The notes under the pieces: generated by a model
Told to the model about the DNA's origin: nothing
Seen by the model: the letters and a program-made list of their open reading frames with translations, nothing else
Database searches by the model: none
Shown: positions 1 to 64,000 of the stretch, in pieces
Position numbering within the stretch: the first letter of the stretch is position 1
Layout of the letters: each line of letters begins with the position of its first letter
From: a virus
DNA: 64,000 bases
Direction: 5' to 3' (one strand)
Virus record (IMG/VR): IMGVR_UViG_3300013767_000193
Location: 50-64,049 of that record
Program-made: the position numbers and the translations under genes

Positions 1-2
1 CA

Positions 3-1040
3 CTGACCCGTCCACAGGCGCTGAACGCGCTCTCGCTGGACATGATCCGTGCCATCACAAGGACACTCGAAGCCTGGGCCGCAGCGTCCGAGGTGGTTGC
101 CGTGGTGGTGGCTGGGGCAGGCGGCAAGGCCTTCTGCGCCGGCGGCGACATTCGTTTCTTCCACAAGGCCGCGCTTGAGGGCGATCCGCTGCTTGACCAG
201 TTCTTTGCCGAAGAATACGCGCTGAACTTCCTGATCCATCGCTATGCAAAGCCCTACATTGCGCTGATGGACGGCGTGGTGATGGGGGGCGGAATGGGCA
301 TCTCGCAGGGGGCGCGCCTGCGCATCGTCACTGACCGGACCAAGATGGCAATGCCGGAAACCAACATCGGACTGTTTCCGGATGTGGGGGGAGGCTGGTT
401 CCTGTCACGCACGCCAGGCCGGCTGGGAGAATACCTCGGCCTGACCGGGGCAGCCATCGACGCGGCCGATGCGCGCTTCGCCGGCCTTGCCGATGCCTAC
501 CTGCCTTGCAATGCGCTGGCCGAACTGGTTGCCTCGCTGCGTGTGCAGCCGTTTGACAACGGCGAGGCGGTGCTGGCCCACATCGGTCAATTCACCGCGC
601 GGCATGCCGATGATTGCGCGCCCGCGCAAAGCCAGCTTGCCGCGCTCTCGGGGGAAATCGACCGGCTTTTCGCCGGCGGCACCGTGCAGGACATCCTGGC
701 GGCTGTCAGTGACGAGGCCGGCGACTGGGCTGCGCGGACGGCAGCCATGTTGCGCAGCCGCTCGCCGCTGATGCTGCAAGTGACGCTGGAGCAGATTCGC
801 CGTGCGCGCAGTATGTCGCTGGAAGATGAACTGCGCATGGAGCTGGTGATGATGCACCATGTGTTCCGGCAGGGCGATGGCGTGGAGGGCATCCGCGCAC
901 TGGCCATCGACAAGGACCACAAGCCGCGCTGGCAGCAAGCGCGGCCGGACGAGGTCAGCCGGGAAAAGCTGCAGTCGTTTTTTGACAGTCCCTGGCGGCC
1001 GGAAGATCATCCGCTCGCGAACCTCGGTGCAAGCGCCTAG
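3..1040 (+). CDS. Enoyl-CoA hydratase/3-hydroxyisobutyryl-CoA hydrolase family protein (host, 5' partial)
   Basis: FCAGGDIR, MDGVVMGGGMG and AMPETNIGLFPDVG crotonase motifs; the frame is open upstream of ATG 42 (LTRPQALNAL). Confidence 0.93.
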   Translation: MTRPQALNALSLDMIRAITRTLEAWAAASEVVAVVVAGAGGKAFCAGGDIRFFHKAALEGDPLLDQFFAEEYALNFLIHRYAKPYIALMDGVVMGGGMGISQGARLRIVTDRTKMAMPETNIGLFPDVGGGWFLSRTPGRLGEYLGLTGAAIDAADARFAGLADAYLPCNALAELVASLRVQPFDNGEAVLAHIGQFTARHADDCAPAQSQLAALSGEIDRLFAGGTVQDILAAVSDEAGDWAARTAAMLRSRSPLMLQVTLEQIRRARSMSLEDELRMELVMMHHVFRQGDGVEGIRALAIDKDHKPRWQQARPDEVSREKLQSFFDSPWRPEDHPLANLGASA

Positions 1041-1139
1041 GGGCACGCCTGCGCAGGCTCCGCGGCTCGGGTAGGGTGGCGGCTGGACCGGGCAATGCTC
1101 GCCGCGCGATCCGCGGCGCAGGATAACGGTTCGCCCCGC

Positions 1140-1181
1140 CGAGCCGACGCGGTGCTCTTTGTCACGCCCGAGTACAACCGC
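1140..1181 (+). pseudogene. Tiny remnant of an NADPH-dependent FMN reductase gene
   Basis: Reads RADAVLFVTPEYNR, the family signature; no start, and a stop follows shortly. Confidence 0.6.
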
Positions 1182-1370
1182 TTGGGGAGGTCGCCAGCGG
1201 GGTGAGTCAGCGTGGGGCACGGCAGAACGTTGCACTGTGGCCTATACTGTCGACCTTTCTCGCATATCCAATGCCGGTTGCAGGCAAGTCTGCCGCGTCC
1301 AGCACAAAGCCAGGCGTCAAACTAGTGTTCAAGGGGCAGGACGTCGCCCCGCGCAGAAGTTGTCATCTCC

Positions 1371-1469
1371 ATGAATTCAAGCCCCCGCCGCATCTCGGTT
1401 GCCCCGATGATGGACTGGACCGACATGGCGCCGGCAGGCCGTTGCAGCCCGCCGGTAGTGAAAAAGTAG
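1371..1469 (+). pseudogene. dusA: Displaced native 5' end of dusA
   Basis: MNSSPRRISVAPMMDWTD matches the DusA N-terminus, then diverges and stops after 32 aa. Confidence 0.9.
1401..1423 (+). repeat. att core, left copy (GCCCCGATGATGGACTGGACCGA)
   Basis: 23-bp exact direct repeat with 62029-62051. Confidence 0.95.
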
Positions 1470-1487
1470 CAAGACACTTCTGACTCT

Positions 1488-1742
1488 TCAGTTCAGGGCC
1501 TTGAATTCAGTCTGGGCCACCAGCCGCCGCCCGTCCAGGTATTCCGCCAGGTCCTCCACGTGGACCGACAGCGCGGACTTCTGCGAACGGTCAGCCCGGG
1601 TCACCGGCAGGCCCAACGCCTGGTCCCGCGCCCGGCGCATCACGGTGTCGAGTGATAGGTGCGAGAACACGTCGCGCTGCAGCGTCTCCATGTCGATGAA
1701 GGGGCTGTTGTACTTCTGGATTAGGATGTCTAGGGTCTTCAT
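1488..1742 (-). CDS. Pyocin activator PrtN-family DNA-binding protein, probable excisionase/RDF
   Basis: 84 aa from MKTLDIL; LGLPVTR...QKS...VHVEDLAEYLD pattern; located next to att. Confidence 0.7.
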   Translation of the reverse strand: MKTLDILIQKYNSPFIDMETLQRDVFSHLSLDTVMRRARDQALGLPVTRADRSQKSALSVHVEDLAEYLDGRRLVAQTEFKALN

Positions 1743-1753
1743 AGGGTCCTCTG

Positions 1754-1779
1754 AAAAAAAGCCCCGGCCGAAGCCGGGG
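1754..1779 (-). terminator. Rho-independent terminator between primase and PrtN-like gene
   Basis: CCCCGGC-TTCG-GCCGGGG followed by CTTTTTTT on the minus strand. Confidence 0.85.
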
Positions 1780-1803
1780 GAAATCCACCTACAGGAAATT
1801 CGA

Positions 1804-4743
1804 TCAGACGGCTTCGGCCACGGCCTGCAGCGGGGGGAGCATCGCATCAGCGTCCAGCTTGGCCAGGTCGAACACCACGCAGGTCGTCTTCGTCCCCGGC
1901 GCCGTGGTGCCGCGCGCTAAGTTGAACGCTTCGTGGTCGGAGACCAGCACGCCGGCCTGGCGGGCCCCGTCGAGCAACGCTGAAAAGTCCGCCCGGCGGT
2001 CCGTGCACCAGTCCATCACCGCCCGCTTGGACATGTAGAGGCGGCCGTCATACGTACCCGGGTTGGACGGGTTGCCGATGATCCGCCGGCCGGCGATCTC
2101 CTGCGTGATCCGCACCTCCTCGGGTGCCGACCGCGTGCCCGTGGCGTAGCCCCAGGTCGAGATGATACGTGGCGCCAGGCTGTTCACCATGCGGGCCAGC
2201 AGGTCCTCGTCGCTCGCCATGTTCTGGGTCTGCACCTCGAGCTGCATCTCGTGCAGCATGTTCACCACGAATGGGACCAGCCGATTCATGTCGAAGTAGG
2301 CGATGCCCAGGTCGACCAGGATCTGCGCCGCCACCAGCGTCACCGCCGCATGCGCGCGATAGTTCCGGTATGGCTCGCCCAGCACCCGGCTCTCGAGCAT
2401 GCTGCGCATGAGCGCGACGTCCGTGATGACCTTCTCGAGGTTGGTCGTGACGTAGCGCACGAATGCCTCGCCGGCGTGCCCGCAGTTCTGCTGCATGGTG
2501 GTCAGCGCGGCTGCCACAAAGCCCGCTGGGTGCACCGGGAGCGCGTACTTATCGATGCGCACCTGGACGATCCGCACCGCCTCCGCGGCCGAGTTGTCCT
2601 TGTGCTGCGCCAGGCGGGCGTGCAGGTCGGTGTTCGCCGTGATGTAGGGCGCCATCATCCAGGTCCGCGGCTTGGCCAGGCCCACGCCCGTGGCGGTGGC
2701 CAGCATGCGGGACTTCTCGATGCCCGACGACACGTCATAGGCCCAGGCGCTCAGCTCGGCCGGGTCGATGTCGGTGAACTCGTCGAACAGGATCGGCAGG
2801 TTGTTGTGCGTGCCCATGAAGCCAGGGCGCGCCGCCACCGTGGAGGACTTGGTGTGCGTCATGCGCCGCGCGTCGCCGAAGCCCGCCAGCGCCGCGTTGC
2901 ACACGGTAGTCTTGCCGCGCGCCGTGCGTGGGCCGGTGATGGCGAACATGATGCCGGCGTATAGCAGCTCGCCCGAGAAGGGCGTCAGCAGCGATCCAAA
3001 CGCGTTGGCGTAGGCGAACTGCATCGGCTCCATGCCGCGCATGCCATACACCGAGTTCATCGCGCCCACGTAGGCATCCAGCGTGCCGCGGGGCTCGAAG
3101 AAGGCCTCCTCGGCCAGCTCAGCCGCGGAGGAGGACAAGCGCACCTTGCGCTCGACGCCGCTGGTCTCGAAGACTCGGTCGCCAAGCAGGAAAGCGGTGC
3201 GGCGCTTGTCCCAGCCGAAGTTACGCCAGGTCTCCATCTCGGTCACTTGTTTCTTGATCGCCGCGAACGAGTCCGACACGTACGCCGACAGGTGGCGCGC
3301 GGTGTCCTTGGGTTCGCTCGGGATATGTACTGATCGTAGGCTCAATTCTTTCATGAGGTCACTCTGTGAAGCCAGCAGGCTCGACTTGAAGTCCCATTCC
3401 AGCAGGTCGCCCTTGGGCTTGATCAACCTGCACATCACGGAGAAGTCCTTGTCCTCGGACGCCCACCCGTAGACCCAAAAGCGGTCCGAGGTCAGCGTGC
3501 GCAGGGTCGGCACTCCGTCTTCGTTCTCCACCAGGCGCCAGAGTCGGCGGCCGTCCCACCCGTACCCATCCGGCGGCGACGGGATGTCCACCGTGATAGG
3601 TGTCTCATCCTCGGCCAGCGCCTCGACCGTCTCGGCCGAGGTCTCGGGGGCCACCGTGCCCAGCTGGATCGGGCTGGTCAGCGCGAAGCCGCCATCGTCC
3701 TTGCGGTACTGGCACCCCTCGCACCCCTTGGGGTTGTCGGCCTGGAACGAAGCACACGTAGCGGGCCCGGTGTTCCAGTCGTCGAACTTGGCCTCGGTGG
3801 CCTGGGGGTCGTAGGTCTGGTGCCCGCTGCTCCACTCCTGGGCCAGGTCCAGCCCCTCGGTGCAGTGCTTGATGAGGCCTAGGCACTTGAACCAGATGGG
3901 GTACTCGACACAGCCCTGTGTGTCGCGCATCGCCGCCAGCTGGGCGCACTTCTCGGCCACGGCCACGGCGGAGGCCGGGGGGTGGTCCCGCTTCACGGCT
4001 TCGGCCAGGGCGTTCGTGGTGCCGGCCGCCCGCAAATAGGCAGGAACCTCCTCAACAACAGGCGCCAACGTGCTAACAGCTTTGATCGCTGCGAGAAACG
4101 CCTCCGGGGTCGTGGCGCCAGCACCAGGGTGCAGGACCTTGACCCCCTTGCCCTCACCCTTGCGGTTGGTCGTGCCAACCGGGCGCAGGATGGACGAGGC
4201 ATCCGCGGTGCGCGTGGGATCTGCGAGCACTTTGTGCTCGGCCAGCGCCGCCTTGAGACCAGTGGCCACGGCACGCCAGGCGTTCGGGCTGATGTCCTTG
4301 GTCAGGGGCCAGTAGGCGTGCAAGCCATTGCCTGAGCTGACCAGCATCGGGGCCACAAGTCCTACACGTTGGCAGAACTCATAGAGTGCACCGGCGCCTT
4401 CCTTCTTGGTGGCGTAGCCCTTGCCGGCATCGGCCTTGTCCTCGCCGCAGTCGATGTCGACCCAAAAGGACTTGATGCGCCCCATGTTCTCGGCCACGCG
4501 GTAATACTTCCTCATCTCACCAGGCCGCTTCGGGTCGGGCAGAGACACCGACGCCTCCTTGTAGGAGGCGCATGCGTGGTAGACCGTCTTGCCTTGGTCA
4601 TCGAACACCTTGGCCTTCTGAGCCAAGGTCTCGAGCGTGGGGAACAGGACGTGGTACGGGTACGGCTTGTCGCCATCCATGTACGCGAGGTAGTACGGCC
4701 CGACCGCTGGGAGGATGGCGCGGAAAAACTCCAGCGTGTCCAT
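1804..4743 (-). CDS. Primase-helicase fusion (RepB-like/AEP primase, PriCT-2, DUF927-type helicase region)
   Basis: FWVDID, VSSGNGLHAYW, WSSG...KFDDW, GPRTARGKTT and LFDEF motifs. Confidence 0.8.
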   Translation of the reverse strand: MDTLEFFRAILPAVGPYYLAYMDGDKPYPYHVLFPTLETLAQKAKVFDDQGKTVYHACASYKEASVSLPDPKRPGEMRKYYRVAENMGRIKSFWVDIDCGEDKADAGKGYATKKEGAGALYEFCQRVGLVAPMLVSSGNGLHAYWPLTKDISPNAWRAVATGLKAALAEHKVLADPTRTADASSILRPVGTTNRKGEGKGVKVLHPGAGATTPEAFLAAIKAVSTLAPVVEEVPAYLRAAGTTNALAEAVKRDHPPASAVAVAEKCAQLAAMRDTQGCVEYPIWFKCLGLIKHCTEGLDLAQEWSSGHQTYDPQATEAKFDDWNTGPATCASFQADNPKGCEGCQYRKDDGGFALTSPIQLGTVAPETSAETVEALAEDETPITVDIPSPPDGYGWDGRRLWRLVENEDGVPTLRTLTSDRFWVYGWASEDKDFSVMCRLIKPKGDLLEWDFKSSLLASQSDLMKELSLRSVHIPSEPKDTARHLSAYVSDSFAAIKKQVTEMETWRNFGWDKRRTAFLLGDRVFETSGVERKVRLSSSAAELAEEAFFEPRGTLDAYVGAMNSVYGMRGMEPMQFAYANAFGSLLTPFSGELLYAGIMFAITGPRTARGKTTVCNAALAGFGDARRMTHTKSSTVAARPGFMGTHNNLPILFDEFTDIDPAELSAWAYDVSSGIEKSRMLATATGVGLAKPRTWMMAPYITANTDLHARLAQHKDNSAAEAVRIVQVRIDKYALPVHPAGFVAAALTTMQQNCGHAGEAFVRYVTTNLEKVITDVALMRSMLESRVLGEPYRNYRAHAAVTLVAAQILVDLGIAYFDMNRLVPFVVNMLHEMQLEVQTQNMASDEDLLARMVNSLAPRIISTWGYATGTRSAPEEVRITQEIAGRRIIGNPSNPGTYDGRLYMSKRAVMDWCTDRRADFSALLDGARQAGVLVSDHEAFNLARGTTAPGTKTTCVVFDLAKLDADAMLPPLQAVAEAV

Positions 4744-4746
4744 GCC

Positions 4747-5001
4747 TCACTCCTGGATGATGAGCCCGGACTTTCCCTTCGCCTCGCCGGCGGTGTGCGC
4801 AGCCTGCACCATGAATCGCTGGGCGTACGTGATGAGCTCCTTGCCTTGCATGCCGTTCTCCGCCTGGGTGCCGATCATCAGGCCGACGAACTCCGCCGCA
4901 CCCATGACGATCTCCGGCCAGGTGAACTCCCCCGCGCACAGTGCCTGCACGCAGCGGGCCGACACGTCATCCTTCGTTCGCTTATCAATTTGGTGTGCCA
5001 T
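4747..5001 (-). CDS. Hypothetical phage protein
   Basis: 84-aa ORF in operon, tight spacing. Confidence 0.7.
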   Translation of the reverse strand: MAHQIDKRTKDDVSARCVQALCAGEFTWPEIVMGAAEFVGLMIGTQAENGMQGKELITYAQRFMVQAAHTAGEAKGKSGLIIQE

Positions 5002-5020
5002 TTATCTTTTTCCTGAAGAT

Positions 5021-5045
5021 GAAAAACCCGCCCCGAAGGGCGGGT
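5021..5045 (-). terminator. Rho-independent terminator
   Basis: ACCCGCCC-TTCG-GGGCGGGT followed by TTTT. Confidence 0.8.
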
Positions 5046-5059
5046 GGTTCGTGTGGCGC

Positions 5060-6175
5060 TCAGTCGTCGAAGGTGATGTTTTCGAGCGACGGGATCGCCT
5101 CGACCTCAATGCTACCAGCATCGACTGCCGCCTGTGAGGCGGAGACTACCTCGGACACCTTCGGCGCACCGGCCACGCCCAGGCCCTGCTCGGCGGCCTG
5201 AACCGCCGCCTCGATCTCGTCCACGCGCACGGTCTTGGTCGGGGTGATCTGCTTGGCATCGCGCAGCGCCTTCTTGGCCATCAGCTCGGCCAGCAGCCGC
5301 TCCTCTTCCTCGGCGGCGATCTCCTCCGGGGTCTTCACCGGGGGCTTCGGCTCGGCCTTCGGGGTGGCCTTCGGCTTCGCCGGTGGCGTGGCGGCCTTCA
5401 GGTGCGCCGGCACCTCGCCCAGCGCGTCGGCCTGGGCCTCACCCTCGTCCACCGCCGGCGAACCCCCGAGGATGGCCTCGACGCGCTCGCTGGCGGCGAC
5501 TTCCTTCACGTGGTTAAACTGCTCCTCGCTGAGGAAGCCCACCGGTTCGAACAGCACCTTCGGAGTCGGCGCCTCGGGGTCGAACCGCAGCTTGGTGATC
5601 ACAGCCTCCAGCGGCACGCCACGCTTGGCCAGCATCTGCCCGTATTCGCCGGCCGGCTTGATCGACGCCGGCGGAACCCGCAGCAGCATCGGATTGTCCA
5701 GGTCCGACAGCGCGGCGATGGCCATGCGGATGTTATCGCCGCACGCCTTGCCCTTGGAGGGGGTGCCGTCCAGGTTCACCTTCGAGCCCCACTGGTTCTT
5801 GGGGCACAGCGCGCAAGTCTTGCTCTGCTGCTTCTCGGACTGCGGGTCGGGCTTGATACCGTCGCGGGAGAAGCACGTCGGCTTGCCTTGCTCCTCACCA
5901 TCCGCCCAGGTGGTGGCGTACCAGACCTTCGTCTTGACCGGGTTGGCCTTGACGATCACGACCTCGATGTACGACGCCGGGCTGTCCGGGTCCTTCGGGT
6001 TCATGAGCAGCTTGCTCTCGCCGCCCTTCTTGACGGTCCAGGTCTTGCCCTTGAGCGACATGCTCGGGAAGCCCTCGGTGTGGTGCGCGGCCAGCGCATT
6101 GGTGACCTCGGCCGACTTCAGGAACGCCGGGACGTTGGCGCTACCGGAGAACAGTGCGGGGATATTGTTAGCCAT
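5060..6175 (-). CDS. ssDNA-binding/annealing-like phage protein
   Basis: Replication-module position, CxxC, A/P/K-rich linker, acidic-aromatic tail ENITFDD. Confidence 0.55.
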   Translation of the reverse strand: MANNIPALFSGSANVPAFLKSAEVTNALAAHHTEGFPSMSLKGKTWTVKKGGESKLLMNPKDPDSPASYIEVVIVKANPVKTKVWYATTWADGEEQGKPTCFSRDGIKPDPQSEKQQSKTCALCPKNQWGSKVNLDGTPSKGKACGDNIRMAIAALSDLDNPMLLRVPPASIKPAGEYGQMLAKRGVPLEAVITKLRFDPEAPTPKVLFEPVGFLSEEQFNHVKEVAASERVEAILGGSPAVDEGEAQADALGEVPAHLKAATPPAKPKATPKAEPKPPVKTPEEIAAEEEERLLAELMAKKALRDAKQITPTKTVRVDEIEAAVQAAEQGLGVAGAPKVSEVVSASQAAVDAGSIEVEAIPSLENITFDD

Positions 6176-6231
6176 TTCAGTTCCTTTGGTGGAAATATAA
6201 GAGTACGCCGCAGGGGCGCAGTTAGCAAGTC

Positions 6232-6615
6232 TTACGCGCGGCGCACATTGACCGTGCGCTCGGCGGTCCAGTTGATGCCCGGGGGCAGGTCCTGGTGCTG
6301 GTCAACGAACTGCTCGATACCCGACTTGGCCGCGCGCAGATCGGCCAGGGCCCAGTTGTCCGGGTCGGTCAGGATGAAGTCCCGGAACGCCACTTTGTCC
6401 ACCACTGTCGCGCTGGTGCGCGTCGAGATGTACGCGGTGCCCGCGCCGCTCTTCACCGAGTCCGTGCCGATCTTGTCGAAGGTGGCCAGCAGCGCCGCCT
6501 CGATTTGATCCATGGCATCCGTGACCGGCTTGACCTTTTCCTCGTAGTCCTTCTTCATCTGCGCCTTGAGGTCGCGCAGCTTGATGTACTTTCCAACCAC
6601 GTCGTCCAGCTTCAT
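6232..6615 (-). CDS. Coiled-coil phage protein, Gp157/Gam-like
   Basis: N-terminal coiled coil, SVKSGAGTAY, LPPGI motifs. Confidence 0.5.
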   Translation of the reverse strand: MKLDDVVGKYIKLRDLKAQMKKDYEEKVKPVTDAMDQIEAALLATFDKIGTDSVKSGAGTAYISTRTSATVVDKVAFRDFILTDPDNWALADLRAAKSGIEQFVDQHQDLPPGINWTAERTVNVRRA

Positions 6616-6647
6616 GGGGAACCTCCCGTTAAATTAGTCATGACTTG

Positions 6648-6881
6648 CTAACTCAGCACCGGCGGCACGATACCCCGCCAGGGCCTTTCCTGTGCCATCG
6701 CCGCCAGCACCATCTGCGGCGCCTTCTCTCGCTTACTCGTTACCCACAGCCACCGCCCACCGTCCCACATCGACCACAGCCGGAACGGTTCAATATGGTG
6801 GAACAACCCCTGTACCTCATACACCCCCGGCCACGCGGGCTTGACGTTGGCCGGGAACCACTCTGTTACCACTTCGCTCAT
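6648..6881 (-). CDS. Hypothetical Trp-rich phage protein
   Basis: 77 aa, 4-bp overlap with the helicase stop. Confidence 0.6.
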   Translation of the reverse strand: MSEVVTEWFPANVKPAWPGVYEVQGLFHHIEPFRLWSMWDGGRWLWVTSKREKAPQMVLAAMAQERPWRGIVPPVLS

Positions 6882-8446
6882 ACCTGAAGCTCCTGTGCAG
6901 CGATCAGCTCGAGCAGCACATCCTGCGCGCTGACCTTGTCATTCACACGGCTGTACATCTTGCGCTCCACCGGGGTGCCCTGCAGCTGCACGATCACCGT
7001 GGCGCGCTTCTGCCCTGGCCGGCGCACCCGCGCATTGGCCTGAACGAACACGTCGGCCGAGTTGATCGGTGCGTACCAGCACGTCGTCGTGGCCTCAGTT
7101 AGGGTGAGACCGTGCGACATCGTGCCGGGGTTGGCCACGATCACATGCAGCGGATCCTTCGGGTCCTGGAAGCGCCGGAAGATTTCGTCGCGCTCCTCCT
7201 TCTTGGTGGCACCGTGAACCACGCCGATCTCCCAGTGCTTGCGCAGGTGGGTGGCGATGTGCTCGATCACACCGGTGAGCGGTGCGAACACCAGCACCTT
7301 GCCTTCGGATTCTTCGATGACCTCCTCCAGCTCCGCCAGGCGTGGGCCACAGTCCATCGTCACGTGGCTCCCATCGGCGTCGTACGCCACGCCGCAGGCA
7401 ATCTGCACCAGCTTGCCGGCCTTGACTGCAGCGTTCACCGCGGTCACCTGGCCACTGGCGTGCTCGGCGATCAGCTTGCGCACCATGTCGTCATACATGC
7501 GCTGCTGCTCGGTGGTGAGCTGGACCTCGCGGGTGATCGTCACCGACTCGGGCAGGTCCGTACAGTCATCGAGCGAGAAGCGGATCGACGGCTGCAGGAT
7601 CTTCATGACCTCATCATGCGCGGTGGGCTTGGCCTTCCAGGTGTACTGGTCCACCTGGAACATCGCGCGCTCACGGAAGCCGCTGAAATACTTCGGCAGG
7701 TCCGCGTTGTTTGGCGTGATGAGCTTGGCTTGGGCCCACGCATCGGTCGGCTCGTTCGGCGTCGGTGCCCCGGTGAGGCCCCAAGCGCGACGCGGGCATT
7801 GCTTGTTGACGACCTCGTTGAGCACCTTCCAGCGGTCGGTGCCGTGGTTGCGCGCCATGGCGACCTCGTCGATGATGACCAGGTCAATGTCAGTGCGGTC
7901 CTTGAGCTCTTTGTGGATGACCTTGAGCCCGTCCGTGTTCACGATGTACACGTCGTGCTCGGCAGCCAGCAGCTTCTTGCGTCGTGCGGCCGTACCGTAT
8001 AGCACCGCGCAGCTTAGGTGTGGGAACGACCGAAACACCGTGTCCGCCCAGGTGCGTTCCAGCGTTGAGAGCGGGGCCACCACGATTACACCGCGCACTA
8101 CCTTGTTCATCCGCAGGTAGTCATACGCCCACAGCGCGCTCGTGGTCTTGCCGGTGCCCATGGAGTTCAGAATGAACGCCCGCGGGTGCTGGCTCACGAA
8201 TGCGCACGTCTCAAGCTGCGCCTCGAATGGGTGATGTGGGCCCGGCCAGTCGTAATAGTATGAGATGGGGGAGGGCGCATCGAACCCAAGGTTGCGGAGC
8301 ACAGTAGTTTCGTCCGGCCGATGCGGTACCGCCACGAGGATTTCGCCCTCGTGGCGGACTTTGACGGCCGTGGGGATCACGTTCAGGATGCGTTCCGGCT
8401 CTCGTAGCCGGAACAGCAGTGCCTTCTTGGATTTGTAGACGAGCAT
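6878..8446 (-). CDS. SNF2-family SF2 helicase
   Basis: MGTGKT, IIDEV, LTGAPTPN, GLTLT and QANARVRRPGQ; start MLVYK. Confidence 0.9.
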   Translation of the reverse strand: MLVYKSKKALLFRLREPERILNVIPTAVKVRHEGEILVAVPHRPDETTVLRNLGFDAPSPISYYYDWPGPHHPFEAQLETCAFVSQHPRAFILNSMGTGKTTSALWAYDYLRMNKVVRGVIVVAPLSTLERTWADTVFRSFPHLSCAVLYGTAARRKKLLAAEHDVYIVNTDGLKVIHKELKDRTDIDLVIIDEVAMARNHGTDRWKVLNEVVNKQCPRRAWGLTGAPTPNEPTDAWAQAKLITPNNADLPKYFSGFRERAMFQVDQYTWKAKPTAHDEVMKILQPSIRFSLDDCTDLPESVTITREVQLTTEQQRMYDDMVRKLIAEHASGQVTAVNAAVKAGKLVQIACGVAYDADGSHVTMDCGPRLAELEEVIEESEGKVLVFAPLTGVIEHIATHLRKHWEIGVVHGATKKEERDEIFRRFQDPKDPLHVIVANPGTMSHGLTLTEATTTCWYAPINSADVFVQANARVRRPGQKRATVIVQLQGTPVERKMYSRVNDKVSAQDVLLELIAAQELQV

Positions 8447-8447
8447 C

Positions 8448-8723
8448 TCAGCCCTTCTTCTGTTTGCCCGGGTCGTAGCTGCCGCTGCCCTTGCGCCAGC
8501 CCCGGTTGGTTTTCTCACTGACCACGCGGGTATTGCCATCGGCGGAGCTGCCGCCGCTCAACAAGGGCTTCACGTGGTCGACGTCCTTACCGTCGCCTTT
8601 GTGCACTTTGCCCGCCTTGATCGCATGGGCGCGGGCCAGGTTGCGGGCCTCGCGGTTCTTGACCTGCTGCGGGCTCGCCTCGTACTTCGTATCGTAGGCT
8701 TTCTTTGCCGGTGTGTCTTTCAT
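8448..8723 (-). CDS. HNH endonuclease-like protein
   Basis: DVDHVKPLLSGG...N...N motif. Confidence 0.75.
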   Translation of the reverse strand: MKDTPAKKAYDTKYEASPQQVKNREARNLARAHAIKAGKVHKGDGKDVDHVKPLLSGGSSADGNTRVVSEKTNRGWRKGSGSYDPGKQKKG

Positions 8724-9034
8724 ACGCGTTCTCGCCTCCCTACCAGAGCAAGCGGGTTTTCAAATATCTTGCCACGCACACGCTCAGGGTTCATCCCCAC
8801 GGCCATGCACACCCAGGCAAAGGAGCCCGGGTGGATTGCATCACTTTTGAACCAGGTGCGCAAGTGTTTGACCGGGAACTGCCCATACCGCGTATCTGAC
8901 TCGCCGCGGTGTTCGACGCGCTCCACGGCCTCCCAATCTCGGATCGCCTGGAGCAGCACCGCGGCCCACAGCTTGCGGTACGCGGCGATGTCCCCATCCC
9001 GTATTTCGTTGGGCTCGTATTCTGCTTGAATCAT
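8720..9034 (-). CDS. Hypothetical phage protein
   Basis: 104 aa, LWAAVLLQAIRD; overlapping start/stop junctions. Confidence 0.75.
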   Translation of the reverse strand: MIQAEYEPNEIRDGDIAAYRKLWAAVLLQAIRDWEAVERVEHRGESDTRYGQFPVKHLRTWFKSDAIHPGSFAWVCMAVGMNPERVRGKIFENPLALVGRRERV

Positions 9035-9237
9035 CTGTTAGCCAGTTCCCACAAATCTCTGCACTCGGCGTCGCACCACCGGCGCGGCACCGTAGCGTTC
9101 TGCACCAGCGGCTCCCGACACCACAGGCATGCGTGGCTGCCGTGGATCGGTCTGTTCGCTGCCCTGGCGTTGTCAATGGTGGCGCGGTTAAACAGTGCCT
9201 CGACGTCCGAGGCGTTGTCCATCATGTCAGCAGACAT
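9031..9237 (-). CDS. TraR/DksA-like C4 zinc-finger protein
   Basis: Acidic N-terminus MSADMMDNASD, CLWC...WCDAEC. Confidence 0.75.
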   Translation of the reverse strand: MSADMMDNASDVEALFNRATIDNARAANRPIHGSHACLWCREPLVQNATVPRRWCDAECRDLWELANR

Positions 9238-9563
9238 GCGTTCTCCTCAAACCACTGCCTCAACTTGCTAACATCGTCGACTGCCAAAACAATGCCGCCG
9301 GCGGTGCGTATCTCCTCGTGGCGCAGCTCCTGCATTGGCGTGGGCACTTCCCCCGGGGCCTTGGCCTCGATGTCGAAGCGCCTGCCCCGCAGGCACCCGA
9401 TAAAGTCGGGGATGCCATGCACCCCCATCCCCCGGCTGACCGGCATGTAGTAGGTGCCGATCACTGGCACCTTGGGCTGCTTAGCGCCTGCGCGCCAGAA
9501 GCCCATCGAGTCCAGTAGCTTCTTGATGTCGTTCTTGACCTTGCCCTCCGGTGTCGCCGCCAT
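9222..9563 (-). CDS. VRR-NUC domain nuclease
   Basis: TPEGKVK, GIPD, IEAK, TPMQ motifs. Confidence 0.85.
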   Translation of the reverse strand: MAATPEGKVKNDIKKLLDSMGFWRAGAKQPKVPVIGTYYMPVSRGMGVHGIPDFIGCLRGRRFDIEAKAPGEVPTPMQELRHEEIRTAGGIVLAVDDVSKLRQWFEENACLLT

Positions 9564-9701
9564 CTAGCCCCCCAAGTAATCTGCCGTCATCATCAACCGC
9601 TGCGCCAGTTCGACCACGACGGGGGAGTACATCTGCGGCTGCGACAGGATCATATCCACCAGCTGCTGCAGACCCATCCAGGAATATTCCGTGACTTGCA
9701 T
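9564..9701 (-). CDS. Small hypothetical protein (45 aa)
   Basis: Hand-translated MQVTEYSWMGLQQLVDM...; fills the gap exactly. Confidence 0.55.
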   Translation of the reverse strand: MQVTEYSWMGLQQLVDMILSQPQMYSPVVVELAQRLMMTADYLGG

Positions 9702-9711
9702 GTATACCTAC

Positions 9712-10368
9712 TTATTGTGCTTTGTAGTGTTCGCAATCCGTTACTGGGCACCAGCCTTTGCACAGTCCGCTCGGCCGTGCCGGCCACTGATCCTTCTCAT
9801 GCGCCAACTCCAGCCGACGCACACGTGGAGCGAACTCCTGCCAGATGATCGGCTGCTCCTCGCGGGTCCACACCTTCTTCGTGAGCTTGCGGTCCTTCAG
9901 CCACACGAAGCCGGTTTCAATCTTCTGCACCTGCGGCCAGTTAGCAAATCCGTAGCCAGCGTACAGCATAAGCTGTTCACTCGGCTTGAACTTGCCGGTC
10001 TTCCAGTCGACCATCACCGCCGCATCCTTATTGATCACGGTGAGGTCGACCTTGCCACGCGACCAGGCGCTCCAGTAGTCGCACGTCTCGAAGCTGCGGT
10101 CGACTGCCAGCTTCTTCTCAATCAGCTTCGTGCCGGGCAGGCGCGCGAACTGATCGACCAGCTTGGTCCACTGGCTCATGTTGTTGGGCAACGCATCGCC
10201 ATGCTCGATGCGATTCTCGAACGCTTTGTGCACAGCGTCCCCCCACTTCGTCGCCTCGGTCGCAACGAACGGAAAGCGTTTCAGCACGTACTTCGCGTGG
10301 AACTGACGCGGGCACGTCTCGTACCCTTCCAGGTGCGAATACGTCCACGCGCTCATGGCAGTTGGCAT
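9712..10368 (-). CDS. PD-(D/E)XK RecB/Cas4-like exonuclease
   Basis: CPRQ, GKVDL, VDWKTG, QLMLYA and C-terminal Cys cluster. Confidence 0.85.
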   Translation of the reverse strand: MPTAMSAWTYSHLEGYETCPRQFHAKYVLKRFPFVATEATKWGDAVHKAFENRIEHGDALPNNMSQWTKLVDQFARLPGTKLIEKKLAVDRSFETCDYWSAWSRGKVDLTVINKDAAVMVDWKTGKFKPSEQLMLYAGYGFANWPQVQKIETGFVWLKDRKLTKKVWTREEQPIIWQEFAPRVRRLELAHEKDQWPARPSGLCKGWCPVTDCEHYKAQ

Positions 10369-10481
10369 GTGGAGCTCCTATCTCAATGTAAGCAAACGTA
10401 ACCGGTGTGATACAAGGCCGGGTGATCTTATGCCATCGCCACAGCGGCCTCGACAAACAATTTGGGTAAACTTTCAAAAGT

Positions 10482-11108
10482 TTACCGGTTCTTCTGTTTT
10501 AGGAACGCCTGAGCCATCGCGGTGTTTGGTGCGCTTGGTGCCGTCACCTGCACAACGCGCCTGCGTTTGCGCAGATTGTGATCCGGCCGTGGCGTCTCGG
10601 CCAGCATCGCCTGTAGCTCCGCCGCCTTGTTCTGCCAGAACACCTCGATGAACGCCTTCTTGTCCTCGTGGGTGGGGTATTCCCCGAACTGTTGTTTTAC
10701 TTGCACAGTCCGGCTCTCCACATAGGCGTCGCGCTCTTCTAGCCACAGCGCCTGGACCTCATGGGCGAAGCGTGTGCGTTCGTCCAGACCCATCTTGTGA
10801 CCTGTCCGACGCTCCTCGAGCTCGACCGCCATCCTAAACCGCTTGCGCTGGGCAGCCATGTATAGCCGCTGGTATTCGTTGCGGTCGTCGTCTCGTTTGT
10901 AGGCTGCGACAGCGATGAGGTTCTCCATCGCTTGGAGGTTCTGCCGGCCGATCACCAGCAGCTCGTTTAGCACCTCGGCCTCATCCGTGTAGGGTAGGGC
11001 CCTCGGTCGCTTCACCTCCGTGCGCAGCCCGCGCACCCGATGTGGGAAATACGGTGTTTCCACCAGGTACTTCACCGCTTGGCGGGCGCGGTTCTGATCA
11101 TATTTCAT
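10482..11108 (-). CDS. Hypothetical helical phage protein
   Basis: ORF from MKYDQN, downstream of a sigma70-like promoter. Confidence 0.7.
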   Translation of the reverse strand: MKYDQNRARQAVKYLVETPYFPHRVRGLRTEVKRPRALPYTDEAEVLNELLVIGRQNLQAMENLIAVAAYKRDDDRNEYQRLYMAAQRKRFRMAVELEERRTGHKMGLDERTRFAHEVQALWLEERDAYVESRTVQVKQQFGEYPTHEDKKAFIEVFWQNKAAELQAMLAETPRPDHNLRKRRRVVQVTAPSAPNTAMAQAFLKQKNR

Positions 11109-11157
11109 GGTGCAAGCTCCCCAAACTAGGCATGGTCTTGTGTTTGTTGTACGAGAC

Positions 11158-11185
11158 AATATACACACTGATTTGGGGAAATCAA
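11158..11185 (-). promoter_or_regulatory. sigma70-like leftward promoter
   Basis: TTGATT-16bp-TATATT; GTGTGTATATTG is identical to 21441-21452. Confidence 0.65.
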
Positions 11186-11201
11186 CTCACATAATATTGC
11201 G

Positions 11202-13109
11202 TTACTTGCAATCTCCGTAGTTGTTACCCGATTCTGCCTCACAGTTAATAGGTAGTCCGGCCGCCCATTTGGGGACTTTTCGCATACATTGCAGCATCAT
11301 GTCGACAAGTTGCTCACGGAACTCGACCGGGCAGACGGCGATCACCTCATCATGTGTGGTCCCGACGACTTTGTGGCGTTTACGAGACACGCGGTCGTCC
11401 AGCTTCCGCAGCTGCTGGTCGATCATCCCCATTTGATTGAAGACGACGATGCGCGCCAGGGCCTGGACGACGTTCTCGACGATCTTGCCACCATACAGCT
11501 TGGTCCACCCGCTGCGGGATTTGTACTCGTAGCCGTCCTTGCCTCGCTTCAGCTCCGGGTAGCGGATCAACATACCGTTGGGTAGGTGGATGCCGTCCTG
11601 GTCCCACTTCAGGGGAATCCCCACGCCGATGTAGCTGGTGAATCCCCGCACGACGTTGCGCATGGCGTCGTCGCACTGCTTCCACAGCTTCGGGATCATG
11701 TGATACTTGCCACGGTACAGGTCAACAACCTGCTGCGCGAACGTCAGGCCGCCGGGGATCTTCTCCTTGCGCAGCTGCCGCTCGAAGTTATCGGCCCCCA
11801 TCCCGAACCCAAGGCCGAGCACAGCGGTCTTGCCCACGAAGCCTTCCTTGAACATCGGGAACACTTCCTTGCCGTCGACGATCTCCTTGAACTTCCGGTT
11901 GATCGGCCGCCCGTAGATGTCCGAGGCAAACTTGGAGTAGATGTCCACGCCGGCCGCGAAGTCATCCACCAGGTCCTGCTGTCCGGCCCACCAGGCCACC
12001 ACGCGCGCTTCGATGGCCGCCGAGTCGCAGGCCGCGACCACATGGCCAGGGGGCGCCTTCATCGCCTTGCGCAAGTTGCCACCGCGGGGCAGGTTCTGCA
12101 GGTTTACCTTGTCCCCCCCACTGCCGCGGCCCGTGTGCGCGCCGTAGTAGTTGTAGTAGATGGGTAGGGCACCGCGGTCACTGATGCCGATGAACGATTG
12201 CGTGCGGGTCTCTTCCAGGGTGGATTTGACCCCTAGGCGGGCGGCGACCACGGCTTGGACGCGGGGGTCTTCGTGTTCCAGCAGCGCCTTGAACCCCTCA
12301 TCCGTTTTGGAAAAGGCGTACGTGTAGACCGGCTCGCCCCCTGGGTTCGTCTTGGCGTTGGCGGTCTTCGCCACACTGATCTTTGTGGGTGGCTCGACCC
12401 CCAACTTCTCCAGGATCTGTGCGAGCTGGTCGTTGGACATCAGCCCGTCCTTGCCACACACCTGCTCGACGCGCGCCAGCAGCCGTTCCTTCTTGGCCTG
12501 CACCTCGTTGAGGTGCTCCCGCAGCGTGGTGCGGTCAAACTCGACCACCGGGTCCGTGAACATGCGGATAAGCATGTCGATGAGGTAGAGCTCCTGCGGC
12601 GTGCTGAACTGCTGCAGCACCTGGAACAGGATGTAGGTCAGCTCCACATCGTTGACACAGTAGCCGCCGTACTCCTGCAGCTGGCTCGGGGTAAAGTCGG
12701 CGTAGCGCATGCCCAGGGCCTTGATGACCTCGGTGCCCTTTTCGCCGAGCATGAACTTCTTCGCCAGCGCGGCGAGCGATACCCCCACGGTCTGCCCCGT
12801 CACCGGCCGCGCCATGGACATCGTGTCCAGCAGCATCGCCGGGTGGGTGTCGTAGTGCCAGGCCATGATAGCTGCGTCGAACGCCGTATGGTGGCAGAGC
12901 ACCTTGCGCTTCTCGAGCTGCAGTGACTTGATGTGCTTGCCCACCTCGGGGCCTGGCACCCAGTACGCGCGCTCGTCGTTGATCTTGAACCCGCACATGA
13001 TGGTCTCGAAGCGCGGGTCCCGGATGTAGGACTCCGTGGTCATCTTCGACAGGGAATAATCCTTCGCGTAGTGAGTCTCAAAATCTAGGGTCACGAGATC
13101 AGGCTGCAC
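11202..13109 (-). CDS. Family A DNA polymerase with 3'-5' exonuclease
   Basis: DFETHY, HHTAFD, YCVND; motifs CDSAAIEAR, KTAVLGLGFG, HDE. Confidence 0.93.
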   Translation of the reverse strand: MQPDLVTLDFETHYAKDYSLSKMTTESYIRDPRFETIMCGFKINDERAYWVPGPEVGKHIKSLQLEKRKVLCHHTAFDAAIMAWHYDTHPAMLLDTMSMARPVTGQTVGVSLAALAKKFMLGEKGTEVIKALGMRYADFTPSQLQEYGGYCVNDVELTYILFQVLQQFSTPQELYLIDMLIRMFTDPVVEFDRTTLREHLNEVQAKKERLLARVEQVCGKDGLMSNDQLAQILEKLGVEPPTKISVAKTANAKTNPGGEPVYTYAFSKTDEGFKALLEHEDPRVQAVVAARLGVKSTLEETRTQSFIGISDRGALPIYYNYYGAHTGRGSGGDKVNLQNLPRGGNLRKAMKAPPGHVVAACDSAAIEARVVAWWAGQQDLVDDFAAGVDIYSKFASDIYGRPINRKFKEIVDGKEVFPMFKEGFVGKTAVLGLGFGMGADNFERQLRKEKIPGGLTFAQQVVDLYRGKYHMIPKLWKQCDDAMRNVVRGFTSYIGVGIPLKWDQDGIHLPNGMLIRYPELKRGKDGYEYKSRSGWTKLYGGKIVENVVQALARIVVFNQMGMIDQQLRKLDDRVSRKRHKVVGTTHDEVIAVCPVEFREQLVDMMLQCMRKVPKWAAGLPINCEAESGNNYGDCK

Positions 13110-13548
13110 GTTTTACCTCCTCGTCGTAGATCGCGGCCTTGCTGAACACTTCATCGGTGACGCCCATGATTTCCCGGCGGGTGCACTGTGTCTGCATCTC
13201 GTCGGTAAACACCAACCCCCGGCCGATGATGCGGAACTGGTCGCCGTTCACGCCCATCTTCCGCAGCATCTCGTAGCGCAGCCACACCTCGCGCAGCGCC
13301 GCCAGCGCGTCGTCGATGTCAGACTTGAGCAGGGGGAACCACCGGTCCGCCAGGGTCAGGCCGACGTTCAATCGGCAGGCCAGCGTGTTCCAGGAAATCT
13401 CATCGCCGAGGCCCTCCCGCATCTTCTCCAGCTGCTGGTGGGGCACCATCTGCAACCTCCATGTGGCGTCCCGGCCCAGCGCGATGGTCTTGGGCAGGCA
13501 CTGCTGCTTCGGCCGATACTGCTTTCTCGGCCGCTTGTTGCCCGCCAT
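13099..13548 (-). CDS. Hypothetical phage protein
   Basis: 149 aa, basic N-terminus, good codon usage. Confidence 0.75.
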   Translation of the reverse strand: MAGNKRPRKQYRPKQQCLPKTIALGRDATWRLQMVPHQQLEKMREGLGDEISWNTLACRLNVGLTLADRWFPLLKSDIDDALAALREVWLRYEMLRKMGVNGDQFRIIGRGLVFTDEMQTQCTRREIMGVTDEVFSKAAIYDEEVKRAA

Positions 13549-13551
13549 GTG

Positions 13552-13863
13552 TCAGGTCTCCATCTTGTTGACGACCAGGCCGACCCGGATCTTGTCAATG
13601 GCGTCGTTCAGGTCGCAGGCGATGAACCGGCGAACCACCCCCTTGGAGACGCCGCGGGGGGTCAGCTTGACGATGTAGCCGTCGTCCACCTGCTCGAGAT
13701 CGATGCTCCAGTCCTCCCCACGTGGGGCGGCTTCGATCATGGTCCGCGGCCGAGCGGCAGCCCATGTGCTCGGGCCAAGGCCACCCCCCACCTGATGGTT
13801 AATGTGGCTATTCATCAGGTCCTGGGCGTACTTAGTTGGTATGCTGCTCGGATTCGCCAACAT
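13552..13863 (-). CDS. Hypothetical protein
   Basis: ORF in operon; start uncertain. Confidence 0.55.
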   Translation of the reverse strand: MLANPSSIPTKYAQDLMNSHINHQVGGGLGPSTWAAARPRTMIEAAPRGEDWSIDLEQVDDGYIVKLTPRGVSKGVVRRFIACDLNDAIDKIRVGLVVNKMET

Positions 13864-14074
13864 CTTTGCCCTCCGTCTCCAATTCAATCAATTTGGCCAG
13901 GTAGTGCTGCGCCTTCTTCAGGTCCTGCAGTCCCCCCTTCTCACGCCACCGGCTCACGTACTTGATGACGTTGCCCTCCAGGTAGGGGATGCCGTTGCGG
14001 GCGATGTAGTCCCAGGTCTCAATGGGCAACCGCTTGTAGTGGTCCCCGCCGATCTGGACGTTGTTCACGCTCAT
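13832..14074 (-). CDS. DUF3310 (gp1.7/SaV-like) protein
   Basis: GGDHY...IE...GNVIKYVSRW..KGG..DLKKA.HYL signature. Confidence 0.88.
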   Translation of the reverse strand: MSVNNVQIGGDHYKRLPIETWDYIARNGIPYLEGNVIKYVSRWREKGGLQDLKKAQHYLAKLIELETEGKDVGESEQHTN

Positions 14075-14340
14075 GCCAAACGCTCCTCGACGGCCTTCAC
14101 CGTCTTGTAGGCTTCAATGACTTCCGGGTGGTTGGTCATCAGCCACGAATAGACCGTGCGTAGATGGTTCAACTCCTCCCGGCATGTGTTGACCTCGCGC
14201 GAGGTGAGGGTGATGGCGTTGAACAACTGGCCCATCTGCGTCTGCACGTCGTCGCCCCATTGGATCATCTCGTTCGCCCCAAAGTACGGCATGCCGTGAT
14301 CTGGGTACTGCCTTGTAAACTCTCGCAGGCTGTGCATCAC
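14071..14340 (-). CDS. Hypothetical protein
   Basis: 89 aa, coupled junctions. Confidence 0.7.
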   Translation of the reverse strand: MMHSLREFTRQYPDHGMPYFGANEMIQWGDDVQTQMGQLFNAITLTSREVNTCREELNHLRTVYSWLMTNHPEVIEAYKTVKAVEERLA

Positions 14341-14507
14341 ATCCCCGACTGGTCGAACGTCTGCCGGCGCACCTCCTCGTACCGCGGTGCGAAGAAGGCA
14401 TGCGTACCGAAGTCAACCAGGGCGCCGAAGAAACCCAGCGCCGCGAGGGCGACAAGGGCGAGGAACGCCGCGAGGATCGTGGCGAGGACGGCAAGGATTG
14501 CTCTCAA
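14337..14507 (-). CDS. Small membrane protein (56 aa, TTG start)
   Basis: GGAGG SD; hydrophobic LRAILAVLATILAAFLALVALAALGFFG. Confidence 0.6.
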   Translation of the reverse strand: MRAILAVLATILAAFLALVALAALGFFGALVDFGTHAFFAPRYEEVRRQTFDQSGM

Positions 14508-14564
14508 ACTACACCTCCAATGTGTAGATGAAACCCACGTTATTTGCTAACGTGGGGACGGATG

Positions 14565-14813
14565 TTAGCATGTTTCATGCATGTCGTCGAGCACCTGGTT
14601 GAAGTGCTTGACGGCCTCGGCATGGTCAGATCGGATGCGCGGGATCGGGCCCAAACCAATGTATATCACCAGCACCGAGATCATCGACCGGGTCGCCCGG
14701 TTGAGCCGCTCGGCGGTCTCGCCAGACATCCGTTGGGCCGCCAGTTGCGCTTGGTGCACTCGCTGCAGTGCCTCGAGCATGTTCAAGGGGAACCCCTGGG
14801 TGGGTTGCGTCAT
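14565..14813 (-). CDS. Hypothetical protein
   Basis: GAGG SD before MTQPTQG. Confidence 0.55.
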   Translation of the reverse strand: MTQPTQGFPLNMLEALQRVHQAQLAAQRMSGETAERLNRATRSMISVLVIYIGLGPIPRIRSDHAEAVKHFNQVLDDMHETC

Positions 14814-14907
14814 AGGTCCTCTCGTATGGATCAAGCCCCATGTGGATCATCAGCTGGACCAGGCGGGACTCCACCCTGGCCAGGCGCTTCGATTCGGTTA
14901 TTCCCAT
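14626..14907 (-). CDS. Hypothetical protein overlapping the next gene
   Basis: MGITESKRLARVESRLVQLM; tail runs over 14565-14813 in another frame. Confidence 0.5.
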   Translation of the reverse strand: MGITESKRLARVESRLVQLMIHMGLDPYERTYDATHPGVPLEHARGTAASAPSATGGPTDVWRDRRAAQPGDPVDDLGAGDIHWFGPDPAHPI

Positions 14908-15098
14908 TAGGGCACCTCATTCAGTTGTGTGCGGATCTGCGCCGCACGATTCCATGTCAGGCGCACATCGGTGTGCGCGGCCTTGACGTAGTGCAGCTCG
15001 GCCTCAAGCGGGCACAGCATCGACCAGGTCGGCATCACTTTGCTGCGGTACTTCGGGGGCTCCATCGGCTTCACCGGTGTCATCTTCATCCTCGTCAA
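14907..15098 (-). CDS. Hypothetical protein
   Basis: 63 aa, GAGGA SD inside the upstream gene. Confidence 0.5.
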   Translation of the reverse strand: MTRMKMTPVKPMEPPKYRSKVMPTWSMLCPLEAELHYVKAAHTDVRLTWNRAAQIRTQLNEVP

Positions 15099-15651
15099 AT
15101 GCTGGGCTGGCTTCGAGCGTGGCGCGCACGGCCTCGTCGCTAGTCAGGTACTCCATTTCCTCGTACAGCTGGCGGTGCAGGTCCTTCGCATAGCCCCGGC
15201 AGAGGCCGGTCACTTCCTTTTCGAACCCACCCAGGTCAAACGCCTTGTACAGTTGTTGCTTGGCGATGTCCCGCAGGTCCTCGCTGTCAGTGTGCCAGTC
15301 GCACTCAACGTATAGCTCGGCATGCATCGAGTAGCTGTTGCCCCCGTGGCGGCGCAGCGTGACCTTGCCATCGAGCAGTCCCCACTGCGCGAACGTGCCC
15401 GCCTCGGGGTACTCCCGGGCCAGGTTCTGATGGGCGCTGAGGAGCTTCGCCAGGTCCAGGGTGGCTTCGAAGTTGCAGTCGTCCCCCTGGCAGTACCCGC
15501 ATGAGAACCTCAGCGACTCCATGTCGGGGTCGATGCCCCTGATGTGCAGGTCCGCGGCGAACTCCTCCCACACGTAGTCCCACCAGTCGTCATCTATGAC
15601 GTTAATGTAGCGGTGCTGCTCCAGCAGCGCGCCTGAGATGGCCTTGGCCAT
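15004..15651 (-). CDS. Acidic hypothetical phage/MGE protein
   Basis: DDWWDYV, FSCGYCQGD, LYEEMEYLTSDE pattern. Confidence 0.75.
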   Translation of the reverse strand: MAKAISGALLEQHRYINVIDDDWWDYVWEEFAADLHIRGIDPDMESLRFSCGYCQGDDCNFEATLDLAKLLSAHQNLAREYPEAGTFAQWGLLDGKVTLRRHGGNSYSMHAELYVECDWHTDSEDLRDIAKQQLYKAFDLGGFEKEVTGLCRGYAKDLHRQLYEEMEYLTSDEAVRATLEASPAFDEDEDDTGEADGAPEVPQQSDADLVDAVPA

Positions 15652-15674
15652 GGTTCACCTCCATGTCTCAGTGA

Positions 15675-15872
15675 TTAAGTTTCAAACGAGTTACCAGATA
15701 GCCGCCACTCCGTGCAGGCTAACTGCATAGCGTCGGGCAGCGAGATCGGGTAGTCCACCGGGAGGCTCTTCCACGGCATGCGCTCAATCGCGATGTCCAC
15801 CAGGTACCTCGGCTCCTTGTCCCTCTGCGTGACGCAGACGACCCGGACCTCCATGCGGATTGAGGACTTCAT
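15675..15872 (-). CDS. Small early protein
   Basis: 65 aa from MKSSIRM; coupled start. Confidence 0.6.
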   Translation of the reverse strand: MKSSIRMEVRVVCVTQRDKEPRYLVDIAIERMPWKSLPVDYPISLPDAMQLACTEWRLSGNSFET

Positions 15873-16087
15873 GGTGCACCCTTCCCGTGCTCCATGCGGT
15901 AGGCCACGCACGCAACGATTACGTGCTCTTTGACCTCCTCACAGGTGTCCCCCCGCCAGGTTTTATTGGAGTCCCATGCGCTGACGGCGAACCACTGCCC
16001 GCCGTAGCCCTCCCACACAATGGCGTAGCAGCCCTCGGCATTCTCGAGGGTCCAGTCTCCGTGCTCCTCCCGCCAGACCCAGTTCAT
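15869..16087 (-). CDS. Small early protein with C-terminal VAYRME motif
   Basis: 72-aa Trp-rich ORF. Confidence 0.65.
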   Translation of the reverse strand: MNWVWREEHGDWTLENAEGCYAIVWEGYGGQWFAVSAWDSNKTWRGDTCEEVKEHVIVACVAYRMEHGKGAP

Positions 16088-16088
16088 G

Positions 16089-16322
16089 TCACAGGTCCTC
16101 CCACTTCGCCACGTTGCGCGTCACGATCCCCTTCACCGGCTCCCGCTCGAACACGTATCGGCCGCGCCAGCCGTTGACGCTGAAGACCATGCTCGCTTTG
16201 CCCTGCAGCGACAGCGGTTGCCCGTGGTAGGGGCCACCCCGGCACACCATCTGTGTGCGGGCACCTGGGTCTTGGCGTTGGCGCCGCAGGTCGCGCTCCA
16301 GCTTCTCGATCCTGTCTTTCAT
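16089..16322 (-). CDS. Small early protein
   Basis: 77 aa from MKDRIEK, ATGA overlap with the VWA gene. Confidence 0.6.
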   Translation of the reverse strand: MKDRIEKLERDLRRQRQDPGARTQMVCRGGPYHGQPLSLQGKASMVFSVNGWRGRYVFEREPVKGIVTRNVAKWEDL

Positions 16323-17440
16323 CAGTGCTCCAACTCGAAGTGGATGTTGTCCCCGTACGGCGCGTTCACGTCGGAGCTGATGCACCACACCACCGGGAAC
16401 CCCGGCGCCTCCCCCCAACCCGTGTAACCATCCGTCAGGCACACGAACACCTCGGGCTCGATGCCCTGCTCGGCCACGTAGTCGAAGCCCGCCGGCATGT
16501 CCGTGCCGCCGCCGCGCATGAACTCCAGCTTGACCTCTTCGCCCTGCTCGAACGTCTGGTGCCGCACCACCTGGGTGTCGGTGTACAACACGTGCACCTT
16601 CTCCGGCTGGCACTGGTCAACGATGCGCGCCACATGCCCGTTGTACGCCGCCAGTTCGATCTCATTGATTGAGCCCGACACGTCGATCTGCAGCACGACC
16701 TCGCCCATGCTCGGCTGCTTGGCCGTGGCGGGCAGGTAGAACCCGCCGGACAGGTATCGCTTGTTGGGGCGATTCCATGATAGGTCCTGGCTGGTCATGC
16801 CCACCATGTACCGCTCGAGGATCTCGTGCCATGGGGTCTTCGATTCGAGGAAGTCCGCCACAAACTCAGACAACGCGCCGGACAGCTTGCCGCGCATCTT
16901 GGCGGCTTGGGCCGCCTCGGCGACCTCGATCTTGACCCGGGCCTCCATCTCTCGCGCCTCGCTCTCGCTGAGTGGCTTACCCTCGTCCAGGATGTCATCG
17001 CCCATGCCCCCCTGGCCGCCCTCACCCTCGCCGCCATCGTCCTCGGGCAGCTCGTCGTAGATTTGCTCGACGTACTTGTCCTTGCTGCCCGGCATGTTCA
17101 CGGTCCCCTCGATGGGGTCGCCGATCTTCGCGTTGGTCAGTGTGTCGTTGATCCATGCGTCGCCGGCGTAGTTCCACTTCTTGGCGTTGCGGTGGCCCTG
17201 GCGCGTGAAGTGCGAGCCGATGTAGTGGAACGTCTCATGCGCCAGTCCCCACACCAGTTGCTGCACGGTGAGCCCCTCGATGGTCTCCGGGTTGTAGTAG
17301 ATCGTGGCGCGCTTGTCGATGCCCAGGTACGGGATGTCCTTGCGCGGCTTCATCTCCCGGCGCAGCAGCACACTGGCGACGAACGGGTGATCCAGCACCA
17401 GGGCCGCCTTGGCCTTGTCCAGCTTCGATACTTTCTTCAT
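16322..17440 (-). CDS. DUF2201-type metallopeptidase-like plus VWA domain protein
   Basis: AHETFH (HExxH), WNYAGDAWIN, MIDAS-like IDVSGS, GGGTDM, LTDG. Confidence 0.88.
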   Translation of the reverse strand: MKKVSKLDKAKAALVLDHPFVASVLLRREMKPRKDIPYLGIDKRATIYYNPETIEGLTVQQLVWGLAHETFHYIGSHFTRQGHRNAKKWNYAGDAWINDTLTNAKIGDPIEGTVNMPGSKDKYVEQIYDELPEDDGGEGEGGQGGMGDDILDEGKPLSESEAREMEARVKIEVAEAAQAAKMRGKLSGALSEFVADFLESKTPWHEILERYMVGMTSQDLSWNRPNKRYLSGGFYLPATAKQPSMGEVVLQIDVSGSINEIELAAYNGHVARIVDQCQPEKVHVLYTDTQVVRHQTFEQGEEVKLEFMRGGGTDMPAGFDYVAEQGIEPEVFVCLTDGYTGWGEAPGFPVVWCISSDVNAPYGDNIHFELEH

Positions 17441-17464
17441 GTTGCTAACTCCTAAGTGAGTTGC

Positions 17465-17713
17465 TTACTTGCCGAGCTTCGCCGCGACGCGGGCCGCAAT
17501 AATGACGTCGCCCTCGAGCAGCTTGATGGCCGGGCCATCGTTGTCGATGGTCCACTCCTCGCCGGTGTCCGTGTGCTTGCGATCGAGCTTGACGAGGTTC
17601 GGCAGAACCGTCGAGGCAATCGACGCGGGAAAGGCCAGAAACTCATTCCAGCCCACGGACACCAGCACGTAGTTCTCGGTTGGTGCCGAGGATTTCTTCA
17701 TCGGTGCGTTCAT
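17465..17713 (-). CDS. Small early protein ending IAARVAAKLGK
   Basis: AAGGA SD, 82 aa. Confidence 0.65.
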   Translation of the reverse strand: MNAPMKKSSAPTENYVLVSVGWNEFLAFPASIASTVLPNLVKLDRKHTDTGEEWTIDNDGPAIKLLEGDVIIAARVAAKLGK

Positions 17714-17909
17714 GATTTCGATTTCCTTCTTCTAACCGAGCCAATGTTTGTCGCATCGCGGTCAACATCTCGCGCATGCGGACTGGGTTGCTCGTCCGGT
17801 ACTGGTCGATGACCTGCGGCGCAGCGCCAGCCAGCTTTAATTCAACCAACATGGTGGTGTGCCGCTCGATGGTCGATGCATACTTAACTGCGGCCTTTTT
17901 GTACGGCAT
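17643..17909 (-). CDS. Hypothetical protein
   Basis: 88 aa, 71-nt overlap with the next gene. Confidence 0.5.
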   Translation of the reverse strand: MPYKKAAVKYASTIERHTTMLVELKLAGAAPQVIDQYRTSNPVRMREMLTAMRQTLARLEEGNRNHERTDEEILGTNRELRAGVRGLE

Positions 17910-17918
17910 CCCAACCCC

Positions 17919-18095
17919 TCAAATTACGGTGACCCAGTGATGGAGTGGGGCCGCGCGCCCGTTGTGAATGCGCCCGCGCCAGGCGAGCACGTACGCCCGG
18001 GGCACCGGGCCCCAGGTCAGGGCATACTCGGCGATCCACACAGCCATGGCCTCCTTGTGCTTTCGGGCGTTTTTGCGCCGCTGCTTGCTGTTCAT
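17919..18095 (-). CDS. Small basic protein (58 aa)
   Basis: Hand-translated MNSKQRRKNARKHKEAM...; ATGA overlap. Confidence 0.5.
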   Translation of the reverse strand: MNSKQRRKNARKHKEAMAVWIAEYALTWGPVPRAYVLAWRGRIHNGRAAPLHHWVTVI

Positions 18096-18988
18096 GCCGC
18101 CCCCCCCATAAACGGCGCCAGCTTGTCCTGCAGCGCCTTCAGCCGATCCCGCGCGTTCTCGCGTACCACCTGCGACTCGCGCACCTGGTCCTTCATGCCG
18201 TTGATGCCCGCGATCAGCTTGCTCAGCTCGGTCGTCACGCTGACAATCTCCAGGTCGTCGTCGATGTTCAGCTTGCGCGCCAGCTCCACACCCTCGATGA
18301 CGTTCTCGATGGCAGAGTCTCGGAATATAGCCCCCGGTTCCCCGATTGTCACGGACAACTTGCTAACGAGGTGCCTTACTGGCTCTAACATCCGGCCGAT
18401 GCAGTCCCTCCGTGCGCTTCGTGCGACGTCGCGCATGGCGCCCTCGAACGCCTCCTTGTCCTCGTCGCCGATGTCGAACAGGAAGTGCGACGAGTCGGGC
18501 AGGGGGGAGAACACCAGGTCAAAGCCAATCGCCTGGCGGAACTGCTCTGCAGTGGGGTAGTCCGCCGGCGAGCTGCGCGTGGCGCCGGGGGCCTTGGCGC
18601 GAAATGATAGGTCCGCCAGCACATGCTGGTCCCAGTTCGCGGCGACCTGGTCGGCAGCCGACTCGGCGTGGGCGATGCGCATCTTCATCTCCTGCGTGTA
18701 CTCGAAGTACATCGCGTTCGGGAGGATGCGCGGGCCCTCATCGCTCCAAGGCATCGTGTGCTTCTTGTGCCAGGTGTACATCTCGTCGGCCGCCGCGAGG
18801 GCGCGGCGCACCGGGTTGTTCTTGTCGCGGAACAGCTTGGAGCTGACCACCAGCGAGGCGTCGTTAAGCTGCAGCTGCAGGATCTCCTCGGCATCGGCGT
18901 CGCGCCGGGTGAGGGTGGCCTTGCGCCGGGAGAGCTTCACCAGCACCGCCTTCTCGTTCAACGAGGTAACACGTACACGCATGTCCAT
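18092..18988 (-). CDS. DUF3150-like protein
   Basis: 298 aa, TMPWSDEGPRILP, YPTAEQFRQAIGF; lies between AAA and VWA genes. Confidence 0.6.
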   Translation of the reverse strand: MDMRVRVTSLNEKAVLVKLSRRKATLTRRDADAEEILQLQLNDASLVVSSKLFRDKNNPVRRALAAADEMYTWHKKHTMPWSDEGPRILPNAMYFEYTQEMKMRIAHAESAADQVAANWDQHVLADLSFRAKAPGATRSSPADYPTAEQFRQAIGFDLVFSPLPDSSHFLFDIGDEDKEAFEGAMRDVARSARRDCIGRMLEPVRHLVSKLSVTIGEPGAIFRDSAIENVIEGVELARKLNIDDDLEIVSVTTELSKLIAGINGMKDQVRESQVVRENARDRLKALQDKLAPFMGGAA

Positions 18989-19040
18989 GATGGACTCCTA
19001 AGTTAGTAAGTGACGGCCGTATAACATGCTAGCGTACTGC

Positions 19041-20045
19041 CTACATTAGCACGGTCGCGTGCGAAACTGCCCAACGCACGAAGGCCTTGGTCTGCTTGAC
19101 CTCGGGCTTGAGCTTGACCGTGTCATTCATGAACAGCACGTTGAAGTCCACCGGCATGCGGTTGGTGAACTCGGTGACCCGGTCGATGTTGTCCTTGTTG
19201 GTGCGCATGGTCAGCGCGCCGGTCATGGCAAACAACACCGCCGGATCGGTCGGCACGTCGGCCGTGGCCGGGTTCAGCAGCAGGCTGTCGATGCTCGGCA
19301 GGCTCGCCGCGATCTTGCGAAACGCGGTGTACTCGGCCGCGGCACCCGGCCCCACGTCGCCCGCCACGGACTCCATGAACAGCAGCGGGTCCAGCGTCTC
19401 CGGCACCAGGTTGGCCTTGTCCCACGAACGCGGCGAGGGGTTCAGCTCACGGTTGGCGTCGAAGTCATGCAGCATGCCCGGCTTGAAGCGCAGGAACTGC
19501 ACCATCATGATGTCGATGCCGCCCTTGTCCAGCGCCCAGTCGCACCAGTCGTCGAGGTTGGTGTCGAACTCGTAGTGGCGCAGCCGGTTGGCGAGCTTGG
19601 TGGTCATGCGGTGCGCGCCGGACTTGTGCTCGGTCTTGTTACCCGTGGCGATGATGAACGTCTCATCGGAGAGCTGCAGGTTGTTCACCCGCAGCTCGAA
19701 CAGCCCCGACAGCGCGTTCTGCATCGGCACTGCGGCATCGCCAAGCTCTTCCACGATGAGCAGGTTGCGCCCGGTTGCGCAGGCGCTCAGCTCTTCCGGC
19801 GGCAGCCAGCGTGCGACTTCCCCGTGGACGTTGGGCAGGCCCAGCAGATCGGTCGGTTCCCGCAGCGATGCGTTGAACACGATCACGTGGTCCCACGGCT
19901 TGCCGAACAGCGCCTCGCCCTCCTTGCCGATCTCGAGGGCCAGGGCAGACTTGCCACCGCCAGGCGCCCCCTTGATGTAGGGGATCGAACGGTTGCTCGT
20001 CTTGAATTGCTCAACGATGCAGGTCTTGATGTCTTGGAACTTCAT
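19041..20045 (-). CDS. MoxR-like AAA+ ATPase
   Basis: GAPGGGKS Walker A, LIVEE Walker B, IIATGN sensor, LANRL, PSPRSW. Confidence 0.88.
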   Translation of the reverse strand: MKFQDIKTCIVEQFKTSNRSIPYIKGAPGGGKSALALEIGKEGEALFGKPWDHVIVFNASLREPTDLLGLPNVHGEVARWLPPEELSACATGRNLLIVEELGDAAVPMQNALSGLFELRVNNLQLSDETFIIATGNKTEHKSGAHRMTTKLANRLRHYEFDTNLDDWCDWALDKGGIDIMMVQFLRFKPGMLHDFDANRELNPSPRSWDKANLVPETLDPLLFMESVAGDVGPGAAAEYTAFRKIAASLPSIDSLLLNPATADVPTDPAVLFAMTGALTMRTNKDNIDRVTEFTNRMPVDFNVLFMNDTVKLKPEVKQTKAFVRWAVSHATVLM

Positions 20046-20075
20046 GGTGTTGCTCCTAGTGAATGAATGATGCGG

Positions 20076-20122
20076 GGTACTGCGTTGGGGTACTGCGTTC
20101 GGTACTGCGTTCGGTACTGCGT
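20076..20122. repeat. Four tandem copies of GGTACTGCGT
   Basis: Copies at 20076, 20089, 20101, 20113; intergenic. Confidence 0.9.
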
Positions 20123-20133
20123 CGTGATAGCTG

Positions 20134-20469
20134 CTACTGCTCCATGCGCCACTCGGCGATCTTGCACGCGACGAACTGCTCGGTGAACCTGCGGAAATCC
20201 ATGCGTGTCCACACCGATCTGCGCGGATCCTCGGTGAGGGACTCGCAGTAGGGGTGCGGTGAGTTATTCTTGGTGGCCTGTCCTGCCTCCCGCCACACGT
20301 CCTCGTGGGCCTCGGCCCAGTCTCTAATCAGGAGCTGATCCGCTCCGCGGATAAGACTGCCGCCCTCGAAGCCCAGCCGTCCGCAGACGTAGGCGATCTC
20401 AATCACATTGGCGATCAGCTCCTCGAGTTCTTGCGAGACTTCCTCGTTATCCCATCGGATGGTGCTCAT
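20134..20469 (-). CDS. Small early protein ending IAEWRMEQ
   Basis: 111 aa from MSTIRW. Confidence 0.7.
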   Translation of the reverse strand: MSTIRWDNEEVSQELEELIANVIEIAYVCGRLGFEGGSLIRGADQLLIRDWAEAHEDVWREAGQATKNNSPHPYCESLTEDPRRSVWTRMDFRRFTEQFVACKIAEWRMEQ

Positions 20470-20744
20470 GGCTTCTGCTCCATGCGGTGGGCGACCATTC
20501 GCGCCACCGTCCAGTCGTGGATGTGGTTGTAGTAGTCCCCCTGGTCGTCGTATACCTTCCCGCGGTACAGGTCCTCGAACTCCATGGCGGCCTCGCAGAT
20601 CCACTCGTTGAGGCCCGTGTCTTCGGGGGAAAACTCGCGTTCCGCCACGGCCAGGGCGATCTCGACAGCGTTCTCCATCAACGCGCGTGCGAGGGCCGCC
20701 GGGATCTTCGCACCGGACTTGTAGACCCGATCCTTGGTGCTCAT
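20466..20744 (-). CDS. Small early protein ending VAHRMEQKP; probable paralog of 20134-20469
   Basis: 92 aa from MSTKDRV. Confidence 0.7.
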   Translation of the reverse strand: MSTKDRVYKSGAKIPAALARALMENAVEIALAVAEREFSPEDTGLNEWICEAAMEFEDLYRGKVYDDQGDYYNHIHDWTVARMVAHRMEQKP

Positions 20745-21085
20745 GTTCCCACCCGGTCGGCTAACACTTCGATCATCGCCTCGGCCACGCGCTCTTCGAG
20801 CACATGCGCCAGCGCCTCCGGATCTAGCGGGATCACCTCGTCCCGTTCCCACGACTCCGCAAACAGCGCGTGGTAATCCGTGATCACGTGGGACACCACC
20901 CCTGAGCCTGATGCGGTCACCGCCACGAGCCGGTGACCGCCGTCGTAGATCGCAACGACCTTGCCCCGCATGACCTCGACGGTGCTCCAGTGTTCAAGGT
21001 TCGTGCCGTAGTGTTCAGCCGTGACTGCATTGATGTAGAACACCCCTTTGTAGCACCTCACCAGTGGTAGTTTCTTTTCCGTCAT
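20741..21085 (-). CDS. Hypothetical early protein
   Basis: 114 aa with GGAG SD. Confidence 0.7.
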   Translation of the reverse strand: MTEKKLPLVRCYKGVFYINAVTAEHYGTNLEHWSTVEVMRGKVVAIYDGGHRLVAVTASGSGVVSHVITDYHALFAESWERDEVIPLDPEALAHVLEERVAEAMIEVLADRVGT

Positions 21086-21091
21086 GATTAC

Positions 21092-21286
21092 TTACTCCAT
21101 TAGCAGGGCTGTCCAGTAGGCGAGACTGGTCTCGATGCGCTCGATGTTGGCCAGGCTCACGCCCTGCACGTGCGCCGCGTCGAGCAGCGCCACCTTGTAC
21201 GCGATGTTGGCGCGGAGGTACGCTTTGTTTTCGAGGGTGTAATCCATCGGCGCGTCGCGCAGGACCATGAGTGCTTGACCCCCCAT
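21092..21286 (-). CDS. Small hypothetical protein
   Basis: 64 aa; start may be 21268. Confidence 0.55.
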   Translation of the reverse strand: MGGQALMVLRDAPMDYTLENKAYLRANIAYKVALLDAAHVQGVSLANIERIETSLAYWTALLME

Positions 21287-21417
21287 GATACGTTGTGGTC
21301 CTTCTCCGCCGGGTGTGGTTGGGTCGGCTCCCTACGGTCTATATCGCCCATCATCGCGGCGAGGTTGTCGACGATGAGATTCGCGACGAAGTTGTCGACG
21401 ACGAGGTCTTCGGACAT
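21157..21417 (-). CDS. Small hypothetical protein, first gene after the 21442 promoter
   Basis: GGAGG SD, MSEDLVVDNF; tail overlaps the next gene. Confidence 0.5.
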   Translation of the reverse strand: MSEDLVVDNFVANLIVDNLAAMMGDIDRREPTQPHPAEKDHNVSWGVKHSWSCATRRWITPSKTKRTSAPTSRTRWRCSTRRTCRA

Positions 21418-21441
21418 AGGCATCCTCCTGAATGAGCCCAC

Positions 21442-21470
21442 AATATACACACAACTAGCTAACTCATCAA
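21442..21470 (-). promoter_or_regulatory. sigma70-like leftward promoter
   Basis: TTGATG-17bp-TATATT; inverted repeat TAACTCA/TGAGTTA over the -35; GTTAGC in the spacer. Confidence 0.65.
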
Positions 21471-21490
21471 TGAGTTAACGCGTTGCTAGC

Positions 21491-21895
21491 TTACGCGGCC
21501 TCAAGTTCCTCAGACGCGCGGTGTGCGTTCTGTGCACTTTGTGGGCTACGTGCCAACCGTGATAGCTGATCGGCGTAGCTCTCTTCGATCCCTAGGTGGG
21601 CTCGGGCCGCCGCCTGGAACGCATCGAGCGTGGCCTGGGCGTTGAAGATACGTGGTGTGCCCAGCAGCTGGCCGGGCAGGGCGTACTCATACAGGGGCTG
21701 GGTGTGGTTGCCCACCACCCGACGCTGCAGTAGCCCGTCCTCGGTGAACGCCGCCAGCCACGGGCTGATCGCCGAGCGCAACCCCTTCGGGGCGGCCTTG
21801 AATATCTCGGCGCGCTTGGACGCTCCGTGCGCTGTGAGATAACCCCGGATGTAACGAAGGGCTACCTCGCGGGCGTTGGGCTTATGTGCTGCCAT
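21491..21895 (-). CDS. Possible winged-HTH protein
   Basis: Helix pattern followed by LLQRRVVG...YEY wing-like strands. Confidence 0.5.
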   Translation of the reverse strand: MAAHKPNAREVALRYIRGYLTAHGASKRAEIFKAAPKGLRSAISPWLAAFTEDGLLQRRVVGNHTQPLYEYALPGQLLGTPRIFNAQATLDAFQAAARAHLGIEESYADQLSRLARSPQSAQNAHRASEELEAA

Positions 21896-22317
21896 GGGTG
21901 GCTCCTCGCATGTCCTTGGTGCGGTCGAACGTTCCGAGATCTCGGCAGATGCTGCGCTCGACGCTCAGCCGGCCCCATACGTCAAAGCCCTCACCGAACG
22001 TGCGGGTCTCGATGTCCTCGTCCTCCTCCCCAATGCGCACGAACTGGCCTTCGATGGCAGCGTCCTCGTTCGCGTCGTCGGTCAGGATCGCGTCGGCCTT
22101 CCCCCCGAAGAAATCTAAGAGGGCTTCGTGCATGGCGACATCCTCATAGTGTGAATACCATTTGGTGTCGTGGTCGATAAAGGCCACGGTGATGGTGCCA
22201 CCGTCGTCCTGCAGCACACACTCCTTCAGTGCCTCGGTGAGCTGCTTATCCATGCGGGCTTCAACCAGCGCGGCGAGCATCGCGTTGCGCGTGCCTACGA
22301 TGAGAGCGGTAACCCAT
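21882..22317 (-). pseudogene. Frameshifted MGYRS-start phage protein
   Basis: AAGGAG SD, ATG GGT TAC CGC TCT, stop after 18 aa; the body (KWY..YEDV, FVRIGEED.D.E) is in another frame. Confidence 0.55.
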
Positions 22318-22320
22318 GAT

Positions 22321-22719
22321 TTACTCCTTGTTGAGGTCCTTAATCTCGGCGCGGATGGCGGCGAGCATGGTGTCGATTGCGGCGTCCAGTTGCTCGCCGG
22401 ACAAGAGTGATTCGCCGCCTGCGTATCCAACGACAATTGCTGCGTCGGCGCCGTCCATTTCATCGGGCCAGTTTGATGAGTCACGAAGCCACCGATACCG
22501 CGCCGCGTCCCGCGCATCCTCCGGTGTGGCGCGCTCGTTCCACGAGGCGCCGCAGTGCTCGTCCTCATCGCTACTTTCGTGCTGGCAACCGCAATTGCCG
22601 CAGACCACGATGCAAGACTGGCGAGGCGTGCCGCGCCGCTCGAAAGATGGCTCATCATGGCCGCAAAACGGACAGGGCGCGAGAGTCAGCCCATCTGCTG
22701 GGGTAGTGGCGGGGGTCAC
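22321..22719 (-). CDS. Lar-family restriction alleviation zinc-finger protein
   Basis: LAPCPFCG...VVCGNCG...WNER, plus DAARYRWLRD module. Confidence 0.8.
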   Translation of the reverse strand: MTPATTPADGLTLAPCPFCGHDEPSFERRGTPRQSCIVVCGNCGCQHESSDEDEHCGASWNERATPEDARDAARYRWLRDSSNWPDEMDGADAAIVVGYAGGESLLSGEQLDAAIDTMLAAIRAEIKDLNKE

Positions 22720-23195
22720 TTTGCCGATTCCTTGCGCTTGTTCCATGGCTTGAATGATTTGATCTCGCTCAGTGCCGGCCATGTACCCGTGAATGTGACG
22801 GCCCTATCGTCAATGGTCAGCAGCGCGGGCGGCTTGTGCGTCGGCCACTTGATCTGCTTGATGATCTCGTCGGCGGTATCGCGTTCAACGATGTGCCACG
22901 GCTCCATCGTCATGCAGCCACGGCGTGAGACTTGTTCATCCCACCACGCGGGATCGTTCGGAAAGTATTCCGTCTGATTCAGTAGGTGATGGCGCAGCCA
23001 GCGCTTCATGGCCAAGCGCCCGAACACGTAGTTCGACCGCGACGAGAAGATGTGCACCTCGAATTGCTCCAGCGCCTCAACGATGAATTGCAGGGCGCCA
23101 GGGACAGGGGCATCGGGGATGGTCCTCGCTCCCTTCCAGCCGCTGCTGTAGGAGTGGATCACGCCATCAAAGTCCAAGCACAGAATCGGTTTCAT
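22716..23195 (-). CDS. HAD-superfamily phosphatase-like protein
   Basis: LCLDFDGVIH motif I, IFSSR, TIDDRA. Confidence 0.8.
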   Translation of the reverse strand: MKPILCLDFDGVIHSYSSGWKGARTIPDAPVPGALQFIVEALEQFEVHIFSSRSNYVFGRLAMKRWLRHHLLNQTEYFPNDPAWWDEQVSRRGCMTMEPWHIVERDTADEIIKQIKWPTHKPPALLTIDDRAVTFTGTWPALSEIKSFKPWNKRKESAK

Positions 23196-23392
23196 GCTTC
23201 CCCCGCAGAAGAGGCGCGCATCAGGTCGCGCGCAATGTCGTTTTCGGTTTCGCCAAACATGATCAGGAATCGGCTCCCGCTTAGCCCGACCTCCGAGCCA
23301 TCAAACACAATTGGCTTGCCTTCCTGCAGCTTTTCCAGATTGAGGCGCGACAGGCCAAAGATGACCAGATCGCCAGATGTTGCCTTGATCAT
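23192..23392 (-). CDS. Small hypothetical protein
   Basis: 66 aa, coupled junctions. Confidence 0.65.
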   Translation of the reverse strand: MIKATSGDLVIFGLSRLNLEKLQEGKPIVFDGSEVGLSGSRFLIMFGETENDIARDLMRASSAGEA

Positions 23393-24381
23393 TGCTTCTC
23401 TCCCTCGTTGGGCGCCTCAGCGGCGGCGAGCCGTGCGTACACATACTGGCGCAATCGTTTCATCGACTCATCCAAAAGAGATCCTCTGTCGCAATAGGCA
23501 GGAGTTCTCGACTGAACAATGATGTCGAGATACTCAACAACCACACGAATGTCATCAATGCGCGTAGCATCCCGCTCCGGCACGGCTTGCGCCTCCGCAC
23601 GCGGAGACGAGGCGCGCTCTTTTCGCAGGTAGACGGCAGCATCCATCAAATGGCCGCGCGCTTGGTCGGATAAGTATGCGGCGCTGCCCTCCGCAATCTG
23701 TTCGAAGATGCGCGCGTATTGCTCATCAAGCTCCGACAGCGCGCCTTGCTGCCGAGATGGCGCCGCCTCAGCAATCACTGACAGAATCCGCCCCTCATCA
23801 TCCTGCCGCGTTACAGCGAGGATATGAGTGTGCGTCTCATCCCACGTTACGACCACTTCGCCGCGCGCATCCTCTGCCTCAACACGCGACACAAGCCCAT
23901 CATCGTGCGACTGCCAGTGACGACCGCGTTCATCGTATTCGGCGGATAGCTTCGGGGCATCCTCTGCGGGCGTGGAACTAGATTGTTCCTTGTGTAGCTT
24001 GCATGTTGGATCGAACACATTGCAGCCTGTTTCGCGCGGATACCCGCATTGGCACAGCAACGCATCTTCTGCGGGCTGGGCGGCGAGTAGGGCGCGAGCG
24101 CGATGCAATACCTTCTCGGTTCGCGGTCCATAGCAGCCATTGCCGATGCACCAGTCCAACTCTGCAATCAGGCTCTGCTGCTCATCGGTCAGCGCGGCAG
24201 GCGATGCCGGCGCAGGGGCGGCGGCGTTGGCGGCCATCCATTCTGCCGTGCGCTTATGCTGATTCCACAGCGCCGCGATGGGGGGGGAGAAGTATGTCCC
24301 CCGCAGCCGGTGCTGCTTGAGGTTGCGCCCCTTGTGCTGCCGCTCGAATTCCTGGCGCAGCTCTGCCTCACTCGGTGCCAT
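23389..24381 (-). CDS. Mosaic early protein with repeated PAEDA linkers
   Basis: 330 aa from MAPSEAE; lower GC3. Confidence 0.7.
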   Translation of the reverse strand: MAPSEAELRQEFERQHKGRNLKQHRLRGTYFSPPIAALWNQHKRTAEWMAANAAAPAPASPAALTDEQQSLIAELDWCIGNGCYGPRTEKVLHRARALLAAQPAEDALLCQCGYPRETGCNVFDPTCKLHKEQSSSTPAEDAPKLSAEYDERGRHWQSHDDGLVSRVEAEDARGEVVVTWDETHTHILAVTRQDDEGRILSVIAEAAPSRQQGALSELDEQYARIFEQIAEGSAAYLSDQARGHLMDAAVYLRKERASSPRAEAQAVPERDATRIDDIRVVVEYLDIIVQSRTPAYCDRGSLLDESMKRLRQYVYARLAAAEAPNEGEKQ

Positions 24382-24383
24382 GT

Positions 24384-24716
24384 TCACTCCTCGTCCTCGT
24401 TGGCCAGCCACAGCCACGCCTGCACCCACTTGCCGCCCTCGCCTTCGCTGGTGATGGCGTCGTGGTCGATCTCGATGTCATCGCTCCAGCCGTAGTGGTC
24501 ACGCAGCATCTCGCGCTCGTCCTCGGACACATGGGCCAGGTCGTCGAGCACGGCACCCAGCTCGGCCACGTGTGTGGCCAGCTCGTTCCAGTCGTCTCCG
24601 GTGGGGGGCACGGCATCGTTGCCGGTGCCATCACCATGCGGGTCGTTCATCTTCTGGGCCTGCTGCGTGACGAACGCCACCAGCCTCTGCGCTTCCTCAA
24701 TGATGCGCATGTTCAC
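24384..24716 (-). CDS. Acidic hypothetical protein
   Basis: 110 aa, ends WVQAWLWLANEDEE. Confidence 0.7.
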   Translation of the reverse strand: MNMRIIEEAQRLVAFVTQQAQKMNDPHGDGTGNDAVPPTGDDWNELATHVAELGAVLDDLAHVSEDEREMLRDHYGWSDDIEIDHDAITSEGEGGKWVQAWLWLANEDEE

Positions 24717-24877
24717 TCCTCGGTGTACTCATATTGCCGGCGGGCCATGGCCTCCAGCTCGCGCTGGTACTCGGCCAGCTGCTCGCGCAGGATCTTACGC
24801 TCGGCCTCCGATACCGCCAGCCGGTGGCGCAGGTCATCCAGCTCGCGCGCCATCACTGCCTTGGTTCGTTGCTGCAT
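24713..24877 (-). CDS. Small coiled-coil protein (54 aa)
   Basis: Hand-translated MQQRTKAVMARELDDLRHRL... Confidence 0.55.
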   Translation of the reverse strand: MQQRTKAVMARELDDLRHRLAVSEAERKILREQLAEYQRELEAMARRQYEYTEE

Positions 24878-24900
24878 GGTGCCCCCTTTCCATCAGATAT

Positions 24901-24932
24901 AAAAAGCCGCGGCGCTATGCAAGCCACCGCGG
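24901..24932 (-). terminator. Rho-independent terminator
   Basis: CCGCGG...CCGCGG stem followed by CTTTTT. Confidence 0.7.
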
Positions 24933-24962
24933 AAGTCGCAGTCGTGATTCGTGATAGCTGAT

Positions 24963-25340
24963 TCACTGTTGTCGAAACAGCGCCTCGAGCTCCAGCACCC
25001 GGTTGACGTAGCTGTCGTACTGCCCTCGGCTCAGCCGGTTGGGCCGCTCGCCCCCACAGGCGTCGCACACACAGGGCTCATGGCGCAGGACAATGTCCTC
25101 GGCCCGGTTCAGGTGCTCCCAGGCCATGTGGCCCAACTCATGCCCGGCCGTCGTCAGGTAGCCCGCCAGGGAACCCATACCTAGGGCCTTGACGGTGCGC
25201 AGCGCCAGGTGGGCTTCGTGGGCTTTGCTCGCCTTCAGCAGCGTGGCGTCGATGACGTCGGTGATGGCCTGCATGTTCTTCGGGGCCGGGTTGGCCGGTA
25301 TCTTGGTGTCCATTGCCTTCTCAGTGTTTATCGTGCTCAT
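24963..25340 (-). CDS. Hypothetical protein with C-terminal CxCxxC
   Basis: 125 aa, good codon usage. Confidence 0.7.
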   Translation of the reverse strand: MSTINTEKAMDTKIPANPAPKNMQAITDVIDATLLKASKAHEAHLALRTVKALGMGSLAGYLTTAGHELGHMAWEHLNRAEDIVLRHEPCVCDACGGERPNRLSRGQYDSYVNRVLELEALFRQQ

Positions 25341-25344
25341 TGCC

Positions 25345-25614
25345 TCACAGCTCCAATAGTTGCGCAGTGAGCTTGGCGAGCTCCTGCTGGATAAGTTCTT
25401 TGTTTGTAGCTGGTTTGCCAGCCTCCATGGCGTAATGCCATCGTGCTTCCATCAGGGCCCGGTCGAAGTCGCGCCTCTCACTCGTCGCCAAATGCATCAG
25501 GTCGACGAGCAAGTTGATGAAGTCGGGGAGGCCGATGGTAACGCTCCCAACACGACCGTGGTGCGCGATGAGGGCTTCGCGTGCTTTGTCCACTCGTGCA
25601 TAGCCTAGGCTCAT
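25345..25614 (-). CDS. Hypothetical protein
   Basis: From MSLGYARV; DLLVDLMHLA pattern. Confidence 0.65.
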   Translation of the reverse strand: MSLGYARVDKAREALIAHHGRVGSVTIGLPDFINLLVDLMHLATSERRDFDRALMEARWHYAMEAGKPATNKELIQQELAKLTAQLLEL

Positions 25615-25640
25615 TGGGTATCTCCCGTTATGTGGCCCAC

Positions 25641-25669
25641 ATGCTAACAACATACACACGATGGGTCAA
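25641..25669 (-). promoter_or_regulatory. sigma70-like leftward promoter
   Basis: TTGACC-17bp-TAGCAT. Confidence 0.6.
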
Positions 25670-25685
25670 CACCGTATGCACAAGC

Positions 25686-25901
25686 TCACAGGGCCAGCCT
25701 AGCCACGAAGCCACCCCGGCGGGTCTCCACCCGGATGCTGCGGGCGTCGCCATAGCAGCGCACCCAGCTGAGGGCATCCGCCACGTTCCAGGCGTTGTGT
25801 ACCTGGCCATCGTGGGTGCCCCCAATGATGCGCACCCGGTAGGGCTTGAGGGCTTCGACGACGGCGCGCTTGATTAGCTTGACAGCTTTGCGGATAGACA
25901 T
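25686..25901 (-). CDS. Small basic protein
   Basis: AAGGAG SD, 71 aa. Confidence 0.7.
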   Translation of the reverse strand: MSIRKAVKLIKRAVVEALKPYRVRIIGGTHDGQVHNAWNVADALSWVRCYGDARSIRVETRRGGFVARLAL

Positions 25902-25969
25902 GATTTGGCTCCTTAGTGGGCTTGGTGGGCTAGGGGCGCGGCGTGATAGCTGCGCCCCACTTGGCGGTG

Positions 25970-26491
25970 TTACTTTTTAACCAACAGCTGCCGCCCCAGC
26001 ATTGAGCCGGCCGCATCCTTCAGTACCCCAGCGGCGAAGACATCCAAGGCGATGCCTGCCGCGGCCGCCATGGCTTGGAACTTGACCATATCCGGGCGGC
26101 GCAGCCTAACCACCACGTGCTCGTAGGGGTCAAGGTCGCCCTTAGCCTTGGCGCCCTCGGCGCGCATCTGCTCCTCGGAGGGCAGGTTGAAGTGCTTCTC
26201 CATGAAGTTCTTCATGACGCCATACCAGGGGGGTTGGCCGGGGCGGCGGTGCGTTTCCCGGATCTGCTCGAAGGACGCAGTGACCTCGGTGCGCTTGGTG
26301 TACTCAGCCTCCAATGCTTCTCGGACCAACGTGGCGGGGGAGTACACTTTGGACTTTCGCCCCTTGGAGTTGAGCGGCTGCCGCTCAGTTTCCACCCTCG
26401 ACAATTCCTTCAGCGTGCGGTACCACTCGGGGTGGATGAGCACCCCGCACACGCTAACCCTGCCGGTCGTGCCGGCGGCTGTTCTACCCAT
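25970..26491 (-). CDS. Probable DNA-binding regulator with two RHH-like segments
   Basis: CGVLIHPEWYRTL...TLVREALE and VVVRLRRPDMVKFQAMAAAAG. Confidence 0.45.
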   Translation of the reverse strand: MGRTAAGTTGRVSVCGVLIHPEWYRTLKELSRVETERQPLNSKGRKSKVYSPATLVREALEAEYTKRTEVTASFEQIRETHRRPGQPPWYGVMKNFMEKHFNLPSEEQMRAEGAKAKGDLDPYEHVVVRLRRPDMVKFQAMAAAAGIALDVFAAGVLKDAAGSMLGRQLLVKK

Positions 26492-26503
26492 GGCTTATCT
26501 CCT

Positions 26504-26871
26504 AACCCATACACGATTGACGATCCCATACACGATGGGCGTTTTCCCATACCTAAAGCGGGCTACATGCCGTGGATCCCGCTCTGGTGGCCAGTCGCAA
26601 GTATACACGATGCGTCTAAACCATACACTTAGCATCTAAGCAAAAGGGTATACCCCCTCCAGTGAGAATTTCGTGTGCTTCGTGGAAATTTTTTTGTACG
26701 CAAAAATTTTCGCTCGCGCACGTATATCCTTTTTCTTAGATGGTACGTGTATGGTTTAGGTAGTGAGTTTATAGATAAGAACGGCCACCAGAGCGGGATC
26801 CACAGCGTGCACCCCAGGTTATGTATGGGAAAACTGGGCCCGTGTATCAACATCCAGGCTATGTATGGTTT
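26504..26871. repeat. Large imperfect palindrome, axis at 26687/26688
   Basis: Arms 26541-26653 and 26722-26834 match 87/113 ungapped (hand count); perfect 21-bp core. Confidence 0.93.
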
Positions 26872-27181
26872 TTCTAAAAACCGTGGCGTCCACCAAGCGC
26901 ACCAAAACCATAAGCCCCGCTTGGATAAACGACCCCGTTCCGGCATAGAAATGTGATAAACATATATCTAAATGCAATACACGGCCCGTCTATTGCGATA
27001 CACGGCTATCTAACCACATTAGACGATCATGTATGTAAGTTAGTAGGTGCTAACCTATTGTCCGCACCTAGCAACAACGTACACACATCGGACTGGTCTC
27101 TTCAGCACACGCCTGACGTGTGGATGCACCAAGCCCACCAAGTGAGCCTGGTGCATTTCGACCTGCACAACCGTGGCGAAC

Positions 27182-27826
27182 TTAAGCCACCTTGAGCTCG
27201 GGCAGCGGCGTGGCGTCCTCCATGGCATCCTCCATGGCGTCCTCGGTGCCCACAATCCCCTCCACGCGCTTGAACAGTTCAATGTTGGTGGCGTTGGCAA
27301 CCTCCAACAACCGCTCCAACTCGGCGATGCGGGCCTTGGCGACTTCGGACTCGACGAACTTACCGACGATGGCGCGCACCTCGCCGGCCGCCTCGGCGTC
27401 CACGGTGTCCAGCCGCTTGGCGCACTTGTTGAGCGCATCCATGGCGCGGCTGTGCGCCTCCCCCACCAGTGCCTTGGACTTCTTGGCCTTGGCCGCGGCC
27501 TGTTCCGTGGCGACCACCGGCGTGGCCATGGCGAAGCCAAAGGCCTTGTTTTGTTGCTTCGGATCGACCACGCAGACCACCTTGTACAGCGTGTCGCCCA
27601 CGGCCGGCGGGCTCACCTCCAGCCCGGCGCGCTTGAACCACGCCGCCACCGGGCGGCGCAGGTAGACCGGCAGCACGTCCAGCATGAACTGGGCATACTC
27701 CAGGTCCTGGTTGGCATAGGCCGCCTTGACGGCCTGCTCACCGAGTGCACGCAGGTTCTCCGCATCGTTGAAGCTGCGGTTGGCAAGAGCCTTGACGCGC
27801 TGGATGAATTGCTTAGCGAGTGCCAT
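27182..27826 (-). CDS. First early gene, hypothetical
   Basis: GAGGGAG SD, 214 aa. Confidence 0.8.
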   Translation of the reverse strand: MALAKQFIQRVKALANRSFNDAENLRALGEQAVKAAYANQDLEYAQFMLDVLPVYLRRPVAAWFKRAGLEVSPPAVGDTLYKVVCVVDPKQQNKAFGFAMATPVVATEQAAAKAKKSKALVGEAHSRAMDALNKCAKRLDTVDAEAAGEVRAIVGKFVESEVAKARIAELERLLEVANATNIELFKRVEGIVGTEDAMEDAMEDATPLPELKVA

Positions 27827-27855
27827 AGTATTACTCCCTCATTGGGTTAGTGTGT

Positions 27856-27969
27856 TCACTGAGTTAGTGAGTCACTGAGTTAGTGAAGCCTGACTGGCTA
27901 GAACAAGGGCACGGCGTGCACTACGTGCACTACATACACCCAGTGCACTACGTGCACACAGTGCCCTTG
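27856..27969. repeat. Two pairs of identical 15-bp mini-hairpins
   Basis: TCACTGAGTTAGTGA at 27856 and 27872; GTGCACTACGTGCAC at 27916 and 27943, enclosed by a 9-bp inverted repeat. Confidence 0.9.
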
Positions 27970-28859
27970 AAGTAGCCCCCCGGCGGCGCAGACCACGCCC
28001 CGCCGGGCGACTAGTTAGGTTTGGCCCGTTATTGCGCGCCACGGTGCCGGGCGCTAAGTGAGTGAGTTTCTCGGTGCGGATAGTTCGGGCAAGCCTGCCG
28101 CGCAGTGTCGTGAGCACGTCGTACACAATGCCTTTGCCAAGGACCGACTGGCGACATGCCGCGGCCACCGCATGCACTCAGTGAATGCATGGCTTACATG
28201 ACGTCTGGCATAGCGGCGCTCCGGTCGCACCTTCCCTGCGGTAGCCTGACTGCGGCTGCGCCCCTCGAAGGTGCACGGTACATTAGGTCGTTTCGTGCTG
28301 CGCCCAGTTGCGCCCTAGTGCGGTTGAGTGCTTGAACCCGTCCGCCAAAACGGCGCGGACTGGTACCCTCGGTGCACTAGGTGCTAACAGGCTGCGAACT
28401 ACCCACGTTGTTAAAGATCGGTGCCGGACTGGGCGCTATGCCCGGTCCCGTCCTACACTCGTCCCTTGTCCGGTTGACGGCCCGGCCTACATCCTCGGTG
28501 GCTGCGTGAATCTGCTAACAAACGAGGCCCTACGTCCTAGGTGGCTTGGTGAATTTGGCCTATCTACCGGTAGGTAGGGTAGGGGGGCATGGACCCAGCG
28601 TGGGCGAGGGGGCCCCCCTCTTTGCCCACCTCGTGCACTGCGAGCCCCAATTTTCACCTTTGTGTATGCGCAAACCTCTTCACATACACACGGCTACCGG
28701 TTAACATGCCCTCAACTAACCCCATACCTCGAACCATCTGGCAGATGTGGCGCCCTCGGGCGGACTTCATGGGGGCCTGCGCACAGCCTGAATCTGCCGC
28801 GGCGCTGACACCCCGGAAAGACGGGGGGACCCCAAACACACCTAGCCCATGGAGAACAC

Positions 28860-29210
28860 ATGACCCACGAGTACATCGGCATCAAGCAAGTCACCGCATG
28901 GCCGCAGGATAAGGACGGCAAGAATGGCTACGCCGTGAAGTACGCGGACGGCTACACGTCATGGAGCCCGAAAGACGTATTTGAGGCCGCATACATCGAC
29001 ATCGGGCATGTCTCGCACCTGCCGGCGCACCAGCAGCGTGTGATTGGCGAGCGCGCCATCATCAAGAACTGGCGCACCAAGCTGGGCGAGTTCCTGCATG
29101 CACCGTTCTTCAAGACGTTGGCCGAGAGCGAGCAGAAGCGCCTAGAGGATCAGTGGTCGGCGCAGACGCTTTACAACGTGTGCCTCGATCAGCGTATCGA
29201 CGCGTTCTAA
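28860..29210 (+). CDS. Phage protein with GYxVxYxDGYxSWSPK N-domain and crAss001_48-like C-terminal hairpin
   Basis: GGAG SD, motif recognition. Confidence 0.6.
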   Translation: MTHEYIGIKQVTAWPQDKDGKNGYAVKYADGYTSWSPKDVFEAAYIDIGHVSHLPAHQQRVIGERAIIKNWRTKLGEFLHAPFFKTLAESEQKRLEDQWSAQTLYNVCLDQRIDAF

Positions 29211-29226
29211 CCACCTGGAGCCCACA

Positions 29227-29454
29227 ATGTACGCACCCGACCTGGCACACGAAGAAGACACAGCCCACGCAGCCCTCCAAGCCGCCGTGGCCGAAGTCGA
29301 GCACCTGGCAGACACCGCCGCGCAAGAGGTCGAAGCCGGCGCAAAAATCATCATCGACAAACTGGACCCGGCCCTGCACCCGATCCAGCACATGCTGCTC
29401 GCCATCCACACCCTCGTGGCCGAGCTGAACGACCGCTTCAAGGAGCTGGTGTGA
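29227..29454 (+). CDS. Hypothetical acidic protein
   Basis: GGAG SD, 75 aa. Confidence 0.7.
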   Translation: MYAPDLAHEEDTAHAALQAAVAEVEHLADTAAQEVEAGAKIIIDKLDPALHPIQHMLLAIHTLVAELNDRFKELV

Positions 29455-29462
29455 GGGAGCCC

Positions 29463-29591
29463 ATGGTTCGCCACAACTTCTACCTACCCAAGGAGTTGTT
29501 CGAGCAGGTCAAAGCCCACGCAGCAGCGCAGGGCCTACCGGTCTCGGAGGTATTGCGCCGGGCCCTCACGGCCCATCTGGAGACGAAATGA
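29463..29591 (+). CDS. CopG/Arc-like ribbon-helix-helix protein (42 aa)
   Basis: MVRHNFYLPKELFEQVKAHAAAQGLPVSEVLRRALTAHL; GAGGGAG SD; absent from the ORF track. Confidence 0.8.
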   Translation: MVRHNFYLPKELFEQVKAHAAAQGLPVSEVLRRALTAHLETK

Positions 29592-29675
29592 GCTGGTACA
29601 CGATGTGGACTATGTGGCTTGGTCTCTGCGCCAAGGCCGCCCAGGGTGAGCCCCGCCAACGCAGGGAGAAGCGCG

Positions 29676-29984
29676 ATGAATGAGCCCCTGCTGATTGGCC
29701 TGGCCGCCGGTGGCTTCCTGGCCCTGGTGGCCTTCGCGTTCTTCCTGGGCGCGGCGTTCAACGAGTGGCAGTACGAGGACGAGGACGAGGACGAGGACCC
29801 CCTGGAGGGCTGTCGCATGGTGGTCCGCTTCTTTGACGACCCCGAAGACAACGGACAGCTCACCGTCAACACGCGCTTCAGTATGCTGGATACCGAGCTG
29901 CTGCAGCACGCCCCGCACGCCCTGGAGGCCATTGCCACCGTGCTGCGCGCCCAGGGAGAAAAGCGTGAGCACACCGTCCACTGA
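29676..29984 (+). CDS. Membrane-anchored protein with acidic tract
   Basis: N-terminal TM segment, EDEDEDED. Confidence 0.65.
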   Translation: MNEPLLIGLAAGGFLALVAFAFFLGAAFNEWQYEDEDEDEDPLEGCRMVVRFFDDPEDNGQLTVNTRFSMLDTELLQHAPHALEAIATVLRAQGEKREHTVH

Positions 29985-30444
29985 TGTCATCTTCGACCCC
30001 CTGGCGCAAACGCACCTGAACTGGCCACCCGAGATGGTGGTGGCCATCGCCCAGGGCCTGGAAGACCCCGAGGACGTCGCCCGGCGCTTCGGCTGGGAGG
30101 GCCGGCGGTGGGAGATGATCTCCACCAACCCGGCCTTCCTGCGCGCGGTGGAGGCCCAGCGCAAGGAGCTCGAGGCCAACGGCTGGGTCCTGGTGGCCAA
30201 GGCCAAGCTCGGCGCCGAGCTGATCCAGGACGAGCTGATCCGCATCGGGGCCTCAGCCAACACCACCCCCGCTCAGAAGCTGGCCATCTACGAGGCGCTG
30301 TGCAAGACCGGGGACGTGTTGCCCAAGCAGAAGGTCAACCAGGGCGCCACCGGCCCGGCGTTCAGCATCAGCATCAACCTTGACCCGGCCACCGTGCGCG
30401 CGAGCGTCAAGAAGGTCGACGTGATCGACGTCGACGCCAAATAA
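29965..30444 (+). CDS. Terminase small subunit (probable)
   Basis: GTG start, directly before TerL, typical FSISINL tail. Confidence 0.65.
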   Translation: MSTPSTDVIFDPLAQTHLNWPPEMVVAIAQGLEDPEDVARRFGWEGRRWEMISTNPAFLRAVEAQRKELEANGWVLVAKAKLGAELIQDELIRIGASANTTPAQKLAIYEALCKTGDVLPKQKVNQGATGPAFSISINLDPATVRASVKKVDVIDVDAK

Positions 30445-31851
30445 ATGAGCGCAGTCACCTATACCCCCCCGCCGTCGCTGCTGGAGTTCTTCACGAGCGA
30501 TAAGTTCATCAACCTGGTGATGGGACCCGTGGGCTCCACGAAGACCACCGCCATGATCTTGAAGATTGCCCATGAAGCGAAACGCATTGCGCCTTGCCGC
30601 GATGGTGTTCGCCGCAGTCGTGCTATTTGGGTACGCCAGTCGCGCGAACAGCTCCGAGACACCTCAATCCCTGACTTCCTGCGCTGGTATCCAGACGGCC
30701 TGGCAGGGACTTACGAAAAAACGAACTATAAGTTCACCTTACGCTTTGACGACGTCGAGTGTGAGGTACTGTTCCGCGGCCTTGATGACGCGGCTGACGT
30801 TCGACGTCTCCTCTCCCTGCAGGCCACGTTTGGTATTGCCGACGAATTCCGGGAACTGAACCCGGCCGTGTTCATGGCGCTGCAGGGGCGCCTGGGGCGC
30901 TACCCCTCCAAGGCGGACAACGGGGTGGGGTGCAAGGACGACTTCGGCAACCAGATCGACAAGTTTTGGGGGGCCTCGAACCCGCCGGACTTCGACACCT
31001 GGTGGGAAGAGTACCTGAACAACCCGCCGGACAATGCCGCGTGCTTCTTCCAACCCTCGGGCACGTCGCCGGAAGCCGACTGGCTCCAGTACCTGAAGGA
31101 CGGGTACTACGAGAACCTGATGGAGGGCAAGCCGCAGAACTGGATCGATATCTATGTGCACGGCCGGTTCGGCGCGTCCCTGTCCGGCAAGCCCGTGTTC
31201 CCGGCGTTCGACCGCAGCGTGCACATAGCCAAGCAGCCCCTGACGCCGATTCGGATCTCGACCCACCCGCTGCTGATCGGGCACGACTTCGGCCTGACGC
31301 CGGCCTGCACCATCAGCCAGGTCGACCCCCGCGGGCGCCTGATCACGTACGCCGAGCTGACCAGTGACGGCATGGGTGAGCTGCGCTTCCTGCGCGAGAA
31401 GCTCAAGCCCATGCTGGCCACGCCGCGCTTCTCCGGCATGAACGTCCTGATCGTGGGGGACCCGGCCGGCACCCAGCGGTCGCAGACCGACGAGAAGAGT
31501 GTGTATGACATCATCCGGGCCGAGGGCTTCCGGGTGGTGGCGGCCAAGACCAACTCGATCCCCGCACGGATCTCCGGCGTCGATGCCTGGCTCACCCGCA
31601 TGGTCGATGGCAAGCCAGCCCACGTCATTGACGGGACGCATTGTCCGACCTTGGTGCGGGGCCTCGCCGGCGGGTATCGCTACAAGCTCCGGCAATCGGG
31701 GGACGCCGACGACAAGCCGGAGAAGAACATGTACTCCCACTTGCTAGACGGGCACCAGTACGCCTGCCTGCACGCGAACGGCAACCTCACCGGCGGCAGC
31801 ACGCGCACCCAGGCTCGCCCGGTCGAGCGGGTCAGTTGGTTTTACTCTTAA
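30445..31851 (+). CDS. Terminase large subunit
   Basis: GPVGSTKT, IADEF, GHDFG, GDPAG, SHLLDGHQY. Confidence 0.92.
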   Translation: MSAVTYTPPPSLLEFFTSDKFINLVMGPVGSTKTTAMILKIAHEAKRIAPCRDGVRRSRAIWVRQSREQLRDTSIPDFLRWYPDGLAGTYEKTNYKFTLRFDDVECEVLFRGLDDAADVRRLLSLQATFGIADEFRELNPAVFMALQGRLGRYPSKADNGVGCKDDFGNQIDKFWGASNPPDFDTWWEEYLNNPPDNAACFFQPSGTSPEADWLQYLKDGYYENLMEGKPQNWIDIYVHGRFGASLSGKPVFPAFDRSVHIAKQPLTPIRISTHPLLIGHDFGLTPACTISQVDPRGRLITYAELTSDGMGELRFLREKLKPMLATPRFSGMNVLIVGDPAGTQRSQTDEKSVYDIIRAEGFRVVAAKTNSIPARISGVDAWLTRMVDGKPAHVIDGTHCPTLVRGLAGGYRYKLRQSGDADDKPEKNMYSHLLDGHQYACLHANGNLTGGSTRTQARPVERVSWFYS

Positions 31852-31905
31852 CAAGTTAGCATGTTATGTGGTATATGTGAGCAAGTCTATACACTTTCTC
31901 CCCCC

Positions 31906-34173
31906 ATGCCACAAGCCCTGAACCTCACCGGATCACAGCCGATGTCGACCTCGGTCGGTGGCATCGTGAGCCTGAAGAATAACGCGCAGCTGATCGCAGA
32001 AGAGAAGGCGGCAGCACTCGAAGCGAACAATGAGGGCGTGATCCAGGGCTTTGCGGGGCACATCCGCCGGTTGTGGTCCCAGGCGCGCATGGCCAAGGAG
32101 ATGACGGCCGAGCAGAAGATGCTCAAGTCCCTGCGCCAGCGCCGCGGCGAATATGACCCCGAGAAGCTGGCGATCCTGGGGGAGCAGGGCTCGGCGATGA
32201 TCTACATGCACCTGACCAGCAACAAGTGCCGCAGCGCGGCCAGCTGGATCCGGGATGTCGTGATCACCACCGCCCAGGACAAGCCCTGGACCATCGAGCC
32301 CTCGCCGGTGGCCAGCATGCCGCCGGACCTGGTGCAGGAGTGCCTGCAGACGGCCACCGAGCAGATCCAGCAGCTCATGGACAACGGCAACCCGCCCTCC
32401 GACATGGAGGTGCGCGCGATGCTGCTGGGGCTCAAGGAGATGGCGCTGGCCCAGCTGCAGGACCTGGCGCGGCAGCAGGCCGACCGCATGAGCGACAAGA
32501 TGTCGGAGCAGTTGCTCGAAGGGGGCTTCATGCGGGCCTTTTCCGAGTTCATCGACGACATCACCACCTTCCCCTCGGCCTTCATCAAGGGCCCGGTGGT
32601 GCGCAACCGCAACAAGCTCGCCTGGGTCAAGGGCCCGGACGGCAACTATGTCCCCGACGTCAAGCAGGAGCTGGTGCTCGAATGGGAGCGCGTCGACCCG
32701 TTCCACGTCTACCCGGCCCCGGACGCCTCGAACATCGAGGATGGCTGGCTCATCGAGCGGCATAAGCTGCACCGCGCCGACCTGGTGGCCCTGCTCGATG
32801 TCGACGGCTACAACAACAAGGCCATCCACGCGGTCCTGGACGACTACGGGCGCGGCGGGCTGCGCGAATGGATCTATGTGGACACCGCCCAGGCCACGGC
32901 CGAGGGCAAGGCCACCATTGGCGTCGCCACCAACCCCAGCGAGCTGATCGACGCGCTGCAGTTTTGGGGCTCGGTGCAGGGCAAGCTGCTCATCGAGTGG
33001 GGCATGAGCGAGCAGGAGATCCCCGACCCGCTGCTCGAGTACCCGGTCGAAGCCTGGCTGATCGGCCAGTGGGTCATCAAGGCCGTGATGAACCCGGATC
33101 CGCTCGGGCGCAAGCCGTACTACAAGGCGAGCTATGAGGAGATCCCGGGCGCGTTTTGGGGCAACTCGGTGGCGGACCTGTGCCGCGACACCCAGGACGT
33201 GTGCAACGCCGCCGCCCGCGCCCTGGTGAACAACATGTCCCTCGCCTCGGGCCCGCAGGTTGTCTACAACATCGACCGCCTGCCCGAAGGGGAGAAGATC
33301 ACCCAGCTGTACCCGTGGAAGGTGTGGCAGGTCACGAGCGACCCACAGATGGGCAGCCAGCCGGCCATGCAGTTCGAGCAGCCGGCCAGCATCGCCAACG
33401 AGCTGATGCAGATTTACGAGAAGTTCTCGGTGCTGGCCGACGAATACACCGGGATTCCGCGCTACATGGCGGGCGATGCTCCCTCGGGCGGCGCTGGCCG
33501 GACCGCTTCGGGCATGTCGATGCTGATGGGCAACGCGGGCAAGGCCATCAAGCAGGTCATCGCCAACATCGACGAGCGGGTCACGGAGCCGTCGATTAAC
33601 CGCCTCTACTACTACAACATGCGCTACGGCGACGACCCCGACCTCAAGGGGGACGTCAACATCAAGGCGCGGGGGGCCGCGGCGATGCTGCAGAAGGAGT
33701 CGGCCGCCCAGCGCCAGAGCCAGTTCCTCCAGACCGCGCTGTCGAACCCGATTGCCCAGGGCGTCATCGGCCAGGAAGGCATCGCGCGGCTGCTGCGCGA
33801 AGTAGCCAAGACCCTCGACCTCACGACCGACGACATCGTGCCGCCGATCCCGATCCTCAAGCAACGCTGGGCCATGGCGGCCAAGGCCCAGGCCATGCAG
33901 CAGAACCAGATGCAGGCGCAGACCAAGGAGCTCGAGCAGCAGAAGTTTGCGCAGCAGATGCTGCTCAAGCACGGCGTGTTCCCGCAGAGCGAGCCACTGG
34001 CGCAGCAGGCCCGCGACGCCCTGGTCACCGCCCCGCTGATCGGCCTCGGCGCCGCCCCGGCCGGGCCCACGCCGGGCAACGGGATCCCGGGCCAGCAGCA
34101 GGGCGCGCAGCCCACGCCGGGCGCGCAGCTCAGCAACGGCGCCCCGGTCACCAACCACTTCGTAAACCAGTGA
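31906..34173 (+). CDS. Portal protein
   Basis: Follows TerL; about 750 aa, WERVDPF, FWGNSV, Q-rich barrel tail; start uncertain. Confidence 0.85.
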   Translation: MPQALNLTGSQPMSTSVGGIVSLKNNAQLIAEEKAAALEANNEGVIQGFAGHIRRLWSQARMAKEMTAEQKMLKSLRQRRGEYDPEKLAILGEQGSAMIYMHLTSNKCRSAASWIRDVVITTAQDKPWTIEPSPVASMPPDLVQECLQTATEQIQQLMDNGNPPSDMEVRAMLLGLKEMALAQLQDLARQQADRMSDKMSEQLLEGGFMRAFSEFIDDITTFPSAFIKGPVVRNRNKLAWVKGPDGNYVPDVKQELVLEWERVDPFHVYPAPDASNIEDGWLIERHKLHRADLVALLDVDGYNNKAIHAVLDDYGRGGLREWIYVDTAQATAEGKATIGVATNPSELIDALQFWGSVQGKLLIEWGMSEQEIPDPLLEYPVEAWLIGQWVIKAVMNPDPLGRKPYYKASYEEIPGAFWGNSVADLCRDTQDVCNAAARALVNNMSLASGPQVVYNIDRLPEGEKITQLYPWKVWQVTSDPQMGSQPAMQFEQPASIANELMQIYEKFSVLADEYTGIPRYMAGDAPSGGAGRTASGMSMLMGNAGKAIKQVIANIDERVTEPSINRLYYYNMRYGDDPDLKGDVNIKARGAAAMLQKESAAQRQSQFLQTALSNPIAQGVIGQEGIARLLREVAKTLDLTTDDIVPPIPILKQRWAMAAKAQAMQQNQMQAQTKELEQQKFAQQMLLKHGVFPQSEPLAQQARDALVTAPLIGLGAAPAGPTPGNGIPGQQQGAQPTPGAQLSNGAPVTNHFVNQ

Positions 34174-34255
34174 TGTGCGGGGGACTTCCCAAACTGCAAA
34201 TTATCTGTTAGCGTGTTACTTGTATGTTGTTAGCACATTAATACAGGAGCCAACG

Positions 34256-34462
34256 ATGGCGAAGACTGGCAGCATGGCCAGCCTCCAGGAGCGCGGCAAA
34301 GGCGACTTCCCCGGTGGCAAGGTCGAAAACGGCACGGGCCTAGCGAAGGGCAGCTCGGGCGGTGGCGTGAATTCCTCGAAGGGCCTGGACAAGTTCCACA
34401 ACCGCCCGGGCAACAAGGAGTTCTCGGTCGACCGCAACACTGGTGACGGCCTGAGCAAGTGA
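34256..34462 (+). CDS. Small Gly-rich protein
   Basis: AGGAG SD, 68 aa. Confidence 0.65.
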   Translation: MAKTGSMASLQERGKGDFPGGKVENGTGLAKGSSGGGVNSSKGLDKFHNRPGNKEFSVDRNTGDGLSK

Positions 34463-34692
34463 AACGAATTCAAGCCTGGCAGGCATATTCAGCGTACTCG
34501 CGGCTGCGCGCCGCCGAGTTTGCCCATCTGGTGACACACCTTCGGGAGTCGCGCGATGAGGCCCTGGATTGTCTGAAGCACGCCCGCACGATGGATGCCG
34601 TCGCGCGCTGCCAGGCCGAGGTGGAAGTCCTCGAAACGATTTTGCGGTACGTCGACCAGGGCGAAGAGCTCGCCCGGAAGATGCAGCAGTAA
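34459..34692 (+). CDS. Small helical head-region protein
   Basis: 77 aa, typical post-portal position. Confidence 0.7.
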   Translation: MKRIQAWQAYSAYSRLRAAEFAHLVTHLRESRDEALDCLKHARTMDAVARCQAEVEVLETILRYVDQGEELARKMQQ

Positions 34693-34782
34693 AGGCGCGC
34701 AAGGCCGACCACACGGGGGCCAAGCAGCATCTCAAAAGTGAATCCGCTGACCGGGAACACCGGAGCGGGGGAGTGTTGAAAA

Positions 34783-35718
34783 ATGGGATTGCCCAAATCA
34801 GTTCAGGAAGCAGCCGACGCTGCAGATGCCTTCATGGCGCAAGTGAATGGCGCGGCGCCCAACCTGGGCGAGCCAGCACCGACACCGCAGCCGCAGGACC
34901 CTGCCGTAACGCCGCAACCCGAACCGCAACCGGCCACCCCGCCCGTTGCCGAACCGAGACCGGTTGACTGGGAGCACAAGTATTCGACGTTGAAGGGCAT
35001 GTTCGACGCGGAGGTTCCGCGCCTGTACACCCAAAACCGCGAGTTGCGCGAGCAGATGGATACGCTGCGCCGCGATGTCGAAGCCAAGCCCCACACGCCG
35101 CCCCCGGAGCCGCAGCGGTTGATTACCGACCAGGATCGAGAGAACTTCGGGCCGGATCTCGTGAACATGATGGAGCGCGCGGCGCGCGAGGTCACTGCGC
35201 CTCTGAACGCCGAACTCCAGAAGTTGCGCGACGAGAACGCCCAGCTCAAGTCCCAGGTAGGCACCGCCCAGCAAACCGCTGCGCAGACTGCCGAAAGCCA
35301 GTTCTACGCAGCCCTGCGCCAGGCCGTCCCGACCGTCGAAGCTGTCAACGTCGACCCCGGGTTCATGGCATGGCTGCAGCAGGTGGACCCGATCTACGGC
35401 ATCCCGCGCAAGATGGCGCTGGACAACGCCGCCGACCGGAAGGACGTAGCGAGGACAGCCGCGATTTTCAACGCCTACATCGCCACGATCACGCCGCCGC
35501 AGGTTGCTGGGAAGCCCGCCAAGGAACTCGAACGCCAGGTCACCCCCGCCCGCACCCGGTCGAGTGCGGCGCCCGAAGGCAAGCAGCCCATGCTCTGGAC
35601 GGAAGCGTCCATCAATCGGTTCTACGCTGACTGCCGCCGTGGTGCGATCTCGACCGATGAGGCGGTCCGCTTGGAAGCAGACCTTAATGCCGCAATCGCC
35701 GAAGGCCGAGTACGTTAG
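34783..35718 (+). CDS. Scaffolding protein (probable)
   Basis: Pro-rich N-terminus, WEHKYSTLKG, coiled coil, EGRV end; precedes capsid. Confidence 0.8.
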   Translation: MGLPKSVQEAADAADAFMAQVNGAAPNLGEPAPTPQPQDPAVTPQPEPQPATPPVAEPRPVDWEHKYSTLKGMFDAEVPRLYTQNRELREQMDTLRRDVEAKPHTPPPEPQRLITDQDRENFGPDLVNMMERAAREVTAPLNAELQKLRDENAQLKSQVGTAQQTAAQTAESQFYAALRQAVPTVEAVNVDPGFMAWLQQVDPIYGIPRKMALDNAADRKDVARTAAIFNAYIATITPPQVAGKPAKELERQVTPARTRSSAAPEGKQPMLWTEASINRFYADCRRGAISTDEAVRLEADLNAAIAEGRVR

Positions 35719-35769
35719 CAGCTTGCCCGGGGATTGTTGGCTGGTTAAACCTTAATTCAGGAGATCAGC

Positions 35770-36774
35770 ATGACCACGATTACCCCGGGCGCAACTTACC
35801 CCATCAACGCCGGTGGCTTTAACAGCCCCGCCGGCCAGGTTGCCTACGCAGGCACCGCGTACTCCGGTACGTTCATCCCGGCCCTGTGGTCGGGCAAGCT
35901 GGCGCAGAAGTTCTACGCCGCCACGGTCTTTGGTGAGATCGCCAACACCGACTGGCAGGGTGACATCAGCCAGCTGGGCGACACGGTGATCATCAACACC
36001 ATCCCGACGATCAACATCTACTCGTACAGCGTCGGCCAGTCGCTGAACTACGATGTGCCGTCGCCGAGCACCATCACCCTGCAGATCAACAAGGGCAAAT
36101 ATTTCGGCGTGAACGTCAACAACGTTCTCGAGCTGCAGTCGAAGCCGAAGCTCATGGACATGTTCACCAACGACGCGTCCATGCAGATGAAGATCCAGAT
36201 CGACAAGGACGTGCTGGGGGGCACCTTCAACCAGGGCGCCGCCGGCAACATGGGCGCGACCGCCGGCCAGATTTCCGGCGCGTACAACCTGGGCACCGAC
36301 ACGGCCCCGGTGGCGCTGACTGCAGCGAACATCCTGCAGAGCATCACCAACCTGTCGTCGACGCTGGATGAAGCCAACGTGCCGGAGACGGACCGCTGGC
36401 TGATCCTCACCCCGACCGAGCGTCAGCTGCTGATGCAGTCGAACCTGGCGCAAGCGCAGTTCATGGGTGATGGCCAGTCGATCCTACGCAACGGCCGCAT
36501 CGGTGCCATCGACCGCTTCACGGTCTACGTGTCGAACCTGACCCCGCGCGCTGCCGCCGCGCAGAACTGGACCGGCGGCGCCCAGGGTGGTACGGCCAAG
36601 CGCCACGCGATTGTCGCGGGCCACAAGTCGGCCATCAGCTTCGCCTCGCAGATCGCCAAGGTTGAGAGCCTGCAGAACCCGAGCGACTTTGGCAACCTGG
36701 TCCGTGGCCTGAACATCTACGGCTACCAGGTCACCCAGCCGAACGCGTTGGCCCTGCTGATCGCAGCCAACTAA
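35770..36774 (+). CDS. Major capsid protein
   Basis: FIPALWSGKL, GDTVII, strong AGGAG SD, downstream hairpin. Confidence 0.88.
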   Translation: MTTITPGATYPINAGGFNSPAGQVAYAGTAYSGTFIPALWSGKLAQKFYAATVFGEIANTDWQGDISQLGDTVIINTIPTINIYSYSVGQSLNYDVPSPSTITLQINKGKYFGVNVNNVLELQSKPKLMDMFTNDASMQMKIQIDKDVLGGTFNQGAAGNMGATAGQISGAYNLGTDTAPVALTAANILQSITNLSSTLDEANVPETDRWLILTPTERQLLMQSNLAQAQFMGDGQSILRNGRIGAIDRFTVYVSNLTPRAAAAQNWTGGAQGGTAKRHAIVAGHKSAISFASQIAKVESLQNPSDFGNLVRGLNIYGYQVTQPNALALLIAAN

Positions 36775-36781
36775 GCGCAGG

Positions 36782-36808
36782 GCGGGGGCACAACCCCCGC
36801 TCTCCTTC
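36782..36808 (+). terminator. Hairpin after the capsid gene (weak terminator)
   Basis: GCGGGGG-CACAA-CCCCCGC, poor U tract. Confidence 0.5.
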
Positions 36809-36827
36809 GGACTTCAGGAGAACCTAC

Positions 36828-37196
36828 ATGACTACTGCTGCAAAACTCGTCGCCCTCGGCGAGTGGCCCGCCAGCGCCAATGCGGTCGCCGGCGGGGACC
36901 TGGGCAACAACCTGTCCGCCGCGGGCACGACCCAGGCGACGGCCACGCCCATCGGCAACGACATCGCCATCTTCACCACGGTGGCGGCCAGCTCGGGCGC
37001 GATTCTGCCCAACCAGGGCTCGGCCTACATCACGGTGTTCAACAACAACGCCACTAACGCGCTGAGCATCTACCCACCGGTGGGCGGGGTGATCAACCAG
37101 CTCGCCGCGAATGCCGCGTTCTCGGTGGGCGCGAACAAGAGCTCGGTGTTCGTCACGCCGGACGGTGTGACTTGGGTGGCAACGCACTCGTCGTAA
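36828..37196 (+). CDS. Small virion protein, decoration-like
   Basis: Ala/Gly/Thr-rich 122 aa after the capsid gene. Confidence 0.6.
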   Translation: MTTAAKLVALGEWPASANAVAGGDLGNNLSAAGTTQATATPIGNDIAIFTTVAASSGAILPNQGSAYITVFNNNATNALSIYPPVGGVINQLAANAAFSVGANKSSVFVTPDGVTWVATHSS

Positions 37197-37534
37197 TGGA
37201 TTGGCGAACGGTGGAGGTGCTCGGTTACGCGCACTTCACCGGCAAGGGATACCGCATCCTGGTATCCCTTGTTGACAACAACGGCTACGACTTCGTGGCC
37301 GAGCGGGGCGGGCAGTTCGTCCGCGTGAATGTGAAGTTGGCAGGGTTTTCGAACGGCGGCTGGCGCATTTCGTTGTCGGGTAGACGCAGGCGCGACCGCC
37401 CCACGGTGGGGGAGGTGGATGTGTACCTCGCGTACGTGCCGACCCTGCAGCGGTTCATTGAACTACCCGGCGACTTCCTCCAGCACGGAAAGTCGCGCCG
37501 AATACCGAGTGCATTGCTGAACGGAGCACCCTGA
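37196..37534 (+). CDS. PD-(D/E)XK endonuclease, homing-type family-like
   Basis: GYDFVAE...RVNVK, VDVYLAY; 112 aa. Confidence 0.65.
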   Translation: MDWRTVEVLGYAHFTGKGYRILVSLVDNNGYDFVAERGGQFVRVNVKLAGFSNGGWRISLSGRRRRDRPTVGEVDVYLAYVPTLQRFIELPGDFLQHGKSRRIPSALLNGAP

Positions 37535-38223
37535 TGGGCCTGATCACCGGGACACAAGTCATCAACAAAGCGGCAACCCAGCTCCTGGATGCTGCCAATA
37601 CCCGCTGGACCCGGTCGGAGCTGATGGGGTGGATGAGCGACGGGCAGCGCCAGATCGTTCAGATCCAGCCCAACGCCAGTGCTACCACCATCGCCTTTCC
37701 GCTCGTCGTTGGCACCCGGCAGATACTGCCCGCCGATGGTTACCTGCTGCTCGACCTCTACCGGAACATGGGCGCCAACGGCACCACCCCGGGTCGCGCG
37801 CTGCGCGTGGTCTCGCGTTCGGTGCTCGACGGGCAGAACCCCAACTGGCACACCGACACCGCGTCGAACATCCAGAAGAACTTCGTCTACGACATGCAGG
37901 AGCCCCGCTCGTTCTACGTGTGGCCTCCCTCGGACGGCACCAACCAGGTTGAGCTGTGCTACTCGCGCACGCCGGCCGAGATCACCGACGAGACCCAGCC
38001 GCTACTGATTGGCGACGTGCTGCAGACCGCGCTGCTGGACTACGTGCTCTTTCGCGCGAACTCCAAGGACGCCGAGTATGCGCCGGGGGTTGAGCTGGCG
38101 AAGATGTACCAGGAATCGTTCGCGCAGGCCATGGGCAAGGTGGCGGTGCTGGAAGAAACGAACAACCCGAACCAGACGCTGGGTGGCAGGAACGCCCAGC
38201 CGATGCCAGGAGCTAACTCGTGA
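37534..38223 (+). CDS. Head-tail adaptor-like protein (DUF6682-like)
   Basis: RWTRSELMGWMSDGQR, FYVWP, LLDYVLFRA. Confidence 0.7.
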   Translation: MGLITGTQVINKAATQLLDAANTRWTRSELMGWMSDGQRQIVQIQPNASATTIAFPLVVGTRQILPADGYLLLDLYRNMGANGTTPGRALRVVSRSVLDGQNPNWHTDTASNIQKNFVYDMQEPRSFYVWPPSDGTNQVELCYSRTPAEITDETQPLLIGDVLQTALLDYVLFRANSKDAEYAPGVELAKMYQESFAQAMGKVAVLEETNNPNQTLGGRNAQPMPGANS

Positions 38224-38882
38224 GCGAAACCTACGGCTTCACGGTCCCATATGACAATTTTCTGCCGGAGGTCCTGCCATTCGTGCCGGATGTGCCGGAA
38301 TTCGTGGCCATCAACTCCGTGCGCAACGCCTGCATCGAGTTCTGCAAGAAGACCCGGTTTCTCCAGGCGGATGCGGATCCGCAGACCGGCGTGAACAACG
38401 TGGCGAGCTACCTCGTCGAGACCCCGCCGAACACTGAGTTCGTGGACGTGATCCAAGCCTGGTACAACAACGTGCTGCTGATCCCGAAGTCCCCGGATGA
38501 GCTCTCGCGCATCTACCGCTCGTTGGATTGGCGCACGCTGCAGGGCAACCCGGCGTACATCACGCGGTTGATTGTGCCGGAGGTGATCCTGGTGCCGTAT
38601 CCGGTGCTGACGCTGCCGAACGCCCTGACCATGCGGATCGCTGTCGCCCCCACGCGGGCCTCGACCACCGTCGACAGCAGCCTGTTCGAGCACTACCTGG
38701 AAGAGATCGCCCACGGCGCCAAGGCCCGCCTCTACGGCACCCCCGGTCAGCCGTACTCCGACCCGGCCGCCGCGCTGCAGATGCAGGCGCGCTTCCGGCT
38801 GGACATCGCCGACGCCCGCCGCAAGGTCGAGAAGGGCTTGGGTCGCGCCAGCACGCGCATTGAATTCCAGGGGTGGGTATGA
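38220..38882 (+). CDS. Tail adaptor/tubular protein A-like
   Basis: VRNACIEFCKKT, IAHGAKARL; position. Confidence 0.7.
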   Translation: MSETYGFTVPYDNFLPEVLPFVPDVPEFVAINSVRNACIEFCKKTRFLQADADPQTGVNNVASYLVETPPNTEFVDVIQAWYNNVLLIPKSPDELSRIYRSLDWRTLQGNPAYITRLIVPEVILVPYPVLTLPNALTMRIAVAPTRASTTVDSSLFEHYLEEIAHGAKARLYGTPGQPYSDPAAALQMQARFRLDIADARRKVEKGLGRASTRIEFQGWV

Positions 38883-39226
38883 CCATTGCAACGATTGACC
38901 TGGTGGCCGGCGACAATCTGCCGTTCATCCCCCTGCAGATCACGGACGCGGCCACGAACCTGCCGATTGATCTGTCTCCAACCGGCACAGCCGCAGTGAT
39001 GAAGATGTACCCGGTTGGTGGCATCGCCGCCGGCACCGCGCCCCTGGCGACGGTCAACTGTGTGTACGTCACGACCGGCACGGACGGCAAGATCATGTTC
39101 AACTTCCCAGGCACCACGCTGCAGGTTCCGGCCGGGGTGTACGAAGGCCAGATCGTGGTGACGTTCGGCTCTGGCAACAAGCAGACCGTCAATGACCTGC
39201 TCAAGTTCCGGGTGCGCGCGGGATGA
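38879..39226 (+). CDS. BppU-like Ig-fold virion protein
   Basis: GDNLP...GVYEGQI...QTV pattern. Confidence 0.6.
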   Translation: MTIATIDLVAGDNLPFIPLQITDAATNLPIDLSPTGTAAVMKMYPVGGIAAGTAPLATVNCVYVTTGTDGKIMFNFPGTTLQVPAGVYEGQIVVTFGSGNKQTVNDLLKFRVRAG

Positions 39227-39447
39227 CCCTCCAGGCGTCGATCCTCATGGCCACGCTCCTCGAAGTCGAGGAGATTCAGCTCGTCCCGGTGGGGACGGGC
39301 CAGTACGGCATGGCAGCGACGGCGGCGCCGGCGGGGATTCTCGCCAGTACTTGGCAGCTCGACTATGTGACCCAACAGGACTTCATCTATCGCGCGGTGC
39401 TGCACGACCTGATCAATACCGTGATGCCGGCCCCCGGATACTGGTGA
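39223..39447 (+). CDS. Small hypothetical protein
   Basis: 74 aa, coupled start. Confidence 0.55.
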   Translation: MTLQASILMATLLEVEEIQLVPVGTGQYGMAATAAPAGILASTWQLDYVTQQDFIYRAVLHDLINTVMPAPGYW

Positions 39448-39457
39448 GCACATACCT

Positions 39458-41938
39458 ATGACATCGTTAGCAGATAGCATTTCTGAGTTCCAGGCCGACG
39501 TCGGGTTGGCGCATTCCATCGTCAACGGGGACGCCAACACCACGGTGACCACCGCCGGAGGCTCGGTGCGCTCGTTCGCCAAGCTGCAAGCGGACAACCA
39601 GACGATCATCAACAACGTCCAGACCCAGGCGAACAACGCCTCGGCCTCGGCCGCCAGCGCGCAGTCCAGCGCCAGCGCCTCGGCGACCTCGGCCGCCAGC
39701 GCGCAGACGAGCGCCACCGCCGCGCAGAACGCCGCCAACTCGGTCACTCCGCTCAACGCGGAGCTGCAGCTCACCACCACCGGTGGCACGACCACGCTGA
39801 CCACCGCGCAGGCGGCCAACGGGATCTACCAGGTCAGCGGAGCCCTGGCGTCCAACGCGATCATCCTGGTGCCGGCCACGCCGCACAACTTCACGGTGCA
39901 GAACCTCACCACCGGGCCCTACACGCTCACCGTGCAGGCGCAGGGGCAGACGCCCACGGCGCAGGTGATCCAGGGCAAGGCCACGGCGATGTTCAGTGAT
40001 GCTACCGGGGTCTATGCGGTGGCGGCCACGACGGGCGTGCAGTTCGCCGGGCAGAACACCTACAACGGCGCGCAGACGCTGGGCATTGCGCACCTGGGGA
40101 CCATCGTTTACCAGACGGCGGTGGGCGTGACCACCACGCTGCCGAAGGCCAATATCTTCCCGGCTGCGGCCGGTGTGGCCATCAAGAACACCTCGACCGG
40201 GGCGAACTCGATTGCCGTGCAGAGCGGCGACACGTGCGAGCTGGCGGTGCCGTATTCCCTGGCGCAGAACGACGTGTTCTTCCTAGTCTCGGACGGCGTC
40301 TCGAAGTGGACCGTGGGCTGGTACGCGAACGCGGAGAACCCGGTCTACAGCGGCAAGATCACGACGAAGTCCGGCGGGGTGCAGTTCCCCGACAGCACGG
40401 TGCAGACTACGGCCAACAGCACCACGCAGCCGGCCTCACAGTGGTACGCGGTCGGCGCGACCGACACCGTGGGCTCGTTTGCGAATGGGGACACGGCGCT
40501 GCGCACCAGTGGCTTCACCTCCCCGTTCGTGACGGTGTGGAAGAACGGCCTGAAGCTCACGCGCGGCCAGCACTACACCCTGAACGCGGACAACGTACAC
40601 ATCAACCTGACAGCAGCGTTGACCTCAACGGACACGCTGGAAGTGCAGACCCAGGGGGTGTACAACCCGTCGAGCACGTACCTGCCGTCGATGCCCGCCT
40701 TCGTGCCCACCGCCGGCGCGACGACGATTGCCTATGCCCACACGGTGGGCTTCGCCTGGCTGATGTTGAGCGGGGTGTTCCTGCAGCCCGGCGTGGACTA
40801 CACGGAAGACGCGACGGCGTTTTATCTGCAGGGGTTCAGCGCCGATGGCGTCGAGACCTACACGGTCTTCAACCTGAATGCGATTGGCATCGCCAACGCC
40901 CTCGCCGCGGCGAACCCGGTCATCACGAGCGGCCCGCTGCAGTTCGCCGATGGCTCCCAGCAGGGCCTGGCCGCGCCCGGGCGCAACAAGCTCATCAATG
41001 GGAACTTCGACCTCTGGCAGCGCGGTACGTCGCTGGCCGCGGCGGCTGGTTACTATTATCTGGCAGACCGATGGCAGTCTATTTCGGTCGGCACCACCAT
41101 CGCACCATCGCAGCAGGCGTTCACGCTAGGGCAGACCGCGGTGCCCGGCGAGCCGAGGTATTTCCATCGCTCTGTGGTGGCCTCGGTGGCAGCGGCCGGA
41201 AACTATGCGCTACTGATTCAGCGCATCGAGGGCGTTCGCACACTGGCTGGGCAGCAGGGCGTCCTGTCGTTCTGGGCCAAGGCCGATGCGAGCAAGAACA
41301 TATCGGTGGAGATGGTACAGAACTTCGGCACCGGGGGCAGCCCATCCGCCACGGTGAACGGCATTGGCGTCACGACCTGTGCGCTGACGGCCAACTGGCA
41401 GCAGTTCAAGGTGCCGGTGACATTACCGTCCATCGCCGCTAATCAAATTGGCACCAACGGCGACGATAGCCTGGGCATGTTTTTCTGGTTTGACGCGGGC
41501 AGCAGCTTCAACGCCCTCACCAACAGCCTCGGCCAGCAGAGTGGCACCTTCGACATCGCCCGCGTCCAATTCGAGCCCGGCGCGGTGGCCACCCCGTTCG
41601 AGGTGCGCCCGCTCGGCACCGAGCTGGCACTGGCACAGCGGTATTGCGTGGTCTACGGGCCGAGCACGTTTGTGGGCACAGGTGTTGTGATGGGGAACAC
41701 GCAGGCGTATATCACCTTCGGCACGCCAGTGCCCATGCGCGCCACCCCCACGGTCTCCAATAGCGGCACGGTGTCGCTGTACACGGCGGCCACATCCATC
41801 TCGGTGACCTCATTCAGCACGGTCTACGGCAACCTGCCAGTCTCGGCATCGGTCAACGTAGCCAGTGGCATGACCGCTGGGCAGGCGGCGTCGCTCTTCA
41901 CCAATGCCAACACCATCACCCTGAACGCGGAGCTATAA
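39458..41938 (+). CDS. Tail fibre/receptor-binding protein 1
   Basis: Ala/Ser repeats, beta-rich shaft, C-terminal NKLINGNFD...LALAQRY domain. Confidence 0.85.
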   Translation: MTSLADSISEFQADVGLAHSIVNGDANTTVTTAGGSVRSFAKLQADNQTIINNVQTQANNASASAASAQSSASASATSAASAQTSATAAQNAANSVTPLNAELQLTTTGGTTTLTTAQAANGIYQVSGALASNAIILVPATPHNFTVQNLTTGPYTLTVQAQGQTPTAQVIQGKATAMFSDATGVYAVAATTGVQFAGQNTYNGAQTLGIAHLGTIVYQTAVGVTTTLPKANIFPAAAGVAIKNTSTGANSIAVQSGDTCELAVPYSLAQNDVFFLVSDGVSKWTVGWYANAENPVYSGKITTKSGGVQFPDSTVQTTANSTTQPASQWYAVGATDTVGSFANGDTALRTSGFTSPFVTVWKNGLKLTRGQHYTLNADNVHINLTAALTSTDTLEVQTQGVYNPSSTYLPSMPAFVPTAGATTIAYAHTVGFAWLMLSGVFLQPGVDYTEDATAFYLQGFSADGVETYTVFNLNAIGIANALAAANPVITSGPLQFADGSQQGLAAPGRNKLINGNFDLWQRGTSLAAAAGYYYLADRWQSISVGTTIAPSQQAFTLGQTAVPGEPRYFHRSVVASVAAAGNYALLIQRIEGVRTLAGQQGVLSFWAKADASKNISVEMVQNFGTGGSPSATVNGIGVTTCALTANWQQFKVPVTLPSIAANQIGTNGDDSLGMFFWFDAGSSFNALTNSLGQQSGTFDIARVQFEPGAVATPFEVRPLGTELALAQRYCVVYGPSTFVGTGVVMGNTQAYITFGTPVPMRATPTVSNSGTVSLYTAATSISVTSFSTVYGNLPVSASVNVASGMTAGQAASLFTNANTITLNAEL

Positions 41939-41941
41939 CCC

Positions 41942-42940
41942 ATGTCCCAATCCAAAACCCTGGGTAAATTCGGCCAATCGTTGACAGTGGCGCAGGTTGG
42001 CTTCCGCAACAAGCTCATCAACGGGAACTTCGACTTTTGGCAGCGCGGTACATCGCTCGCGGCGGCAGCGGCCTTTCGGTATCTCGCAGATCGCTGGGTG
42101 TCCAATGCACTGGGCGCAACTGTCGCGTATTCCCAGGGCGTATTTGCCCTCGGGCAGACGGGGGTGCCGGGGGAACCAGCCTATGCCGCCGTGTTGACGA
42201 GTACTACGTCGTCCACCACGACGGATGCAGTGACCTTCGGCCAGCGGATTGAGGGAGCGCGTACTCTCGCAGGTCAGCAAGCAGTTCTGTCGTTCTGGGC
42301 CAAGGCCGATGCGAACCGCAACATTGCGGTGGAGTTCAACCAGAACTTCGGGTCTGGCGGTTCGCCGTCCACCAACGTAAATAGCATCGGAGTGACGACG
42401 TTGGCCTTGACTACCCAATATCAATTGTTCAAGGTCCCGGTGACATTACCGTCCATCGCCGGCAAGACGCTCGGCACCAACGGCGACGATAATTTAGAAA
42501 TCGATTTTTGGTTGAGCGCGGGCAGCAACTACGCTTCTCGCTCCAACTCGCTAGGTACGCAAGCTGGGCAATTCATTTTTGCCCGCGTGCAGCTTGAAGC
42601 AGGTAATGTGGCGACGCCCTTCGAGCAGCGACCGCTCGGTACTGAACTGGCACTGTGCCAGCGGTACTACGAGACCGCCGCGATTGCACCTTTGTTCATC
42701 AATTCCGTGACGCCGATTGGTATGATGTTCCCGATTTACTATCGGGCCACGAAGCGCACGGTCCCGACCGTGACTTTCACTGGAATTACCTACTACTCGA
42801 ATGGCACGCCTACTGCGATCTCCAGTGGCTACAACACGCAGTCTGCCGGTATTGACAGTGTTGCCCTCTACATCAACAGCGGCACCACCAACATGAACGG
42901 CTTGGCGGGTGGTACTTATATCGCCAACGCCGAAATATAA
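41942..42940 (+). CDS. Tail fibre/receptor-binding protein 2, paralog of the RBP1 C-terminus
   Basis: NKLINGNFDFWQRGT...LALCQRYY. Confidence 0.8.
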   Translation: MSQSKTLGKFGQSLTVAQVGFRNKLINGNFDFWQRGTSLAAAAAFRYLADRWVSNALGATVAYSQGVFALGQTGVPGEPAYAAVLTSTTSSTTTDAVTFGQRIEGARTLAGQQAVLSFWAKADANRNIAVEFNQNFGSGGSPSTNVNSIGVTTLALTTQYQLFKVPVTLPSIAGKTLGTNGDDNLEIDFWLSAGSNYASRSNSLGTQAGQFIFARVQLEAGNVATPFEQRPLGTELALCQRYYETAAIAPLFINSVTPIGMMFPIYYRATKRTVPTVTFTGITYYSNGTPTAISSGYNTQSAGIDSVALYINSGTTNMNGLAGGTYIANAEI

Positions 42941-42949
42941 GGAACAAAC

Positions 42950-43462
42950 ATGTACCAACTGCAACGCGACCAGAGCGGCAACCTCGCCAGCATCAAGCGC
43001 ATCGAAGATGGCGCCTGCATTCCGCTGACCGCCGGCAACAGCGACTACGCGGCCTATCTAGCCTGGGTAGCCGCCGGCAATACCGCGACCGAAGATCCGG
43101 CCTATACGCTGGCTGGCGCCCAAGCCACCAAGAACACACAGCTCAACGCCGCACGCCTGGCCGCGAATACCAGCACCTTCACGATTGGCAGTCAGGCGTT
43201 TGCCTGTGACGACCTGAGCCGCAGCGACATCGACGGCGTGAACGGCTACGTGGCCCTGTTCGCCGCGTTGCCACCGTCCTGGCCGGGCTACTGGAAGGCG
43301 GTGGATAACACCCAATACACGATTGCGACCGTCGCGGATTGGAAGACGTTCTACGCCGCGATGGTGTCCGCCGGCAACACCAACTTCGCCAAGTCGCAGA
43401 CACTCAAGGCCCAGGTGGCCGCGGCGACCACGATTGCCCAGGTCAACGCTATTCACTGGTAA
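42950..43462 (+). CDS. Tail fibre assembly-like protein (DUF4376-like C-terminus)
   Basis: IP....NSDY..YL.W N-terminus, IAQVNAIHW end. Confidence 0.7.
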   Translation: MYQLQRDQSGNLASIKRIEDGACIPLTAGNSDYAAYLAWVAAGNTATEDPAYTLAGAQATKNTQLNAARLAANTSTFTIGSQAFACDDLSRSDIDGVNGYVALFAALPPSWPGYWKAVDNTQYTIATVADWKTFYAAMVSAGNTNFAKSQTLKAQVAAATTIAQVNAIHW

Positions 43463-43469
43463 GGCGGAA

Positions 43470-43898
43470 ATGCTAAAAGCTGCTTTTTACAAGGGCACTC
43501 GCCCCGGCGCCGACGGCCTCTACAACCGCGGCGTGCGCTTCTGGTGCCAGGGGCCCTACTCGCATTGTGAGCTGGTGTTCTCGGACGGCATGGCCGCGAG
43601 CGCATCCTTTATGGATGGCGGCGTACGATTCAAGGCGATCACGTTCGACCCGGCCAACTGGGATCTTCTGGAGCTGCCCCGCGCCAACGAAGCCGCCGCG
43701 CGCACCTGGTTCACGGAGCACCTGGGCGCGGGATATGACATCGTGGGCAACTTGCGCTTCATTGTCTCGCCGCTGCCCGATGACCCGGCCAAGTTCTTTT
43801 GTAGTGAGGCCGTGCTGGCCGCGCTGGGCTTTGCCGAGCCGTGGCGCTTCTGCCCGAACGGCGCCTACGACATCCTCAAGACTGCGGAGGTTTCCTGA
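43470..43898 (+). CDS. Permuted papain-like (YiiX/YebB-type) protein
   Basis: YSHCELV...GYD...KFFCSEAV, His before Cys. Confidence 0.7.
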   Translation: MLKAAFYKGTRPGADGLYNRGVRFWCQGPYSHCELVFSDGMAASASFMDGGVRFKAITFDPANWDLLELPRANEAAARTWFTEHLGAGYDIVGNLRFIVSPLPDDPAKFFCSEAVLAALGFAEPWRFCPNGAYDILKTAEVS

Positions 43899-44452
43899 TG
43901 CCCCGGATCCGATATGGCTGCTTGACCGTGCTGAACTTGGTGTTCACGCTCTTCGCCTACCTAGGCTGTAATTGGTGGGTGCCACTTTTTGCCAGCGAGG
44001 ACGGCTGGCTCCCGAACTGGCTCACCTGGCTGCAGACCTTCGACGCCTCGCTCGACGCGGGCTGGCGCGATGGTTATTACAAGCGAGACACCGTCCCCTG
44101 GTGGGAGCGCCCGTTTGTGTACCTGGGCGGCACCCCCAGCCGGGCCAACCGTTACTGGATGCGCGTGCGCTGGCTCTACCGCAACGCAGCCTACGGCTTT
44201 TGCTACTGGCCGCTCGGCATCCCCTTCGTGGCCGAGGACTGGGTCGTGGATCGGTACACAGAGTACCCGGATGGCACACATGACTTCGAGGCCCACACCA
44301 AGGATGGGCGTCATTTCTGCGTGATGCTCGCCACCGGCCTGAAACTGGGCTGGAAAGCGTCCCACATGTGGACGGGCACCGGCTGGTCGACCACCCCCTG
44401 GGGCCCGGAGATGCGCATCCCGCTCTGTTTCACGCCGAGGGGCCTGCTGTGA
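43898..44452 (+). CDS. Trp-rich phage protein with N-terminal TM segment
   Basis: LPNWLTWLQTFD, WLYRNAAYGF. Confidence 0.7.
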   Translation: MPRIRYGCLTVLNLVFTLFAYLGCNWWVPLFASEDGWLPNWLTWLQTFDASLDAGWRDGYYKRDTVPWWERPFVYLGGTPSRANRYWMRVRWLYRNAAYGFCYWPLGIPFVAEDWVVDRYTEYPDGTHDFEAHTKDGRHFCVMLATGLKLGWKASHMWTGTGWSTTPWGPEMRIPLCFTPRGLL

Positions 44453-44523
44453 GGCGGACCCTACACAAGGCGCCGGCTCGCAGGTAAACTGTCAACACAT
44501 TGCCTACAAGGTGTTAGCGCATT

Positions 44524-45408
44524 ATGGGCGTAAAAGTCACCAACAACGCATCGACGCAGTTCGCGGCGTCGATCACCGCGACAGCCACGGTCTTCAGTGT
44601 CACGTCTGGCACCGGGGCGCTGTTCCCTGCGCTCGGCCCCTCGGACTGGTGCTGGCTGACGCTCACGGACGGCCTGAGCTCCCGCGAGGTGGTCAAGTGC
44701 ACCGCGATCAGCGGGGACTCGTTCACCATCATCCGCGGGCAGGATGGCACCACCGCCAAAGCCTGGGCCGCCGGCCAGACCGTCGAGCTGCGCCCCACCG
44801 CCGCGCTGTTCAATGACAAGCTGAGCGCCTCCGACGCGACGCTGACCTACCTGCCCCTCACCGGCGGCACGCTCACCGGCGCCCTGACGGTCAACGCCGC
44901 CGCGAGCGTATCCGGCAACGTGTCGGTAGGAGGCAACCTGAGCGTCACGGGCACGACGACGCTGACCTCCCGGCCGACCTGGGCAGGTTACACCCCCTGG
45001 GATAGCAACAACCTGGTCAACGTCTCCCAGCTTGCCAACAACCAGCTCTACGCCCGCGGCGACGCGGCGTACCTGTTCCACTGGAGCGGGCAAAGCGGCC
45101 AACCCCCTTGGCTATGGGGTGGTAGTGACGGCACGAACATGTATGTGTACAACCCGTCGAATTTCTCCGTCAACTACGCGACCAGCGCCGGTAACGCGAA
45201 CTACGCGACCAGTGCCGGCTCAGTGGGTGGCGTCAGTAACCCAGCCACCAATGGCGCCCGGGTCCAGCGAGACAGCGGCATCGTCGAGACGGGCGCGCTG
45301 GCGATTAACGGCATTGTGGACCTGTCCGCCCCCTACATGGCCATGGGTCTGCGCATGGACAGTGGTGGATCCGTGTATGTGCGCGGCACTCTGCTGAGGA
45401 ACCAATAA
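44524..45408 (+). CDS. Tail fibre-like protein 3
   Basis: REVVKCT...RGQDGTTA anchor, YLPLTGGTLTG, short beta repeats. Confidence 0.75.
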   Translation: MGVKVTNNASTQFAASITATATVFSVTSGTGALFPALGPSDWCWLTLTDGLSSREVVKCTAISGDSFTIIRGQDGTTAKAWAAGQTVELRPTAALFNDKLSASDATLTYLPLTGGTLTGALTVNAAASVSGNVSVGGNLSVTGTTTLTSRPTWAGYTPWDSNNLVNVSQLANNQLYARGDAAYLFHWSGQSGQPPWLWGGSDGTNMYVYNPSNFSVNYATSAGNANYATSAGSVGGVSNPATNGARVQRDSGIVETGALAINGIVDLSAPYMAMGLRMDSGGSVYVRGTLLRNQ

Positions 45409-45815
45409 TGCGATCCCATGATGAGCTGGCAAAGTGCCTGGAGATGATGTTCCCCGGCACCCGACACGGGATTGAGTTCCTGGTGGCACACCCCCTTGAC
45501 CCGAGCACTGGCAAGCAGACCGACGAGGCCTTCATCATGCGCTGGAGCCTGCCGGTCGAGCAGCCCACTGAGGCGCAGCTTGAGGCCGAGTGGATCATGC
45601 GGGCGCCAACGGTCCGCAGTGAGCTCGCCGCCCGGGACGTGCGCGGTCAGCGCAAGGGGTTGCTCGCCGACGCAGACATCCGGGTCGAGCATGCGATGGA
45701 TCGGGGCGACGCAGAGGCTGAGCGCGCCGCCAGAGTGTACCGACAGGCCCTGCGCGACGTCACTGGCCAGACCGGGTTCCCCTACCACATTGAGTGGCCG
45801 CAGCCGCCGCAATAA
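45408..45815 (+). CDS. Tail fibre assembly chaperone (XkdW/Tfa-like)
   Basis: YRQALRDVTGQTGFPYHIEWPQPP. Confidence 0.8.
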   Translation: MRSHDELAKCLEMMFPGTRHGIEFLVAHPLDPSTGKQTDEAFIMRWSLPVEQPTEAQLEAEWIMRAPTVRSELAARDVRGQRKGLLADADIRVEHAMDRGDAEAERAARVYRQALRDVTGQTGFPYHIEWPQPPQ

Positions 45816-45825
45816 GGAGCCGCCC

Positions 45826-46083
45826 TTGGACAACCTTTCGCAGTGGGGCTCTGTCATTGCTGGCTTGGCCATGTTTGTGGCGGGCGCGATGATGCGTGCC
45901 GCACAGAAGGACCGGCAGTCCATCGAGGACCTCAAGCGTGCGCACTTCGCGCTGCGCGAGGAGATCGCGGGGGACTACGTGAAGAAGGCGGAACTGAACA
46001 GCATGCACCTGATGCTGCGCCAGGACATCAAGGAGATGCTGGAGCAGCTCCGCGATGAGATGCGCGAGCTTAACCGTAAATAA
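45826..46083 (+). CDS. TM plus coiled-coil lysis-cassette protein (holin/antiholin-like)
   Basis: AAGGAG SD, TTG start, N-terminal TM segment. Confidence 0.55.
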   Translation: MDNLSQWGSVIAGLAMFVAGAMMRAAQKDRQSIEDLKRAHFALREEIAGDYVKKAELNSMHLMLRQDIKEMLEQLRDEMRELNRK

Positions 46084-46093
46084 AGGAGCCCAC

Positions 46094-46375
46094 ATGGCAA
46101 TGACCCTTGACGAATTCATTCTGAAGTCCGGCGGGGAGCTGGTCGGTGGCCGCATCGTGGTCGGCGTCCAAGGCGACCGTATCGTGGTCGGCGACGCCGA
46201 ACCGGTCTTCGTGCTGAACGAGGACGGCCAGGCCCTGCTGACCGAGTTGGAAGCCGGCGTAGCCGCCGAACCCGCCGTGGTTGACGTGGCCACCAACAAG
46301 CGCCGCAAGGCCGCCGGTGCCACCGGTCCCGCCACCCTGGCGCAAGCCACCCAGGACGCTGCCCCCGCCGCATGA
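46094..46375 (+). CDS. Hypothetical protein
   Basis: AAGGAG SD, 93 aa. Confidence 0.7.
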   Translation: MAMTLDEFILKSGGELVGGRIVVGVQGDRIVVGDAEPVFVLNEDGQALLTELEAGVAAEPAVVDVATNKRRKAAGATGPATLAQATQDAAPAA

Positions 46376-46848
46376 ACGACTACGCCCTGACGATCAACGA
46401 TCTGGTGATCACCCGGGACGCGGAGGGGTGCCGGCTGACGGCTTACCCGGATCCGGGCACGGGTGGGGCGCCTTGGACGTGCGGTTGGGGCACTACTGGC
46501 CCCGACGTTCGGCCCGGCACGGTATGGACGCAAGCCTACGCTGATTTCCGGCTCATGCAGGGCGTGTCGAAGGCCGCCGCCCGCGTGCGCGCCGCCGTGA
46601 AGATCGAGCTCACGCGCGAGGAGTTTATCGCGCTGACGGACTTCACCTACAACGTGGGGGCCGGCAATTTCGAGCACAGCACCCTGCTGGCCAAGCTGAA
46701 CGCCGGCGACATCGAGGGGGCAGCGCACGAGTTCCTCAAATGGGACAAGGCCGCCGGCCACGTTCTCGGCGGACTGCTCAAGCGCCGCCACGCCGAGATG
46801 GCTGAGTTCCTGCTTGGCGCAAATTTCACCGTGGGGGTCACACAATGA
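46372..46848 (+). CDS. Endolysin, GH24 lysozyme
   Basis: EGCRLTAYPD...WTCGWGTT, FTYNVG, GLLKRR. Confidence 0.93.
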   Translation: MNDYALTINDLVITRDAEGCRLTAYPDPGTGGAPWTCGWGTTGPDVRPGTVWTQAYADFRLMQGVSKAAARVRAAVKIELTREEFIALTDFTYNVGAGNFEHSTLLAKLNAGDIEGAAHEFLKWDKAAGHVLGGLLKRRHAEMAEFLLGANFTVGVTQ

Positions 46849-47414
46849 GCTGGACAGATGTTGCCAACGTGGTTGAGAAGCTGGCCCCGACCATGGCGTC
46901 CTGCTTTGGTGGCCCCCTGGCCGGCACGGCAGTGGCAGCCCTGGAGGGTGTCTTCGGCCTCGTGCCGAAGCCCGACCAGACCACCGACCAGCGCCAGGAC
47001 GTAGTGGCCGCGGCCCTCACTGGCGCGACCCCCGACCAGCTCGCCGCGGTCCGAAAGGCCGACGAAGACTTCCAGGCCCGCATGGCGGAGTTGGGGTTCA
47101 AGGACGCGGAGACACTCGCCTCGCTCACGGTGCAGGACCGTGAGTCCGCCCGCCAGATGCAGGTGTCCACCCGGAGCATGACCCAGCCCGCGCTGGCCTG
47201 GCTGGTCATCGCCGCCTCGCTCGCGCTGATGGGCGCGATTGTGCTTGGCGCCGTACACATGGGCGACCCGGTGACGGCCAACATGATCGGCAACATCACA
47301 GGCTACCTGTTCTCCGAATCGAAGGCCGTGCTGCAGTTCTATTTCGGCTCGTCGTCCGGCAGCGAGGAAAAGACGCGCCTGCTGGCCAAGGCCCAACCGA
47401 TAGACACGAACTGA
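46845..47414 (+). CDS. Holin-like protein with C-terminal TM segments
   Basis: DRESAR, two TM segments, FYFGSSSGS. Confidence 0.7.
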   Translation: MSWTDVANVVEKLAPTMASCFGGPLAGTAVAALEGVFGLVPKPDQTTDQRQDVVAAALTGATPDQLAAVRKADEDFQARMAELGFKDAETLASLTVQDRESARQMQVSTRSMTQPALAWLVIAASLALMGAIVLGAVHMGDPVTANMIGNITGYLFSESKAVLQFYFGSSSGSEEKTRLLAKAQPIDTN

Positions 47415-47415
47415 T

Positions 47416-58100: not shown

Positions 58101-60829
58101 ACCTGCCGGAGCCGCTGCAGGGCCCCGCACGCAAGTTCGCGGACAACATGGGGCACTGGGTCAAGACGGGCGCCCAGGCGGTGGTGGACGGGCACAACCT
58201 GGCCGGCTGGGCGAAGCAGACGCTCGGCATGGACAAGCCCACCGAGTACATGAAGGCCGTCTCCGCGCAGACCGCGCACAAGGTGGACTTGGATCACCAG
58301 CTCGGCGAGATCGGCGAACCGGCCTCGGCGCTCAAGACGCACGAGCGTCGGGAAGTTGGCGAGTACCTGCGCGACGCGACGCTGGGCAAGAAGTGGGGGT
58401 ATGAGGCCCCCTGGCGCGCTTGGCCGGAGCCGGCCGACCCAGACATGGCCAAGCGGTTCGAGGCACTGTCGCCGGAGGCCCAGCGGGTGGTGCAGGCCAT
58501 CGAGGAGCATGGCGACAAGCAGCGCCAGGACTTCCAGCTTGCCAACAAGCAGATGCAGGAGCTGGGCGTCGAGGGCAAGGACCTGCTGACGATCCCCGAC
58601 ATGGTTGGGCCCTACACCCCGCTGCGGCGCTTCGGGGACTTCGTGGTCCATGCCCAGTCGCCGGAGATGCTGGATGCGCGCGCGGCGGGCAACACGGCCA
58701 AGGTCGAGGAGCTGAAGAAGGACAGCGCCCACTACTACTACGGGCAGGAGGAGAGCTACGCCGCGGCCCAGGCCAAGGCGAACGAGCTGCGCGACGCGGG
58801 CTTCGAGGGCCAGGTGGACGCCATGGCCAAGGATGAGTACCGCAAGAACTTCGGCGTGGATGAGCTGGCCGCGCTGCAGAAGCTCGCCCAGCGCGTGGAG
58901 ACCGCCGCCGGCAAGGCGAAGAGCCCCCGGTACGCCAAGGCGTTCGCACAGATGGTCACGAACATGCAGGAGCGGATCCTGGCGGACAATGCGTCCCGGG
59001 CCCAGCGCATGAGCCGAACCGGCGTGGTCGGCGTGAAGGGGGGCGAGATGCTGCGGGGCTTCTTCGAGACGGCCCAGCGCCACAACTCGATGATGGCCCA
59101 CCTCACCCATGGTGACGCGGTGCAGAAGGCCATGGCCGCCATGCACGCGGAGGTCGGCCAGGGGCCGGACAGCGACAACCGTAAGCGCCGCCAGGACATC
59201 GTCAACGAGTTCGTGAAGCGCGAGGCCGCGGTGCTGGACAACCCGCGTCCGAACCGGTACGTGGATGGCTTCATGCATCTGAACGCGTTCTGGCGCCTGC
59301 TGGCCTCGCCGACGCACTACCTGCCCTACCTGACCCAGCCGATGGCGATCCACATCCCGCTGCTGTCGCGCTTCGGGTACGGCCGCGCCTGGGCCGAGTC
59401 CATCAAGGCCCTGCGGGACACCGCCAAGCTGGGCAACGATGCGCCGGATATCCGCAAGCACGTCGGGAAGATCGGCCGGGAGGCGGAATTCCTGCAGGCG
59501 GCTGAGCGGGCCAACCTGCTGAACACCCGCCACGAGAGCGAGTATGGCAACCCCAAGCTGTACGCGGACGACATGACCTCGCACGCCCAGGCGGCCATCG
59601 ACAAGGTCATGAAGATCGCCCAGCGCATCGAGGCATTCAACCGCGTTAGCTCCGGCCTGGCCGCCTACCGCCTGGCCTACCAGGACGCGATCAAGCAGGG
59701 CAAGGACGCCAGCGCCGCGCACACGGCGGCCGAGACCTACGCCATGAACTCGATCCGCGAGGCGTACTTCGACTACACGCTGGCCAACAAGCCCCGCGTG
59801 CTGATGGCGGGCAACTGGGCCGGCAAGAACGCCGCGCTTGGCAACGTGGCCAAGTTCGCCACGCAGTTCAAGCAGTTCAGCCTGCAGCACACCGCGCTGG
59901 TCGGCAAGCTGGTCTACCAGGCGTTCAAGGGGGCCTCCAAGGAGGAGCGCGCTGTCGGGCGCAAGATGTTTACCACCATGGCCGCGCACTACGGGGTGCT
60001 GGCCGGGATGGCCGGGATGCCGCTGGGCTTCCTGATGCTCCACATGGCGCACGCGCTGTTCGGGAAGAAGGACGACACCGACGAGACCACCATGCGCAAG
60101 CTGATCGGCAACGACCGTGTGGCGGACTTCGTGCTACATGGGGCGCCAGCGGCCATGGGGGCGGATCTGACCCACAGCATCGGCATCGGTGACCTGCCGA
60201 ACCCGTACCCTGGACTCGGCGAGAAGCTGGGGCGGGCCAAGACCGCCGGGGACGCCGTGGGTGAAGTGCTCAAGGCCGCCGCGGGCCCGCTCCTGGGCGA
60301 GCAGGTGCCGCAGATGCTGCGCGGCATGGGCAAGATCCTGGACGGCGACTACCACGGTGGCTTGACGGAGATGGCGCCGAAGGGCCTACGGGACGCCATC
60401 AAGGCCGCTGACATGGCCCGCGACGGGGTGACCAACTCACGCGGGGACGTGATCGTCAAGCCGGAGGACCTCTCCACGCTGAATACGCTGCTGCGTGGGC
60501 TCGGGGTGCCACTGCTGGCTGAGGAGAAGACGCGCGACCGGCAGCAGTCAGTGGATAACGCGACCCAGGCGTTCCAGCACAAGTTCTCCGTGCTCAAGCA
60601 GGAGTACCTCAAGCCGAACGCGGATAGGGCGGATGTCGCTCGCCGCTGGGCCGACCTGCAGGCCGAGCAGCGCGACGCGGACTTTAGCCAGGTGACGCCG
60701 ATCAGCGAGCTGTACAAGGCGCCGTTCCAGAAGCAGAAGCGCGAGATGTTCCAGCGGGACGGGGTGGAGACCACCAACCGCACCCGCGGTGCGGTCAATC
60801 GGATGCTGGAAGCGGAAGGGGCGGAGTAA
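52190..60829 (+). CDS. Large polyvalent ejection protein (muramidase-like, HTH, two zincin MPTase, LPD23, PLxRFG domains)
   Basis: ESGG...GYLGKYQ; EIAKRLGLDRSTVSK; HELGH; TGWF..S.DGEWRHEIDD; HELQH; PLRRFG. Confidence 0.85.
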   Translation: MADGFVKDADQPTVTVSAPQKRDTEGFVKDDGFVRDGAAPTSPPPGQSPYENLKVGDETATWGKFVPDAVISGKQGLNSFMDSMHSLANAATGHVLDNREQRVAAQDELVKKYGLTEKTAQLAEINGVSDYQFKNRLLEAQKSARGQAMDEADKQASFGQATSNAISNPGHAADMIATKAGEMGPMMGMGGLTAKGASALRSVAADFGLQAFGDTEQALHDKGADAAHSYGGGAVAGAVTGAATAIGGKYIEPAAEWAASKIPFVGDFLRRRVAGAINMGAQGSAMAGGTKVGENVGEGKPAGEGVGDAVAQSLPSSLLTGAALPFHGRGALAAKPADQPAAAPRPATQPPGQPPAPGTLSPENLVRYGASVAHTESGGKYDTTNQLGYLGKYQLGAVALTDLGYVKPGTTQEQLADPAHWTGKDGVANPQDFLTNHTVQEQAFAQYTQNNLAALAKLGLIKPGMSQAEIAGMLKGAHLGGPGGVAAAVNGQNRADANGTTVADYMKQGADALGGQAQPENTAGIMPEHPSDVAAQIAAIREPTSEKDTALISANTALPQLPPDLLAIKLHDGATLVTSNPEKAKVAQDHNGQLTTDQLGELLGYTTRKADSDGTVVQALDRNGNVVHEEATNAQGVADAHANADRMAPAGGFVRVTTADNAIAERGAMAKGDKKVTQQRRDEAITQELQAKYGHPQPIAGPDGKPLEGKSTWNGKTFNTAEERARAVSSMIKKELQKTPAQRTAELLAAHAFNEVHGRMPTEAELKKLAGYGLTGISSEASAAANIHHAIGEVEASYTPDASGKSKAKGDISLNEDLPVLKSLYEKLTGQHYGEGINSGTSTSGVDTESGKHASAPAHAADQGSRPAEGAPATEGAAPAEAGQGQGGAAVPGSEPGHVRDGSAEGAAAEAGAKREVRGVSDTPATELSPQAQRVVGTIKLNKEKRNGQAAQPSRQVQEPAGDVPGQRGVGPDAVRPAGEPRRPAGEQGGAARDGSVRTEGTGDSRPAGDAVVRGSGNEPGAPAEPEVKPHAREDEDEAKHRRVADIVGSLFPDTDKGRRNRDIILAHYAGDTATEIAKRLGLDRSTVSKLVSDKAIQAMMPRLLEELERRGISRQDFMEDLAAHAADAPDTGGVEEGAEDSTPRVSDELGGGEDGKERQSMGTIQSIGGSQSEWADTDSASERWIKAKEAGDEAGMRAAEEELKKVPADEMGFTTSEERARDRWDQLADEHNAPLQFDDLPEEARKEFSDYVRNGHGNLNDMNKIIEDHDAGKYDTDEEEDSSYASRSKKLEALEEHYQGVADMHTWLAQHDLAHIEGSVDHWHVVSADELDGAHADFYTDERGESHVRLSQELLDSGDTEFIKQNMNHELGHGVDMADRGGVYSIQPEMRVAIDRKTNEVVPVGAVAKELHALWQDDTLGELGYPFDRERFGGLTDKAVQKEMFAQVWSMFNQSTGWRSHLQRVAPKTYEFFKDVETDVRQQPASAFSDRSRIGAAERGQAFQERKSRRNTQVPVDAGSGRASPWGNPERTARVLAAANEPDRRAATYAGRLADTADHDQLAAAKARVRMGDDPESVRKDTGWFQSSVDGEWRHEIDDSGARLKRPWDEVERSPVIGQPVEHQIGDVLDHPELLKAYPELRDVKITKRSPFLDFNQAIQGWFDPRTKQLNITPYAQDPLSTMLHELQHWVQHKEGFDQGGNTASTNLANPEVLGKLAARVKDNLTGLKDLKTPLANAHRKIQEEQLGALRAIVDRLPKLQEQQKQQEQIRQQMADLEKEKAALKQKYDDQHATAMEAWKQTQPEAKQRRDAARDRQWDNRLSAEERAAAAEEYKVAQAAYLNSITKTPGRDWQSEMAERKALDDRIKELKRDDEGIEKAKFDGVPNIDKLKHQAYELISGEREARDVQKRMDLTPAQRKSIKPYSHEGIKDEHTIRPPKESYASQSQKLSSVEEREKARESTTAKVIRNLPEPLQGPARKFADNMGHWVKTGAQAVVDGHNLAGWAKQTLGMDKPTEYMKAVSAQTAHKVDLDHQLGEIGEPASALKTHERREVGEYLRDATLGKKWGYEAPWRAWPEPADPDMAKRFEALSPEAQRVVQAIEEHGDKQRQDFQLANKQMQELGVEGKDLLTIPDMVGPYTPLRRFGDFVVHAQSPEMLDARAAGNTAKVEELKKDSAHYYYGQEESYAAAQAKANELRDAGFEGQVDAMAKDEYRKNFGVDELAALQKLAQRVETAAGKAKSPRYAKAFAQMVTNMQERILADNASRAQRMSRTGVVGVKGGEMLRGFFETAQRHNSMMAHLTHGDAVQKAMAAMHAEVGQGPDSDNRKRRQDIVNEFVKREAAVLDNPRPNRYVDGFMHLNAFWRLLASPTHYLPYLTQPMAIHIPLLSRFGYGRAWAESIKALRDTAKLGNDAPDIRKHVGKIGREAEFLQAAERANLLNTRHESEYGNPKLYADDMTSHAQAAIDKVMKIAQRIEAFNRVSSGLAAYRLAYQDAIKQGKDASAAHTAAETYAMNSIREAYFDYTLANKPRVLMAGNWAGKNAALGNVAKFATQFKQFSLQHTALVGKLVYQAFKGASKEERAVGRKMFTTMAAHYGVLAGMAGMPLGFLMLHMAHALFGKKDDTDETTMRKLIGNDRVADFVLHGAPAAMGADLTHSIGIGDLPNPYPGLGEKLGRAKTAGDAVGEVLKAAAGPLLGEQVPQMLRGMGKILDGDYHGGLTEMAPKGLRDAIKAADMARDGVTNSRGDVIVKPEDLSTLNTLLRGLGVPLLAEEKTRDRQQSVDNATQAFQHKFSVLKQEYLKPNADRADVARRWADLQAEQRDADFSQVTPISELYKAPFQKQKREMFQRDGVETTNRTRGAVNRMLEAEGAE
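54687..54950 (+). CDS. Nested +1-frame gene A (87 aa, Pro/Lys/Ala-rich)
   Basis: AGGA 7 nt before ATG; 71/87 codons end in G/C; internal PKVQP repeat. Confidence 0.6.
   Translation: MAKVSIPAPAPRVSTPKVANMQAPRPTQPIKAAAPLKAPPPPKVQPLPKQARAKAVPQFRDPNRDMYAMDLPKVQPPKPAPSGKFGG
55029..55274 (+). CDS. Nested +1-frame gene B (81 aa)
   Basis: AAGGAG 7 nt before ATG; 74/81 codons end in G/C while the outer frame drops to about 37%. Confidence 0.72.
   Translation: MDKLHNHHDKCKNLPGTCPDSAGWDPMQFDQQVSHDDRLASKEEPHETAAYERKEQEIAARLGMPLYVVAEMNLAHRPNRK
56628..56900 (+). CDS. Nested +1-frame candidate C (90 aa, Pro-rich tail)
   Basis: AAGGA upstream; rare codons in the outer frame over the first half. Confidence 0.35.
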   Translation: MSDSNRLQRFRIARGLAQQSEAKPFRSVSPAGIPKFRSMPDPGVPAPGATPSAPPASSPPPTSPTAGPQPTPDASPTPPTTTSSPPPKPV

Positions 60830-61868
60830 TCGGGTTCCACTTCCAGTCCACCCACCTGTCGCCCGAGTGGCGCAGGTGGGCGTACCGCTTCAGACTGTTC
60901 CAGCTACGGTGGCCGGTCACCGCCGCCACGTGTGGTATGGTCCACCCCATCTCAAACAACCGGGAGGCCCCCTCGTGACGCAGGTCGTGGAAGTGCAGAT
61001 CGTCGATCTGCAGGAACTGGCAGCCGCGAGTGAACGCCGCGGAGATGGATCGGTGGTTGAATGGGAAGACGCGCTCCGCCACGCGCGGCTGGCGGCTAAG
61101 GACCGCCACGGCCTCCGGGGGCAAGTCGCATATCACATCGTTGCCGATTTTTTGGCCCGGGTGCTTCATATCCCGGACCAGTACCCGGTCGTGGTCCACA
61201 TCGGCCCAACATATTCGCGCTATCTCTTCCTGCCGCCGCGCCGAGAAGATGGCGAACAGGACGATGTCGGCCATCGGTATGCGCATATCCCCACGGTCCC
61301 AACTGCATTTGAAATGCTCAATCAGGGCGTCTATCTCGTCGCGCGTGGGCCGTCGATCTCGCTCCCGGGACCGGGTGGTGATGCCCATGCGCCGCAGGAC
61401 GGTGCGGGCGTCGGCGATGGCCTGCTTGTCTAGGGGATAGCCCCACATCAGTTTGGCCACCGCCGCCACCGCCGCCAGGTGGCTGAGGTAGTTCTCCCGG
61501 GTCGATGGCTGGCAGTCCAGGGCCTTAGCCCACGTAGTGATCGCCACGCTGTCAACCTTCGCGCAGCTTAGGTCCCCCAAGCTCGAGGCGGCGAGGGTGC
61601 GCAGGCACTGGGCCTTGGTGCGGCCCATTTTCTTTTCATGCTCTTCGACGTACTTCTCGATGGCGACCCGCAGCGCCGGGCCGGTCTCCTGGGCTAGTGC
61701 ACCAGGTGCATTCAGCTCGGTCTCGCGCACCAGCAGCCACTGCTTGGCGAAGGACTTCTTCTCAAAGGTTTGGGATTCGGAGTGTACAATTTTGCCGTCC
61801 CGCATCAGGCGGATCTGAGCGGTGTACATGACGCCGTTGCGGCGTTTGCGCGCGGTGATGGTGCCCAC
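60795..61868 (-). CDS. int: DusA-associated tyrosine integrase
   Basis: SARRQEEI, HDLRH, GHRSWNSLKRY: intact R-H-R-H-Y; divergent from dusA. Confidence 0.93.
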   Translation of the reverse strand: MGTITARKRRNGVMYTAQIRLMRDGKIVHSESQTFEKKSFAKQWLLVRETELNAPGALAQETGPALRVAIEKYVEEHEKKMGRTKAQCLRTLAASSLGDLSCAKVDSVAITTWAKALDCQPSTRENYLSHLAAVAAVAKLMWGYPLDKQAIADARTVLRRMGITTRSRERDRRPTRDEIDALIEHFKCSWDRGDMRIPMADIVLFAIFSARRQEEIARICWADVDHDRVLVRDMKHPGQKIGNDVICDLPPEAVAVLSRQPRVAERVFPFNHRSISAAFTRGCQFLQIDDLHFHDLRHEGASRLFEMGWTIPHVAAVTGHRSWNSLKRYAHLRHSGDRWVDWKWNPITPPLPLPASD

Positions 61869-61872
61869 GATT

Positions 61873-61911
61873 TGCTACCAAAATGGATGGTAGCAGCGAT
61901 GGTAGCAAGAC
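61873..61911. promoter_or_regulatory. Probable integrase arm-type sites
   Basis: TGCTACCA 61873, TGGTAGCA 61888 and 61900; GTAGCAAGAC also at 1466-1475. Confidence 0.55.
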
Positions 61912-61998
61912 CGCTAAAAAATGGCAAAAAATGAAGGTGCGCTAGTACATAATCTGAAAAGATCAAGCTGCGCAAGTGTTTGAAACTTAAGGACTTCT

Positions 61999-63015
61999 AT
62001 GTTTCATGCGGGTCGCCGGGTAGCCATAGCCCCGATGATGGACTGGACCGATCGCCATTGCCGGATGTTCCACCGCCAGCTCAGCCGCCACACGTGGCTA
62101 TACACGGAAATGGTGACAACCGGTGCGCTGCTGCATGGAGATGTGCCCCGTCACCTGGACTTCGACGTCGCTGAACAGCCGGTAGCGCTGCAACTGGGTG
62201 GCAGTGAGCCGGCTGATCTGGCGATGGCTGCCCGCCTGGGGCAGCAGTGGGGATATGCCGAGATCAACCTCAACTGCGGGTGCCCTTCCGAGCGTGTGCA
62301 GCGCGGTGCATTCGGGGCCTGCTTGATGGCGGAGCCGCAGCTGGTCGCCGACTGCGTCAAGGCCATGCGCGATGCGGTGACCATTCCCGTGACGGTCAAG
62401 CATCGCATCGGCATCGACAAGATAGAGCACTACGATTTTGTGCGCGACTTTGTCGGGACGGTGGCCGAGGCGGGTTCCGGGACATTCATCGTCCATGCGC
62501 GCAATGCCATCCTGAAGGGGCTCAGCCCCAAGGAAAACCGCGAGATCCCGCCGCTGCGGTATGAGGTGGCCTACCAGCTCAAGCAGGATTTCCCGCAACT
62601 GGAGATTCTGATCAACGGCGGCATCGTCAGCTATGACGAGATGGCGCGGCATCTGGAGCACGTCGACGGTGTGATGATCGGGCGCGAAGCCTATCACCAG
62701 CCCTATGTGCTTGCCGAAATGGATCAGCGTTTCTATGACGATGAAAGCGTCCCGGTGCAGACGCGGCTGGAAGTGGAGCTGGCGATGCAGCGCTACATTG
62801 GTGAACTGGTGGAGCGAGGCGGTTATATGGGCGCGGTGACGCGTCATATGCTGGGGCTGCATCGGGGCGTGTCAGGCGGCCGAGGCTGGCGCCGTGTCCT
62901 GTCGGATGCCAGGCGCATGTCGTCTGCACGCACTCGCGCCGATGTCGACTGCCTGTTCGAGGAGGCGCGCTCATACTTGAGACCGTTCGAGACGGAAACG
63001 CTGGCCGCCGCCTGA
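61999..63015 (+). CDS. dusA: tRNA-dihydrouridine(20/20a) synthase DusA with phage-derived N-terminus
   Basis: APMMDWTD, QLGGS, NLNCGCPS, VKHRIG, VHARNA, GVMIGREAY. Confidence 0.96.
   Translation: MFHAGRRVAIAPMMDWTDRHCRMFHRQLSRHTWLYTEMVTTGALLHGDVPRHLDFDVAEQPVALQLGGSEPADLAMAARLGQQWGYAEINLNCGCPSERVQRGAFGACLMAEPQLVADCVKAMRDAVTIPVTVKHRIGIDKIEHYDFVRDFVGTVAEAGSGTFIVHARNAILKGLSPKENREIPPLRYEVAYQLKQDFPQLEILINGGIVSYDEMARHLEHVDGVMIGREAYHQPYVLAEMDQRFYDDESVPVQTRLEVELAMQRYIGELVERGGYMGAVTRHMLGLHRGVSGGRGWRRVLSDARRMSSARTRADVDCLFEEARSYLRPFETETLAAA
62029..62051 (+). repeat. att core, right copy
   Basis: Identical to 1401-1423. Confidence 0.95.
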
Positions 63016-63240
63016 AGCCGGGTGCCTTGGTGAGGTGATGCGTCGAATCCGAGCCGGGGCTCTAAATCCGAATCGACAGGCTGTGAGGGTGTGAATGGGG
63101 GTAGCGCCTGCCGCACATGTTGTGAGGTGTTGCCCGGAAATCGGCGCCAGGAAAGGGATTCCCCTAATTTGCTGAGGGCAGGCGCTTTCTTACACTGCGC
63201 CTGCCCTCGAATACAGGGCTTTCTTCAACTGATTATTCAA

Positions 63241-63266
63241 GGCCCGCTTCGGCGGGCTCTTTTTTT
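63241..63266 (+). terminator. Rho-independent terminator
   Basis: GCCCGC-TTCG-GCGGGC then T run. Confidence 0.8.
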
Positions 63267-63362
63267 GATGCGTTTCCGGAGGTTCCGTTTACCCGAATGG
63301 TGCCTGCCCGGGATGACAGTTACATTGCAGCTGCCTTCAGGGCATTTGAGATCGCTAAAGTT

Positions 63363-63391
63363 AAGAGTCCGCGTTGCGGGCTCTTTTTTTT
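63363..63391 (+). terminator. Rho-independent terminator
   Basis: AAGAGTCCGC-GTT-GCGGGCTCTT then T run. Confidence 0.75.
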
Positions 63392-63463
63392 GCGCTCGGC
63401 GAGCCAATCGAGCGGGTTTGACTGGAAGGTGACGGGAGAGTTCCTCGTCGCGCAACGGAAATA

Positions 63464-63604
63464 TCACTTGCCGCTGGTGTGGCTAACGCCTACGTCTACT
63501 GTGCCGTAAGTCGTGATGCCGGACTGCCCGTCGCCTACGCCATTTGCCGCACATCCTGCAATTGCTGCGACCAGGAACGCAGCCGCCATCCACCGAGATG
63601 CCAT
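63464..63604 (-). CDS. Small lipoprotein (host)
   Basis: Lipobox IAGC, C-terminal TYGTVDVGV. Confidence 0.6.
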   Translation of the reverse strand: MASRWMAAAFLVAAIAGCAANGVGDGQSGITTYGTVDVGVSHTSGK

Positions 63605-64000
63605 CGCTTGCACTTTCGCTTCCCCAGATTGCTCAACCCAGGTTTGAGCATCGGTGTCATGCACGGGTTCCACCCACTTCTTTTCTCCGCCTGGCAAGCA
63701 GTGCCGGGAAGTGCGGAGAAAAGGGCAGGCGGCGCTCTTCCGGGCGCCGCCTGACGGGAAGGTCGAGGGGGGTCAACGTCCCTCGGAAGGCAGTATCGCA
63801 AGGCCCTTCCTGCTCTTGAACCCTGCGTAGGTAGGGGCTGTGGACAGCATATTTGTCCGCAGGAATGGCGGGAGGCGTCCATCGGTTGCGGCGGCTGCCC
63901 GTGGGGCGTGGTGTTACGATACCTGCCGTATGCAGACCTTCGGCGTTTTGAGGTTGCCGGCTGCTTAGGGGCCGTCGTGGATGAAGAAGAGCCGTTCGGC

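What the first reader, a model, noticed from the sequence alone, without database searches (positions are those of the whole stretch)
26504..26871. 370-bp ungapped imperfect palindrome with iteron-like motifs: candidate origin or packaging site
Seen: five separate inverted matches share exactly one axis (coordinate sum 53375): 21 bp at 26572-92/26783-803, 13 bp at 26616-28/26747-59, 11 bp at 26542-52/26823-33, 8 bp at 26633-40/26735-42 and 7 bp at 26528-34/26841-47. The arms match 87/113 with no indel around a 68-bp spacer with A/T runs. CATACAC recurs at 26508, 26527 and 26622, inverted at 26747, and also at 25651, 27933 and 28662/28683. Known: P4-type origins have inverted iterons bound by a primase-helicase. 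Inference: this is a bidirectional origin or a terminase/end site. Substitutions without indels suggest spacing is under selection.
Basis: partly seen in the sequence, partly recalled or inferred. Interest (0 to 1): 0.78.

Follow-up and report, generated by a model that had tools for sequence, protein, structure and literature searches.

The report
Mirror-symmetric protein-binding array in prophage
A 368-bp imperfect palindrome in a Cupriavidus-type prophage is real: two mirror-image rows of short binding sites flank the easiest-to-melt DNA of the phage. It is most likely the replication origin or, nearly as likely, a large operator for the neighbouring regulator gene, so it is a familiar kind of control element and not a new one.

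Summary
One axis (coordinate sum 53375) gives 115/184 ungapped inverted matches; the window-wide mean is 49 (sd 7.3) and the next best axis scores 81.

The palindrome lies in a 690-bp low-GC gap inside the leftward early operon of an integrated podophage related to HMO-2011 and RHph_TM3_14A.

Arm mismatches are strongly clustered. Perfectly kept blocks alternate with randomised spacers. The blocks are five ccATACAC sites per arm at about 20-bp spacing, plus one 21-bp GC box per arm.

The centre is homologous to a non-coding core at the same place in three related phages. In each genome this element holds the least stable duplex, or ties for it.

No test here fixes the function.
- Best reading (0.40): a lytic replication origin of the SaPI/P4 design, served by the phage's DUF927 primase-helicase.
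- Close rival (0.35): an operator array for the adjacent ribbon-helix-helix-like protein. That gene neighbours the element in all four phages, and stray ATACAC sites sit at nearby promoter-like motifs.
- Weakly supported or not supported: packaging site, structured RNA, MITE or neutral relic.

Interest is modest.

The parts
26492..27181 (.). Low-GC (48.6%) non-coding gap between two leftward early genes; the whole control element
   Evidence: ORF and GC3 map, composition, no credible ORF. Relatives G1, G2 and G3 have a 450-690-bp gap at the same place.
26504..26671 (+). Left arm of the palindrome, with five ccATACAC-type sites in + orientation: 26502-14, 26521-33, 26542-54 (ATACCT variant), 26596-608, 26616-28
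   Evidence: start-to-start spacing is 19, 21, 54 and 20 bp.
26704..26871 (-). Right arm, the ungapped mirror image, with five sites in - orientation: 26747-59, 26767-79 (ATAAAC variant), 26821-33, 26842-54, 26861-73
26572..26592 (+). 21-bp GC-rich box GTGGATCCCGCTCTGGTGGCC, left copy
   Evidence: Perfect inverted pair. These are the only two matches in the window at up to 3 mismatches; 0 expected.
26783..26803 (-). 21-bp GC-rich box, right copy
26654..26721 (.). 68-bp non-symmetric spacer with A3T7 and A5T4 tracts and three (A/T)(C/G)GTG pentamers about 10 bp apart. Candidate unwinding element, homologous to the conserved core of relatives.
   Evidence: 12/34 inverted matches, which is random. 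The 150-bp and 80-bp windows of least duplex stability in the whole 69-kb record lie at window 26628-26777 and 26702-26781. Alignment A1.
26917..27042 (.). Further sites outside the palindrome: + orientation at 26948, 26969 and 26990 (21-bp spacing, ATACACGGC), a weak one at 26917, and - orientation at 27025
   Evidence: Weight-matrix scan; direct repeat D15.
27039..27156 (-). Hairpins after the stop of the upstream gene (27124-56: 15-bp stem, 3-nt loop; 27039-75) and one GTTAGCA promoter-like motif (27048-54) pointing into the palindrome
25970..26491 (-). 173-aa orphan protein (P0001) starting 10 bp from the outermost site. Candidate tandem ribbon-helix-helix DNA-binding protein and possible binder of the array.
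   Evidence: No Pfam, PHROG, NCBIfam or PDB hit. ESM-Atlas neighbours are RHH families (ParG, Arc, RHH_1/3, NikA-like, MobC, CB_ParB_C; scores 0.86-0.89, TM 0.52-0.59). The AF2 model is poor but shows strand-helix-helix twice. A counterpart in relatives has the same neighbours.
27182..27826 (-). 214-aa first early gene, upstream of the element. Family of unknown function, with homologues at the same place in relatives.
1804..4743 (-). 979-aa primase-helicase (prim-pol, PriCT-2, DUF927 helicase, 200-aa C-terminal domain). Candidate origin-binding initiator, 22 kb from the palindrome.
   Evidence: Pfam. PDB matches: 5dgk SCCmec Cch 6e-6, 8tch SaPI protein 0.017. The C-terminal domain is the fastest-evolving part.
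28662..28707 (+). Stray inverted pair GTGTATG-N14-CATACAC overlapping the -35 of the only sigma-70-like promoter of the region (TTCACA-17-TAACAT), which reads toward the late genes
25642..25657 (-). Stray ATACAC site abutting a GTTAGCA promoter-like motif ahead of the next early gene

Best explanation
The palindrome is a conserved cis-acting assembly site for sequence-specific DNA-binding proteins, most likely the phage's lytic replication origin. Two mirror-image rows, each with five ccATACAC sites and one 21-bp GC box, would position two copies of an initiator complex head to head on either side of the AT-rich centre. The candidate initiator is the DUF927 primase-helicase, acting through its fast-evolving C-terminal domain. 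The centre is the easiest DNA to melt in the genome. It would open, and two helicase rings would leave in opposite directions, with the prim-pol domain and the phage PolA starting synthesis. Early transcription arriving from the upstream gene could help opening. Shown: the symmetry, the block-and-spacer mosaic, the unique clustering of sites, the minimum of duplex stability, the conserved core and position in relatives, and the helicase family. Inferred: who binds, melting, and any replication function.
For: The symmetry is far above chance. Mismatches are clustered: the longest mismatch run is 14 and there are 24 match runs, with no permutation of 20,000 reaching either value; the sum of squared run lengths gives p = 0.0007. 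So blocks and their register are kept while spacers are randomised. Sites recur at a 19-21-bp period and occur in excess only here. The element holds the least stable duplex of the whole genome in G0 and G2 and ties for it in G1. The central ~130 bp and the position are conserved in G1, G2 and G3, and weak dyad symmetry about the same axis appears in two of them (nhmmer self-reverse E about 1e-4). Both flanking genes point the same way, so divergent transcription does not explain the mirror symmetry. The phage carries its own replisome, and its primase-helicase is related to SCCmec Cch and a SaPI protein. No iteron array lies beside that gene that could compete as origin. The C-terminal domain diverges most between phages whose sites differ. 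SaPI origins are described as about 300 bp, with iterons oppositely disposed around an AT-rich region and A/T tracts between inverted iterons (bioRxiv 10.64898/2026.10.17.759575).
Against: The element is 22 kb from the primase-helicase gene, whereas SaPI-type origins abut it. Cumulative GC skew falls steadily from 1.3 to 54.9 kb with no turn at 26.7 kb. No DnaA box with one mismatch or fewer lies in the gap. The relatives' homologous elements show no clear iteron rows; their repeated TGCTAAC is a genome-wide promoter-like motif. A winged helix in the C-terminal domain could not be shown. An RHH-like gene next to the array, and stray sites at promoter-like motifs, fit a regulator better. Zero indels is only weakly significant.
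Confidence: 0.4

Rival explanations
1. It is an operator array, not an origin. The adjacent 173-aa ribbon-helix-helix-like protein binds the ATACAC sites cooperatively in the leader and promoter region of its own gene, and also at stray sites on neighbouring promoters. This forms a large, possibly looped repression complex that sets the early-to-middle or lysogeny switch.
For: An RHH-like gene follows the element in all four phages: first gene in the window, second in relatives. Two proteins with no detectable similarity to each other share the same RHH-family neighbours in the ESM Atlas. The RHH-like gene and the element are among the few parts of this variable region kept between G1 and G2 (72% protein identity, against 23% for the upstream gene). 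The array ends 10 bp from the start codon. Of 10 exact CATACAC copies outside the gap, 4 lie in 3.1 kb of nearby non-coding DNA beside promoter-like motifs. The relatives' element carries 3-4 GTTAGCA promoter-like motifs and a TGTACA-17-TAGAAT site.
Against: The RHH assignment is only a lead: no family or PDB hit, and AF2 pLDDT is 44-46. The 19-21-bp spacing is wider than the 7-11 bp usual for RHH arrays (own knowledge). No sigma-70 promoter is found inside the palindrome. Mirror symmetry has no transcriptional rationale between two co-directional genes. At weight-matrix level, hits outside the gap match chance.
Confidence: 0.35
2. It is a packaging (pac/cos) site or a virion genome end recognised by terminase.
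For: It is a large non-coding symmetric site in a phage whose virion ends are unknown.
Against: It lies 2.8 kb from the putative small terminase gene and 3.6 kb from TerL, with a gene and a 1-kb promoter region between them. It sits inside the early operon. The relatives' contig ends are uninformative: a 127-bp overlap equals an assembler k-mer.
Confidence: 0.05
3. It acts as RNA. Transcribed in the early leader, it would fold into a roughly 370-nt hairpin that serves as an RNase III or regulatory site.
For: Both strands fold at about -174 kcal/mol (z -12 to -14). A co-oriented promoter-like motif lies upstream at 27048.
Against: The fold follows trivially from the DNA symmetry. There is no strand bias in G-U pairs (13 vs 10), and 31 of 54 mismatches are transversions. 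The consensus fold with relatives is weak (-23 kcal/mol, covariation term -0.8). The only Rfam match is a sub-threshold microRNA-precursor hit, expected for any long hairpin.
Confidence: 0.04
4. It is a decaying inverted duplication or a MITE-like insertion with no function of its own.
For: Imperfect palindromes of this size are typical of MITEs. Zero indels is only weakly significant.
Against: There is no second copy in the record and no target-site duplication. The centre and arm blocks are homologous to the relatives' resident element. The mismatch mosaic rejects even decay. No similar sequence was found in the phage, plasmid or viral-contig searches.
Confidence: 0.06

Closest known systems
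SaPI / PICI replication origins with Rep or PriRep5 self-loading helicases
   Same: About 300 bp. Short iterons are oppositely disposed around a central AT-rich region, with A/T tracts at the presumed melting points. The initiator is a primase-helicase fusion with a C-terminal DNA-binding domain (bioRxiv 10.64898/2026.10.17.759575). The window's helicase core matches a SaPI protein and SCCmec Cch.
   Different: SaPI origins lie directly after the rep gene; this element is 22 kb away. SaPI iterons are 5-7 bp and closely packed; here the period is 19-21 bp, with an extra 21-bp GC box per arm. A winged helix in the C-terminal domain was not demonstrable. This is a full-size tailed phage with its own PolA.
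Phage P4 ori/crr with the alpha protein, and pRN1 ORF904 with ORF56
   Same: A primase, a superfamily-3-type helicase and a C-terminal DNA-binding domain sit in one chain (PMC2777425). P4 iterons occur in both orientations and at a second distant site (own knowledge). pRN1 pairs such a replication protein with a small RHH repressor, ORF56 (PMC4234260).
   Different: P4 alpha has a DnaG-type primase and 8-bp iterons. No sequence similarity of the sites. The pRN1 origin lies next to its gene.
RHH operator and centromere arrays (R1 ParR-parC, pSM19035 omega heptads, P22 Arc/Mnt)
   Same: Rows of short repeats lie upstream of the gene for a small RHH protein. parC has two sets of five repeats flanking a core (own knowledge).
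   Different: Those repeats are contiguous at 7-11 bp, and in parC they are all direct. A promoter lies inside the array. Centromeres need a ParA or ParM partner, and none is seen here. The RHH fold of the 173-aa protein is unproven.
Phage lambda-type and plasmid iteron origins
   Same: Repeats of about 19-22-bp period lie next to an AT-rich unwinding region (PMC7466680 in the list; statement on typical plasmid origins in PMC2777425).
   Different: The lambda origin lies inside the initiator gene with direct iterons. Plasmid origins usually carry DnaA boxes, which are absent here.

Membership tests
SaPI/PICI-type origin (self-loading helicase) | Two sets of short iterons in opposite orientation flanking an AT-rich region | tested here: met
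   Five + and five - oriented sites flank a 68-bp spacer that contains the global stability minimum.
SaPI/PICI-type origin (self-loading helicase) | Origin immediately downstream of the rep / pri-rep gene | tested here: not met
   The primase-helicase gene is at 1804-4743 and the palindrome at 26504-26871. There is no repeat array at 1040-1900.
SaPI/PICI-type origin (self-loading helicase) | Initiator helicase of the Rep/Cch kind with a C-terminal winged-helix domain that reads the iterons | tested here: inconclusive
   The helicase core matches 5dgk (6e-6) and 8tch (0.017). A C-terminal-domain profile of 35 homologues has no PDB match. The C-terminal domain is the most divergent part.
SaPI/PICI-type origin (self-loading helicase) | Supports melting and replication | not testable with these tools
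This needs bench work.
Plasmid/lambda iteron origin | DnaA boxes beside the iterons | tested here: not met
   No TTATCCACA with one mismatch or fewer in the gap. GGATCCACA in the GC box has 2 mismatches.
Plasmid/lambda iteron origin | Cognate initiator gene adjacent to or containing the iterons | tested here: inconclusive
   The adjacent genes are an RHH-like orphan and an unknown 214-aa protein.
RHH operator / centromere array | RHH protein encoded next to the array | tested here: inconclusive
   Atlas leads only. No Pfam, NCBIfam or PDB hit. AF2 pLDDT is 44-46.
RHH operator / centromere array | Promoter inside or abutting the array | tested here: inconclusive
   No sigma-70 site scoring 9/12 or better in the palindrome. 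A GTTAGCA promoter-like motif lies at 27048. Relatives have TGTACA-17-TAGAAT.
RHH operator / centromere array | Contiguous subsites at 7-11 bp; for centromeres, a ParA/ParM partner | tested here: not met
   The spacing is 19-21 bp. No ParA-like gene among the proteins scanned.
pac/cos site | Next to or inside the small terminase gene; virion ends map there | tested here: not met
   Only the location part was tested: the palindrome is 2.8-3.6 kb from the terminase genes. Virion ends were not testable.
MITE / IS remnant | Several copies, target-site duplication, absent from relatives' empty site | tested here: not met
   Single copy in the record, no duplication, and the core is homologous in relatives. 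The host chromosome is not held.
Known structured RNA | Rfam match or covariation | tested here: not met
   Only a sub-threshold microRNA-precursor hit, 31 bits against a 101-bit threshold. Weak consensus fold.

The most novel reading that the evidence does not exclude
A tailed phage of Burkholderiales uses a 370-bp mirror-symmetric origin placed 22 kb from its DUF927 primase-helicase gene. A 130-bp melting core is shared by a small clade, while the iteron rows are lineage-specific. The same sites double as operators for an adjacent tandem-RHH protein, which would couple replication firing to the early transcription switch.
Probability: 0.15. Interest if true: 0.6.

Novelty: new member of a known kind. 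Interest (0 to 1): 0.4.

Why it matters
Neither the replication origin nor the regulatory switch of HMO-2011-like and related soil podophages has been mapped. This element is the best-defined candidate for one or both. Its sites and blocks are mapped to the base, and there are two named candidate binders, so a handful of standard experiments could settle the question. If it is the origin, it extends the head-to-head design known from SaPIs and small DNA viruses to a 60-kb tailed phage whose initiator gene is far away. If it is an operator, it is an unusually large and symmetric one. Either way it is a familiar class of element, not a new principle.

Tried and rejected
- **Similarity searches.** DNA searches in the phage and plasmid collections found no match. 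An exact search for the 21-bp box in viral contigs also found no match.
- **Flanking proteins.** Their relatives were not found by pattern scan or word search.
- **TerL scans.** The genome-contig scan found nothing, and the metagenome scan found only distant marine relatives. So comparative depth is four phages, counting L264, which is like G1.
- **Structure prediction.** AF2 models of the 173-aa protein and of its counterpart were too poor to search with. A profile comparison between the two was not significant.
- **Primase-helicase C-terminal domain.** A profile search against the PDB found nothing.
- **DnaA boxes.** The idea for the GC box was dropped.
- **Chi-like CTGGTGG in the GC box.** This was considered and left as untestable, because the host Chi sequence is unknown.
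- **Hairpin-telomere (protelomerase) site.** Rejected. The centre is not symmetric (12/34), and none of the proteins scanned matched a protelomerase family.
- **Invertible segment.** Rejected. The spacer is 68 bp and no invertase was seen.
- **Coding potential of the arms.** Rejected.
- **Covariation of sites with a protein.** This cannot discriminate. G1 and G2 share the RHH-like protein (72% identity) and the primase-helicase (87%).
- **Pseudomonas phage Rollin.** It has an AT-rich 1.4-kb gap but no long palindrome.

Full report
**Setting.**
The window is positions 50-64049 of a 68,989-base IMG/VR provirus record. Host genes flank it: an enoyl-CoA hydratase at 42-1040, and a Dus gene at 61999-63015 that is 86% identical to that of Cupriavidus sp. 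amp6. A tyrosine integrase sits at 60795-61868.

The prophage has leftward early genes from about 28.2 kb down to 1.5 kb. These include:
- PolA at 11202-13109
- a PD-(D/E)XK nuclease
- an SNF2 helicase
- a DUF2201/VWA protein
- a 979-aa prim-pol/PriCT-2/DUF927 primase-helicase at 1804-4743

Rightward late genes start at 28860. They include TerL at 30445-31851 and an SU10-type portal. The nearest named phages are Rhizobium phages RHph_TM3_14A and kin, followed by the HMO-2011 type; all are distant.

**The observation.**
- The axis with i+j = 53375 gives 115 of 184 ungapped inverted matches. The mean over all axes of the window is 49.0 (sd 7.3), and the next best axis gives 81.
- The arms 26541-26653 and 26722-26834 match 87/113 around a 68-bp spacer.
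- The palindrome lies in a 690-bp gap (26492-27181) of 48.6% GC in a 63.5% GC window. The gap sits between two genes on the same (minus) strand.
- No ORF in the gap is credible.

**Anatomy.**
The 54 arm mismatches are far from evenly spread. The longest mismatch run is 14 and there are only 24 match runs. No permutation out of 20,000 reached either value. The arms are therefore a mosaic of kept blocks and randomised spacers in fixed register.

The blocks are of three kinds:
- Five sites per arm with the core ATACAC(G), often preceded by CTAAaCC. They start at 26502, 26521, 26542, 26596 and 26616, with mirror images in the right arm. Start-to-start spacing is 19, 21, 54 and 20 bp.
- One perfect 21-bp GC box per arm, found nowhere else in the window even at 3 mismatches.
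- A 38-bp inner block that matches 34/38.

Three or four more sites continue to the right of the palindrome in + orientation at 21-bp steps (26948, 26969, 26990), and one lies in - orientation at 27025. With a weight matrix, the excess over shuffles is confined to 26501-27025. The 13-mer at up to 3 mismatches has 6 of its 7 window matches there.

The same element in relatives accumulates 0.03-0.05 gap events per substitution. That predicts 1.6-2.7 events between the arms, so P(0) is 0.07-0.2.

**Relatives.**
TerL retrieved three syntenic phages from viral contigs: G1 (L003), G2 (L004) and G3 (L009). A fourth, L264, is like G1. All share one layout:
1. late genes
2. a gap of about 1 kb
3. a first early gene of 192-214 aa
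4. a low-GC non-coding element of 450-690 bp
5. in relatives only, a small gene
6. a 154-173-aa protein
7. the remaining early genes

The region is otherwise highly variable. BLASTN sees nothing between the window and the relatives upstream of 29990. MAFFT, however, aligns the window's spacer and inner arms to a core of about 130 bp in the relatives.

Within the relatives the element is clearly conserved: nhmmer gives E = 1e-40 to 1e-55. L009 and L004 also match the reverse strand about the equivalent axis at E about 1e-4. The dyad architecture is therefore old, and the window carries an unusually regular version of it.

In G0 and G2 the element contains the least stable duplex of the whole genome. 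In G1 it ties for that position.

**What it is not.**
- *Known RNA.* Rfam gives only a sub-threshold hairpin-type hit. The arms show no strand bias in G-U pairs and many transversions. The consensus fold with relatives is weak.
- *MITE.* It is a single copy with no target duplication, and its core is resident in relatives.
- *Telomere-resolution or invertase site.* The centre is asymmetric.
- *Packaging site.* Nothing links it to packaging. It is 2.8-3.6 kb from the terminase genes and inside the early operon.

**Origin reading.**
Several features together make the classical design of an origin served by a self-loading helicase:
- mirror-image rows of sites on both sides of the most easily melted DNA
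- a two-turn period between sites
- A/T tracts at the centre

SaPI origins are described in just these terms, with a primase-helicase whose C-terminal domain reads the iterons. P4 alpha and pRN1 ORF904 have the same domain order.

The window's primase-helicase belongs to this broad group. It carries DUF927, and its helicase core matches SCCmec Cch and a SaPI protein. Its C-terminal 200 residues and the N-terminal part of the DUF927 region are 39-46% identical to those of G1 and G2. The catalytic domains (prim-pol and P-loop helicase core) are 66-68% identical. No repeat array lies beside its gene. Divergent transcription does not explain the mirror symmetry between two co-directional genes.

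Points against the origin reading:
- The element is 22 kb from the initiator gene.
- Cumulative GC skew falls steadily from 1.3 to 54.9 kb with no turn at the element.
- No DnaA boxes lie in the gap.
- No winged helix could be shown.
- The relatives' elements have no clear iteron rows.

**Regulatory reading.**
The 173-aa protein that starts 10 bp from the outermost site has no family hit. Its nearest named ESM-Atlas clusters are ribbon-helix-helix families: ParG, Arc, RHH_1, RHH_3, NikA-like, MobC and CB_ParB_C. The same families come up for the relatives' 157-aa protein at the syntenic place, although the two proteins share no detectable similarity. Both sequences read as strand-helix-helix twice (and by eye). 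This remains a lead, not a demonstration.

Exact CATACAC copies outside the gap number ten in the window. Four of them lie in 3.1 kb of nearby non-coding DNA:
- one abuts a GTTAGCA motif at 25642
- one lies at 27933 in the early leader
- an inverted pair brackets the -35 of the only sigma-70-like promoter (28679-28707)

.

GTTAGCA itself is a genome-wide motif. It is enriched in intergenic DNA, co-oriented with transcription, and present in all three complete genomes. That makes it a probable phage-specific promoter element. One copy at 27048 points into the palindrome, and the relatives' elements hold three or four copies.

Points against the regulatory reading:
- The spacing is wide for RHH arrays.
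- No promoter is found inside the palindrome.
- The symmetry is left unexplained.

**Verdict.**
The feature is real, functional-looking and conserved. It belongs to a known class: symmetric multi-site protein-binding control DNA.

| Reading | Probability |
|---|---|
| Origin (may overlap with regulatory use) | 0.40 |
| Purely regulatory array | 0.35 |
| All other readings | 0.25 |

The experiments that would decide are simple.

Noticed in passing
window 4071, 6646, 9266, 14545, 17443, 25642, 27048, 28382, 28513 (-); 31855, 34229, 35714, 39466, 49418 (+); also G1 and G2 genome-wide: The heptamer GTTAGCA, in extended form GTTAGCAnGTTGTgtgnTATATG, lies 20-45 nt before start codons. It is co-oriented with transcription in 15 of 18 window copies and enriched in intergenic DNA: 7/17 copies in G0, and 15/28 in G2 (p about 2e-5). 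The spacing does not fit sigma-70. It is a candidate phage-specific promoter, but Pfam found no RNA polymerase gene.
   Followed up: partly
L088:18038-18060 (G1 38038-38060): A perfect inverted pair of consensus DnaA boxes, TTATCCACA-N5-TGTGGATAA, lies in AT-rich intergenic DNA between the end of the early operon and the giant virion gene of relative G1. It is absent from the window and from G2.
   Followed up: partly
window 25970-26491 (-); L087:9609-10082; L091:18863-19327: These orphan proteins of 154-173 aa each appear to hold two strand-helix-helix (RHH-like) units in one chain. They keep their position next to the non-coding element despite no detectable sequence similarity between the window's protein and the relatives'.
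   Followed up: partly
window 1-64000 (G0 1.3-54.9 kb): Cumulative GC skew falls steadily across both the minus-strand early genes and the plus-strand late genes. It turns only at about 54.9 kb, inside the 2879-codon virion gene. G2 shows the same shape. So the skew is not set by transcription direction.
   Followed up: no
window about 11150-11230; G1 about 26431; G2 about 3553: A second conserved minimum of duplex stability lies at the end of the PolA gene in all three genomes.
   Followed up: no
window 27124-27156 and 27039-27075: Strong hairpins lie just after the stop of the 214-aa first early gene: a 15-bp stem with a 3-nt loop, and a 12-bp stem with a 13-nt loop. Neither is followed by a U tract. 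The fold z-score is -3.9.
   Followed up: partly
window 27182-27826 (-) and homologues (alignment A2): The first early gene encodes a protein family of 192-214 aa with a conserved N-terminus and no known domain. G1 and G2 are only 23% identical to each other, while the window's protein is 41% identical to G2's.
   Followed up: partly
window 23196-24383: A stretch of about 1.2 kb in the early operon has no ORF with the genome's usual third-position GC. The only long ORF there (23389-24429, 346 aa) has no family hit.
   Followed up: no
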